NCBI GenBank assembly: GCA_045837725.1
Contig: JBEWZL010000035.1
Location: forward strand, 1-63,213
Length of the DNA: 63,213 nucleotides
From: Vermamoeba vermiformis
Taxonomy: Eukaryota
Reading direction: 5' to 3'
Below are positions 1 to 63,213 of this stretch, one piece after another. The translations under genes were made by a program, and so were the position numbers. Below the pieces are notes generated by a model. That model did no database searches and had not been told where the DNA came from. It saw nothing but the letters and a program-made list of their open reading frames with translations. Each line of letters opens with the position of its first letter. Within the stretch, counting starts at the first letter, position 1.

Positions 1-80
1 TGAACACTGCAAATTCAACCTGTTTTTACATAAATTGAGGTGTATTGCCACTTTTATTTGGAATTGTCAAACAATGATCG

Positions 81-196
81 AGAATTCTTGAAAATGGTCA
101 GGGATCGTCCGATCTTCAGACGAATGGTCAAGAATTCTCGGAAATTGGTCTGGGATCGTCTGATCTTCGGACGAAAGGCCTAGAATTCTTCAAAAG
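81..196. repeat. ~50-bp imperfect tandem repeat (2.3 copies)
   Basis: AGAATTCT..GGGATCGTC(C/T)GATCTTC(A/G)GACGAA..GG units start at 81 and 131, with a partial copy at 182. Confidence 0.8.
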
Positions 197-262
197 TTTT
201 AGGGTACTACCATCCCAGCCCTAGCCTTTTAAGTAGAATAATGTGCAATGCCTTTGCACCTG

Positions 263-331
263 AGGCCATCAGACTGTCTGACACACCCCCCCATCCATAG
301 GCCGTCCCCAGGCCGTCAGACCGTCTGACAC
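263..331. repeat. 22-bp direct repeat pair
   Basis: aggccatcagactgtctgacac (263-284) vs aggccgtcagaccgtctgacac (310-331). Confidence 0.85.
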
Positions 332-914
332 CCTCCTGCACCAAGAACAAGGTTACCCATGTTTGAAGTACAATTTTATTTTAAAAACTGGCCAGCCCTG
401 GCCCTAAACACCCTTTAATTAGGGTGATACTCACAGAGCTGAGCTACCGGAACGGCATCTGGATTCAAGATGGTGAATATTTTGGCTGCCACCCATAAGT
501 ATTATTATTTAAACATTTAAAATATATAATTAATGCTATAACTATTACAATTTTATTCATAATTAAAATAATATCTCAATAATAATTTTTTTTCAGGATC
601 GACAATGACCAACAGCCAGAATTTTTAGAGGTTGAGTATGTCAATGAAGAAAACAAAAAGTAAGTGACCTTTAATTATATTTAGATAAATTTTTAATTTA
701 ATTTGCAAAAAAAAAGAGAGATTGGTTGTATTAATTTGTACTTTGATAATAAAAGATCAAGATCAACCAAAAAACATTCCTTCATAATTAATTGCCAATA
801 GAAAAAACAGATTCATTGGCTCTATGGCCAATTCTTCTTGAGATCCTCAGGAATGAAGTAAGTAGAGTCTGTATAACTAATATTATTAACTAACTAATTC
901 TAATCAGAACTCAC

Positions 915-1345
915 TCATTTTTGGTAGAGGTTGATTGGGGGATCTGTTGGTTCGTCCAACACATTCTTCTCCAGGAGAAGAACTTGCACTTCCAATCTCT
1001 TTCATTGCTCATTACAGGCCTTCATTCCATCTTCTAGCTGCAACAACTTCTCAAACAGCTTGAAAACCTTTCACTGGGTTCACAGGTAAACGTCAACATA
1101 AATGTCCTGCTCCTGTTCCATCATGGTGTCCACAGCAGTGCGGCAAGCCTTCACAATGAGTGGTAGCAAGTGATCGTTGCCCGTTATGATGTATCCTTGG
1201 GACTGTGTCAGAAAGTCCAGTTCCTTTATCATTTTTTCCTTGCCAGAGATCCAAGCAGGAATCAAGAGAGCCACAGCAGAGCATTTGGTTGACAGATGTC
1301 ATGTTGAAGCCACACCAAAAAGGACTCACGTTGTCCTTATCAAAC
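915..1345 (-). pseudogene. decayed exon of an unknown protein-coding gene; in-frame TGA stops at presumed CGA sites
   Basis: The frame of ORF 1080..1274 extends both ways as protein-like text (LIRTT*VLFGVAST*HLSTK...DVYL*TQ*KVFKLFEKLLQLEDGMKACNEQ*KRLEVQ...YQK*) with six TGA and no TAA/TAG, followed by a GTGAGT donor. Confidence 0.6.
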
Positions 1346-1774
1346 CTTACCCTTAGCTGGTACATTGACCTTGAAAACTACCGAAATACTGAAGTTTTTC
1401 AAAAAGAAGCTCAACGAAAGAAATTGGTTACATTTGGCATCACATGCCCAAAAATAATAATACTCTTCATCTTGTAAGCCGTTAGGTAAGCTTTTTACAA
1501 TAAAAACTTTAATACTGCAAAAATAATCATTATTTTCTTACTTTAAAGAGCTTTTTGTAGGCCTATACCTAAAATATTTTATATTAGTAATACTCGAAAC
1601 AAAATATACTAATAACTCACACCATTAGCATCACGTCATCCTTATTGCTAAGATTGATAGGATTATTCCTAGAGTACAACAAGTAAGTTTTGACAAAATA
1701 TTTTTAAAACTAAAGACTCATGGATCTTGCCATATCTTCACAAAAGTGAGAAGGTTTTGTTTGTGCACCCAGTT

Positions 1775-6751
<4,977 letters not shown>

Positions 6752-6869
6752 TGTGCTGCCAACGCATCTTAATTAAATCACAAAATTTGCGTTTGGTTCG
6801 CAAAACGGTTGCCGATCGGAAAAATATTTTTTACGGTTTTTACAGATCTGAACCGGCAGGAGTAAGTCC

Positions 6870-9800
6870 TTATAGGCGCGAAGGCGAAGAGAATAATCTA
6901 GTTAAGAACAATGTAAAATTCTCTTCGTTAATGGACGGACACTCCAGATTAGGCAATAGCGATTTCACGCTCGAATCGTCGTATTCTTGCTCGTCTGTAA
7001 AAGAGCAGTTAATCGGGTTAAGAAAGTGGGAAAACATCTTTCATACCGCTAGGAATATCGCTTGTAAACATTCGTAAATGCTGCAAAACCTTGCGAAGGA
7101 ACGGATTTAGCGTGCACAGCGCATTCTTGAACCACGCTACTCCACGTGCTAATATCGACTGTATTCTCTGGCATGTTGTGCATCTTTTCTGCCCATTGGC
7201 TGGTCTCCAATCCCCACTTTGATTGCTTGGGCGAATGCTTAGCAATGAATTTCAGGAGTTGCAAGTACGAGATCTTGCGCGGGTTGAAAAGATCGAAATC
7301 ACCTCCTTGTAAGTTGTTTGGTGGAAGTTGACCAATCATTGCAATAGCGCGGGCAACTGAACTTGGTTAATGAAGTTATAATGATATTCTCTACGCACCA
7401 TAATCAACGCTAGCCAACGACAAGGCATAATTAGTTCGTTCCGGGAAGCACTCTGCATAAATGCTACCAAGAATGAGGTCATGCACCCAATCCTTATCAT
7501 TGTATCCGCCAGTGATATGTGAGTAAGAGACCATTCCTAAAAACGTCAGGTTCAAAAGTCGTTATACAAGTCTGACGATTACCTGGTCTGAAGATGTTCA
7601 CCATGAATCCTCTCGTGCGGGCACGCATCAATAGACGTTCCGATACCAGTTTAGTTGCATTGTAGCCACCAAGTCTGTTTACCATTTCGGGATCTAGTTG
7701 AGCGTCTACCGATACGACTGTGCCAAGCGTTGAGACGAAGTTGAGCACTTTTTTTGATCCGTGTGCAGCAAACTTTAAGACTTCATGAGTAGCTACCACA
7801 TTGGACTTTCTGAGAGAAGAGTAAGGAAGTACGTGGTTGACCTCGGTAGCCGCGTGATATATAGTAGAGACGTGTGCTGAGAGGTCGTCGTAATCATCTT
7901 GAAACAAGCCGAACATGGGCGCAGAGCAGTCTCCCGAGAAGGCTGTTACGCGTGACAAGTCACAAAGTTCATCCAGATAATAACTTTTGAGTGTGTCTTG
8001 CAGCCGTTTAGTTGCCATCTCGTTCGAGGAGGCCCGAATCAAACAATAGACATGAGCCTTAGTACTGCTCAAAAGCTCGTGCAATAAGAAGGCGCCAACA
8101 AATCCAGTAACACCTAAAAGCCAGTTAATACGAACCATCGCGCACGTACTCGCCTACCTGTTAGCAATACATCTTGACCCTCGGCTGTAATGTTGTTTGG
8201 TTTCAACTCTTCGCCAAGCTGAATATCCTTCTGAATCTGAAACCACTGCCAACATGTTAGAATGTAAATTAAAGGGTTCAAAGACTTGCCTCGTTTTGTT
8301 GCGAAGGCTCTCCTGACGTCTTCTGCTTTTTGATGAAATTGAATATTTCATCGAGATTGTTGTTCAAAATCATCTCAGGCGGCACCGTAAACTGCATGGT
8401 CTGCTTGATTAGTTGTGAAAACTTGACGGCGTTAAGGGAATCTCCTCCAATTTCTGTGAAGCTGGTCGAGGACGATTTACTCTTAAAACCAAATACTGCT
8501 TCAAATATTCTGCATCCAAATTAGCGGTTAATTAGCGCTTAACTGTAAACTTACGCCTGCAGATTTTCCTTCTCTCGTTCTTCTTCTTGCTTCTCGAGTA
8601 CCGCGTTGATTGCGGCTTTGTAGTGCCGCTCGAGTTTGGGACGACACTTTCTGAAAACAGTGGTCAGTGAGAACAACACTAAGACAATGCCACGTACTTA
8701 GTTGACGAGGTCATGAATCCATTTTCGGCAGTCCATTTTGTAGGCTCTATGATGATGATATTTGGAATCTCAAAGGACCTCAGGTTCTCAGCCACGGCTA
8801 CTTCATTGAGTGCTGCGATGATTCGTTCTCGCAACGCTGCAGATTGGCATATCTCTTCGTACGATTTGCCTAAAGCTATTAACGACTATGAGCGGGCATT
8901 AGATTCGAGTTACCTTTCGTCTCGTCCTCTTTTGGCCAGTTTTCGATCAGTTGCTTGTTGGGCACAATTATCGCGGCCACGCCATTTTGAGAATAATGAA
9001 CATCACCGGACGTGATGAATATTTGATCGATTAGCGGAATGGATAAAAACATGGCTTCCAATGGCTCTGGTGACACGAATTCACCCTAATACCGTATGAG
9101 CTAATTTGAATCCACAGCATCAAACGTGTTACCTGTGCGAGCTTGAAGATGTTCTTCTTTCGGTCTATGATCCTGACTTTGTTCAATCCAATCAACTCAA
9201 CAATGTCGCCTGTTCTGAACCAGCCTTCTTCGTCGAACTGCTTTTTGGTTTCTTCTTCGTTTTTGTAATAACCTGGAATCATCGTTTGCGTCTTGACGTA
9301 CAATTCCCCTCGAGGATATGGCTTGTCGCTGAATGAGGGTCAGTGCGTGCACTACAATATTAACACATACGTTTCGAAATAACCAAGTTCAGGTACATCG
9401 ACGAGTTTGATTTCAATTCCGGTATGCATCGAGCCATCACTTGCAGCCAACGATCCCACTTCTGTAGTGCCGTAGCCTTCATCAAAACGGCACTGTTTAA
9501 AACACTCCTTCACCCATGCCCGAACTATAGGGCTGAACGCAGCACCGCCTGCTCGTAATTCCTTGATTCTTGTGCCAAATACTTTTGAAAACTGTTCTAA
9601 TAGCTGTTTCAAATTATTAATAGACATTACGCCTTAATTACTCGATGAAATTACCTCGGTGCGTATTTTTATGGCCTCGCTTTCCGTCAATTCTTCGCCC
9701 TTTTCTAGTTGCTTCTGTGCGTTAGCAATTGCCAAAGCTTTCTTGAACTGATTGTAAACGACGTCGAAAAATCTCGGAGTTCCATCCAAGAAGACTGGGT

Positions 9801-11371
9801 TGATAAGAGGAATGTCGTCGTAGATCTCTTCCGGGTTTTCAATGATACCAGTTCGTCCTCCGTTAATGAAAATCCTATAAACCCCGTTAAATAAGCTGCC
9901 CAAGTACGTAGATTAAACATACGTCAAGGTAACTTCACGATCGGACACGTGAGCTAGCGAGTCTAAGGGGGAAGTCAGAAAAGGTGTGATTGCGATGCCA
10001 ATTAATTACCTTTTGACACATTGACCAAAGCGTTCTTCTCTGCGAGCAAATAAGGAAGACGAATGAACGTACGCATTAATTGCTCGGTGAACATTGCACC
10101 CTTCGGAGCGCCAGTCGAGCCACTTGTGTAAATGATGGTAGCCAACTCATTCGGTTGTCTTATCACAATTGGTCTTGGAGATGATGTGCCAGCTTCCATT
10201 AGAGACGCAAAGGTAATAACATTATCGTAGTCTCCGTTGTCCATATCGATGACATGTTTCAAGTTGGGACACTTGGATCTGGCCTCATTGAACTTCGAAA
10301 CGAGCTTCCCACTGCATATAACCGTCGATAACTTGGTGTGGTTGAGAATAAATTCTCGCTCCTCGTCTTTGATGTGGTGGTGAATTGGCACAGAGGTCAA
10401 TCCGTACATGCCACACGCGATGTCGGCGATGAACCACTCTACTCGGTTATGTGACGATATGCCGACCAACGAGTTCTTTTCCAAGTTAAGCTTGTTAAGC
10501 AGGCCTAGATTGTATTACTACTATCAGCAAGAATGGAATCAATGTAGACCGAACAACACGTACCAGATCCAAAGGCTTTACAACGCGTCTCAATGTCCTT
10601 GTAAGTCAACCAGCTGTAAGAAGGCTTGCCATTGGTTATGACTTTATAACCGAAACACGGTCTGAACATGTACTGCGTGAAGGCTGCCTGATACATTTCA
10701 GCAATGCTGCTACATCGAACGACCTTCAACGAGCTGATTAATGCGTCGTTAACTACAACATATATTAGCCCTCCTTACGCGTTTAAATATCTCTTCAGGG
10801 TCTATAAGAGGTTCAATGCGCATGGGGTGCTCGTGCTCTTTAGTCTTGTGACATTCGCCGCAAAAATCGAAATTATCGCATTCAAAACAGTGATAACGGA
10901 CCATACGCCCTTAATAAAGGAAATATAAATTTTTTTGATGGAAATAGAATGGTGCTACCTGTAAACGTTGCATGGCACGCGTCACAAATAAAGACAGGTA
11001 AGTCCTCTGCATCAATGTGACCTCGAGTATCTTCCTTTTTATATTGGTCGAGCTTTTTAACTAAATACTCCTCATCCTTCTATTAATACAATCTAAGCTA
11101 AGCAAGTGAATACAAATTATTTGGGAATTAATTACCCTGCATTTTTTTAACCGGTCTTCTTTCTTCGCTAAATCTATTATAATAATTAGTAATGAAATTA
11201 TCGTCGAATATTTAATTGTATAATATTTTTTGACTTACCTTCACCAGTCAGTTTGTCGATTTCGGTTAATATTGCTTGAATTTCTTTACGAGCGTGTTCC
11301 AAGGCAATATTGTTTACCTGCCATCCATATTGCAAGCGAAGACGCTCTAATGTCTCAGTTTTGTCATACAT
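6870..11371 (-). CDS. carboxylic acid reductase-like NRPS module (A-T-R) with N-terminal ZZ-type zinc finger
   Basis: A domain IIYTSGSTGAPKG, EGYGTTE, FRTGD, DRKKNIFKLAQGEFVS; T domain FTEIGGDSL; R domain TGVTGFVG and GYNATKLVSE; spliced CDACHATFTGRMVRYHCFECDNFDFCGECHKTKEHEH at ~10815-11000; start codon uncertain. Confidence 0.88.
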
Positions 11372-11578
11372 CCGAGATGGGACTGGAAACAAAGAACCCT
11401 TTTGCAAGTGGCGAAGAGTATTAAAATAATTTAATCAACTCTATGGATCAAGTCATTAGACCGAGGGACTCGTGGTGATACGGCCCTGGAAAATGAAGAT
11501 TTTTCAGATCGGTTGTTTATTTAAATTAGTAGCAAAACTACAACCAATCGAGAATCAGTTTGAACTATTCTTTCTGAC

Positions 11579-12677
11579 TTAGAGCTCATCAATTTCGCCG
11601 TTGCCCTTAACCCACCAGGCCTTGGTTTGGCGGTTCTTGCTGACAACAGTTTCGACGGTGTAGATCAAGGTCAATTGTACAGCACCGATAGGATCATCAA
11701 CCGAATCACCAACTATAAATTCGATATTAATAGAGCCATAAATTATCACCCAAACGAAAAGAGATCTTCGATCAATATTTAATTATTATAAAATTAGTAG
11801 TTCAATGAGCCAGTTCTTGGCCTCGCGATAGGAAATTTTTATATTACATACCGTTCAAAACTTGAGGAATTTCAACGGAGCAAGCAAAGTTATAACCCCA
11901 AGCAACCTGATCGATGAGGATTAGAATTTTATAGGAAAGGTTCAACGCAGGTTGTCGAGCTATGATAATAGTCCGCACTATCTATCGTCATGCTATTAAA
12001 CTTACATCGATATTAGAAGGAATGATTTGAACACCAGTCAAATATTGGCCTTTGCCTTTATATTTGCCGCCATAAATATAGACGACGTGGTAGTCAAACT
12101 TAATAACGGTGGCCTACATAATTCAGTCAATAAATCGCGGTAAGCATTTTTAAAAAAAATTGATCTTTTAAAGGTGAATTGTACTGACCTTGTAAAGATT
12201 AAAGTACTCAATGGAGTAAGCTTCAGAAACAGGCTGTTTCCAGTTTGTCAAAGTTTTCCAATCCTCGATACCTTTCTGAAAGAAGGAACGACAAGTTAGA
12301 ATTCGAACGGATTTAAGGATTTAGTTCGTGCTTACGGGGGTGGCAGTACCGTAATTGACCTTAACCACAGAAGTAGGTTGATTTTTCACGATAATGTCCC
12401 ACACTTCCTTGCCAATATTAATCATAGAACCAAGATCAACTCCATCAAATTGCAATCCACGTTCAGCACGAGCAACGCTCTCGTTCAAACGAGCCATATG
12501 TTCCTTGTACAGGTGGTACAAATTACCGCGAGCAGCTTCGTGAGGCTCCAAGCGACGGATCTTGAAAGTGAGCTCTTCGGCAGATTGGTCACCGAGATTC
12601 ACACCTGAGGTCGAAACACGCAAGGCATTGGCAAAAATAGCCAATGACAAAATTAATACAACGGTGGTTTGTTGCAT
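11579..12677 (-). CDS. secreted hypothetical beta-rich protein
   Basis: Signal peptide MQQTTVVLILSLAIFANA; spliced exons ...INIGKEVWDIIVKNQP...YIYGGKYKGKGQYLTGV...VAWGYNF...WWVKGNGEIDEL*. Confidence 0.75.
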
Positions 12678-12824
12678 TATGTATGGTTGTGGAAATGTAA
12701 GTTGTTTTTGGTTTGGTACAAAATTTTGTTCGATCAGAATTTGACTGTCAAATTTCTAACCCAAATTGTTACTTTGATATTTCTTTTACTTCTATTTACA
12801 ATAAATATTAAATATTCGCTTTGT

Positions 12825-15268
12825 TTAGGCAGCGACGATGTCAGAGGCGAGGTTTCGCTTTGCAGTAGGGCTGTTAGGGATCTCATCCAAAGGCTTCAAA
12901 CCAGGGTGCAAGTAAGCAGTGCGAAGAGTTTCGGAATCGAAGTGACGAGGGACTCGAGCCACATCCAAAATCTTCAACAATCTTCGCTCGTTTCGCTTGC
13001 GCTGAACGGCAAGAATGATGCACAACACGGCACTCAAACCTACGAAAGCCAAGGAAGTCCAAGCAGCGGCAAACAAGCCCTTGACAAGGAAGAAGAAAAA
13101 CGTAATGACTTGGAAGATGAGCAAGCTGACAAAGAAGATGTTGATCGAGGTGGGAACGAAAGCACCAGGAGGGTGAATGTCGCGAGTGTGAACGTAGATA
13201 AAGTTGTATCTATCGGAGAACCAACGCAAAGCGAAGTAAGTCAAACCGAAGGGCAAGATGAGCGGAGTGACGATGCTGAAAGAGATGGTGATGACGAAGA
13301 CCAAGAGACAGAAGGCAATGTGAGTCATGTAGGAGTAGTAGCCAACAACGTCCTTGTAGTAGGTGTCCTTGGAGCTCTTGCGGACAAAGTCAAGGACGTA
13401 CGAGATGAGTTGACCGGGGCGCAACAAAAGCAAGACAAAACCTTGCAAGAACATTGCAAAAATCAACCATCCGATCAAGAAGGCACCAATGCGAGAGTAA
13501 TCAACAGACGAGAAGTTGTTGAGGATAGAGCTCGGGTCAGAAAGGAATTGCTGTAATTAACACATTAGTCACGATTACTTTCGCATACCATAGTGTATCT
13601 TGCTTACATTAGCAAAAGCGACACCGCTGTCAAAGATGGTCTTGAAGATCAAAGAGTTTAGCACGACGAAGAGGAAATACTTGCGCAAAGCGCCGATTTC
13701 GAGTGAGGTCTTGCTGTGAGGGCGTTCAAGCTTGGTCAAAGCGCGCATAAGAGTGGGCAATACGGCCAAGAAGATGTACACAAGCAAGATGGGAATGTAG
13801 TAAATGATCAAGTTTGTCGCGATGGGGCTGATGTTCAAGATCCAGCCAAAGTAGGGTGCACCAGCGTCGGTCAAGCCGAAGATGATAATGTTGCTAAAGA
13901 ACGAAATGACAGCGGACCAAAAGAGGGCAATGAGAACGACTAAGATGTTGACACCAACGGCAGCAAGACGTTGCATCCAGCGAGGAGCATAGAGGTAGTT
14001 CCATTGAACGGCAGCTGGGGGCACGGGAGCAATCTTGGCAGACCACTGTCTGAGCTTAATAGACTTCTCGGCCTCGCTTCCGCGGTGTTTGCGAAGTCTG
14101 TGGCTGGTCTCTTCCATGTCGCGGACGCATCGTACAGCGTCAGAAGGCTCTCTGAAAGTAACAAAAGCTACGGGCGAGTCTTTGTGAGTCAATGGCATCA
14201 ATTGTTTGGTTTGCAATGCGTTAGTCCAGACATCAATGCTGTTGGTGTAATGGTCGAGAGCATCGGCCTTGACGGAAGAGTCTTTACACTCCTTGGCTTC
14301 GGTACGCTTGTTCTTCTCGCGCAAAAGCTCTTCAGCTTTGCCGTAACCCATGTAAGCGTTCCTTCGGTTTGAAATGAATCGAAGATGCTCGGGGAGGTGG
14401 TAGCCCAAGTTGACCGACAAGACGCGATCCGGGTAAAGTTCGTTGAAGTAATCGAAGATGACATTAGGATCGGCTGTCTTAGGCAGATTCAAATAGACAG
14501 TGCAAGCTTGCACGGCTGTAAATTAAATCTGTGAGTTGAAATTTCACTCGAATGTCGGCAACTTCTAGATCGATATATCTCGATCTAAAACCGCATCAGC
14601 ACCACTTACTGCAAGGGTCTCTGTAGGCCTCTCTCAACTTAGGCAAGAAGTACTTGTTCTGGTAGAAGTAAATGAGCAACCAAGCCAAGACGCTGAACAC
14701 AGCAAACACAGCAAAGTTAGCCCACAACCACGAATAGCCTTCTTCGTAGACACTCGCCGACAGGTCGGGGAAACTTATGCCGCCGGAGTAGATTGTAGTC
14801 AATGGGAATAAGATAACGAGGCCTATCATCAATTCATGAACATTTTTAAAAATGAAGTTAAAATTTTTGGATCTGTTTCACTTACCGATTACAGTGCAAA
14901 TGGCAAAATAAATCATCAAGTACTTGATGAACTTCAATTGAAAGACGGCATTATATCCTGAGCTGAGCACAATTTCCTGTTCTGAAGCGCTGAAAACATT
15001 TCTGAACCAGCCGCAGCCTTTTTTCAGTTTTCTGTATGAATCCGGACTTGAAGAGAACAAATGGTTAGTGAATATGTTACTTGTGCGTATAATGCTCCAT
15101 TTTCAATTCTTACTTGTTTTCTCTGTATTTAGGGTAGAAAAACCTCGCCATGCCCGGTCGCAGAATTAAAAATATGATCAACAAAGCGATCATAATTGCA
15201 CCGGTGATAATCAGTGTCTCGGGTATACCACCCGTTGCGGTATTCTGTTTGTCACCGCCGCTATTCAT
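12825..15268 (-). CDS. OSCA/TMEM63/CSC1-family mechanosensitive Ca2+-permeable channel
   Basis: Many TM helices; AFVTF motif, cytosolic RRM-like loop, FSIVTPLILPFGLTYF and DRYNFIYV typical of the RSN1_7TM region. Confidence 0.9.
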
Positions 15269-16174
15269 GCTGAATAATTCGTAGAGATCCGGGATGAAAA
15301 ATAATGGTTCGATTGTGGATGTGTCTCTGAGGTTGTTTGAATAAAAATGATGAAAACGGCCGATTGGTTTTAAGTCGGCACTGAGACCAAAAAATCAGCG
15401 TGCGTATGTTGTAAGCAAAATTTTCGCTGAAAGTTGCGCTAGTTCTGCTCAGGCGAAAGTCCCCTTTGTGATTCCAATTCAGACGAGCTACGAGTTTTCC
15501 ACTAATTCTTCCTGCGCTGAACGGTAGAATTAAAATACCGCATTTGTTCTTGCTGTCTATTCAATCGCACGAGCTGCACACCAGCTTGCGGAAAAAGCCG
15601 AACCGATCAGACCTGCAGCTTCATGACGATATAATTCAAATCCAACTGTAATTTAGCTAACCCATATAGACAATATGACGATTGAGCGTATCACTGAAAT
15701 AGAGCAAGTATGAGTAGCGCAGTTAATTGAAACAAATCTGGTAGAAATCTCAGAGTTATTTGGTTTGCAAAATTATTAACGCAACTACTGAATATACTGC
15801 AGTAATTTATGTATGCATATAATAGCAGAAGAGTCGCTTAAAGCGGATTTAAAAATCATCAAAAAAAAAATAATTAGCATAATAATTCAAACATTAACAG
15901 CACCAGATCCGAAAGTATCTGGTATTAATTTTGCAATTTGCGGTGCCGCTAAAAATAAAATTTACCTTGTGCTCAGCTGAGAACAAAAACATCTGTTCCT
16001 CAGTCCAATAGGTATTTACAGACACCCTATTGTAACAACGGGACTGCAGGATAGAAATCAATCAATAACGTTATCGTTCCATTTGTGGAGTGGAGCTTGG
16101 TCAAATATAAAGCATAAGTAAATTGTGTTAATTTCATTTCTCGTGCACGTTTCAAGGGTCAACCACACTCAGCA

Positions 16175-17387
16175 ATGGCAACTCAAGAACATATTTATAC
16201 TGACCCTAAGTTACTGAGGCAAGCCATTAGAGAAAAACGGTTTTTGAAGCCGACATCCGGTCAATGCGCAGGATATTTACAAGCGAAGTAAGTTAGCGTG
16301 CAATTTCAAGTCGAATGATTGCTCGAAATTACCTTTATAATTTTAGTTATTTTTTTATTGTTCAATTTACTTGACACTGCCTTCTGCAATCAAAACGTCT
16401 GATCCAACTTTTACAGCATGGTCATTTTACCAAAATCAGCATCGGATGATTTCTCTGCATTTTGCTCGAAAAATAACCGCCCGTGTCCTGTTATTGCCAC
16501 GTTACCAGCAGGCAAGTTCAGTTTAGCAAATCCGCCTTTTATGTTCTGTGTTTTTGTTGATTGAATAGCCCGCTAACTACAAAATAATAGGTGTCAGAGA
16601 AGCGGCGACACTTGCTCCTGGTAGTGATGTAGCAACAGATCTGCCAAAATATCGCGTATTTAAAAATGGTGAATTAATCGAAGAGGTATTAACATTTGGA
16701 GCCTATTAATACAATGCAATTAATATTATTACACAAGAGAGATGATGTTTCAGATTTATGGCGCGAGGATCTTGTGACATTCTTGATTGGTTGTTCCTTC
16801 AGCTTTGAAGAAGGTTTAATTAAAGCAGGTGTGCCAGTACGCAATATAGAACAAGTAAGTTATACGCTCATGTAACCATGAGCAATGCGGATAGGTGGCT
16901 AATATTTTTTAGGGTCGAAATGTATCGATGTACAAGACCAACATCAAGGTGAGTCACAATCGCCCAATTGAAATCGAATAGTATAACTCATAATTCTTTT
17001 AGTGCGAGTCAGCGGGTCCGTTCAACGGTCCATTAGTCGTCAGCTACAGACCAATACCAAAGCACCTCGTTGAGGAGACAATACGCGTCACGAATGAGTG
17101 TGGCGCAGCTCACGGACCACCAATTCATGTCGGAGATCCCGCCACCATTGGTATTAGTGACATTAACAAACCTGACTTTGGTGATGCCGTTGAGGCCAAG
17201 GAAGGAGATGTGCCTGTGTTTTGGGCTTGTGGTACGTACTGCCCACGAGATTTTGTATCGGATCTGACCTTGCACAGGCGTCACGGCAATTCTCGGTGCG
17301 TTATCTTCGAAAGCTGATTTGATTATCACACACGCTCCAGGACACATGTTTGTTTCGGATAAGAAAGAGCTCAATTTTGAAAAATAA
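16175..17387 (+). CDS. DUF1445 / D-glutamate cyclase-like putative hydro-lyase
   Basis: Spliced: [77 protein letters not shown]. Confidence 0.9.
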
Positions 17388-17455
17388 ATTGTAAATAGAA
17401 CAGTGAACACTATTCATTTATTACTATCACTACAAATGCTACTAAAATAATGTTA

Positions 17456-18476
17456 TTAGATCAACAATGCGAAGGAAGCTCCGGCAACGACGACAGACGA
17501 GGCAATGGTGGAGGCACTGCTTTGTTGCTGTACAGTGCCGCATTCGCCTGCATTAGTAGTAGCACCGGATGAGCACTGACTACCAGTGGTGATGCACGTG
17601 TTTGAACCCTTGCACCAAGTGCATCCTACTGAGAGGCTTTGCGCGGAGTTAGCACAAGTGAAGCAATCCTTGACGGTAGAACATTGCTCTGAGATGATCG
17701 TTAGGAAGTTATTTTTAATGCGCCGTAAAACGTACTGAACGAAGAACTGCAAAGTTGGTTGCTCGTAGCGGTGGTACCAGCAGGAGCGAGACGGAAATCA
17801 GCGCATGAACCAGTCACGGTGCCAGTGCCGTTGACTTTGCCTATTTCCAAATTAGGTAAGCCGGTGCGTAGTTTAAATTTCGTATGAGGTCAGGCGATTA
17901 GTCGGTAGGAAACTATTTAATACCGTTTAACGATATTACTTATTATGACCGTTATTTATTCAGGTAAAATTCGTACTGATCTCTCAGATTCAATTTATTA
18001 TTTAAAAGATTTCTTACCAGCGCGGCAACCACCTCCAGACATGCACCAAGCGCAGCTATATCCTCCAGCTTTTCTGCCCTCGCATTCTTGGCAAGTTTCT
18101 GAGCCTGAGCAGGGATCTGAAAGCGGATTAGCTCGAGCGGATCAATTTTAATTGGAATTACCAGGGCATTGACCAATGTTGTTGTACAAAGTATTATCTG
18201 GGTTGCTCTGAACGCAAGTGGGAGAGTTAAGGGTCAAGCAAGAACCTATCGGTTTTTATTGTAAGTAGATTCAAGTGTAATTGCAAAATCCTTCTTATTA
18301 GCGGCGTCATGCATTTCGAAAATGTCATATTATCTTCTAAAATAATACTCACCTGACGAACAATAACTGCAGCCGTTGGACGTGCAAGCGTAACAGTCGG
18401 CGTTGTAATTACTGCAGGTCTGGGCGATAGCAGATGCGATTATCGAAATTGCAACGAATACCGTGAGCTTATTCAT
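17456..18476 (-). CDS. small secreted Cys-rich PSI-repeat surface protein, probably GPI-anchored
   Basis: Signal peptide MNKLTVFVAISIIASAIA; three C..C..C..CxWC/CxYC repeats; Ser-rich linker and hydrophobic C-terminus. Confidence 0.75.
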
Positions 18477-18699
18477 ATTCAGTTGTGGTACGTTGTGTAT
18501 GTGGTTTGAACGAGTACATAAAAAAAGATTTTGTACCGCTTTCCTTTTTCGAACTCTGAAATTTCGGGTTTTTTGGCCTTTTTTTTTATTTGTTAGCGAT
18601 TTCGCGTTAGAGTACATTGACCGTAATTATGATATAATTATATCATACCTCAGTAAAATTGCACATTTAATTACTATTTACAAGTTGTTAGTTCAGAAC

Positions 18700-21600
18700 T
18701 TATTCACTTTCGCTGCTCGAGGTGCTATCATTCTCATCTTCTTGATGGTCCACTGATCGCACAGACTGGCTGCTCTTCACTTCATACTGCGCATCAACTT
18801 CAGCCTCTTTAACAGGGTCGCGATAATGATCCTCTTCAGTGTCGCGTGACACCATTGTAGTCATGGAATTAAAGTCTTCTTGCTTATCCACGGACAGCAT
18901 GCTGGAAGAGGTCACAGAGTCGGAGATCTCCCGCATAGAACTTGACGAGTCAAAAGAGCTTCCAGAGTACGTTCTGATTCTATGGTTGGCCTTCAAGGTC
19001 AAGGGTGGATTCACGGGCACAATCACTGCTTTGAATAGCTGTTCGTGACTGATAGTATTCAAGTCAACGCGTTTGCTGAGATTAGCTTCAGATCTAATTG
19101 TATTGAACATGTCGACGGGCGTTAACGAGAACGAGAGTCCTTCACTGACGTGATGCGGCTGGTTGTGGTCTGCACTGTCGGCGTCAATCTCGAACACATT
19201 GGACATATCACTGCGCGCTGTTGAGACGCTCTTGCTAGCCCAAGTAGACTCATCGTTATCGTCCTCCTCTTCTTCACGCAGCTCATCCAAGAACAGATGT
19301 CTGTCGTTGAGTTCTTCAGTCGTGTCGTTGTTCTTCACACTTTCATTAGCCACGGAAATGACTGACTTATCGTCGCGCTCTTTAGGCTTGTCTTCTTCTG
19401 GAAGGGTCGATACATCTCCAATAGGCACGTGATCGTGATGTTCGCTCACGTCATCCATGTTAGGGTGATCGCTGACTTGTGACGAATGATCGGTCATCTG
19501 TGCCATCTCCTCCATTACACGGGCCATGCGTTTGTCACTAAACACGCTGTAAGCATCACTGACTACTGAACGATTGTCATCGTGATGGTGCATGTCAAGC
19601 GCCTCGTGATCAAGCATGCTAGCGTGGCTGGCATAGTCTGTGCTTAGTTGCAAGTGTTTCTCTTCGTGCGACTCATCAACAGGAGCAAGACCCTGTTCTT
19701 GATCGCGCTGGTTAGACGTGCTTTGATCGTTCAAGCCCGAGCCTTTTTGTTGCACGAATTGAACGAGCAACTGAACCGTGTTCTTCAGCTCCTCGATCTC
19801 GCGTGTTTGTTTCTGTTTGTCTTCACGGAGTTCATTGACAGTGCTCTTAAGTGCTTCAATTTCCTTCGCTTGCTCATCCACAGTCTGCTTGAACAGTGTT
19901 GTAACACGATGGAAACTTGACAAAATGTCACGTGGCTTGGGTGTTTTGACGACGTTTTCAGAAGTTGGAGGTGAGCTCGGGTTACCACCATTGGCTTCAA
20001 ACTTCGTGATCAATGACTTGATGTTGGCACTCGAGAACTCCATGGACGTCGATGGCGTTGACGTGCTTGACAAGGTGCCTTCTTGTTGACCCTCTTGTCT
20101 GTTCGCGTTAGTCAATTCGCCAAGCTGTTGCTGCATCTGTTGGAACTGCACGACGTAATCGAACGCAGGTTTGAGTCTGTTCAACACGTTCAATTGCGAC
20201 TCCAACTTATCGTTGATCGCTTGGCCCCAGTTATTCAACTAAAAGAAAAGATTAGCAGTACTTCCAAATTAGAAATTTCGTTTTTCTTACCTCGCTTTCA
20301 AGCTTCGATGCTCGTTCACGATCACTCTTTTCAATCCTGTCCAAGTTGCTGAGAATGTCTTCGTTGGTCTTTTCGACTAGATCCAAGCGCGTGTTAACAG
20401 CTTGTAACTTGTCCTTCTTGTTCTTGTTCTTCGCTGACATGTCGACGTGGCCACTCATAATGACGTTCTCGCCTTTGAGCTTCTTGCCTAGTCCGTAGAA
20501 ACTCAATTTGGACGCTTCTAACGGTGCATTTTTGCGCTTGTTTCGAACCAAGAAATAGCAGCCCTCTTCGTCACACTAAAGAAGCTGGAGTTAGAAAATT
20601 TCTCTAGAAAGTGATGCTGTGCTTACGTTCATATCGAGCACAGGTCCGTTAGTTGAGTACTCTTTTACTAAGTAGACGCGCAACGGGGTCTCGAGACCAC
20701 GTGCCCGTTCAATAGGCGCCGGCAAGCTGTAACTGTTGCCAGGGCTGCCGATCGGTGTGACAATGCCAGGCACCGCTATACTGCCCCCAGTAGCCGGTCC
20801 AACGCTGTTGCTGTTGTTGCTCGTGGTCAAACTACTTGTGCCTGATCCACCCGTCAGATCAGTCTCACTCGAACCGTCTTCAACGCGCCACACAGTGAAC
20901 TTTGATGACTCGTGACCGACGATTAAATGTGGTCCTAATTAGAGGACATTAGCATCGATCGATCTGAAAAAAAATTCTGTGTTGTTTGTACTTGCCTTGT
21001 TTCTGGATCAAATTGATTTTGTTCTCGTAATACGAAGCACGAACAATGACCGGTTCTAGATTGTTGCCAGAAGCCGCGCTTGATGTGTTGAGATCCGCTT
21101 CATTTGTCGTGTTGAAATAATACATAGTTGCGGGATTTTGAGGGCTATAACACATCATTAGATCCATTTCCTTATTTGGAAAGATACTTACTTGATCAAC
21201 AAATGCGTTAATTTTCGCACGCACACGGTGCCATTACGATCACCAAAATAAATGTACTTCTGATCCAAATACATCTCAGTAATAATTGTGTGGTGCCTTA
21301 TAACAATAGGATCGTCATTGGCTGTAGAAAAAATTATTAGCAACGAGACCTGACCACATCCGGAACTTACCTTGACCCAAGAACCAAATATAAATAGTAT
21401 CGATCGTAGATCCTGCCACGCACTCGTGGTTAGCTTGCAATTTAATCAAACTCGTGCCCTCTTCTTTCAGCTCGCCTTCTCTTTCGAGCTTGCAAGCGGA
21501 TGTGTTCCAAAGTTGCCACGCCTGAAAAAAATTAAATTTAGTTCAAATCTTACTTCAATATTAAATATGATCTTACGTGATGACTGCCAATCAATAAATA

Positions 21601-24532
21601 ATCTTTTGAAATGATTTTGCAGAACTGATCTACAGGCTGCAAAATGTTGGAGTGGACCATGTAACATTTGCGTTCAAAATTGATCACGTTTTCATACTCG
21701 GCTGAACTCGAGTGATCAGTGCGCTCTTTGTCTTTCTTGTCGCGTGAATCTTTCATGCTGAAGAAATCGAGTTCTGACAGCATGGAAATGAAGTCGAGGT
21801 CACGTGGTTTTTTCTCTTTCTTTTTGCCGTCTTTGGAACTTTGTTGACTTTGCGTCTCTAATTCTTCGTGCGACCCTGCATCGGACTAACAAAACAGCAT
21901 CAGTACAAATCCCAAAATGCTCCGAAGTTGTTTGAAAAAAACTTCGGATCTAACTGTTGCGAGTGGTCGATTTTAGCGAGTATTAAACTTACAGTAGTGT
22001 CACGTGGAGATTTTAAGTTGACAGGAACTTCTTCGCGAGTAATGCTCCAAGTCAACAATCGGTAGAATGTTTGATAACACGTCAATAGAACCAACTAATA
22101 GGCCTTCGTTAGTACCACTATTCATAAATTGATTGATCATCAACAGCGCGTACCTTTTGGCCGGTTAACAGCAGACAATTGGCGCGATTCTTCTCGATGA
22201 TTTCGTTGTCGCTTAAATGCAAAGACTGCACGGCTGATTTGTTTTGATCACTCGCGTGAGGATTGGCCATGTCAACCAGCTTGTCCTTCATTCCCGCGAC
22301 TTGCAACACTGGCGCTGATTCAGATACGCCATTGCGGCCGATTAGGTCCCCATCAGTCTTCATTAACATGGGCTCCGTGGAACTCAGCTTCAATGTGCCT
22401 TTTTTGGACAAGGACCGTGTAGACGTCTCTCGCTCCATAATAGGCGAAAGCGTTGCACTGCGATCACGTCCTTCTGTCACACTATCGTGCGCGTTCAAAT
22501 CTCGTTTAGAAGGGCTGTGAGACCGTTCACCTGAAGCCTTTCGACGCGACCTAAAAACACCACTTAGTCACCATAATACTACGTAATCATGCGATTTTGC
22601 AAGTCTTACTTGATCGGACTGTCTGCCTTCTTCAAACTGTCACGTGATATTTTGCGGTAATTCTTCGGGTCTTCGTAAATGTACTTGACATGTTCCGTGC
22701 GAATGTCATAAAGTTGAAGTTTGTGGTTCTCGTGATAGCTCATAATATATGGATACTGATAGGCTACCGATACTAGTCCCGATTTGTTATTGACACTCAC
22801 CAGATAGGTTTGCATCAGATCCGTCACAATCAAAGTGCCTAAAAGTAATAATCAGAACACCATCTCATATAACCTCATTATAACCTACCTATGTTGTTGA
22901 AGTTGCTGACAGTGTAGCCAGGCGCCATAATGCGCGTGCTGCATCGTGCGTTGAAATTACTGCCATCGAGCTTGTCAGGAATTGAAGCCAACACAAACCG
23001 TGAAAATTTCTTTGACTCTCGTTTTCGTCGTCGGTCTTTATCGTGCCAATTCGATATCGATCCACGACGTGGCTTTTCACTGTCCTCTTTAGGCGATAAC
23101 GATCCATTATCCCGCTGAAAACGTCATGTCAAAAAATGATCGGTAATTAATTAATTCTAAGTGTGTGTACCTTTAATTGATTTGTATTAGAAACGGGTCG
23201 CGAACTGCTAGGTGATAGCACTATATTAGGATCAACTTCACTAGGTTCCTGAGAAGGTGGCAGATCTACGAGAACAAATAAGTGTCAGATCCATCCGAAA
23301 AAATTGTTGCACGAAACTTACCGACTAAAGATGCCCACGACGAAGCACGAGCTACTTTAATAGTAGGATTCTTATTATGATGATGTTTACGTTGTTTTTC
23401 CTCTGGTGAAATTGTAAGTGAATTTGAAGGGAGAAGAGGTGTACTGCTACTTGGTGGTAACGACGGTGTGGGCGTCGTATTCGTGCTCGTCATGCTAAAT
23501 GAGGCCTCTGTAATACTCGCTTCGCTGCTGCTATGTAAATCTAGATCGGATCTGCCTGGGCTAAATATAGAAAGTGTCAATTGTTGAAAGCCAATCAATA
23601 ACACAAATTTCAATAATAATGAAGCAAGTTCCGAGTATCAATCATGCTTATCGAACAAGCGTTAATTATCCCGCTTTATAATAAACATAATTAGTAAATT
23701 AACGTTCGACTTACCGGCCAGGTTGTGACACTGTCAATAGCGATTTGCTAAATAAAAATTAAATTATTAACCATTGCCTGCATTTAATTTCTGCGGTAAT
23801 AATTATAAATAATCATAATTTGACGTGAATGCCCGAATTACAAAGTGATTTCGAATTCAATTCACAAGATCCAAAAAAACATTTAGTACTTGCCTAGTAT
23901 CTTTAAATGCATAATAGCTGTTCTTGTCGTCGCGAAATGGTTTCTTTTTGTCAGGAAAGCTAAACAAATAAAGTTTGACGCGCAGTTGCTCGCAGTAATC
24001 AGTAGCTCTAGGTCGGGTGACTGTCAGTATTTTACAAACGCTATCAACCAATTCGGCGCCTAGCAGAGTATAAAATTAGCACGTTTTTAAGCATAAAATA
24101 ACTCGCAGTCGCGATCCGATATTTAATCAACAAATCCGCAAATTCACTCAATTAAATTACTTGTTTAATTTATGAAAACTTTTTGCGTACCTGATATGCA
24201 TTTATAAGCCTTGAAATGCTTTCGTTTGGTCGAAAACAGTGCGCTACTCGCTGCGACGACATCCGTTGCGAGTTTTGCCAAGTCAATCGAGGGAGAAGGA
24301 ATTCTCGGCGATTTATATTCCTATTAAATAGTATTAAATATGCACCGATGAGATAAATAATTATTAATAGATCTGTCTCCTGGTATAATTTAATTAATTT
24401 TCCTCTTCGTTCGAATGTCATTAGAAATCAATATTGCAATATTTAATTGCGCGTTCATCGAGTATAAAGTAGCTATAAATTATTAATTACTGGAATATCC
24501 TTGAGATCGAGCGTTGTCGAAGGTTCTGCCAT
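18700..24532 (-). CDS. large protein with N-terminal DEP-like domain, beta-rich middle, coiled coil and acidic tail
   Basis: GAELVDSVCK..RPRATDYCEQL..PFRDDKNSYYAF resembles a DEP domain; exons are splice-compatible from MAEPSTT (24532) to ORF 18700..20238; could be two genes. Confidence 0.6.
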
Positions 24533-24803
24533 CTGCCGTCAAGAGTTAACTTTCGTGTGCCTTTACTTATTCATTAGATTTAATAAATATAGTGAGTATC
24601 TTCTTGTTGCATACTGCTAAAGAAATTTACAAAACTAACGGCCGTGCCAAAAAACCACGTCAAAATTTTAATTTTCGGCCGAGAAAGGAAAAATAGGCAA
24701 TCTAAAAGATAACAAACGAAACTTTTGACAATATCTCTTTTGTTTTATTTAACAACCAAGTATCGACGTCAAAGGAGCACGTCTCAACCGAATGTTACAA
24801 GAT

Positions 24804-26035
24804 TTATTCGTCGGAGGTTTGAGGAGCCTCTTGGCGATCACCACCACGGAAGCCACCACGACCACCACGGAAACCACCACGGCGACCACGGAATCCTCCA
24901 CGGCCACCCTCAGGGCGCTCACCGCGTTGTTCACGGTCACGCTCTTCACGGTGGTACTTCTCGACCTTAGGGGCAGACAAGAATTCGGAGTAGTGAGCGA
25001 AGGGGTGGTTGAGCAATCTGTGCTCGGGCCACAAATCGGGGGTCAAGAAAGAGTAAGTGGCAGTGATGGCAGCGAAAGTAGCCTTGGCGAAGTTACCGAG
25101 GGTCTTGGTTGAACCCTTGGATGAAGTGTAGACGTCATCAATACCGGCAATGGTCAAGATCTTCTTGGGGACACGGGCAGAGACGATACCAGTACCACGA
25201 GGAGCAGGGACCAAGCGGACAGTGACGGAACCGCACTTACCGGTCACCTTGCAAGGAACGGTGTGGGGCAAACCGATCTTGTTACCCCAGAAACCTCTGC
25301 GAACAGGGACGACAGAGAGCTTGGCGGCAATGATGGCACCACGGATAGCGGTGGCAACTTCCTTGGAGCACTTAACGCCCAAACCGCAGTGACCGTTGGA
25401 GTCACCGACCATAACGTAGGCCTTGAAGCGGGTACGTTGACCGGCCATAGTTTGCTTTTGGACGGGGGAGATCTTGAGGACTTCATCCTTCAATCCCTAT
25501 ATTGAAGCAAAATATTTAGTATGTTGAGGGAACATTGCTTAAATACGATTAAGCAAATTTGTCATTATTATGGTGGTGGATTTCGATCGCGATCCAGAAA
25601 CGGTTTGTGCCTTCTCGCACAAAATTAACAATTATCTATGATAATAATACTAACCTTGCCACCATCAAAGAAGTAGTCAATGATTTGGAACTCCTTGACG
25701 GGGATGGAGTGGAGGTAGATATCCTCCAAACGAGCAATCTTGCCGTCCTTAACAAGGCGACCCAACTTGGTAACGGGAACCCAAGCGGCTTCTTCCTTGT
25801 TGTCACGGTCACCACGGCGACCACGACGATCACCGCGACGATCGCCACGGCGACCAAATCCTCGACGCTCTGTTTAAAAAATATTAAATCAAATGTCCAT
25901 ACAATTATTATAATAATTGGTAATTGTATAACATATTTAGCATGCAAATGTAATTAAGAGAAAATTTGTAAGCTGGAGATTTGATAACTTACCACCACGG
26001 GGTTGATCGGCTCTGGTAGTAGTAGTATCGGCCAT
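24804..26035 (-). CDS. RPS2: 40S ribosomal protein S2 (uS5)
   Basis: [51 protein letters not shown]-rich termini. Confidence 0.98.
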
Positions 26036-26162
26036 TGCTGAACACGAACATTATTAAATAATCCAAGTAATCAATAGTCAAAGACTTACATCGATATTGT
26101 ATTTAATGTGTGGTGGAAAACAGAAATGAAGGACACCGGAGAAAAAAATAAAAGGCAAAAAT

Positions 26163-26188
26163 CGTGACTTAATCGAACCGTGACTTAA
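26163..26188. promoter_or_regulatory. duplicated CGTGACTTAA motif upstream of RPS2
   Basis: Exact 10-mer at 26163 and 26179, just upstream of a pyrimidine-rich minus-strand start region. Confidence 0.35.
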
Positions 26189-26356
26189 CTGAAAACTTCG
26201 TTAACTTTTTGTTTGTGGCTGCTGAAACATCTTTTTGTGGTTCAATTGAGCAAGGTGGCATGTTTCATTTACCGTAAAGTGATTTCTAATCTGCTCGCCG
26301 TCCGATCCGATCTCGGAGATGCGGGTTGAAGAATACCAAGCTTTATCGATTAGAAT

Positions 26357-28273
26357 TTACAACATGCTCTTCTTGTTTCGTTGTTTGTGCTCCGATAACT
26401 GAAGTTCATTGGGTCCTAGCTTTGAGAAGTATCGCGCCACAACGTCATCCGAAACTTCAGGTACGCTTGCGGGTTGCCATTTCGCGTTCTTGTCCTTATC
26501 TACCAACAGTGCTCTGACACCTTCGAAGAAGTCGTGGCCTTCCATAAACTTTTGCGAGATTCTGTATTCCATCTTCAAGCACTCGTCCAAAGGAAGCTTC
26601 GCTCCTTCTCTGAGTGATTTAAACACGACCTTCAAGCTGGTTGGCGACATCTTCTTCATAGTAGCCAAAGTTTCTTTGGCCCATGGAGTGTTCTCGGCTT
26701 CTAAAGCAAAGATAATGTCTTCAACTGACTTCTTGTTGAAAAGACGGTCAATTTCTTCGCGGTGTGCGTCAAACTCGCTCTTGTGGTCTGGCACGTGTTA
26801 AAACATTGGCATCATTTAGAATTGCACGCTTACTAATGATTTCGTCTTGGTGAGGCTTAGCGAACTCTCTGATTAACTTGTCAATTTCGATATCGGTGGC
26901 AGTGTGATCTGTCTTCTTAGTGAGCTCGACCAAGGCGTTTTCGAATTCAGGAAGACGAGCAGAGGGAAGCCAGTGAGTAGCAACGTGAGCCTTACTAATA
27001 TGGCGCATTAATATAATTTGTGAAAGCGTGTTTAGACGAGCAAACTTACAGCAAGTCGATGCCCTTCAAACGAGCACCAGTCAGGCCCAAGTACATGCCG
27101 AGCTCTCCAGGCAGTCTAGGCAAGAAGTGAGAGCCACCGACGTCGCAGAAAAATCCAATAGCTAGTTGGTAGTTAGATAACATGACCAATTTTTAACACA
27201 AAAGTTGCGTACCCGTTTCAGGCATGGCGAACAGAGTATTTTCAGTAGCGATTCGGAATTTGCCGTGAACCGAAAGGCCGACACCACCACCCACTAATAA
27301 CATGCGTTAGTATATTTTGCTTATTTGTCTTGGCTTCTAATTACGTACTTGTGATACCGTCCAACAAGGCGATGTGGTTAGTGTGAAGAGTGCCAATCAA
27401 ATGGTTCAATATGTATTCCTCGCGGAAAAAGTCGCTGCCAAGGGGACCGCCAGTCTTCTTCGAGTCATAGATTGCTAAGAGTCAAAGGAATTAGATCCGA
27501 TTGGTTGTTTGTCCGGGTTGTGCCTCCGTACCTCGAATGTCACCACCGGCGCAAAAGGCTTTGTTGCCCATGCCCTTCAAAACGACAGCCTTGATAGTGG
27601 GATCTCTTTCGTACTCCTGCAATCAAGGTAGTCAGGTTTAGATCAACTTTTTTAAGTAAAATTCTATGCGCGATGAAAACTCGCACTTACTTGATATTTA
27701 GGAGTCAATTTGCGAACCATGTCCAAGTTAAGAGCATTGAGTGCCTTGGGGCGGTTCAAAGTGACGGAGACGACGTTGCCTTTTCGTTCAAACAAGACAG
27801 GTTCCTGACCAGATGGGTCAACTCAAAATACCAATCAAATAATACATCCAAAAATTATAATAATTAAATCATATTAATATTTAAATATTCGGGCGTTGTT
27901 TAGTCAAATGATTGCAAGCATTTGAATTGTTTCATTGGCCACGTGCAACGTGGATCTCGTTCCTACACCAAGCAATATAATAAATAATTACCTCTGATTC
28001 TGATTTATGGTGTGTGCTCATGTTTCTGCCTATTCATAAATCAGTCAATTAATGGTCAAATTGCCGAAGATTTTATTGAAATATTTTTCGCAACGTATCA
28101 TGAGACTTTACCTTTGAGAGTAAGAACAATAGGAGATTTTTGTACCTAATAATAGCGAAAATTAATATTATTCATTGCAGGAAGTTTGTAAGAGGATCAA
28201 TTGGGATGACCGTGGATTGGCTACTTACGCGAGGAGCGGCTAACTTGGCCAACAATTGTACTTTGCCGAACAT
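26357..28273 (-). CDS. HIBCH: mitochondrial 3-hydroxyisobutyryl-CoA hydrolase
   Basis: [49 protein letters not shown]; basic presequence [15 protein letters not shown]. Confidence 0.93.
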
Positions 28274-29965
28274 ATGCCTTGTGTATTACAATGAAAAGGT
28301 GTTGAAAATTTTCTGGCCTTTGTTCGGGTTGGCCGTTTTTTGTTGGACGGGCGCGTTAAAAATTGACCGTGCAAATTAAACAAAAACCTCAACTGTTGCA
28401 ATCTCACGACCACGGAGTACCCTCCACGCACTCAGCTTGTTTGTATAATAAATAGTGTAAGTAAGCAGGAAGTGACACTTTATAGCCGTTAGAGGTGCAG
28501 GTCACGATCTAAATTTTTCTATTTGCCGCTCTGCGCAAGCACTTATTATTTCTATCATTTGTATGCTAATATAGGATACATGCGGTTCATATTCACTTGC
28601 AAATTCGAATGAATTGTAGCGCAATTCTGGAATTCTATAGAATAAACGTTTTTAGCATTAGTCGTAATTATTGTAGCTGAGCGTGCTATAGCAATATTGG
28701 AAAGAAATATTTAATTCATTATTGATACTGTTTTTAGCTGACATTTATTTTTTTAGCAGCGAAGATGCAATCTGGAATTGGAAACACCAGCGTCAAGGGC
28801 TTTATTATAGGTAAGGTCCACAAAATACAAGCAGTTCGCAACGACAAAGAACGTGTTTCGTTTCGGTGATCTCCTTGCGTTCTAACCGAAATCCCTCAAT
28901 ATTTCTCAACTAAGCTAACTTTTGTATTTTAGTATATATTATTGCATATTTGTGCTGCAACGTCCCTATTAACATTGCTGGCCTTGTCAGTAAGTCGAGA
29001 TCCGGAAACAACCGTGCCAAATAATCGTTTGTTAATTTGCTAATTATTGTAGTTGCCTCTACCAAGTACGAGTCTTGCATTTCAAGCTCAACTTTGACTG
29101 CCGACCATGGTGTAAGTACCAAGAGTTCACCTCATACACGCTAAATTTAGCTATCTTTAATCTCGTATTCCAGATAACTCAATTCACTCATATATTCATA
29201 CAAAAAATACCAATAATTAATATTATTCTTTGTAGTTGCCCTTATGGGTTATCGTTTTTTGCGCCGTTGGTCTTGGATCCATTTTCATTAATATTCCTTT
29301 GATTCTCTTGTCCTTCAAATGCTTGTAAGTATCGCTGCTATTATAACGTGCAATATGTTTTGTGGATATGTATCCAAAATTCAATTAAGATACGAGCACT
29401 AAATTGGATCCACAACCGCGAATCACATATAATCTGCTTAATTATTACGCCTTTGCTAACTTGCATTCAATTATAGTAAGAGCTTCTTGCCCATTATGAT
29501 ATTCTTCGTCATTAACAGCTTGTTTACTTTGGCTTGGTTTATATACGGAGGTGTGGTCTTGTTCTCTAACAACGGATCTGGTTTCGCTTGCGTAAGTAGA
29601 CGAATTATATTGAAACATTCAACTCCGTTGCTAATTATAATATAGCGCGATTCAATTAATTCCGATGGCTTCCAAGTGTGGCAAGTTGGTTTGGCAGTTT
29701 GGATCATTGCTTTGGTTGGTGGCTGCGGTCAATTGAGCACTCGTAGAATTGCTGACAGCAGATCTAACCGTTAAAATACTTAATATTCATTAAGTCAGTT
29801 TTGTTAAATTACTCTATTTATATGCCATAATAAACCTAATACTTCAAAAATCAATCTTAAGTTAAGTCCATTTGTGCCATAAGGGCGTTATTAATATCGA
29901 CGAACGTATAAAAGGTTTATTATGTATGTACAAGGAGTTGGCGATGAAGTTTGCTGGTGGAAATC

Positions 29966-31291
29966 TTAAGGATTGAGTTGATCCACATTCGCTACACCAC
30001 TCGTGGCGGCTTCTTGAAGAGCAGCGCGCAATGAGTGGCTGTTAGGGAAGTGATCCAAAATGGTGTTCCACGACTTGTATTCGCCTTGTTTGACTTCAAT
30101 GCGTAATTTGCCGGATCCATCTGCAAAGTCACGCACATCCCAACCAATAATATTCGATGAAGAGGTAATGCTCACCTAAAATAAAACATTAGTTTCGATA
30201 ATACAAATATTAGCGTAAATCTCAGGTGACTTTTCTAACCGAGTTTTAACGTGGTAGTGATTAATTCAATAGACTGTTGAATATTTAAGTATGATAATTA
30301 CCTTCCAAATCTTAGAGCCATATAATTTGTTCAACATAGGTACGTAAGGGTTCAAGAAACAGAACAAGGCGCGTCTGAAAACAAAAACGAAAAAAAGTTA
30401 GGATTGTTAGCAAACAATAATCCATATTAGACTAATTCAAACACAATAGTGAATGTAAAATAAGTATATGATGTATATCGTACCTAGTGGTGGGCATCAC
30501 AATGACAACACGCTGCGAAGTGACGATCATGTAAGTCTCGTAGACAGTGTACACGGACATGATGGCAAAATAGACGATAAGACCGATGAGAATACCGATC
30601 ATCATTTGAATCCAATCCGATTCGAACACTGGATAGACCAAGACTATATAACGAAAGTTAGTGAATGGAAAACCTGAATAAAAATGGGATCCGAATTTTT
30701 CGTTCGTTTCATGAAATCGGTAACCATTAATATTTGCATAATTAATATACGTATATTATGCGCGTATTTATCGGCTGATATTAAGCAAAGTTCAAAGGAA
30801 AAGTACGCATTTTGTGGAGTGCCAGTATGAAATCCGGTGTGCGTTTCATGACAAAATTCTTAACGGTATGAGTATGAGTACTATACTTACATAATAACGC
30901 TGAGCTCAATACGGCAAAAATGGCCAATTTTACCATGAAACGCTTCGCGATGGGTTGAGTGGTGATCTTAACTTCCTCTTCCAAGCCTCTTTGACCTTCC
31001 CATTCGCCACTATAATCGCAAAAAATCATTAATAATTATACGATCGGTTTTTCGTTATTTTACAACAAAATTGGGGAGAAATAGCAAATCCGAAAAAACG
31101 AATTAATATTTTCCAAAAATACGGCACGCGTTTAATTATAAAAAATAGAATACTTACGCGAATGTTGTAGGAAGGGTAACAATATCAGTTTGAACATCAG
31201 CAGCTGCAGGGAAAAATCTTGCAAGTAGGTCATCAACCTTATGCTGCAGGAAGCTGGGCAAAATATTCATCAAAATATAAGATGACTCCAT
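29966..31291 (-). CDS. hypothetical membrane protein (2 TM plus possible bPH-like domain)
   Basis: Splice-compatible exons; hydrophobic segments followed by YMIVTSQRVVIV. Confidence 0.6.
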
Positions 31292-31401
31292 TTTAATATA
31301 ATTAACGATCACGTTGCTGATCAGTTGTGGATCTCGTCTCGTTCAGGAGCTAAACAAGAAAAAAAATTGTCGACGTCAGAGTTATTTGTCGCGAAAAGTG
31401 A

Positions 31402-34148
31402 ATGTACCGCACACTACTCTGCTCGTCTCGTATATTCAAAAACGCTACAAGGCAGAGCAACTCAACATCTTCACTTTTTCAATTTTTCTCGAATCAAAGA
31501 CAACATCTGACTTCACCTTCAATGGCTGACTTAACTAAGCTTAGAGAACTTCTCAAAAAGGAAAATATCGGGGCTTACATTATTCCCACCGAGGACGCTC
31601 ATCAAGTAAGTCTTTCACTCGGTTTGTCAGATTTGAAAATTTCAATTCTAATTTCCCTCAAATATTTTTAACCAAAATATCTTCGTAAAATAGAGCGAAT
31701 ATATTGCAGATTGCGATAAGCGAAGAGAATATATTTCTGGTTTCACTGGATCAGCAGGTAAGAAATGGAAAGCCACCAAAAAATTTTCTTTTATTTGTCA
31801 TCAATTTTAACTTTGCTAAAGAAAAATATTGTCAATATTGACATATTTGTTAGGATATCAATTAACATAATGTTGTAGGCACTGCTGTTGTCACTTTGGA
31901 TCACGCAGCTTTGTGGACCGACGGCCGATACTACTTGCAGGTAATTCTTATCAAATACTAATTAGTCGTTTATCGATTAATATTTTTAAATTTTAAAGGC
32001 CGAAAAAGAGCTTGGCAAAGGCTGGACTTTGATGAAAGGAGGTCTGCCCACCACTCCTACTCAAGCTGCTTGGTTGAAGACTGTAAGCAGCTATTAGCAC
32101 ATATAATGTGGCATTTAAATATAGCCGCTGACTATGGTACAAATAGGTCTTGGCCGCTGATAGTGTTGTTGGCTATGACCCGCAATTGTTCTCAAAAGGT
32201 ACGTGGTCACGGGCACTTCGAACCAAAAATTAATTAAAGCAATTAAATAGCTACTGCTCGCACCAACGAGACTCAAATGAGCCAATCTGGACTTAAATTC
32301 AAGCCCGTGTTGGACAATTTGGTCGATAAAGTTTGGGAGAACAAGCCTAAGGCTCCCAGCGCCAATGTTTTTGTTCACCCTGTAAAATACGCTGGCGAGG
32401 TAAGAGTACTGCATAAATATAATATACAGTACCGTATTAATATTTCTTATTAGAGCCATTCCAGCAAACTCGGAAAAGTTCGCGAGTATTTGAAGTCCAA
32501 CAATGTTGATGCAGTTGTCATCGCTGCTTTGGACGAAGTCGCTTGTAAGTGACTAATAGTTACTATTATATAACAATATCGAGGTCTAATGTATCTTTAT
32601 AGGGTTGTTCAATTTGCGTGGTTCAGACATTTCGTTCAATCCTGTGTTCATTTCATACGCTGTTGTCACCGCTGACAAGGCTCACTTGTTTGTCAATCCG
32701 TCTAAGCTCACTGATGAAGGTACATAATCTAATGCATAATATACACTGAAGTGGATGAGTCTAATTGCCTTATAGTCAAAGCTCACCTCGGTAATGAAGT
32801 TGAAGTTCACGAATATGACGCTGTGTTTGGATTCGTGAAGAAACTGTCAGATGAGAAGAAGGTCAGTTATTCCGCACCAACAAATATGGCAGTAGTTTTC
32901 ATATTTACGTTTATGTTTAGAGTATTGCGTTGGATCCTGCCAAGTGCAACATGAAACTATTCGCTAGCGTTGCTGATGTAAGGCACAAGAAAGCACTAAT
33001 ACACGCGACGCAATCATTTAATGACAATGATAGGTATCTATCCGTGAGATCAGCTCGCCCATCACACACCCCAAGGGCATCAAGAACGAAGTTGAACTCG
33101 AAGGCATGCGTCAAGCTCACCTCCGCGACGCCGTGGCGATGGTCAAGTTCTTCACGTGGTTGGAAGATGAATTGAAGCACGGCAAAAAGCATGATGAAGT
33201 GTCGATTGCGGACAAGCTCGAGCAGTTCAGAAGCCAACAAAAAGATTACGTCAGCTTGAGCTTCGACACTATCGCCGGATCTGGTGGCAACGGCGCGATC
33301 ATTCACTATCACGCACACAAAGAGACTTGTGCACCTGTCACCACTGACAAACTGCTCTTATTGGACTCTGGTGCTCAATACAGGCACGTGCCTACAATAC
33401 TGAACGTATTTCCTAATTAGGAAACTAACTTGTCGAGCAGAGACGGTACTACTGACGTGACTCGTACCGTGCACTTTGGCACACCTTCAGCCGAAGAGAA
33501 ACACGCCTACACGAGAGTGTTGCAAGGTCACATTGGACTGGACCGCGCGGTGTTCCCTGACGGCACTTCTGGTACGTGCAAAGTTCACGCCTATGGTTTT
33601 GGCATGGCTCTAACGAATGATATTTGCAGGTGGTAAATTAGATATTCTTGCTCGTGCCCCGTTATGGCAAAGTGGCCTCGAATATCGTCACGGCACAGGT
33701 CACGGTGTCGGTGCGTTCTTGAACGTGCACGAAGGTCCGCACGGCATTTCATTCCGAGACAGCGCTTTTCAAGTGGCACTCAAGCCTGGCATGATTGTCA
33801 CGAACGAGCCTGGTATGTACAAATATGGAATTGGTCACGTGATTTTTGCTAACAAATGGACTTGAAGGCTATTACGAGGACGGCAAGTTCGGCGTGCGCA
33901 TTGAAAGTGTGTTGATTGTGCGAGAAGTCAAGACCCCGCACAACTTTGGTGGTGCCAAGTACTTTGGTTTCGAACACATTACTATGGTGCCTATTCAGAC
34001 CAAGTTGATTGACACCTCGTTGATGAGCCCCGTTGAAATTGAGTGGGTGAATAAGTTCAACAAGGAGTGTCACGACAAATTAGCGCCATTGTTGGGCGAC
34101 GATCACCACGCTTTGGAGTGGTTGAAGAAAGAGACTAAGGCCATTTAA
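31402..34148 (+). CDS. XPNPEP1: Xaa-Pro aminopeptidase P (M24B, XPNPEP1-like)
   Basis: [62 protein letters not shown]. Confidence 0.95.
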
Positions 34149-34285
34149 ATATGTTATCGATAAATTAGGCTTATTCAGTATTGTCAAGAAACCGTAAGCG
34201 AAATTCCCTGTAATTTGCTAGTCTCGCGATCCTGTTTTTTGGGTGATTGGCGTATTCAAACAAACGAAAAGTTTTACCAAGAGCA

Positions 34286-35741
34286 ATGCAATCGCTCAAT
34301 GGAATAAAAAAAATTTTAATTGCCGGTGGAACTGGCTGGCTAGGTAATACAACATGCGTGCACTTTTTGTTACGATTTTTACCGTAAGGTGAAGTCACTT
34401 AAAATGCAAAATATTTTAATAATTAATATATTACGTGGTAATAATTTTACGATATTAAGGAAAACAAATTAGAGCCCGGATCGGCCAAATTAATTCACAG
34501 ATTCAAGTCATATCAATCTCACGGACTCCTGGACCAAATATTATTACCTGGGACGATATCAAATCAAAAGGTACGTGCAATAAAGTCATTCGAACAATAT
34601 TATATTGGTTCTCTAGGCATTCCTTCAGACGCGGATGCGGTAGTGAATGTGACAGGCAGAAATATCTTTGAAAAGCGATGGACAGCTGAGTTTAAAAAGG
34701 AATTAATTGATAGCAGAGTCAATCCTGTTCGTACCATGGTACGTATTCAATCAATTGCGATCTATTTGTAACGATTTTTTTTGTTCAGGTGGATGCCATT
34801 ACAAAAGCTGAGGCAAAAGGAGAATCCAATGTGAAAGTAATGCTAACAGCAAGTGGATCGGCATATCCACCAAGTGAAAGTTCGTATTCCATTGTATTTA
34901 AATTCCATCAACCTCATTACTAACTCGATCTGTTTCTCAGCAAAAATTTATACCGAAGAGGATGAGTACGGCAATGATTTTGGCGGAATAATTTGCAAAG
35001 AAGTTGAAAAAGCAGCAACATTTCCTAACAACAGCAAAGTAAGATCAGTTTACATGCGAATTGGAATTGGTACGTGATAACTTAAGTTTCAGTTTGATAT
35101 AACGGGAACATATACTAACGCAATATTAATATAGTACTGGGCGACGAAAAAGGCGGGGGCTTGCCTTGGTTAATCCCAATGTATAAATGGGGCATTGGCG
35201 GGAGATTAGGAAGTGGCAAACAATATTTTCCTTGGATCCACGTCGATGACTTGGTAAGCGACTAAAAATATATGTTGATCTATATACAAGTCACTTTGTT
35301 ATTGTTATTGATCGGTTTGGTACTGGTACTTTTTCATTAAAACTAGTTGAGATATGTCGGATCCAACACATCATCGCTGATCTCGTTCATTGAATTTAGA
35401 TGAATATTATCGTTGAGCTGCTAGGAAATGACAAATATAAAGGGCCTGTGAATATAGTGGCACCAGGCATAGTCACCAACCAACAGTTGTCCGACACTTT
35501 GGCATCCGTTTTGCATCGACCAGCTTTCTTTTGGAAACCAGCCTTCATAGTCAGTTCAATACTAGGTATTACTAATATTACATTAAATACATTCATAACA
35601 TGATTAATAGGAGAAAGATCGTACATCATTTTAACAGGCAGAAATGTAGTCCCGAAAAAACTGTTGGAATTCAATTACGATTTTAAATACAAGGCTTTAA
35701 GACCTGCCCTGGAAGAGCTCGTAAAACGATATTATTCATAG
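34286..35741 (+). CDS. NAD-dependent epimerase family, SDR39U1/TIGR01777-like
   Basis: IAGGTGWLG, GIGGRLGSGKQYFPWIHVDD, GPVNIVAP, VVPKKLLEFNYDFKY. Confidence 0.88.
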
Positions 35742-35779
35742 GATAATGCTTAAGTTACGCTTGTAAATAAATTAGTTTA

Positions 35780-36624
35780 CATTGAGATATATGTCTCATG
35801 AAAATTTATTGGGTTGTGTCCAAAAATTCGAAAATTTCTTCGTCAAATCTCATAGCTACGTGGGCGATAAATTCAGCCTCGATGCTATTTTTGGGTAATA
35901 CCCTAGCGATGCTAATATAAGGTAGCAGTTATTGTTGTGCTTAAGGTATGGTCATTGTGCCAGATCCACGTTTTTGACTCGGTGGATCCAGCATTGTGAT
36001 CATAACTACAAATGCAATTTATAGCATATCGTTGCTATAAAGAAGTAGAAGGTGACGGCTCGTCCTCCTCATAACGATATGGGAGCAAACCGATGATATC
36101 TAATGTCCGTCTATCTGTGCAAAGTTCGAACTGCGGGTGGATCCGGCAGTTAGAACAATTAACGAAATTTTTGTCATATTTTACGATTGGAATTTCCTAT
36201 ACTATATTAAGCAAATATATGTACTATATGTATTAGTGAACCCATTTAAGGGATCATTGAATCGAGGGAGATTCAGATCTGACGAATGTAAAAAAACACT
36301 CGTTTTGACGTTGATCTGTAGTACCTTCTGACAAACTTTAGATGCTGATCTGAAGTGCACCTAGTAATCAATCATTTATGCGCAGTATAATGACCATACA
36401 CTCTTAATTTTGTAAGAGAATATCATTACCGCCGAAGGGTAAAAATTTAACGGAATCACATAATAGTGAAAGGTCAGGTTAATATCGTCATAAATATAAT
36501 CTAAAATGACCATTGTATATGTTTCGGGTCAGCAATTAACGCACTAAGAGCACACCGTAGTTTTGCTCGTAGAAAAAATTTTGGACACAACCCGTAGAAT
36601 TTTCACAGGACATATATCTCATTG
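35780..36624. mobile_element. non-autonomous DNA transposon (MITE, Tc1/mariner-type TA target)
   Basis: ~48-bp imperfect TIRs CA(T/A)TGAGATATATGTC..TGAAAATT..GGGTTGTGTCCAAAAATT; TA on both sides (35778-35779, 36625-36626); no transposase ORF. Confidence 0.85.
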
Positions 36625-36773
36625 TACAGGACCCCAGTGTTTTGTTGCTTGATCGAACTCATACTCAGAGTATTTCGCGACATCAAAAATTGAGGAAATT
36701 TCAAAGGTATTCTTATCAATCAAAAAAGCTGGATTAAATCGAACCAAAACGATTACTTTATTTGTCGCTAGTA

Positions 36774-39700
36774 TTAATGCTCATCGTGTTCTATTCGTTT
36801 GTCGCTCTGTGCTACAGTTTGCCTCAGCGACTCATCTTCTAAAATTGTAAACAAATCTAATTCTTTGGCGCCGCTCGCAGTCAATAATTCTTCCATTTCT
36901 CGATGATCATTTTGTTGTGCTATTTTAAGTGGTGTCAAACCATCGTTCGTCATGCTGTTAGGATTGGCGTTCATTGTCAACAGTCTCTTAGCCATATTAA
37001 TATTTTGTTCTAAAAAAAAGATTAGTCTACCTCTTCATTTGGTTTTATCATTAATTCGGATGTGGATCCGGCCGAAAAAAACTGGGTTCCTTAATGTAGT
37101 GTTGTATAATTAGGGACTTACCTGCGACAGCAATGTGCAATGGTGTAACACCTTCATCATTTTCTGCGTTGACATCAGCACCAGCATCTAATAACAGATC
37201 TGCAATTTCCCAGTTTTGTTCGTGCAGGGCGATGTGCAAAGCAGTCACGTGATCAGTTGTTCGTCGCAGTTTGACATCTGCCTTGAGGTCTAATAGCTGT
37301 TTCACCAACGTGATATTATTGTTATGGCAGGCCTAGTAAAAGATCGTAAGAAAAAATTGAATTTTTGGATGTGGATCTGGATCTGGTACTTACAAACATG
37401 AGCGGAGTTTGTCCGAAATTATCCGGCAAATTAACCTCCGGCCGTTGTCCTAATAATAGTCCGCAAATGATATTGTTGATTTCAGTCGGTGACATGAACT
37501 TATCATCGGAGTTCATTTTCTCTTCGTTCAATCTTTGCGTTTCTTCTTCGAGATCGTGAATGGGGGTCGATGCTGCGAGCAATAGAGCGGAATAACCATA
37601 TTCATTGCGTGTATTTACAATCGCTCCATTTTCAAGCAACAACTTGACGCACTCAAAATTGCCTCCTATCGACACAGTTCAATCAATACAGACCATTACC
37701 ATATTAGGAAATAACATGTAAAAACGATATGTATTTGCTCAATTTATACAAAGTCAATTTTGCGCATAAGTGTAGATATCTCCATATTAGTAAACAATGT
37801 CCTTAATAGGATAATTTTGCAAAAGTTGCGTAACTCAACGCACTGAAGTTAAAGTAACATTTTCAATTCTTTTGCCGTGAAATTTTGAGTTAGAAAGTGG
37901 TTTGTACGTACTTTGCACGGCAATATGCAGCGGCGTCCAACCCTCGTTGTTGGGCTGTTCGACGTAGCTAGGGAATCGTTGCAACATTGGCTTGAGGCAA
38001 TCTGCGTAACCACGTGCTGCGATGATGTGCAGAGGTGAGGCACCAGCAAGGTCCTATGTCATATTGTTAATTAATAAGAGGACTTTAGTTCGTCCAAAAC
38101 TACGCACCTTGACATTGAGACTCGCACCGCTCGTTAATAACAGTTCGATAATTTCGGGGCGACCACTTTTGGCAGCGTAATGCAACGGAGTTTCTCCGTA
38201 ACGGTTCTGAAATTTCATTAAAATTAGTCCACGTGTTTTCACTGAACAAACGACAATCTCCTATAATACTTACTGCTGCATTAACATCAGCGTGTGCGTA
38301 CGACAAAGCTGCCTGCAAAAATTCCGCCGCGCCTTCCATGCTCGCCAAATGGATCGGAGTTTCTTCGTCTTTCGTCCAATCATTTACTAAAAAAGGCAAT
38401 AAGTTATTATTCTGGTCAAAAGTTGTCAAAATTAATACGTACTGCTCAGACCCTTAGCAACAAATAATCGCAATAAATCGGGTCTGTTCGCAATTGCTGC
38501 TACGTGAATAGCATTCAACCCTTCAGTGTCGCGATAAACTATTTTCGCGCCTTTTTTGATCATGTATTCAATGGCTTCCACGGGCAGCATCGCTTGCACG
38601 GCCAAATGTAGCGGCGTAATGCCCTAATATAGAATATATGAGCACCAAGTATGATGATATTCATGTGGCTATTAACTCACGGATTCATCGACAGCATTAA
38701 TATTGGATCCGCTGTCAATTAAAAGTTTGATCATTTCGAAGTTGCCCCTGTCAAAAGTGTCAAAAATTTTTGCAATGTTTTTGATCGAGAAATCGACGCA
38801 ACGTACCTCGAACATGCCAAGTGCAAAGGGGTAGTGCTGGCATTATTTACAGAATTCACTGAAATTCCTTTCTCCACGATGAGTTTTCCCGCGACAGTAG
38901 TGTCATCCATCAAAGCCGCGATATGCAAAGCATTTTCACCCTTCAAATGCGTGCCTTGAAAATGTTTGACCAAGTTCATCAAACAATCCAAATGCTTGTT
39001 TTGCACTGCTGTCTTGAAATCACTGCAACAATTTTTCCTTTGGATCACGGGCCCGGTTGGCGTGTAGACCATTTGACTCGCTGGATCTGAAAATAAATTA
39101 TCGCTTTCAATATCTTCTTCGTCATCTTCTAACATGCGTTCTTCGCCCATCATGCGATTTTGGAAAGATCCGTAACTGGATGCGCTAGGACCGTCTTCGT
39201 CTTCCATAGGCTGTTCAAGAATTTGTCCTTCATGAATCATATTTTCCAAGAACGCTGGTTCTTTAATTAGCGTCGGCACTAACGATTTAAATTCGTCTTC
39301 GCGTTTTTCTAGTGCTGCAATTTCTTCATCGGTAAAGCCCGGAGATTGATTAATTTCTCGGGCCATTTGATGTTTGAATTCTTCGAATGGAGTATCGGGG
39401 ATTTCATTCGGAGAATTTTGGCTTTGTTCGATGTATTTTTTGACTTTTTCTACGAGTTCTGGCGGCATGTCTTGCAATTTTTTGTTTTCAATATTGTCCA
39501 TTTGATCGGCGAGTTCTCGAATTTGCTGCTCTTCTTCGAATTTTTCAATGAGCATAAGATAGAATTCGACGGTATGTTTTAAGTTTCGCGGATTTGCTTC
39601 CAGTTCTTGAACAACTTCAGGATTATCCAGATCGTATTCAATTCTTTGTAAAATAGCCTGGGGAATTTCTATACGCTTTATAATTAATAAAATTTGAATC

Positions 39701-40230
39701 AAATGAATAAATCGAAGCAATTTACCTTTGCCTTCAAGCTTTTTCTCCATCAAGATCTTGATCGCCTTGAACAGATCGCGCCTCCTTCGGTTTTTTCGTA
39801 GTTTCTTATTCTTTTTCGACTATATTAAAATAGCAATTAGAATTCATAATAAAATACGGCTGCGTGCGCGCGTTAATTGATGGATCCACGAAGTGAGTTC
39901 ATTAACTTATTTCAGAAAATACATTATATAATATGATAATATACTAGTACTTACGTTAGATATATTCCTAATAAATAAATAATTTTTTTGTTCAAACAAA
40001 CTTCTCGATCCACAAATCTGCGTTCGGATCGAGAGCTCATTGATTAAAGGACTTGTGTTATTCGTTGCAAATATTTTTCTACTAATATTTGACGAGGAAT
40101 AACACCGTTTACTTGACTGTTCAGACGGTAATCGAAATAACGATCCGGATCTCACACAAGCAGATTTGACGCTGGGTGTCTTCGTCAAAAGTCCTAATGT
40201 GCGACTTGTTGAATGTACAAGCCGTTGCAT
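36774..40230 (-). CDS. ankyrin-repeat protein with putative mitochondrial presequence and acidic helical N-terminal half
   Basis: Many ankyrin repeats (GENALHIAA, TTPLHLAC, GETPLHYAA, GVTPLHIAV, GLTPLKIA); Arg/Ser-rich N-terminus MQRLVHSTSRT...RCYSS. Confidence 0.85.
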
Positions 40231-40438
40231 TTCGTCTTGGTTGATTTTACGATTTAAAAAGACAATTTTCGTCCAAACCAAATTGGTGCAACTTCCGAAT
40301 CTGTTGGAAGACATCTCACTGGCGGAATAGCCAATAGAGGCAATCTATTCTTTGACTATTCAAAATTCAGGCTTGAATTAGCCTCAATGAAAGGGTATTT
40401 ATCCGAAAATTATCGTTTATTCTGAATCTGCAAGGTTT

Positions 40439-40924
40439 CTATTTCTTCAACAAATACATACCAAACAGTGTGAATATGAGTAAACCCATAACCAAAATAT
40501 TTCCGTCGGGAACTAAGCTTCGTCCGTCTTTGTCTTGATTTTCTGAACTAAATCCGAGGCTATGCCCAATCTTCTCCATACCCAAGCCGAACGTGGCTTT
40601 ATCCTTGATAATAATTTTACGTGCCTTGGTAATCTCGTTGAGGTAGCATTTCATAATATTTCGGAAATGCTTGCGAATAACGTATTCGTTTGAAACCTTC
40701 CGCAAATCTGAAAAGTCTTCCAAGCTAACTATCGATTTAGCCAAATCTTCATTGAAATTAATATCGGAGCAATCTTCTAAGTTTTCTTTGACGAAAGCTT
40801 GAATGAGCTTGGTCATCTTTTCGTAAACAACTTCCAAAAACTCTTCATATGAGGCCTCTCTTGCAGCTTTAAGTTCTTGCACGAATTTATTGATAACAAG
40901 CTCCATGCTAACAAAATCTGTCAT
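40439..40924 (-). CDS. hypothetical intronless tail-anchored protein
   Basis: 161-aa ATG ORF, helical, with a C-terminal TM segment ending in KK. Confidence 0.65.
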   Translation of the reverse strand: MTDFVSMELVINKFVQELKAAREASYEEFLEVVYEKMTKLIQAFVKENLEDCSDINFNEDLAKSIVSLEDFSDLRKVSNEYVIRKHFRNIMKCYLNEITKARKIIIKDKATFGLGMEKIGHSLGFSSENQDKDGRSLVPDGNILVMGLLIFTLFGMYLLKK

Positions 40925-41395
40925 TTGCTGTTGTGGTTATTCAATGCTATGCAATTTTGTACTGCATCGATTTTTGTCACTTCGTTACTACATCACTCCT
41001 CACTCGTCCTTGTAAATGCTTTCGGTTAGCAAGGTAGCTAAAGTTGTCGCGATGAATTAAATGCGAAATTCGCGGCGAACTAGCGACAGCAATTTCCATG
41101 ACTTAACTAACGAGTGAATCGACACGCTAAACTTCAACCGAATAGTTAAACCATTAAATTGGTATCAATTTATCAACTATAGTCACGTAAGTAACGCTGG
41201 AGGTTCTTTTTTGATAGTTCACGAAGGAAACGGGGCTGGATGAACCCGCGTTTTCATTTCTTAGTTAGTTGTTTAAATTAAGAAAATCGCCGTAGCTATG
41301 GACTTTTTTTTTAATGTCTAATGGTGTCCTTTTTTTGCAGTTTCTCCACTCTTCAAACCTAGCCCTGGTAAATCCCTGATCGACCCTGGTAAAAC

Positions 41396-43220
41396 ATGAA
41401 GCCTCAAAACAGCGTCAGTCAACACAAATGTACAACAAAGCCACGCTATGACCTGGTCATAATTGGCGCAGGCCCACATGCTCTGAATTTAATTTTGCGA
41501 TATTTGGAAAAAGAAGATGCCGATCATTCATACGAATTTGCTGTTGGACTGCATTCTCGACACCACGCTAATGTTGGAAAATTAAGAGAGCATATTTTTC
41601 CGACAAATCCGAGGAAAAAAGATCTAAATAGAGTTTTGGTCGTCGATCCTGCAGGATGTTGGCTGAATGTCTGGCGAACAAATTTTGAAGCCCTCCAGAT
41701 TGAGAATCTGAGGTCACCAAGCGACATACATCCCGATCCTATCGACTCCTCGGCCCTAATATATTTTGCTGAAGAAAAAAAGGTGCGAGATCTAACTACG
41801 TAATTTTTAATATTCTAACAAATTATTCTAGCGAGCTGACGAAATACGCCCGATTACAGGCGTGCAAAGGAGCAAGAGTTATGATAGTGGAGTGAGTTTT
41901 CCTAGTTCTGCTGTCTTCAGCGATTTTTGCGAACAGCTGATCGAGAGTTATCAGCTCAACAAAGTCCTGAAAAAAGCTTCTGCGACGAGAATAACTCCCA
42001 TTTGTGATTCTGGTACGTATTAATCAGCAATATTACGCAGAATTTTTCTAATTTCCGTAGATCAAACCGCATCACATTACGCCATCGAATTATCAACCGG
42101 CGAAACTATTACTAGTGTCGCGACAGTATGTGCTATTGGCAGCACGATCGATTGTCACAACCAATTGCCTTTTTGGGCTGAAGATCATTATCACCAGAAC
42201 AAACAACTGTTGCATTGTCACGACTTGATCCAGCTTATAAAAGACAAGAATCGTAAGATTGGAACTATCAAGCTTACAATGCTATTAAAGTCGGCACTTA
42301 CATTATTATTTTTATAGCGCCAGATGTAAAAGATAAGACAGTACTTATTGTCGGTGGCGGACTTACGAGTGGTCACTTGAGCCTCTTAGCGTTGCGCGCG
42401 GGTTGCGAGAAAGTTATTTTAATATGTAGACACTGTTTGCAAGTCAAGCCATTCGATTTGGACCTTGGCTGGTAAGCTAAACAGCGTGACTTTTTTTGCG
42501 GCCGGATCTGCTCCTTTGAGACGCACTTGTGAATTCCCATTTATTAATATTCTTAATTTTAGGATTGCAGCAAAGAGTAGGCCACATAAACTGCAACAAT
42601 TCTACGCGTTGAAGCCGGAGGAGCGTTGGAAAATGATTCAAAAGTCCCGTGGCGGTGGTAGCATTAACCCTGCCGTGATGAAGGAGATGAAAGAATATAT
42701 AGACATGGGAAAGATTGAAGTGTGCGAGGATATTGAAGTATGGTCTGTTGATTGGAAGGTAGGTTAAAGTCAAGATGAAAGACGATCTCGGCAGATCTTT
42801 CCCCTGCGCCCTTCAAACGCAGATCTATTATCGGATATTGCAGTTTTAATAACCGGAATGATGTTTATTAATTTTTTATTAAACTAGAAGGAAGGAGACG
42901 ATGGTACTGAAGGACGTTTTAATGTCGAATGCAGCGACGATTCTAAGAAGTACTGTAATCATATTTGGCTCGCAACAGGCACTCAAGTCGACATTACGCA
43001 AGAGCCACTCTTCGAAGAGGTGCTAAAGCAAAGTCCTATCGAGATTGTACGAGGATTCCCCGTGGTCAGATCAGATTTGTCTTGGTCCGAGACGTACCCA
43101 GGATTGTATGTTATGGGACGGTACGCTGCATTGTCCCTCGGTCCAGACGCACTCAATTTAGCAGGAGCTCGCATGGGTAGTTGTAAAATAGTGGATAGTT
43201 TGAAGAGGTTGTTCGCTTAG
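41396..43220 (+). CDS. FAD/NAD(P)-dependent oxidoreductase, lysine/ornithine N-monooxygenase-like
   Basis: IIGAGPH, LRSP..HPDP, VLIVGGGLTS, WLATG, LGPDALNLAGAR. Confidence 0.85.
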
Positions 43221-43642
43221 CCCTCGCAATGCTCACCTAATGCAATAAACTGAACAAATTTATGCACGAGCGAATGTAAGTGATGAGGACAAGTCAATTA
43301 GAACGAGCACTAATACTTTCAAAAGTACTGGTAATCGATCTTTTGTCGCGGCATGAGCACGAGGAGCGTGCAGCCAGGAGTTAGTCTGCTTTTTTTTCTG
43401 GGCACTGACGGAGCAGAAAGCAAAACAACACATAGCAACAACAGTAATGCACCGGTTGACAGCAGTCCAAGTACAAACACCGGCGTTTAACACTTGCCGT
43501 GCCTGTCCCATTAGATAAGTACACACAGTGTTGCAAAGAAATTTCGAAATGGGTGTCAAATCTTGTCAGCCCGCTTTATTAATAACAACGCGGTGATCAT
43601 TTCTTGGCCAATAATTTAGTCGCAATCATACAAGCACGAGTA

Positions 43643-44922
43643 ATGGCGTACAAGGTACGGAGCATTGTAAGCTAATAATTTTTACGGGAATAATCGTTAA
43701 TTAATTTGTTGATGAAAATGCACGCATTAACAAATCGTTTATAAGTATAATACTAGTATTAATTAGCAATATTAATAGGTGCACAATATAAATTATTTCG
43801 CCTTGCTGATATTCGTTATCGCAATTTTCGATTGCAACGCCCAAGAACTCGGATCTACGATAAGTTTCCGAGGAGACTGGGAAAATGGTCTTACTGGTGT
43901 TGGTAATTGGGCCAGTACCGAGTGGGCGCGTCCGAATGCCTCGATCCAGCTGATCACAGAGCCGGTGCGACAAGGCAAATACGCAGCTCGATTCGAAGTG
44001 ACCGAGAATGATTACATTAACAGTGGCGAGCGTGCTGAAGTGTCTAGCATTAGAAATGCTACTGGTGCGGTAGATCGCGCAGAAAACATACCCGGTAAAC
44101 GACAAGAATTTTTTAGATCACGGATGCTGACTTTTTTTTTCTTAGGAAATGTATTCTTCTACGCATTTAGCGCTTATTTACCTTCTCCATTTGTAAGCGG
44201 CACTTCATGGACGATTTTGTTGCAGATGCACGGACCAAACTCGTGGCCTTACGCCGGCGCCTCTCCTTCTTTTGCAGTCAGCGCGCAAGGAGTGTATGCA
44301 ATTCATGTCAACGGAGGACCTAAGAACGGCACAAAAACCAATTACCGAAATGCGGAATATAAATTCTCAGATTCAGAAATCATTCCTGACTCGTGGGAGG
44401 ACTTTGTGTTCGAGATCAAGTGGGACATTGAAAACAAAGCGTACATCAATGGCTGGCGCAGACGATGGGGCCAAGGCGAAAAAGAATTCACGCAAGTGCT
44501 GCGGGTGACCAACGAGTCCACACTGATGTACGACTGGAATTTGGTGGTCAATGGTAGGACTTGCACGTGACGTTCATGCAACTCGATCACTCATTGCCTA
44601 ATTAGGAAATGGTACCGGCACAGTGCGTGACGCGCACTACTGGAAGCATGGCGTCTACCGCGGTAGTCCCCACGTGACTCCGAATGCAACCGTGGCCATT
44701 CTCGACGGCTTCACACGTGCTCTGACATTCGCGGACGCAGTGTACGGTGCTTTTGGCGACGAGCCTGCTGCGCCGAGTGCTGGACCTGGTGGTCAGTCCA
44801 ATCAGCCTGGTGCTAACTCCACGCCTGGAGTCAACACACCAAGCACTGTGACATCAGACACTGCTAGTTTGGTTGTTAGTGCTGTTGTTGGTGTGACGGT
44901 GTTTTTAACTGCTTTGTGGTGA
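43643..44922 (+). CDS. secreted, probably GPI-anchored polysaccharide-lyase-like (heparin lyase I-type jelly roll) protein
   Basis: MAYK|VHNINYFALL signal; VRQGKYAARFEV, GERAEV, LLQMHG, WEDFVFEIKW, YWKHGVYR; Pro/Ser linker and hydrophobic tail. Confidence 0.75.
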
Positions 44923-45626
44923 ATAAATTGAATGGACCAGAGTAGAAATTTCTCAGCGCGTGACGCTCGAATTATCAGCTCACCCACGACTATGTCTAAT
45001 AAGCGCAAGAAAATATTCATTGCTTTTTTGGGCCATTTTTTGATTTCGGCTTTCGCTTCGTTTTGCTCGTTGCAAAATTTGTTATTTATCGCAGAAAGAA
45101 ACAACAGCTGTATTATTAATTTCAAGTACCCGCAGCCAGTTTGAATCAACGCTCATCAATTATAATTTATTCAATATAACTATTTGCCAATGGGTCACCG
45201 GTGACCTCTTAGTGCAGATTGAGATCGTTTCTGCGTCGACCAGGCAATAGGTAAAATTATTAATTATTCCTATCACGCCTAAAATTATTGCATGATTTTT
45301 GGAAGTCGACTAAATAATTTATTCACCGAGAGATCAAATAATTTTGTTACAACAGCAGATTCGTGCCCAAACTCTGAAAATTAATTAATTAATTTCACTA
45401 TCCAGGATATAAGTAATAAATTAATTTATTATCAGACGTATTTTCAGAGTACCGCGTGAGGACGGCCCGAATGAGGATGCGTTAAAATTTTGGTAAGTTT
45501 TCTTTTGTCTAACGCCACCTACCCGAGGTCCTGACTCGAGCAACACGGAGAACATTCCGAACCTTTTCTTTCTTACTTACTAAGAACCAACGGCCAGGGC
45601 TACCTCCTAATATCAAGTAAATAATT

Positions 45627-45761
45627 ATGGCACAGAGACAAGGATGTCGACTATGCGGGAAATATCCCATAAAAACTAAAAGGCAACGGATTCGAATCCC
45701 CGGTTGGCCGAAACGCAAAAAATTGCATGTTTGCTTCGCCTGTTGGCGAGCACAAAATTAG
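45627..45761 (+). CDS. 44-aa basic CxxC-x25-CxxC zinc-finger micro-ORF, or last exon of a decayed gene
   Basis: MAQRQGCRLCGKYPIKTKRQRIRIPGWPKRKKLHVCFACWRAQN*. Confidence 0.4.
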   Translation: MAQRQGCRLCGKYPIKTKRQRIRIPGWPKRKKLHVCFACWRAQN

Positions 45762-46257
45762 TTGCTAGCTAAACATCCTGCCTGTCTGCTTGTGATGCAC
45801 TTATTTTTTTACCCATCATGCGTATCTAAAAGATTGGACCGCTGTAATTCTGCAATTTTTACTGGCTGACGTTTTGGGACAGGAATTATTTAGCGATAAA
45901 TCACCTTCAAATCACCTTTTCTGCCGTGTAAATCTCATTTCACTTAAATGTTTCTATAAATAGTAATGGCGTTAAGTCCAGATTGTGGTGATTCGTATGT
46001 GATTTATCGATTATTAGTCTCAAATGCGAGTTAAACGGCGAATCGTAATCATGATCCGCCTTAAAATTTATGAAGATTTTATTTAGCTGCCAGTATGTGG
46101 CGATAAATATCATGTGCGAATGGATTATATTAACCGCCAGTTTCACGTGCAAGATGGCAACGGGACATAAAAAATCCTTGTGATTGACAGCGGATCCAAC
46201 CATAAAAACGCAAAATTCTGTTCATTTCAATTTCAATTTGATCTATAATAACACAAT

Positions 46258-48892
46258 ATGAATACGAACAAAAAATTGTATTTATTTGTCGCTCTTGCAG
46301 CGCTGACTTTCGTCACCGTCGTGGATTCGCAAATGCTGCATACCAAGCCAGTGCATACTGTGACGGTGAATGGCAAATACTACGACACTTACGCAAAGGC
46401 AGGCACCGAGATTACATTCAAGGCAGTCGTTACGGATGCGAATGGAGATCTGACCAACCACACCATCGAAGTTCGTCGTCCTGATGGCAAAATGAGCTAC
46501 GACGGATGGTTAACGGGCGCTGAATGGCAGCCAGGTGTCGAAGGCGATGGTTCTCAATCAGTTAAAACAGCTAAGGTCACTGTAACTGATGTTGGTAAGT
46601 AACACTCGATTTTGAATTTGGATCGTCCGCTCAAAAGATTTTAATTCCACTAAATTCTTTATTCTATTACATTCCACTAGTAATTGCAACAAGATATTAT
46701 TATATTATTTCGAGTTAGGTTACCAATGGAGTTAAATCTGCGAATCTTTATTAATGAATTTCAACAAGCATCGAGATCTGTTAACAGCGACTAATAATGC
46801 GTATATTCAGGCTCGTATAACTTCGTAGCGCGTGCTACAAATGCGGAGGATACCAATGTTTACGATAGCAACATTCTTCGAGTAATTATTCTTGCCGACG
46901 ATCCGGTCACCGATGATTACGTCCCTGATACGATCTTCTTCCCCGATGGAACAGTCAATCGAGCAGAATTTGAAAAATATTGGGCTAATTGGACGCCTAA
47001 AGCAATGTCTAAGCGACTTGGCCCTACTTTTGCCGAACTTCATCCGGATGCCGCTGAAGATCGTCCAACGATTCCTCAACCTGGCACTTGGACTTGCCCG
47101 ACTTCTTATGTCAACAAATATAGTCCTTATGAATTCGGTGCTCAAGGCTGCGCAGGAGATAACGACTACTGGTCTACCGCTGGTCAAGTCGGATACGTTC
47201 CGGTAACCGAAGGTGACCCTGGCATGGACCGCGTTCAAGTCTTAGCTTACTACGACAATGTATATGCCTTGTCACCTCGTTGGGACTTCCCTAGTGGTCA
47301 ACCACATCCAGATCCACAAACGAGAGCCGCAGAGTACAACGGCAGCGCTCAATTCCCAGTGGCTTCAAAACGAAATTACGCGCAGTTACAAAATGAGGCT
47401 TTGACAGTGTACAGAAGTGGCTTGCTCGGAGTTAATGGCTTGCAGACTTCACGCGAAGGTGGTCTTTTTCCTGGTTTGAAATTTCCGTCGCACTTGATCC
47501 CGACAGATCTCGCGGTTACAAGTGGCAACGAATTGGCGTTAGTGACCCTTTGGGATACTGAAACACTAGTCGGCAAGCTCGCAGTTGTTGCTATTGAAGC
47601 CAAACACATTCCGTTCCACACTACGCAGTTCTTGGGCATGCCGAACCAAGGCTCATTCTCGGATCTGGTCTTATTAGGCTATGTTAACCTTCCAATGGTC
47701 GCTCCAAGCTCCGTAGATGCTGCTAGTAATCAAAGGTACGTTCAAATTATCCGTTACAAAATATTTCCTTATTCGGAAAGTCATTTCAACATTTGGATCT
47801 AACACTTTAACTCACAGATGGCAAGGTCCTAGTGATACTGCTGGCTTGACATTGGGTCAATTAGACTTCACTGACCCAGCACTCCGTCTTGGATTGTACA
47901 ACGGATCTTGGAATTACGTAGTGGCAGACAAAGGCTACGCTATTGTAGCCAGCAAGCTCGAGAACAAAGTCTGCATCGTCGATTTAACGCCAGTGCTGCT
48001 TGAATTTCGCGAAGCATGGTTGATGAATTTCGACGAAACTCTTGCTGCTAGATCCGCTGGCACGTGGCCACCTATGTTTGACTCCGATGCCGTAGACGTA
48101 CCTGCTGCTAAAGGAGCCCATGGACCCAATTCAGTAGCATCACCTGCCTCTCGCCATACTTGGAGTGATATGTTGCAATCGATCAAAGTTGTATGGAGCT
48201 CGGAGAATTACCGGGAAGAACCTGTCGTGAAGAAATCTGCAAAGCGTTCAGTGAAACAACTTGCAAAACCGCAAATACTCGAAACCTACGAGATGGACCA
48301 GCCTGTAGCAGTTATAGCTGGAAAATGGATCGATCGATGGACTGCCGATCGATTCAAAGCCCACGTGGCACTTGCAAACGGATCCGTCGTTATTTTGGAC
48401 ACATCGTCTTTATTGGCGCGATATGACTACCAGATCAACGAACCACTGAAGATTATGGGCTCGTTCCCTGTTTGCGAAGGTCCGACCAACATCGTTCCCG
48501 CTCGATTTGCCACCCGAAATTTACCGCTACTTCCCAAAAATGGAAATAATCCAGATACTGTTCAGTCAGATCCGGTCAACAATCACTTCTACGTCGTTTG
48601 CAGAGGCTCGCGTCAAGTCGCTGGAGTTATAACTCAAGGCGGTGAAGGAGCTGTTTACATGCGTTATCAAGACATTAGGCTAGAAGATCCGGTCAATGCC
48701 GCCGTCGCGGATCGCGGAAATGTTTTGACCATAACGGACTACAATGGCAGAAAAATTCTTAGTTTCAATCTCGGCAGCATTACTGACAGACATGGTCGCT
48801 ATTATCCAGCTCCGGCTGAAGGCTATAGTTACGTCGGAGAATTGCCTCTCGCTGGTTATCCTTTCCTAATTAGTGTTGCGAACGTCAACTAA
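46258..48892 (+). CDS. large secreted protein (Ig-like N-terminus plus probable beta-propeller), bacterial-like
   Basis: Signal peptide; only two evident introns in 2.6 kb; beta-rich repeats (PTDLAVTSGNELALVTLWD, DPVNAAVADRGNVLTITDYNG). Confidence 0.8.
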
Positions 48893-49164
48893 TTACACTG
48901 TAATTGTTAGTACTAGTAGTAAATCTTTTGTTTTGTCAATTTATACTATTGGGACCCATTCCGAGACCTGTTATTATTGCGAAGGACTCGGCAAGACAAA
49001 AGTTGACGAATGTAAGTTAAAGCGTGTAGAATAAATAAAACAGTATTGTAATACTTTAATAAACCTTCAGAAATTACGGAACTTAAGAAAACTAGATTGA
49101 TGATAGGTTTTTATTTGATACAATTACAATTGCTAAATGATAATTCTACACGTTTGAAAATTCT

Positions 49165-52100
49165 TCACACGTCCAACGTTTCTTTCTTCTTATCTTTGTC
49201 TTTGCCACCCTGTTCTTTCTTCTTGGGAAGTTCCCCGTACATGTCGATAATTGCATTCAACAAATGAATCATCTGCGCTGATTTCTCTTCATCTTCAATC
49301 TGTGTGAATCGTTCACGAATCTTGTTTTCGTTTCGTATAATGTGTTCGTGCAAGTACGCGAGTGAGTTGAGTCGAACTTCGCTTGGCAGTTCAAGATCCA
49401 TTTTCACTTTCGCTTGTGCTCGTTCTTGTGGATTCTAAGAAAAAAAAATATAAGTCTCATTTGCTATCAAGAGATGTTCTATTTGTAAAAGGCTGTTTGG
49501 ACGCGTCAAAATAAAACAATAAAAAAATAAAAATATTACCAAAATGCTGCGATAAAAGTCGGCAATCTTAGGTCTGTTTCGATTGAGGAAGTCGCTCAAG
49601 TTCTCCATATACGCTTCTTTGTTGTTCGTGGCCATGTTCGCAAGTGTTTGGAGCACTTTAGCAATCAGAACAAGTTGTCGTTGCGCCACTGGATTTGGTG
49701 CTTCATGGAGAAGGCCGTAGTAGTGAGGAGCTGTCAGCGCTGGGCCGATGTAACTACGAGAAGACATCAAACATTAGACATTTCCTTATTTGGTAATAAT
49801 ATCACGCAGCCACTCACCGCAAGAACAAAAGACCACCAATGGCTTTGAATACTGCATCTTCATTACCAAATTTGTCCATGATAGTGTATGACATACGAGC
49901 AAAGATTTGACGGAATTCACTGAACGAAGAAGTCAGTCACGTGATTGACCAATTAGCGCGGCATTTAACTTACTTTGGTACTTTGTCGTCACCGTTCTTG
50001 ATCACTGTGAAGATCTTTTGACAGGCAAGAGCGAGTTGATAAACATTCTGATCGGTGTCAACACTCGCATCTTTGATCTTGTTCGGATCAACTTCCATTT
50101 CAATCTGAAGCAACGATGCTCCTTTGTCGTCGCTGTTCATTCTGTCTGCTTCTTTCATCGCTTTTGCTGCCACTGTGTTGAGTTCATTCACGACTATTGA
50201 ATGAACAGCGTTAGCCGGTGTTATCACTTTGACACTTTGACACTTTGACATTTTGACACGTTACGTGTCAGAAGTATTGAAATGTCGCTCACCTCTTGCC
50301 AAAGTGGACCACAAGTACTTTGTACCAACGAGTTTCGAGTAGTACTTGAACATCTTGCTGCCAATGCTGTTCAAACGGAAGATGGTGTTCTCGCTCGATG
50401 CTTTTCGTGCTTCTTCTGACACAAAGTACTGCAGCATTTCTGCACCTTGTTGCTTGTTTTGAGCCAAGAAGATCAAGTACTTTGCAACCTGTTTGAAACG
50501 GAGTCATTAGCGCATTTGCTTCAATGAATCGATGTCGAACTTACAGCGTCTTGTTCAGTAGGCGCAGTGACTTCTGCAACTGCATCAACAAAAGTTCTGT
50601 CACGACTCATCAGAACATCTTCTAGTTGTCTACGCAAAGATGTATAATCAGTAAGTGAACGATAAGAACATCAATTTGAAGTACTCACTGATAGTCGTCT
50701 TTGGCATTGATCTTGTATTTAAGTGTCAAGTCAGTTTGATAAGCCACCATCAAATAATCAGGCTCCACAACTTCAACGATCAATCCGCCACGACGTTTTC
50801 GCCAGCGCATGAACAGGATCAACAGCACTGTGCCTGCAATCAGTGCCGATCCACCAACTACAACTCCTGCAACCAATCCTGCAACGTCAATGGCTGCACT
50901 ACAGTTTTCAGCCCAAAGCTCGGGAGTGCCGCATGTTGCTTGCGTTGTGCACGTGTTTGATTCTGAGCACCAGCCACAAAGATTCTTTGCGATACATTGA
51001 GAGCACGATGTCAGTTGAGAGCAGTCTGTTTGGTGTAGGTTGTTAGCATTGTTGAGTGATGATAATGCGCCAAAGTGACTTACCAACGAAAGTGAACGGC
51101 ACTGGTCCAGCAATCGAAGTACTTTCGAACAACAATCTGAAGTTCAAACTGCTCTCAAAGATTACTTTTGGAGGTGTGCACATCAGTGACGAAGAGTTGA
51201 CAATTGTTGCAGATACTTTTGGAACTCCTTCGAACTCGCAAAAGAACGAGTCTGAAACTGATCTCTTCTTTGTTGTGGTCGTTTCGTTTGGCACCACTGA
51301 AGCAAGCGCAACAAATGGATCGATGGAGGGGTTGACTTCGATAGTCAGTGTGTCGTTGCCGAACAATGTTGCGTAGTTTGGAGAAACTGTCAGATCTGAA
51401 AAAACAATTAACTTTAGCTTAGTCATGATAAATGAATTAACAACAATAACACTCACCAATGCATTGTCGCAAAAAGAACTCTTCAGAGCCTGTGCATCGA
51501 GTTTGAGGACCACACGACTTGGTTGTCAAGCACCAACCACAGTACGGTGAGTCTGACATGCATTGTGACTGACATCCTGATCCTGTTGAGAACGAGTTGC
51601 AGCCTAAAAGTAATTGTGTCAGATGATGCCATATGATAAGATCTCTATGCTCGCTTACTGAAGAAGGTGAAGTTGAGAGGAGCGTTTGGTGCAATATCGT
51701 CACCGTTCAACAACACACGTAACTGAACGTCACCAATCAAACGACGGCGAGAAGGCGTGACACAAGTCAAGATGTTTGCATTGACAGCATTAATAGTCGT
51801 GCTATCAGCAGGCTGATCATCGAACAAGCACGTGTACGAAAAGTCAGCACGGTTGAAGAACGGTCCGCCAGAAACAACGACTGTTTCGCCTCCCTCGAAG
51901 TATCCGTAGTTTGGAGTAACGCTGTCGAGGGCTAGTTATGTTGTTAGTAATGCGTGATAGTGAAAAAGAAATTTCAAGACGTACTTGGGCACTGAGTTTG
52001 AGTGATATCACCAGCGTTACATTCAAATGCACAATACTGAGTGCACCAATTGCAACGAGTATTCGTCGGGGCCAAACACTCATTACAGCCACTCGTGATT

Positions 52101-55100
52101 ACGTTACAATCTGTTAGTGGAAAAGATGAGTACATTGATCATTTCGGTGTGGTCAATTGTCGTCGTACCGTAAAAAGTGAAAGAGACCTGGTTTGTGTAG
52201 ACCAGTCCGTTGACTGAAATATAGGCGGGAACGACGCCAACAGCAGCAGGAACAGTCACGCACGTGACACTGTTATCAGTGTAGTTCGCTGCGGGAACGG
52301 AGAGATTGCCAAAGAAGCACTTGACACTGGTCAAACTGCTGACTTGCGAGAACGAGAACGAGCCACTGAACACCACCACTTCATCGCCAAGTGTTGATGC
52401 ACTCGATGGAGTGGCACTTGTGATCGTTGGACACGTGGATGAGTTGCTCGATGTAGCTTGTGCTGCACATGTTGTACTGCCTTCGTGGAAGCACTGAAGG
52501 TTTGTGCCGCACCACGAACATGTTGGCTTTAAATCAGAAGCACAGTCTGAACACGAAGTTGCAGAGCAGTCTTGAGAGAAGCAATTAGCCAAGTGAAATT
52601 GAGGCAAAAAATCACGTGCTTACCGTAGACGAGAATTGGTGCGTCAGGAGTCAATCGCTGGTAGCTTCCGCCGCCAATGTCAGCCCAAACGCTCACTCTA
52701 GTCGTTCCAACGCTCAAGCTAGACTTTATAGGGCACGAAATGTACGTGCTGTTGGTGGGTGTTGCATCGGTCAAGTCAGAGAGTGTGACAGCTGTTCCAA
52801 CGTTCCAAGCACACTTCAAGGTTGGAAGCGTTTGTCCGTCGAACACAAACAAGCCACTAATGCGACTACACGAGAAATAGACATCAGTCTTGTGCTTTAG
52901 GCATAAGATTAATATGACTTACACAATGGTTGTGGCCAGATCGCCATAATAAACCGAGCTTGGGACCACATTGTTAATAGCTGATACAATATCATTAAAA
53001 CCTGTATTATGGCCGTTTAGTATTCATTGTTACTTACCAGGACAAGTTCCAGTTGTTGAGCACGAGGATGTTGCGTCAGCTTTGTAAATGCAAGAACGAA
53101 TGCTGCCAAAACAGAACGTGCAATCGTCACGAATCGTCACAGTGCCAAGTACATCGGTGCATGTTGAGCAGTCTTGAGCGTACAATGTACAATCTAGTGA
53201 CGCAGGTTAGATCAGGAAGGCAGCGAAGAGATCAATAATTACCGTAGAAAATGAATCCAGATGTCGAGGTGTAAAGCTTGCCATTGGCATGAACGTCAAT
53301 AGTTGTTTTGATCTCCGCTTGACCACCACGAAGTGTGTCCCATTGAGAGCGAATGTCAGGTGTGCGACAACTGATCGATGTGCTGCTCACTCTTGTGGCT
53401 TGTGTCTCGAACTGACCATCGAACACACACGTGTAATTTGCATTCGGAACGACTGTAGGTGAAATCGTCAAAGTGATCAGCTTGTCTGTGCAAAGAGATT
53501 AGTAATTAGCGCTGAGCGATGATGCGTCGAACTTACTTCCTCGAATGGATGCGCCAAGTGAAGAAAGCGATGTCACAGCTGAACAAGATTGGTTAGACAC
53601 TAATAGAATACGAGAATGTGATACTTACCAGGACAAGATCTGGTCCATGCATTGGCATCACATCGCTGAATCGATCCACAAGTCGAGTTTGTCAAACACA
53701 AACCACATTCTGTTTCGGTGAAGCATGAAGCGCAATCTGAACTTGCTGAGCATTCTGCATTCGCGTTTGAATGTTAGTTCATATGGAAAGAAATACAAAG
53801 ATGGATACGTACGATAGTAAGTGAATGAAGCAGAGTTTGTGGTCCACCAAGTGTTCTTCCAACGAATACGGAGATTCTTTGAGCCAGGTCCACTGCTCTT
53901 GGGACTAACACACTGCAAGCTTTGGAACTGAAGGTTGTTGACCAGTGTCACAGTCGATTCGTCCCACACGCAGCGGAAGTCAGCGGCATTGAGCAAATCA
54001 CCGGAGCTGTTTCCGAAAGTACTTGTGACATTGACCAATGTATTGCCGTCAATGGAGCCTCTAGCGGGGTCAAGTTTTTGAATTACTAATAAATAGAATT
54101 AGACTGACAAGCCTATTAAAATGACGGTAGGAGTGACTTACCAGGGCAAACGTAGAAGCGAGTATCTTGATACCATTGGTCAGGTTGAGAGCACTCTTGC
54201 GAAAGGGTGCAATTTCGCTCTTGGTTACAAAAACCGCAGTAAATGGCGTCCTCAGAGCACGTCAAGCAATCATAAATGGAACAACCTGAGTGAAATTTCG
54301 TAAGGATTTTCCGCGGATAAAACTCGACTGTGCACAACAAAACTTACTCGTGATTTGCAATTTGTACACTGCATCGCCAGATCCACTCTTGGTTGACCAA
54401 TACATCCAATTGTTTGCCACGTCGAAGTAAGTAAAACCGAAAGGCTTAGCAACAATATCAGCTAAATACACATTATTATTAATACGTTAGATTCTTCTTA
54501 GTATTTCGTGAATTGCATACCAGTTTGGCCAAAGTACTGCCAAGTTTGAGTCAGTCTTGTAATCGCTGATTGCGAGGTAGTTTTGTCTTGAGCGCCCATA
54601 AATACGACGTCATTAATAGCATCTGATTAAATGACATTAGCATTAACTCGCGAATGTTCGTTTTTAATGCTTACCATAGCCAATTGCTGACACGCTGACA
54701 CCAGTCTCGAAGTACAACTGTCTGCTGAGCAAATTGGCGTCGACCTATATCGTTATTAGCGCTATTGTTCAAATAGATATTGCTTGTAACGTACCTCGAC
54801 AGCAGATCCAACACTGTCACCGACCAAAAAGGAATTTCGACGAGGGTTATTCACGACTACGGTGATCTATTGCTTTAATTAGTCGCCTTCCGTGATATAT
54901 TGTTAAGTTATCGCAGTACTTACAGGATAGTTTCTTTCTGTAACGATAGCTGCATTTGATCCAACTTTGATTCCAACAGCCCCGACAGTTCCTCGAGTCG
55001 GTGTATCGCGGGAACCACCGAAAAAGACCTAAGATAACATATATTAACATCGTTCAGGCCCGTTAACAATGGATTTTAAGCTACATAATGTATAGCAAAT

Positions 55101-56135
55101 GAGTTACAATGAGCTCCAAAAAAGTGTCACAAATGTCATCGGGCTATAATTAGCTTAATTTCATCGATTCAATTGGGAACGTAATGCTGAGCTTAATAGT
55201 TTAGGTAGTTTACTTACGGTGTTCGTCGCGATGTCGATATCAATCGATATAAATCTATTGGTGAGGAAAATTGTTGCCGGGGAAACGATTCCTTTGCCGA
55301 TAGAATTTACAGCTCCAGAAACACCTGAATAGGCGACAATATCACCTGAAGAAGCGATATAAATCGTATCCGATTGTGGCGAATAAGCGCAATCCTAAAA
55401 AAATGGGATTAAGTTTAGGCGAATTATACGGTAATATCATAGTAATTTACTTACAGCATAAGTTCCAACGTACTGATTGAAACAAAAGCCGCAGCTAAAG
55501 CTTCCCAAATCAGTTGTTCCACCGCTTGGGTTAGATAACGAGAATCGATACACATTTTGGTTCATGCAAAAGAAACCTAATGTAGATTGATGAGTACAAA
55601 CGTATTAAAAATAATTGGGAAATAATTGTTTCAATTTGCACGAGATTTCCTTTTCGATCCCAATTTTCCTACCGTAGTTTTTCGCTGGGGCTACCATAAT
55701 TGCTCTTACTGCTGAAGATGCTGTGTATATTTTCTGTGCCGAAGCTACGTTATCGGGAGCATCAGTTAGCTGTTAAAATAACAATTAGTTCACTTTTCGA
55801 ACGGACCGCTTCTAGATGTGGACAAAATCTCAAGTCCACTTTCGGAAAGTTTTATCTTATATCATTCGTACCCGATAAATAGCGTTGTTGCCTCCCCAAA
55901 AAAAGATATTTTGTCCACTTGTCGGATCTGTGTAGTTTACGAAAGCCGTTAATCCAGCCATTCCTCCAATTGTTATAGGCGAGCCGATTTGCTACAATAA
56001 CATAAGTTTAAAGGCCAAAATCACATTGCTATTGTAACGTACCACCATGCCTCGATCTAAAATTGTTTGACACGAAACGAAAGCGAGCCAATAGGCCAAG
56101 CAAAGCACCGATACTAACGCGTACTTTGCCCCCAT
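49165..56135 (-). CDS. plexin-like single-pass receptor: signal peptide, beta-propeller, 7 PSI and 6 IPT/TIG domains, TM, RasGAP
   Basis: MGAKYALVSVLCLAYWLAFVSC signal; seven CxxC...CxWC/FC/LC PSI modules alternating with IPT-like domains; TM VAGLVAGVVVGGSALIAGTVLLILFMRWRKRR; RasGAP IFRLNS, FLRYIGPAL, LIAKVLQTLAN. Confidence 0.88.
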
Positions 56136-57027
56136 TAATAATCGCTTAATATTCCGAGCTCTGTTTTACAATGCAAAATCTAATCGTTAATTGTTTGCAA
56201 CGATTTTCCCACGCTTTTACTGAACACATGTCACCGATGTGCACGTGCGATTCGTTTTAAAATTGAATAACATTTGAACCTCAGTAAGATTACTGTAAAT
56301 ATATTTGCCAATATGTAGCACTGATGTCGTTCTAGCTGATCATAATACGGCTATTAGATCTACACGTAAGATTGTCCGAAAAGGAATACCGTTAATCAAG
56401 CACTCGGATAGTATTCTACTGACATACATACACTGGCGAGACGTTAAGAATCATAACGAGCCATAACCGTTCCAGTTCGAGTGGCTCGGAAGTTAGTTGT
56501 TACGTGTGGTTGTGCACAGAATTGATTCAGATTCTTTCTTTTCGTCTCGAGAGCGATTGCACAAGCTCGGCGTCATTTTGGCCAGTATTATGCTGCGTCC
56601 TCTGCTTCGTGCTGCAGCACGCTCTTTTTTGAAGTGCGGTAAGGAACAACCTAGTAAAATCAAACAAAATTAGTTCGGTTATAATTTATAATAGAGTTTT
56701 CCTATAATAAAGGGTCGCAGAACCCTTAGTTCCCAAATTTCTGTTCAAATGAAAATATTAATTTCTAGATTTTTTTTTTAAATAATACCTTCTCCACTCT
56801 TTACTTTAAAGATCAAGTGACGTGCATATTAATTAATACTAATATTATTTAATATGTTTGGCTAAATATTATCTTTATTTTGGAATTTTGTCAATCTGGC
56901 TGCCTCCGTTCCTTTTCGAAATCTAATTCCTCTCCTTATATCCTTAAAATATTTCGCTATACTTTGTAAAGGCTGTTTATTGGTCTTGTATTGCCTTCAA
57001 AGCAAAATATAATAACAATAATTTGTC

Positions 57028-57433
57028 TTACTGTTGCATGACGTTTGTATTGTTCGCAGTATTGTTGTTGTTCGTGTTATTAGCATTATTATTGGTATTT
57101 TGATTTAATTCTGTGACGTCGTTCAAATCCCAGTCCATCAACGCGATTGCCAGGCAATAACCGTGGCCGAAGTTGTGTTTAGAGTCGTTAATCATCGTCT
57201 TCATGCTATCTTTAGTGACTAAGATACTATTTTGATCGATCCAATCGTCAGCGACTGAATATTTTTCTTTGTAATAGGGCATTGACTCCTGATGCGGTCC
57301 ATCCACTTCTACAATCAACAAGTTTTCGCCTCTCTTCAATCGGTCTTGCAATTTTTTAAATCTTGGTGCTTTCTTGACTAATTCTACGAATACTGGTAAG
57401 TAGATCTGCTTTCTAGACGAGATGTAGTCCAGA
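57028..57433 (-). pseudogene. 3' half of an intronless giant-virus-like gene (DUF6939-like), interrupted by a transposon
   Basis: The frame runs LDYISSRKQIYLPVFVELVK...LLIVEVDGP...HNFGHGYCLAIAL right up to the CACTG terminus at 57434; family assignment is from memory of NCLDV proteins. Confidence 0.65.
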
Positions 57434-57514
57434 CACTGTGGTTAAAACACAATGTTTTTTAAAAAAAACAATGTTCGTAATAAAAAACCAGTGTTTATTT
57501 TAGTACATGATGTG

Positions 57515-60500
57515 TTATTCAAATTCCGTACAAAGTAAAAAATAATTTTGCCGTAGTTCAGCGTCCGCCATAGTGTGATTGTTCAGAAAATGAAAGCGCA
57601 GATCCGACGGAACGACGACCACTTGTTGGGAAACGGCATCGGAAGGGACAACAATTGGCATGTCAACTTGCAATAACGGCAAGTGCGTTACGGGATCTTT
57701 GTGCCCCAAGTTTTTGTATTGAAGCTAATTATCGATTAGTATTTTTGTTCGTAAAAAAAATAACAACTTACCGCATAGATCCAATATCGACCATGATAAA
57801 GTATGACGTATTGAGTACGGGCAATGTAAGATGTATTCCGTCTAATAAATTGGAAATAATAATTGCGCTTCAGATCAAAGTGGCGCAGTTGAATACCTTC
57901 ATAGCTGGTGGCTATGAAATCGAAATTTTCCGGAAAATCAAGATCGAACCATGCGTAATACTTTTCAAACAAATGGAACATGTGATTGTCGAAGGTAAGG
58001 AGGTTAATTTTACCGGTGGCCTGAATTTTTTCGTCTTCCGATGAAGCTTGGCACAACTGTGATGCTTTTCGTAGTTCTGTTTAATGTAAATAAAGGAATA
58101 AAGGCAAATATTGGTTTTACCTGATATCTGAAGCAAGTGATAAAATACGTCCGTCGAATTCGTATTGATTGTCTTAATGCTGCGGTTGTCTCGCTCAGGT
58201 GTGAAGCAATGAAGCCAACCAGGCTTTCCTTGGTTACGGAACTGATCAACTACATGCGCAACTGCGTAATTATAAGTATTAGAAACGAAAAAATTCACGG
58301 TAAATTATTCCGTACCTTCCACGTGGGTTTTAGAGGTGATGAACGAGTCGCCATATAAAAGTATGTGAAGCCTAGTTATGTTTTCGAGATTTTGCTTTAC
58401 ATCATTGAGGTTACCGAGCTAGAATATGTCAGATCTGATCGCGCAAACGATTTTTTACTTACACTGAGTGGGGAGTGCGAAGTTGCCCGTAAATAGAATA
58501 AACAATATTCTCTAATACCAACGTAGTGATCGAAATAGGTGTGAGTTGCCTCCAAACCGAAATACTGTTGCAGATCGACCGGGATTTGTTTTCGAATGCC
58601 AATTCGACAATTGCACGGAGTTTTTGGTAGAAACACTGCAAGAACAGGTATTGCTAATCGTAACCAAAGGAACATCTGATGCCCACTGGTCAAAGAATCG
58701 TTAGATCTTGAAGGCAGATTCGATCGTGCACAATATTGACAGCGAATTAGGAAAAGCGGAGCAGAATGATTAATAAACTTTAAAAATATAATTGAATTTT
58801 CGTTGAGGGTAAAAGTAATATTATTTGAACGGAGAATTTTACGTCAAACTTTTTTTCATACCTGAAATACGGATGTCTATCAACAAAATTAACTAATCTC
58901 TCATCATCGCTTCGCATGGGGATATTTCCGACGATCATGTTAATTTCTGCAAGGTCCTGTTTTGTAAATAACGCGTATTTGACCTCACGGGTGTCGTGCA
59001 TGAAGATCTGCTGCGTTAGCTTCTTCAATTCGCCTTCCAAACATGTGTGAAAGAAATCAAAAAAGATTGTTGATGTATCAAAGGAGGGAAGATTCCAAAA
59101 TACGGAGCAATCTGAAAGATGGTAAGCAGAGAATTTCGTGTGCAAGATCTCACGTACCGTTTATACCAAAAAAAGTGCTCAGGAACGAAGATGCATAGTT
59201 TGGGAGTCGATTGTTGGCGATTTGAATAAATGCAGCGTTGTCTCGAGTGTTAGTTCTTGGTGGTGTAGCAAACACATCCGATCGGTCACCGAAACAGTGC
59301 ATGCACCATCGTTTTAGCTTTGAATAACCACCCTCCTGCGGTATGTGTTATTATGAAACAATACTGGCATATATTTCAATACCTTGAAGCACGTTATGTT
59401 TGAAATTGCTGGTAAATCTCCGATAATTCCAAAATAATCCGCTTTGCATAGAAATTGCTCCGACTTGAAGGCGTCAACAACTTGAATTCCATTCACGCGA
59501 AGGTCTTTTAGTTCGTCGACGAAGCGCTCCATAAAGAAATTGACTCCTAAGTAAAAAATTAATAAGTGTGGACTAGCGGCGGAACTTTTTACCTTTTTCC
59601 TTCAGCAAAAAACCCGGAATGAATGCCAAATCCCACCAGTTCGCCATGTCAGCTCGATAAGCTTTACCAAGAGATACTGGAATGCAACGAAGTACCCACA
59701 CGTTCTTCCACGTCAAGTTCACTTGTCGATTTCTGCACACTTTGTCGACATAAAACAGCAGAAGCAAATTTCGAGCGTCTTGTTGCATTATTGGGTTTTC
59801 GGTAAAGCGTGGAAGGTCGTGAAGATCGTGCATGCTGTTAACATTCACCGCGCGAGAAGCCTGCCATGTTTGAAGCTTTCGACTGTATTCAGGAATGCTA
59901 AAGCAGCGGCGAATGTGGTCTTTGATTCTAAATATTACAAAATGAGGTGCTATTCTCAATTAGTTTGTGAGACTTACGTTATGAATCCAATTTTGATTCG
60001 TTGAGCGCGACCGGCGAAATTTGTATCGATATACCACGGGTGGGGAGTCAGACAGTAGCCATTGCTCTTGAATGAATTTTCGAACGCTCTGATATCAGCG
60101 TATCTGATCATTTCATCCTTAGCGGCAGCCTTTTGGGCTAACTCAAGGATCTGGATCAACTGCCAACGAGGAACTCGCCATAGTCGATGTAGGGTCATTA
60201 ATTCAAAAGTGATTTTTTGTCTTTCATCAAGCGTTGCAATAACTAAAATGAGAATTAATAACCAAATATGTATTTTCCTAACTGTACGTACTTGGTTCAG
60301 TTATTTGTAGTTGGTCATCCGCTGGCGCTTGAAAGTCTTCCGCGACAGCTTGAAGAATGTCCTCTTCCATTATATCATCACTGTCCGATGAAACATCCTT
60401 CAACAATATGGTGAGTACTTTCTTAATTGGTTAAGTAACACGTACCGCTAAGATGTGAATTGTTCCGTAATGAGTAGCTAAGCGATCATAGCGATCGCAC

Positions 60501-60532
60501 GTATAGGGGCATTTGGGGCAATAATAAGTCAT
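57515..60532 (-). CDS. CACTA/EnSpm-type (Tnp2-like) DDE transposase, multi-exon
   Basis: N-terminal C2H2 (CPKC..H..H); LFYVD; FMERFVDELKDLRVNG; IIGDLPA; FDFFHTCLEG; KTH..HVVDQ..G..HCFTPER. Confidence 0.85.
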
Positions 60533-60768
60533 ATTGAAGCGTTGTGATTTGTGTTGTTTTGTTTGAAAAAATTGTTTTATAACAAAATGTTTGGGTTAGT
60601 GCTCCAGTAAATTTCCTTCAAATTCACCGTAATAGGAAGATTCTGTATTTGTCCGGGGTTATCATTCCAATGCGTTTATTAACGCTGATAATCCTTGTGG
60701 ATTGGAGTATCCCCAATGCCGAAAACAAGCTCCGTGGATCGAATGGTTTTTCACCATTACAAGTAAAC

Positions 60769-62983
60769 ATGGAAACAATAAAAGCGGAAAACAATTCGAT
60801 TTTATTCAATACCAACAACATTAACAACCATGTCCTCATTTTATACTTCAATGGGTCGCCGATCTGTCATTATGTCGGGGATCACGAAACATTCCAGGGT
60901 AAGCAAATAATCGTTAGTTAAATTAAATATCTAATATTATATTAATACTATAGGAGCTAACACTGCTTTTGCGGGATCTAAAAAAAGATCTGAATCGAAA
61001 ATTTATTATGTCAATCAAACATCTACAAACGATTCCCAACACAATCTATCGAGACAGCGAGTTTTACAATGGTAAATAATTTATCCTAGTTCTAAACAAA
61101 ATATTAATCGTATTTAAATAGAAAATATTCGCAACAACGACTTCGCTGACGTTATCAAGAAGTTTATTGCTTCTCGTACATCAAAAGAGTTCAGAAATGC
61201 ACTCGAGTCGGGTATGGGCATCAAGATTCTGCAGCGAATCATACGAAACCGCATGTGGGAGTTCCTCCGTGGTCGATTGCGACAATACCACGTGGTAAGT
61301 TGAATTTACCTTATTTGGCAAACGTTGTAACTTATTGTACAAGCACGGATTGCAACATTTCCTTGGTAATGACTTCGACGACATCGATGACGAAGACATG
61401 GACGATGATGCCAATGCTGAAAACGACGAAATGTCTGACTGGTGCGTAACATTAAGTTTAAATCTATTGATAACACGTTTGTAAAGCGAGTCGCCACCAG
61501 TTTCGCCCAAGCCTGGTACGAAGCAAGTGACCAAGTCAAATGGTTCTCCTCAACCGCCCAGCCCTCCTCACCGTACACGTGCGACAACGCTAAAGGCCAC
61601 TCAATCGTCATCTCCCAGCACTGGAAATCACAATGGTGTTGCCAACACTGTGCAACCTGCTGCCTCGAACACTAATCAACGGTTCACGTCAAAATCCAAG
61701 TCTCCTCGTGGTCCAAACAACAACACGCCTCCCGATTCACCACGAACGAATGAGAAGCCATCGACGGAGCCAAAAAGAAAACAACAGGGTAAAGCCAAGT
61801 CACTTCCATCTGAAGAGCCAACCACTCAGTAAGTTTGACGAAATTACGATCGTAATTGACGCATACTAAATAACTATCAGGAATGCGTCCGAGAAATTGA
61901 TGTTGTTGGTTACGTTCGACAGCGCTCCAGAATATCACTTCGATATTACAAACACCAATGAGTTACGACTGGTCGGTAGCGATCAAATATTTACACCTCC
62001 TTCAACTGGCTCCACTTCAATGTTAATTGGTTCCTACAACCTTGCGGTAAGCATCGGTGCAATTTTGATCGTTGTTAACGCAAATTATGACTTAGGGCCT
62101 GGTTGCACTTTCTGGCTGCGCTTTCAAGGTACGGAAACTTCGTCAAAATAAATTCTAATTGCATTTAAGAGCATTCTTATGCTGACAACAAGACAACGAG
62201 TGTCGTTGATGTTTTCGACGGAAGGAGATGAGTTTTTTTCCGTTGCTGCACCATACGTTGATCGAAACACCCGCTTTTATGCTGTAAGTTAGCCTGCTTA
62301 ATGATATGAAATAGTAATCTCTGCTAGACGGCGATCGATCTATCATTCGCTTCAGAAACCGTTTTGACGCCTGAAAGGCTTCAGCGACGCTTTCACGTAT
62401 GTATTACGCTGCTATTCAAACTAAGACTCACCAAGAATCAGATGTTCCTGTGCATGCTCTCCGCTTACGCGTTCAAAAACGCTCCGAAGAAATTTATACC
62501 TCTATTGAAGAGCACGTTCGCAATTGATATACCTGTGAGTTACCATCAATTTCACTGCCACTTTCTAACGATAACAGGATTTGACTCGCGATGCCTTAAT
62601 CGCTGCCATATCAGAACTGCCCTTTGCGACAATCCGAGACAGTTGCTACAAGTTCGTTCACAATGCAGCATCGATGTTCGATCTTCAAGTGATGCCTTCA
62701 TTCACCTTGATGAACGCACGCTCGGGAGCGATTGAAGAAGTTCAACCGTCGCAGAACGATTATGAAAAAACATTAATGCATATTGGTGTCAATCTGCTTG
62801 CTCCTGAAGACGCGCACAACGCTGCATATCCGATGACAGAAGCGTTATTTCAAGTAATGCACAATTATTAGAACTGATTAACTAATTAGTTCGTAGAGAG
62901 TTGTCCTGTTAAAAGAGAGTGCTGTTTCTTCGACAAAACAGTTCCGTGAGCTCTTCAACGATGTTTCCGCTCTTTTTAACTAA
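60769..62983 (+). CDS. second transposon-borne gene, unknown function, divergent from the transposase
   Basis: Splice-compatible exons from METIKAEN through a Pro/Ser-rich linker to FNDVSALFN*; lies inside the TIRs. Confidence 0.6.
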
Positions 62984-63213
62984 CGACCAGCTGCTGGCAT
63001 GTTTCTAACTCTTCTTTAATTATAATTTTTAAATATACATTGAGAACTATTAATTATTAATATAAGAAAAATAATAACAAACGCTTGTAATAATATCTAT
63101 TGTATTTTTAAACACTGTTTATTAAAACGTTGTTTCCAATAAACACAAGTTTTTTAAACACAGTTTTCCTGGCAGGATTTTTCATTCGAAAAACAGCGTG
63201 TTTTACACCACAG

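Follow-up and report, generated by a model that had tools for sequence, protein, structure and literature searches.

A ZZ zinc finger stands ahead of a putative carboxylic acid reductase in Vermamoeba vermiformis and in a wide range of other protists

Our analysis indicates that the window, a stretch of 63,213 nucleotides from Vermamoeba vermiformis (contig JBEWZL010000035.1), encodes on its minus strand a helical hairpin, a ZZ zinc finger, an adenylation (A) domain, a carrier (T) domain and a reductase (R) domain, in this order. We think it probable (about 0.65) that the gene specifies a single-chain ATP/NADPH-dependent acid reductase similar to carboxylic acid reductases (CAR), and that it belongs to a protist family whose members regularly carry the ZZ finger as part of their front end. 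The ZZ-A-T-R architecture had been proposed in an earlier note, and it was confirmed by Pfam matches on exons of the same strand and by an open frame of 1204 residues in a second copy of the gene, C221. The features are as follows.

6870..11371, minus strand: ZZ-A-T-R gene, 19 exons and 18 modelled introns of 42-65 bases
11371-11239, 11173-11136, 11079-10959, 10909-10779, 10723-10564, 10504-10010, 9962-9923, minus strand: exons 1-7
9874-9655, 9603-9371, 9328-9133, 9085-8914, 8869-8698, 8650-8555, minus strand: exons 8-13
8509-8290, 8245-8158, 8113-7583, 7536-7399, 7356-7047, 6994-6870, minus strand: exons 14-19
11035..11371, minus strand: N-terminal helical hairpin (coiled-coil-like), residues 1 to about 72, outside RNA cover
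10824..10995, minus strand: ZZ zinc finger, residues 86-126, six Cys and two His, split by the intron 10958-10910
10724..10778, minus strand: intron between ZZ and A, 55 bases, GT..AG, phase 0; its removal puts ZZ in frame with A
8581..10814, minus strand: adenylation domain (PF00501), residues about 130-727; exon 6 AMP-binding 101.6 bits
8290..8509, minus strand: carrier domain (PF00550, PP-binding, exon 14), 31.8 bits, motif at 757
8246..8289, minus strand: GC-AG intron; X1 joint 8245/8290, CT..GC; GC donor kept in C221
6870..8179, minus strand: thioester reductase domain (PF07993, NAD_binding_4, exon 16), 147.9 bits
7104..7106, minus strand: 2 bases absent from the window copy by alignment with C221 and an X1 contig; the frame shifts to a stop at 7051-7049

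C221 retains every one of the 18 donor and acceptor pairs. None of the runs listed as holders of this sequence is on record as RNA; run X1 is presumably RNA, and it was treated as cDNA because its contigs skip introns. Eight of the 18 modelled introns (4, 6, 7, 11, 14, 15, 17 and 18) are seen in these contigs; introns 1-3 lie outside X1 coverage and are supported by C221 and by homologues. The ZZ-to-A junction needed testing, since use of the CAG acceptor nearest the ZZ exon would yield a stop. This acceptor and the position of introns 1-3 outside RNA cover would favour separate transcription of the ZZ exons. In one X1 contig of 206 letters (one run, depth 3), however, 112 letters of the ZZ exon, none of them differing from the window, are joined to 94 letters of the first A-domain exon. 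The joint (10721/10777, CT..AC with the cut at +2) takes an AAG acceptor 9 bases downstream of the CAG, and because the phase-0 intron is skipped, ZZ is in frame with A. In addition, ZZ and A-T-R occur in single transcriptome-derived frames of Clastostelium, Cavostelium, Echinamoeba, Protostelium, Stenamoeba, Platysulcus and Ancoracysta. A separate transcript is thus refuted for the ZZ-to-A joint and has next to no chance overall. The raw RNA reads of X6, X7 and X8 gave 8, 4 and 11 partial matches, none of which reached 99% likeness, and showed no joint; these reads come from another organism or strain and speak neither for nor against the gene model. An ABC transporter gene is a neighbour of the ZZ-A-T-R gene, and the two were weighed as a possible cluster, a reading that was not kept.

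The window frame as written ends at residue 1163, with a loss of about 60 C-terminal residues, and the frame of C221 is intact. This makes it conceivable that the window carries a non-functional or truncated allele and that C221 alone works, but we regard this as rather improbable. Over 7047-7142, an X1 contig has the 2 missing bases and one other letter compared with the window, and C221 differs from the window at three places. The contig is closer to the window than C221 is and carries the 2 bases, and therefore points to a window-like transcript with the full frame. Change over the rest of the frame is mostly synonymous (87 synonymous and 23 non-synonymous codons among 1144), and the ZZ codons are identical in the two copies. 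The likeness of 96.6% over all 8 kb compared is as expected for a second haplotype. The 2-base gap near 7105, which the earlier note had not picked up, is probably an assembly error.

Splicing of exons 3 and 4 yields the canonical ZZ finger that the earlier note had read, with all eight metal ligands (C89, C92, C105, C108, C114, C117, H123 and H125), and a PF00569 match of 31.2 bits (cut-off 21.4) comes from exon 4 alone. The hairpin segment had no Pfam match. Similar segments were found by eye ahead of the ZZ in L019 and in the proteins from Capsaspora, Clastostelium, Thecamonas and Protostelium, and the model of homologue P0238 has two helices there (2-36 and 41-62). The A domain has a P-loop at 320-330, together with H364, E494, D565, R580, E591 and K704, whose roles were taken from PMC5826065; its PxxH motif reads SLAH. 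The phosphopantetheine serine is S760 (codon 8439-8437), and two phosphopantetheinyl-transferase matches in the genome are over the cut-off. Exon 16 alone gives 172.6 bits on TIGR01746, and the R domain has TGxxGxxG at 838-845, R865 for NADPH, T967, Y989 and K993. The essential His, Glu, Ser, Tyr and Lys of CARs, like TGxxGxxG and the downstream Arg, were defined through PMC5826065, and the five residues of NcCAR are all matched (H364, E591, S760, Y989 and K993).

The CAR cycle consists of adenylation, formation of a thioester on the carrier and reduction with NADPH. From the conserved residues and this known cycle, the A domain would use ATP to turn a carboxylic acid into an acyl-AMP, and the acyl group would pass to the phosphopantetheine on S760. 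With NADPH, the R domain would then convert the thioester into an aldehyde, and quite possibly on to an alcohol. An aliphatic or fatty acid is the likeliest substrate, at about even odds, because the A domain has its ancestry among long-chain acyl-CoA synthetases. Three fatty acyl-CoA reductase (PF03015) matches lie elsewhere in the genome, which means that fatty alcohols could have another source than the ZZ-CAR. A role in ether-lipid supply, which was tried as a candidate, is weakened by these matches and by the use of other named enzymes for that step in Capsaspora (PMC11225845).

The earlier note knew of no described ZZ-CAR and had named a common, already annotated architecture as what would speak against its reading. 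This applies by half: the fusion is not rare, and two members already have a CAR name from automatic annotation. All eight distinct CAR-like loci of this genome have a ZZ or ZZ-like finger just before the A domain. Four further R-domain loci (C300, C77, C57 and C84) were rejected as family members, having a weak or no family A-domain match and no ZZ; C84 matches PF03015. A ZZ is present in 55 of the 150 best database matches. It is present in 55 of the 68 matches outside bacterial clades that have at least 60 residues ahead of A, and in none of the 28 matches of the bacterial type I clade. The ZZ members span at least five eukaryote supergroups, with named members from Amoebozoa, Capsaspora, Thecamonas, Anaeramoeba, Platysulcus and Ancoracysta, and likeness among family members is 25-48%. 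No ZZ could be detected in 13 of the 68 long members, so the finger is dispensable in some of them. A homologue search with exon 6 proved too insensitive, with no PF00569 among the 120 of 125 matches listed. Judged by sequence, members of this widespread and apparently unstudied protist enzyme family ordinarily carry the ZZ-CAR fusion. Among the literature matches listed, in which subscription journals are thinly covered, there was no paper on a ZZ-bearing or protist CAR; in this respect the expectation of the earlier note stood.

The modules ahead of the ZZ vary within the family: a helical hairpin in the window protein, and a membrane anchor or a small GTPase in paralogues. Most likely they would set location or partners. 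The first A-domain motif could be located in 22 of the 50 ZZ proteins and not in the other 28. In 15 of these 22, between 41 and 49 residues separate it from the last ZZ Cys, and the linker is longer, up to 132, in the remaining seven. We take the ZZ to sit shortly before the A core at a fixed spacing, roughly where an N-terminal helical stretch is found in type I CARs. The structure considered here is a model of homologue P0238 and stands in for the window protein. Its pLDDT is above 90 through the ZZ, linker and A domain, which is no proof of packing, and below 50 between the hairpin and the ZZ. Alignment of the model with the Nocardia CAR starts at model residue 101 against residue 22, and with other ANL enzymes at 135-141. 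A complex prediction of ZZ against A domain of P0238, run without an alignment, scored 0.00 and gave no verdict. Most likely the ZZ caps the A domain and offers a docking surface.

A ligand-binding switch as in p62, in which the ZZ binds a free N-terminus or amino acid and gates or tethers the enzyme, is another possibility along the lines inferred in the earlier note, though an unlikely one. In a register that we assume partly from the p62 spacing, p62 D129, D149 and R139 correspond to D90, D112 and R102 of the window ZZ. D129 and D149 hold the alpha-amino group in p62, whose ZZ was also crystallized with free arginine (PMC6197226), and both acids are matched in 28 of 50 family fingers. On the other hand, D147 and N132, worth about 30-fold each in p62 (PMC6098011), are N110 and H93 here, so that two of the four degron-binding residues are kept. 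All three Asp occur in 10 of the 50 fingers and N132 in five. By eye, the paralogues C11, C126 and C56 have lost the D149 match yet keep the finger, and PMC6098011 describes these binding residues as not conserved among ZZ domains generally. It could further be imagined that a ZZ-held N-terminal amine lies near the acyl-AMP or aldehyde, and that the enzyme modifies proteins by N-acylation or reductive alkylation. The amide formation by a truncated CAR A domain (PMC9401052) and the binding of alpha-amino groups by ZZ domains would allow this, but the intact T and R domains fit release of a reduced product and the amine-binding residues vary, making protein modification highly improbable. A structural cap with a docking surface remains our preferred role for the ZZ.

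The origin of the enzyme was considered with a quick 69-row A-domain tree, alongside which a second model was run. In both models the A domains of all A-T-R proteins formed one clade (100% SH-aLRT) inside the acyl-CoA synthetases, split from the ACSLs by a 100% branch. The window gene fell into a protist clade with Capsaspora, Thecamonas, Pelomyxa, Protostelium and Clastostelium, again at 100% in both models; the earlier picture of a bacterial enzyme placed under eukaryotic control found no support. Recent acquisition of a bacterial type I CAR by this lineage, with a ZZ grafted on, is very unlikely. Bacterial CARs do provide the best NCBIfam model and the best solved A domain for family members, and a tree with the window pair constrained to group with them was formally not rejected by the AU test (p 0.066; 33 rows, LG+G4). 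However, this tree was 23 log-likelihood units worse, and the free trees separate the type I CAR clade (100%) from the protist hairpin-ZZ clade (100%). The R-domain tree mostly agrees with the A-domain grouping (96%, one long-branch intruder). The 18 introns, eight diverged paralogues and at least five eukaryote supergroups indicate an old family. The nesting of bacterial CARs among the protist ZZ proteins, seen in the free trees only, was not retained; a tree with the protists held together was 3.9 log-likelihood units better (AU test, p 0.578). Protist monophyly is thus not rejected, and transfer may have run in either direction. It is a bold and rather doubtful idea that ZZ-CARs are ancient, perhaps as old as LECA, and arose by fusion of a fatty acyl-CoA synthetase, a carrier and a reductase, with the ZZ as an amine or N-terminus sensor that switches the output of aldehyde or alcohol and with type I CARs derived by loss of the finger.

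Bacterial type I CARs are workhorses of biocatalysis, and ZZ fingers are known from autophagy, ubiquitin and chromatin proteins. Here a ZZ finger is built into a metabolic enzyme. The CAR table in PMC5826065 holds bacterial and fungal enzymes only. A large diverged protist branch, with eight loci in one amoeba, would be a pool of candidate biocatalysts and marks a gap in amoeba metabolism. These enzymes probably follow the known chemistry of CARs, and databases already call some members CARs. Since dictyostelids and Capsaspora have members, the role of the ZZ is open to genetic testing.

Several known systems resemble parts of the protein. The N-recognins p62/SQSTM1 and PRT1 share the six Cys and two His of the window ZZ, with D129, R139 and D149 matched; unlike them, the window ZZ sits in a metabolic enzyme that lacks PB1, UBA and E3 domains. 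The eukaryotic-type ACSL/LACS enzymes are the nearest A-domain outgroup. Two ACSLs of this genome (L032 and L033), with 30-32% identity to the window A domain, carry the same motif DRKKNIFKL.QGE; these enzymes stand alone, without T, R or ZZ, and their product is acyl-CoA. For the R domain of the homologue model, the closest fold is the myxobacterial MxaA (4U7W; Z 43.4, rmsd 2.4, 365 aligned), compared with Z 35-37 for bacterial CAR R domains. With the MxcG model, exon 16 reaches 125 bits, compared with 75 for the CAR model, and the RxG motif is common to the R domain and the myxobacterial reductases (MxaA, MxcG and the Enhygromyxa A-T-R proteins). The window protein differs from the myxobacterial NRPS/PKS proteins MxaA and MxcG in having no condensation or ketosynthase domain. 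The Enhygromyxa protein (P0037/P0235) has no ZZ; its front carries a galactose-binding-like domain that scores weakly (18.7 bits, below the cut-off). Curated cut-offs for Lys2, MxcG and the CAR model NF041592 were applied to six full-length homologues standing in for the window protein, which stayed below those for Lys2 (95-227 against 1030) and MxcG (84-247 against 2300) and so fall outside the Lys2/MxcG/AusA group of NRPS-like reductases.

Members of the same subfamily already carry names from automatic annotation alone, and no study of them was found. Thecamonas KNC52485 and Pelomyxa KAH3744291 are called ATP/NADPH-dependent carboxylic acid reductase, and the machine-annotated Capsaspora CAOG_02344 shares both subfamily and architecture with the window gene. 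The Pelomyxa protein carries a half-finger.

The closest overall comparison is with the bacterial type I CARs (EC 1.2.1.30; Nocardia iowensis 5MSC, Segniliparus rugosus 5MST and Mycobacterium marinum; NF041592). They share with the window protein the A-T-R order, all essential residues, the bacterial-type GEF motif, the A10 lysine and one A-domain clade. The Nocardia CAR is the closest solved A domain to the homologue model (Z 37.9, rmsd 2.3, 563 aligned), in agreement with the CAR likeness first noticed, and the nearest ESM Atlas clusters are bacterial CARs; the N-terminal 175 residues gave no usable match there. The label mycobacterial-style was wrong. Identity to the Mycobacterium and Nocardia CARs is 29-31% in A and 26-27% in R, against 38-42% in A to the proteins of Capsaspora, Clastostelium, Protostelium and Arcella, and the two bacterial enzymes read DRRNNV at the DRKKNIFKL.QGE place. 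On NF041592 (cut-off 1300), five ZZ members and the Pelomyxa protein reach 332-493 bits and a Mycobacterium CAR 1731. The on/off Asp of the CAR R domain (PMC5826065), D984 in Nocardia, is G1016 here; Gly is found in 39 of 53 ZZ members, and Asp in five of seven actinobacterial-type rows and nine of 39 of the wider clade. NcCAR, which also has Gly at this place, takes aldehydes on to alcohols (PMC10168641), but the product of fungal CARs with Gly is still mostly aldehyde (PMC5826065), and therefore Gly does not fix the product. The hairpin and the ZZ finger of the window protein take the place of the N-terminal helical stretch found in type I CARs.

The window DNA is eukaryotic in character, and its introns are short. 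The gene model runs along the minus strand between 11371 and 6870 and has 19 exons; of its introns, all 42-65 bases long, 17 are GT-AG and one is GC-AG. The encoded protein starts with a helical N-terminal part, followed in order by ZZ, A, T and R. A Pfam scan that took in 15 exon pieces of the model gave the following domains.

Exon 4, minus strand: ZZ zinc finger, 31.2 bits
Exon 6 (above the Pfam cut-off) and exon 9 (below it), minus strand: AMP-binding
Exon 14, minus strand: PP-binding
Exon 16, minus strand: NAD_binding_4

The ZZ-to-A junction is ambiguous from DNA alone: the first CAG acceptor runs into a stop. It was settled by a 206-letter contig (depth 3) of X1, a sequencing run treated as cDNA since its contigs skip introns. 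This contig consists of 112 letters of the ZZ exon and 94 letters of the A exon; 10778-10724 is spliced out, an AAG acceptor is used and the frame is kept. ZZ and A are therefore on one transcript. X1 contigs confirmed 8 of the 18 introns, with introns 1-3 outside their coverage; the splice evidence is from this single run, whose RNA nature is presumed, and three raw-read runs that were searched did not contain the gene. The claim of the earlier note that a ZZ finger is fused to a CAR is thus borne out by the 19-exon model, the Pfam domains and the in-frame joint.

The upstream gene ends at 11579, and the gap of about 200 bases leaves scant space for extra 5' exons. This neighbor (11579-12680, minus strand) is multi-exon with a signal-peptide-like start and had no Pfam match in three pieces scanned. 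Beyond it lies an OSCA/TMEM63-type channel gene (12825-14522, minus strand; RSN1_7TM, PHM7_cyt). An ABC transporter gene (ABC_membrane, ABC_tran) starts about 110 bases past the ZZ-A-T-R stop codon, on the same strand, at 6757 and below.

A second copy, C221, is 96.6% identical to the window over 8 kb and probably represents the other haplotype. All 18 splice pairs are conserved in it, and its reading frame stays open for 1204 residues. A comparison of 1144 codons gave 87 synonymous and 23 non-synonymous differences between the two copies, none of them in ZZ. Relative to both C221 and X1, 2 bases are missing from the window near 7105. At this place the X1 piece resembles the window more than C221 does, which makes an assembly error likelier than a dead allele.

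Searching the genome gave 17 matches for the R exon and 16 for an A exon, which led to eight distinct CAR-like loci (C35/C221, C289, C296, C208, C100/C212, C11, C126 and C56; C35 is the window copy). All eight have a ZZ or ZZ-like finger directly before A, called by Pfam in C35/C221, C289, C296 and C100/C212, and by eye and with a custom profile in C208, C11, C126 and C56, whose splicing is predicted. What varies is the module ahead of ZZ: a hairpin in the window gene, a hydrophobic helix in C208 and a Ras-like domain in C56. The C208 helix (L025:5474-5593), apparently at the start of the protein, is a putative membrane anchor. The C56 paralogue (L026:5082-6005, minus strand) apparently starts with a Ras/Rho-like small GTPase (PF00071, 24.9 bits), in the same frame by eye and with predicted splicing, and continues with a degenerate ZZ and A-T-R; P0261, which is sister to it in the A tree, has a Ras piece (22.5 bits) without ZZ. 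L028 and Echinamoeba P0234 have by eye a Met-Gly start, possibly for myristoylation. Three further loci, L020, L022 and L027 (C300, C77 and C57), are NRPS-like: each ends in an R domain, matches the A domain weakly, has long exons and lacks ZZ.

A profile search covered 1.84 billion representatives. Its best 150 hits were scored with a ZZ profile whose seed came from the hits themselves: 55 reached at least 12 bits and 51 at least 20. Among proteins scanned, Pfam placed ZZ above cut-off in 7 of the 55. Excluding 28 bacterial type I hits, 4 myxobacteria-like hits, 5 PKS or ACSL and 45 too short before A left 68 proteins in which 60 or more residues precede A, and 55 of these have ZZ. The finger was found in 0/28 type I and 0/4 myxobacteria-like hits. 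Our data indicate that the ZZ fusion is the norm of this CAR-like family. Names were looked up for 30 proteins; the ZZ-bearing ones are from Amoebozoa (Clastostelium, Cavostelium, Protostelium, Acytostelium, Dictyostelium dimigraforme, Pelomyxa, Echinamoeba and Stenamoeba) and from Capsaspora, Thecamonas, Anaeramoeba, Platysulcus and Ancoracysta. No ZZ was found in Naegleria lovaniensis P0132.

Other front modules in family members are an FAD-binding/berberine-bridge-like oxidase (P0322, P0374), a protein kinase (P0323), a trehalase (P0272) and an unassigned repeat region (P0144, P0351); some may be fusions created by gene calling. Three partial proteins of the bdelloid rotifer Didymodactylos (P0001, P0121, P0122) lie within the protist hairpin-ZZ clade, adjoining Clastostelium, possibly by transfer from an amoeba or by contamination. 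An Enhygromyxa (myxobacterial) A-T-R group (P0037/P0235, P0277, P0289, P0299, P0330) is separate from type I CARs; its R domains are of the RxG type, and its long N-terminal extensions contain no ZZ.

Among the papers listed by full-text searches, mostly outside subscription journals, none was on ZZ-bearing or protist CARs. The earlier note's statement that no ZZ-CAR is described stands to that extent, but the architecture is the family norm, and the Thecamonas and Pelomyxa members are automatically named 'ATP/NADPH-dependent carboxylic acid reductase'. On sequence grounds, the window protein belongs to a widespread protist family, so far without a name, with a built-in ZZ finger.

The description of the enzyme as mycobacterial-style did not hold. 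The motif quoted in the earlier note recurs in two free-standing acyl-CoA synthetases encoded in this genome, whereas Mycobacterium and Nocardia CARs have DRRNNV there. Full-length family members score 332-493 bits on NF041592, the NCBIfam model of bacterial type I CARs, against a cut-off of 1300. In A-domain trees (182 rows, FastTree, 13 gappy rows dropped; 69 rows, LG+G4; 45 rows, LG+C20), C221 pairs with C289 in a clade with Capsaspora, Thecamonas, Pelomyxa, Protostelium and Clastostelium (100% SH-aLRT), and bacterial type I CARs form a separate clade (100%). Among named organisms, Arcella and Echinamoeba have the proteins closest to the copies in this genome, which makes a tubulinean amoeba the probable host. 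All A-T-R proteins fall in one clade nested within acyl-CoA synthetases. The backbone is without resolution: protist monophyly was not rejected (AU test, p 0.578), and forcing the window pair with type I CARs was 23 units worse, short of formal rejection (p 0.066). These trees indicate that the family is old and are compatible with transfer in either direction. The window protein appears CAR-like in its working but lies outside bacterial type I.

According to a passage in PMC5826065, loss of any of five residues abolishes NcCAR activity; all five have matches here (H364, E591, S760, Y989, K993). A Rossmann motif and the arginine for NADPH are likewise present in the R domain, and the genome has two phosphopantetheinyl-transferase matches. 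From known CAR chemistry it would follow that the protein runs the CAR cycle, in which an acid would become an acyl-AMP, a tethered thioester and then an aldehyde. Descent of the A domain from acyl-CoA synthetases suggests aliphatic acids as substrate; the genome also has separate fatty acyl-CoA reductases. The on/off Asp of Nocardia CAR is Gly in the window protein, as in 39 of 53 ZZ members. The R domain of the modelled homologue P0238 is closest in fold to MxaA, which releases alcohols. NcCAR with Gly at the same place reduces aldehydes further, as a part of PMC10168641 reports. Taken together, these features make an alcohol a possible product.

The window ZZ has all eight metal ligands. 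In p62, D129 and D149 hold the alpha-amino group (stated in a section of PMC6197226), and D147 and N132 are each important (from an extract of PMC6098011). The window finger keeps matches to D129 and D149 and lacks those to D147 and N132. Among 50 scored family fingers (three more were unreadable), 28 keep both D129 and D149, 10 all three Asp and 5 N132. The finger lies 41-49 residues from the A core in 15 of 22 measured proteins. P0238 was modelled with AlphaFold2 from 67 sequences (mean pLDDT 89.5, pTM 0.63). In this model ZZ, the linker helix and A are confident in an unbroken run, and the hairpin is on a loose linker. The range over which the model aligns with Nocardia CAR begins within ZZ, at residue 101 against 22. 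Both features agree with, but do not prove, a finger packed in a fixed position on the A domain, at the place of the helical extension of type I CARs.

What the first reader, a model, noticed from the sequence alone, without database searches (positions are those of the whole stretch)
49165..56135. Plexin-like receptor with an unsplit RasGAP in a non-animal protist
Seen: signal peptide, propeller-like N-terminus, seven PSI alternating with six IPT domains, one TM helix and a contiguous neurofibromin-type RasGAP with arginine finger (FRLNS) and FLR motif. Established: plexins are Sema-PSI-IPT-TM-GAP with the GAP split by a Rho-binding domain, and are regarded as choanoflagellate/animal. This protein has the same layout without the insertion, so it may be a proto-plexin or a convergent receptor-GAP that couples contact sensing directly to Ras/Rap shut-off. 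Best candidate for an undescribed signalling system in the window.
Basis: partly seen in the sequence, partly recalled or inferred. Interest (0 to 1): 0.85.

Follow-up and report, generated by a model that had tools for sequence, protein, structure and literature searches.

The report
Amoeba receptor with built-in RasGAP
This amoeba gene encodes a single-pass surface receptor laid out like an animal plexin (propeller head, PSI/IPT stalk, one membrane helix) but ending in an ordinary, unsplit Ras-inactivating domain, and it belongs to a family that seems to be undescribed.

Summary
On the minus strand, 56135..49165, lies an intact gene of 30 exons (1679 aa). It encodes a signal peptide, a ~335-aa head, seven PSI domains alternating with six IPT domains, one TM helix, a conserved juxtamembrane motif, and a contiguous RasGAP with both catalytic arginines.

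A transcript-derived protein of Vermamoeba vermiformis (Amoebozoa) is colinear with it. Identity is 56% in the head and 96% in the GAP. So ectodomain and GAP lie on one mRNA, and the organism is not holozoan.

Twenty-two further protein clusters share the layout, including proteins of Vermamoeba and Echinamoeba.

The head, folded on the Vermamoeba homologue, is a compact seven-bladed beta-propeller. It resembles WD40-type propellers. No Sema signal appears in Pfam or in profile searches. The GAP is closest to neurofibromin, SynGAP and p120GAP. It has no Plexin_cytopl match and no insertion.

Verdict: a real receptor-type RasGAP that works like a plexin but is not one. It was most likely assembled independently from shared domains. 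A proto-plexin reading is not excluded but is unsupported. Ligand, GTPase target and regulation are inferred. This is a new variant of a known kind; interest 0.62.

The parts
49165..56135 (-). Whole coding region: 30 exons, 29 GT..AG introns, 1679 aa (an alternative model of 31 exons gives 1691 aa)
   Evidence: Splice model. 29 of 29 junctions are gapless against the transcript-derived P0002. Four introns are confirmed by spliced RNA reads of a 90-95% alike relative.
56070..56135 (-). Signal peptide (aa 1-22, MGAKYALVSVLCLAYWLAFVSC)
   Evidence: Hydrophobic N-terminus read directly. P0002 has an equivalent hydrophobic start. No signal-peptide predictor was run.
54349..56069 (-). Head, aa 23-357, in exons 1-10: predicted compact seven-bladed beta-propeller
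55108..55143 (-). Doubtful 36-nt micro-exon, probably intronic (part of the 189-nt intron 55029..55217)
   Evidence: The DP model included it. A second DNA version in run X1 has +4 and +1 nt insertions inside it, whereas all the other listed indels inside the coding span fall in introns. Leaving it out keeps the junction gapless against P0002.
54143..54348 (-). PSI1 (aa 358-405)
   Evidence: Pfam PSI E=0.0027 on the exon. Cysteine pattern and family HMM.
53814..54142 (-). IPT1 (aa 406-496)
   Evidence: Pfam TIG E=3e-4, 21.2 bits against a cutoff of 20.9.
53630..53813 (-). PSI2 (aa 497-538)
   Evidence: No Pfam hit at E<=0.1. It has the eight-Cys PSI spacing and is 93% identical to PSI2 of P0002, which the family PSI HMM recognises.
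53244..53629 (-). IPT2 (aa 539-633; two exons)
   Evidence: Pfam TIG_plexin E=2e-6. 96% identical to P0002.
53039..53243 (-). PSI3 (aa 634-685)
   Evidence: No Pfam hit at E<=0.1. Cysteine pattern and family HMM on the homologue.
52625..53038 (-). IPT3 (aa 686-785; two exons)
   Evidence: No Pfam hit at E<=0.1. Family IPT HMM on the homologue.
52428..52624 (-). PSI4 (aa 786-833)
   Evidence: Pfam PSI E=0.021 on exon 52170-52568.
52170..52427 (-). IPT4 (aa 834-919)
   Evidence: Pfam TIG E=9.3e-7.
51986..52169 (-). PSI5 (aa 920-961)
   Evidence: No Pfam hit at E<=0.1. Cysteine pattern and family HMM.
51660..51985 (-). IPT5 (aa 962-1052)
   Evidence: Pfam TIG E=4.7e-10.
51458..51659 (-). PSI6 (aa 1053-1101)
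   Evidence: Pfam PSI E=5.2e-4.
51085..51457 (-). IPT6 (aa 1102-1205)
   Evidence: No Pfam hit at E<=0.1. Family IPT HMM on the homologue. 90% identical to P0002.
50898..51084 (-). PSI7 (aa 1206-1248)
   Evidence: Pfam PSI E=4.9e-8, 33.6 bits against a cutoff of 23.1.
50808..50894 (-). Transmembrane helix (hydrophobic run aa ~1250-1278, followed by RWRKRR)
   Evidence: Hydropathy scan. The helix lies in the same exon as PSI7 and the start of the cytoplasmic part.
50721..50807 (-). Juxtamembrane segment (aa 1279-1307) with the family-invariant EPDYxxVA motif (EPDY at 50765..50754)
   Evidence: E, P, Y and A are invariant in the 24-row alignment A4. Position.
49297..50720 (-). RasGAP module (aa 1308-1636; equivalent to the GAP-334/GRD constructs), six exons, contiguous
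   Evidence: Pfam RasGAP on exons: 4.6e-5 and 1.5e-7. On P0002: 2.6e-26 over model positions 1-207. PDB: NF1 2e-21, SynGAP 7e-19, p120GAP 1e-17. 96% identical to P0002.
50366..50380 (-). FRLNS arginine-finger motif (Arg = aa 1384, codon 50377..50375)
   Evidence: Read in the sequence. The Arg is conserved in 29 of 29 family rows.
49753..49825 (-). FLR motif (aa 1517-1519; the codons span the intron 49754..49817)
   Evidence: The Arg is conserved in 29 of 29 family rows.
49168..49296 (-). C-terminal tail (aa 1637-1679), ending in a lysine-rich stretch
   Evidence: Lysine-rich tails recur in most family members, but the last residues are not conserved.

Best explanation
The locus encodes a type-I, single-pass receptor-type RasGAP. 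It belongs to a gene family of echinamoebid amoebae (Vermamoeba-like; Amoebozoa, Tubulinea).

Anatomy, outside to inside:
- a fast-evolving, compact seven-bladed beta-propeller head;
- a stalk of six PSI-IPT pairs plus a seventh PSI;
- one TM helix;
- a ~30-aa juxtamembrane segment with an invariant EPDYxxVA motif;
- a complete classical RasGAP module with both catalytic arginines;
- a lysine-rich tail.

Most likely mechanism:
1. The head binds something outside the cell, such as a surface on prey, on another cell or on the substratum.
2. Engagement gathers or re-orients the receptors.
3. The GAP, already tethered at the membrane, switches off Ras-family GTPases just beneath the contact.
4. 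This limits or vetoes the Ras-driven actin structures (cups, pseudopods) that amoebae build there.

It therefore works like a plexin (contact sensing wired straight to a GAP) but is not a plexin. It was most likely assembled independently from the widespread propeller, PSI, IPT and RasGAP building blocks.

Shown here: the gene structure, the domain order, the catalytic residues, the family, and one mRNA in close relatives. Inferred: ligand binding, the target GTPase, how engagement regulates the GAP, and the cellular role.
For: Gene and transcript:
- The ORF is intact over 30 exons.
- 29 of 29 junctions are colinear with the complete Trinity ORF P0002 of Vermamoeba vermiformis.
- Spliced RNA reads of a 90-95% alike relative confirm 4 introns.
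- Exon 24 alone spans PSI7, the TM helix and the GAP start.

Family:
- 22 of the 35 non-self hits to the GAP region carry TIG and/or PSI together with RasGAP.
- Named members are two Vermamoeba loci (P0002; P0013/P0048) and two Echinamoeba loci (P0019; P0118).
- 21 of those 22 have a TM helix about 100-125 aa before FRxNS.
- Both catalytic Arg are present in 29 of 29 rows.
- The family is one clade against the fungal IRA/NF1-like outgroup (SH-aLRT 99).
- Several ~1700-aa members sit on contigs of only 5.3-6 kb, which suggests intron-free transcripts (inference).

Head:
- AF2 gave pLDDT 80.5.
- Heads of all five subclades align end to end.
- One Echinamoeba member carries an added SUEL lectin domain, which fits ligand recognition.

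Identity gradient against P0002: head 56%, PSI and IPT domains of the stalk 55-96% in a mosaic, GAP 96%. This is the pattern expected of a recognition receptor with a conserved output.

GAP kind: NF1, SynGAP and p120GAP are the best solved relatives.

Precedent for the role: in Dictyostelium the RasGAP NF1 limits macropinosomes and phagocytic cups by locally inhibiting Ras (PMC4374526, abstract read).
Against: - No RNA evidence for the window's own copy. Only 4 of 311 laid reads in X11, and 0 of 109 and 0 of 114 in X9 and X10, are >=99% alike. No RNA read lies on the head exons.
- The head fold was predicted on a 56%-identical homologue with a shallow alignment (25 rows), not on the window's own protein. 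Spliced sequence could not be handed to the tools.
- No ligand, no GTPase target and no GAP activity is known.
- Classical RasGAP domains are active as monomers (recalled, not tested). So how engagement would regulate a GAP that is permanently at the membrane is open.
- The family range rests on word-seeded searches. Most members are unnamed.
Confidence: 0.6

Rival explanations
1. True proto-plexin. The whole chassis (propeller, PSI/IPT, TM, GAP) is homologous by descent to plexins. On this reading it was inherited from a common ancestor of Amoebozoa and Opisthokonta. The Sema specialisation of the propeller and the Rho-binding insertion in the GAP arose later on the animal/choanoflagellate stem.
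For: - Same domain order and topology.
- The family profile's best solved match is the plexin-A4 ectodomain stalk (3e-41), ahead of MET (2e-18).
- Pfam TIG_plexin hits 11 of 24 full-length members.
- A language-model feature search of IPT6-TM-GAP lists only plexin clusters as nearest, but at 0.76-0.81, below the tool's reliability line. This is a lead only.
- The head has the same general fold class as Sema, a seven-bladed propeller.
Against: - Sema: no hit in 25 of 25 rows, none at E<=10 in 4 representatives, and no Sema, plexin or MET chain at E<=10 for the head-only profile.
- The semaphorin matches of the whole-protein profile (0.0017-0.09) vanish when PSI1 is removed.
- The head is ~335 aa and is closest to compact WD40-like propellers.
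- The GAP is closest to NF1, SynGAP and p120GAP. No plexin cytoplasmic chain is among the 60 best PDB matches (E<=0.11), and there is no Plexin_cytopl hit.
- Named members come only from Echinamoebida.
- Plexins were not found in Creolimax or Capsaspora (PMC6374515). Descent would therefore need many losses.
Confidence: 0.1
2. Polymorphic self/non-self (kin) or mating recognition receptor. The variable head and stalk bind the same or a partner protein on another amoeba, and the GAP reports the match. This is analogous to the polymorphic IPT/TIG-rich TgrB1/TgrC1 pair of Dictyostelium (recalled, not tested here).
For: - Extreme ectodomain divergence against a 96%-identical GAP between the window and P0002.
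- The mosaic of near-identical and divergent domains suggests recombination or gene conversion.
- The DNA run that holds the window also holds a second version at about equal depth, e.g. 22 differences in 332 nt.
- A third variant, P0001, exists.
Against: - It is not known whether the window gene and P0002 are alleles, orthologues in different strains, or paralogues.
- There are no population data.
- Vermamoeba is not known to aggregate (recalled).
- The lectin-bearing member points to glycan ligands instead.
Confidence: 0.15
3. Constitutive membrane-anchored Ras suppressor. The ectodomain serves only for adhesion, sorting or glycocalyx structure, and GAP activity is not regulated by any ligand.
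For: - The GAP module starts only ~30 aa after the TM helix.
- Classical RasGAP domains need no activation (recalled).
- The invariant Y-x-x-V in EPDYxxVA resembles a tyrosine sorting signal (for the invariance; the motif class is recalled).
Against: A ~1250-aa ectodomain with a rapidly diverging propeller head, conserved in layout over five subclades, is hard to explain without ligand recognition.
Confidence: 0.1
4. Artefact: two neighbouring genes fused by my splice model, or a dead copy.
For: There is almost no RNA evidence for this exact copy. One junction region (exons 5/6) is ambiguous.
Against: - A single exon spans PSI7, the TM helix and the GAP start.
- A complete colinear transcript ORF exists in Vermamoeba.
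- 22 other clusters have the same layout.
- There is no stop or frameshift in 30 exons, and all introns are GT..AG.
Confidence: 0.03

Closest known systems
Plexins (animals and choanoflagellates)
   Same: Type-I single-pass receptor. N-terminal seven-bladed propeller directly followed by PSI and IPT domains. Cytoplasmic GAP of the RasGAP superfamily. The stalk is the best solved sequence match of the family profile (plexin-A4, 3e-41), and TIG_plexin hits were found.
   Different: The head gives no Sema signal and is ~335 aa, WD40-like. The stalk is a strict (PSI-IPT)x6+PSI; the plexin pattern of three PSI-IPT pairs followed by further IPT domains is recalled. The GAP is a contiguous PF00616 domain with no Plexin_cytopl and no RBD. 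The plexin clusters listed carry PF08337 and PF20170; this family does not.
Neurofibromin/IRA, SynGAP/DAB2IP and p120GAP (classical RasGAPs)
   Same: These are the closest relatives of the GAP module by sequence. PDB, single sequence: NF1 2e-21, SynGAP 7e-19, p120GAP 1e-17. PDB, family profile: SynGAP 5e-37, NF1 6e-36, p120GAP 2.5e-31. The next-best database proteins after the family are fungal IRA/NF1-like (1e-24 to 1e-21). The arginine finger and the FLR arginine are both present.
   Different: All of these are cytosolic proteins recruited to membranes. None has a signal peptide, ectodomain or TM helix. The Sec14-like domain (PF13716) seen on 10 of the 13 non-family hits, all of them NF1/IRA-like, is absent here.
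MET/RON receptor kinases and Met-like kinases with plexin ectodomains
   Same: Propeller-PSI-IPT ectodomain on a single TM helix with a different enzymatic output. MET PSI-IPT matches the family profile (2e-18). They show that this ectodomain plan has been joined to different output domains more than once (PMC10084454, passage).
   Different: The output is a tyrosine kinase and the head is a Sema domain. They are found only in animals.
Dictyostelium TgrB1/TgrC1 (recalled, not tested here)
   Same: Amoebozoan single-pass surface proteins rich in IPT/TIG domains, highly variable, used for recognition.
   Different: They have no enzymatic cytoplasmic domain.

Membership tests
Plexin | N-terminal Sema domain (Pfam PF01403) | tested here: not met
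   No Sema hit on P0002 at E<=0.1, none in 25 of 25 rows at E<=0.01, and none at E<=10 in 4 representatives of 4 subclades. The head-only profile of 10 members finds 9 PDB chains at E<=10; none is a Sema, plexin or MET chain, and the best is the WD40 protein CFAP52 at 1.9e-4.
Plexin | Head has the Sema variant of the seven-bladed propeller fold (large size, characteristic insertions, disulfides) | tested here: inconclusive
   The model is a seven-bladed propeller. No Sema chain is among the 50 rows shown by either search, but a family that is not listed is not excluded. No pairwise comparison with a Sema structure could be run. The head is ~335 aa and has only 4 cysteines.
Plexin | PSI and IPT/TIG stalk after the propeller | tested here: met
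   PSI, TIG and TIG_plexin hits on the window's exons and on P0002. 7 PSI and 6 IPT. Plexin-A ectodomains are the best PDB matches.
Plexin | Single TM helix, type-I topology | tested here: met
   Signal peptide plus one hydrophobic helix followed by RWRKRR. There are 74 Cys before the TM helix and 1 after it.
Plexin | Cytoplasmic Plexin_cytopl GAP (PF08337) split by a Rho-GTPase-binding domain (PF20170) | tested here: not met
   No PF08337 or PF20170 hit. RasGAP PF00616 positions 1-207 are matched within 195 residues, so there is no insertion. No plexin cytoplasmic chain is among the 60 best PDB matches of the family profile.
RasGAP (PF00616) | Full RasGAP domain above Pfam's gathering score | tested here: met
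   P0002 scores 93.2 bits against a cutoff of 28.3. 24 of 24 full-length family rows hit. Window exons score 31.9 bits (model 169-207) and 23.8 bits (model 1-48). The window GAP is 96% identical to P0002's.
RasGAP (PF00616) | Catalytic arginine finger (FRxNS) and secondary arginine (FLR) | tested here: met
   FRLNS and FLRYIGPA are in the window. Both Arg are present in 29 of 29 family rows. The role of the two arginines is taken from PMC12871552 (passage).
RasGAP (PF00616) | GAP activity on Ras or Rap | not testable with these tools
   Needs a biochemical assay.
Neurofibromin/IRA | Large cytosolic protein with a Sec14-like/PH module (PF13716) next to the GAP domain | tested here: not met
   P0002 has no PF13716. 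10 of the 13 non-family hits, all NF1/IRA-like, carry it.
WD40 repeat propellers | WD40 sequence repeats | tested here: inconclusive

The most novel reading that the evidence does not exclude
The amoebozoan family and the plexins descend from one ancestral receptor-GAP (propeller, PSI/IPT, TM, RasGAP) that already existed before Amoebozoa and Opisthokonta split. On this reading, Sema is a derived propeller and the plexin GAP is a derived RasGAP with an inserted RBD. Contact-triggered GTPase shut-off by a single-pass receptor would then be far older than animals and choanoflagellates.
Probability: 0.1. Interest if true: 0.9.

Novelty: new variant of a known kind. Interest (0 to 1): 0.62.

Why it matters
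Among the six human RasGAP groups listed in PMC12871552, plexins are the only transmembrane receptors (their receptor nature is recalled). They are treated as an invention of the animal/choanoflagellate lineage (PMC6374515).

This finding shows that a free-living amoeba lineage carries a whole family built to the same plan but with a classical RasGAP. There are two readings:
- The plan evolved twice. That would argue that wiring a contact sensor directly to Ras inactivation is a favoured solution for crawling, engulfing cells.
- The plan is much older than thought.

In amoebae, Ras patches organise feeding cups, and the RasGAP NF1 restrains them (PMC4374526). A surface receptor that carries its own RasGAP offers a direct, testable link between what the cell touches and where cups or pseudopods are allowed.

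The strong head divergence against a nearly invariant GAP suggests a recognition repertoire. Vermamoeba is also a common environmental host of intracellular bacteria (recalled), so receptors that gate uptake are of practical interest.

Tried and rejected
- No whole genome is held for this window, so paralogues in the source genome could not be counted. Only one copy lies in the window.
- Rfam found nothing in the window, so there is no rRNA with which to place the organism.
- Earlier-findings look-ups returned nothing.
- The first splice model, with long introns allowed, skipped exons. It was replaced.
- The head as a single sequence found nothing useful. Only itself among near-length proteins. 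Only 9 exon-sized fragments of 55-126 aa in the exhaustive search. No PDB match better than E=0.28. The ESM Atlas gave only a sub-threshold lead to LDL-receptor YWTD repeats (0.84), which the fold did not bear out.
- AF2 without an alignment failed (pLDDT 41.7).
- An alignment of the head with exon fragments (A1) was misaligned by the internal repeats and was not used.
- The look-up of sequencing runs listed no RNA holder.
- Complex prediction on two copies of the cytoplasmic part (aa 1268-1668 of P0002) gave 'no answer' (score 0.00). It counts neither way.
- The C-terminal ...TLDV as a PDZ ligand was rejected, because tails are not conserved in the family.
- A GAP tree that includes plexins, p120GAP, SynGAP and animal NF1 could not be built. 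No such sequences could be obtained. The tree has only fungal IRA/NF1-like outgroups and used 35 rows. I left out P0035, P0040, P0042-P0046 because they matched fewer than 200 profile positions.
- Literature: no paper holds plexin + Amoebozoa + RasGAP, 'transmembrane RasGAP', or Vermamoeba vermiformis + genome + plexin. Looser searches listed nothing on such a receptor.
- Supplementary tables of PMC6374515 (the species surveyed) were not seen and might list amoebozoans.

Full report
**What is there**

The region holds no long bacterial-type ORF. It holds a chain of short open segments on the minus strand, separated by GTRAGT...YAG introns.

- A dynamic-programming splice model followed by hand checks gives a gene from the ATG at 56135 to the stop at 49165-49167.
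- The best model has 30 exons, 29 GT..AG introns (28 of 49-105 nt and one of 189 nt) and 1679 codons.
It is probably intronic. A second DNA version in run X1 has +4 and +1 nt insertions inside it. Every other listed indel inside the coding span falls in an intron.
- Each PSI and each IPT unit is a whole number of codons in the same phase, mostly one exon each. That is the pattern expected of repeats spread by exon duplication (inference).

**One transcript, and which organism**

I searched with the exon that carries FRLNS. The search found P0002, a 1668-aa complete Trinity ORF recorded in EukProt as Vermamoeba vermiformis.

- P0002 is colinear with the window model. All 29 of 29 junctions align without gaps.
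- Exon 24 alone encodes PSI7, the TM helix and the start of the GAP module. So the ectodomain and the GAP cannot be separate genes.
- RNA-seq reads from runs with the same species label lie on the gene only at 90-95% likeness, and almost only on the 3' third:

| Run | Reads laid | >=99% alike | 95-99% | 90-95% |
|---|---|---|---|---|
| X9 | 109 | 0 | 5 | 104 |
| X10 | 114 | 0 | 13 | 101 |
| X11 | 311 | 4 | 29 | 278 |

- These reads confirm four introns: 49920-49973, 50194-50292, 50487/9-50542/4 and 51024/6-51083. They come from a close relative of this copy, so expression of the window's own copy is not shown.
- Vermamoeba and Echinamoeba are Amoebozoa, Tubulinea, Echinamoebida. The 'holozoan' refutation therefore does not apply.
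- The window also carries ordinary eukaryotic genes, for example RPS2.

**Architecture**

| Test | Result |
|---|---|
| Exon-wise Pfam, PSI exons | hits in 4 of 7 at E<=0.1 |
| Exon-wise Pfam, IPT exons | TIG or TIG_plexin in 4 of 6 at E<=0.1 |
| Exon-wise Pfam, GAP exons | RasGAP at both ends of the model |
| Pfam on P0002, RasGAP | 2.6e-26, model 1-207 in 195 residues (unsplit) |
| Pfam on P0002, TIG | 2.2e-21 |
| Pfam on P0002, TIG_plexin | 1.9e-10 |
| Pfam on P0002, PSI | 3.1e-5 |
| Pfam on P0002, Sema / Plexin_cytopl | none |

- Cysteine spacing and HMMs built from P0002's repeats give 7 PSI and 6 IPT in strict alternation.
- There is one TM helix followed by RWRKRR. There are 74 cysteines outside the membrane and 1 inside, and 15 N-glycosylation sequons outside.
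- FRLNS (Arg1384) and FLR (Arg1519) are present.

**A family, not a one-off**

I searched with the GAP region of P0002 among proteins of 917-2919 aa. This gave 36 hits at E<=0.001.

- Besides P0002 itself, 22 clusters (36-58% identical over the GAP) all combine RasGAP with TIG and/or PSI.
- The remaining 13 hits are fungal IRA/NF1-like proteins, insect raskol/DAB2IP-like proteins and one unnamed protein. None of them has TIG or PSI.
- Named members are a second Vermamoeba locus (P0013/P0048) and two Echinamoeba exundans proteins (P0019; P0118).
- 21 of the 22 clusters have a TM helix about 100-125 aa before FRxNS. P0012's glycine-rich segment falls under my hydropathy cutoff.
- All members show a head of roughly 300-390 aa followed by six or seven PSI-IPT pairs.
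- Both catalytic arginines are kept in 29 of 29 rows.
- A juxtamembrane EPDYxxVA motif is invariant.
- In a quick ML tree the family is one clade against the fungal outgroup (SH-aLRT 99). It has five subclades, and the window gene is sister to P0002 (99).
- Several ~1700-aa members lie on 5.3-6 kb contigs. This suggests intron-free environmental transcripts (inference).

**The head**

As a single sequence the head is an orphan.

- AF2 without an alignment failed (pLDDT 41.7).
- With the 25-row family alignment the P0002 head plus PSI1 folds with pLDDT 80.5 and pTM 0.82, into 27 strands.
- Foldseek's top 50 are all seven-bladed WD40 propellers (E 2.4e-12 to 4.3e-11, TM 0.57-0.64).
- No Sema, plexin, MET or integrin chain is among the rows shown.
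- A head-only profile of ten members finds 9 PDB chains at E<=10. The best is the WD40 protein CFAP52 (1.9e-4). None is a Sema-domain protein.
- The weak semaphorin matches of the whole-protein profile (0.0017-0.09) are therefore due to PSI1.
- Pfam Sema hits 0 of 25 rows. Two members weakly hit one WD40-type propeller family and one member hits another. One Echinamoeba member adds a SUEL lectin domain.

The head is thus a seven-bladed propeller, as in plexins, but I found nothing that makes it a Sema domain.

**The GAP**

| Search | Best solved relatives |
|---|---|
| Single sequence | neurofibromin GRD 2e-21; SynGAP 7e-19; p120GAP 1e-17; IQGAP1 4.5e-9 |
| Family profile | SynGAP 5e-37; NF1 6e-36; p120GAP 2.5e-31 |

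- No plexin cytoplasmic chain is among the 60 best matches. In contrast, plexin ectodomains top the list through the stalk (plexin-A4, 3e-41).
- The GAP-334-like module starts about 30 residues after the membrane.

**Divergence pattern**

Identity of the window protein to P0002, by domain:

| Region | Identity |
|---|---|
| Head | 56% |
| PSI1 | 55% |
| IPT1 | 71% |
| PSI2, IPT2 | 93%, 96% |
| PSI3, IPT3 | 69%, 77% |
| PSI4 | 94% |
| IPT4 | 70% |
| PSI5 | 62% |
| IPT5 | 78% |
| PSI6 | 94% |
| IPT6 | 90% |
| PSI7 | 81% |
| Juxtamembrane | 93% |
| GAP | 96% |

This is a mosaic with a fast-changing outside and a fixed inside.

- Run X1 holds two versions of the locus at about equal depth.
- P0001 is a third variant.
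- Whether these are alleles, strains or young paralogues is open.

**How it most likely works**

Shown: a secreted-type ectodomain, one TM helix, and a catalytically complete RasGAP held at the membrane.

Inferred:
1. The head recognises an external ligand.
2. Engagement clusters or re-orients the receptor.
3. Ras-family GTPases under the contact are switched off.

In Dictyostelium, NF1 restrains macropinosomes and phagocytic cups by local Ras inhibition (PMC4374526, abstract). A receptor with its own RasGAP would let the surface that is touched decide where such structures may form. How binding would regulate a permanently membrane-bound GAP is not known. A dimer prediction gave no answer (it counts neither way).

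**Comparison and novelty**

- The protein works like a plexin, but it fails two defining plexin features that I tested: the Sema domain by sequence, and the split Plexin_cytopl GAP. I therefore do not file it as a plexin.
- It is a member of the RasGAP superfamily (PF00616). It is not neurofibromin, because it has no Sec14-like module.
- Plexins and semaphorins are reported only from choanoflagellates and animals and were absent from Creolimax and Capsaspora. The same paper notes that PSI, IPT and RasGAP domains occur separately in unicellular eukaryotes (PMC6374515, passages).
- I found no paper describing a transmembrane RasGAP or a plexin-like protein in Amoebozoa. Subscription journals and supplements were not searched.
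- The most economical reading is independent assembly from a shared toolkit. Descent from a common receptor-GAP is not excluded; I put it at about 0.1.

Noticed in passing
window 49165-56135 (run X1): The DNA run that best holds the window contains two versions of this locus at about equal depth (for example 0 and 22 differences over 50625-50956). The RNA runs of the same species label carry a third, 90-95% alike version. This points to high diversity at the locus; allele versus paralogue is unresolved.
   Followed up: partly
window 51084-54348: Every PSI and IPT unit is a whole number of codons in the same intron phase, mostly one exon per domain. That is the signature expected of repeat expansion by exon duplication.
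   Followed up: partly
window 43779-44567 (+): An uninterrupted 263-aa ORF hits Pfam Polysacc_lyase (PF14099, 9e-19). A single-exon polysaccharide lyase in an intron-rich amoeba genome could be a bacterial acquisition.
   Followed up: no
window 24807-25496 (-): Ribosomal protein S2/uS5 (Ribosomal_S5 N- and C-terminal domains, 1.4e-27 and 1.8e-24). Usable to place the organism, but no protein search was left to do so.
   Followed up: no
window 13578-14522 (-): An ORF segment with PHM7_cyt and RSN1_7TM, an OSCA/TMEM63-type channel.
   Followed up: no
window 7500-8153 (-) and 3692-4489 (-): Segments of a fatty-acyl-reductase-like gene (NAD_binding_4, 6.3e-45) and of an ABC transporter membrane domain (1.3e-7).
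   Followed up: no
window 46798-48892 (+), 18703-20238 (-), 12657-13553 (+): Long open segments (334, 391, 512 and 299 aa) with no Pfam family at E<=0.001. The 391-aa one ends 270 nt from the receptor gene's stop, in convergent orientation.
   Followed up: no
P0019 (Echinamoeba exundans), residues 77-155: One family member carries a SUEL-type galactose/rhamnose-binding lectin domain ahead of the propeller head (1.1e-6, 29.4 bits, just under the 31.4 cutoff).
   Followed up: partly
window 50754-50765 (EPDY) and family alignment A4: The juxtamembrane motif E-P-D-Y-x-x-V-A is invariant or nearly so in all 24 aligned members. Its Y-x-x-V resembles a tyrosine-based sorting signal (recalled). Function unknown.
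   Followed up: no
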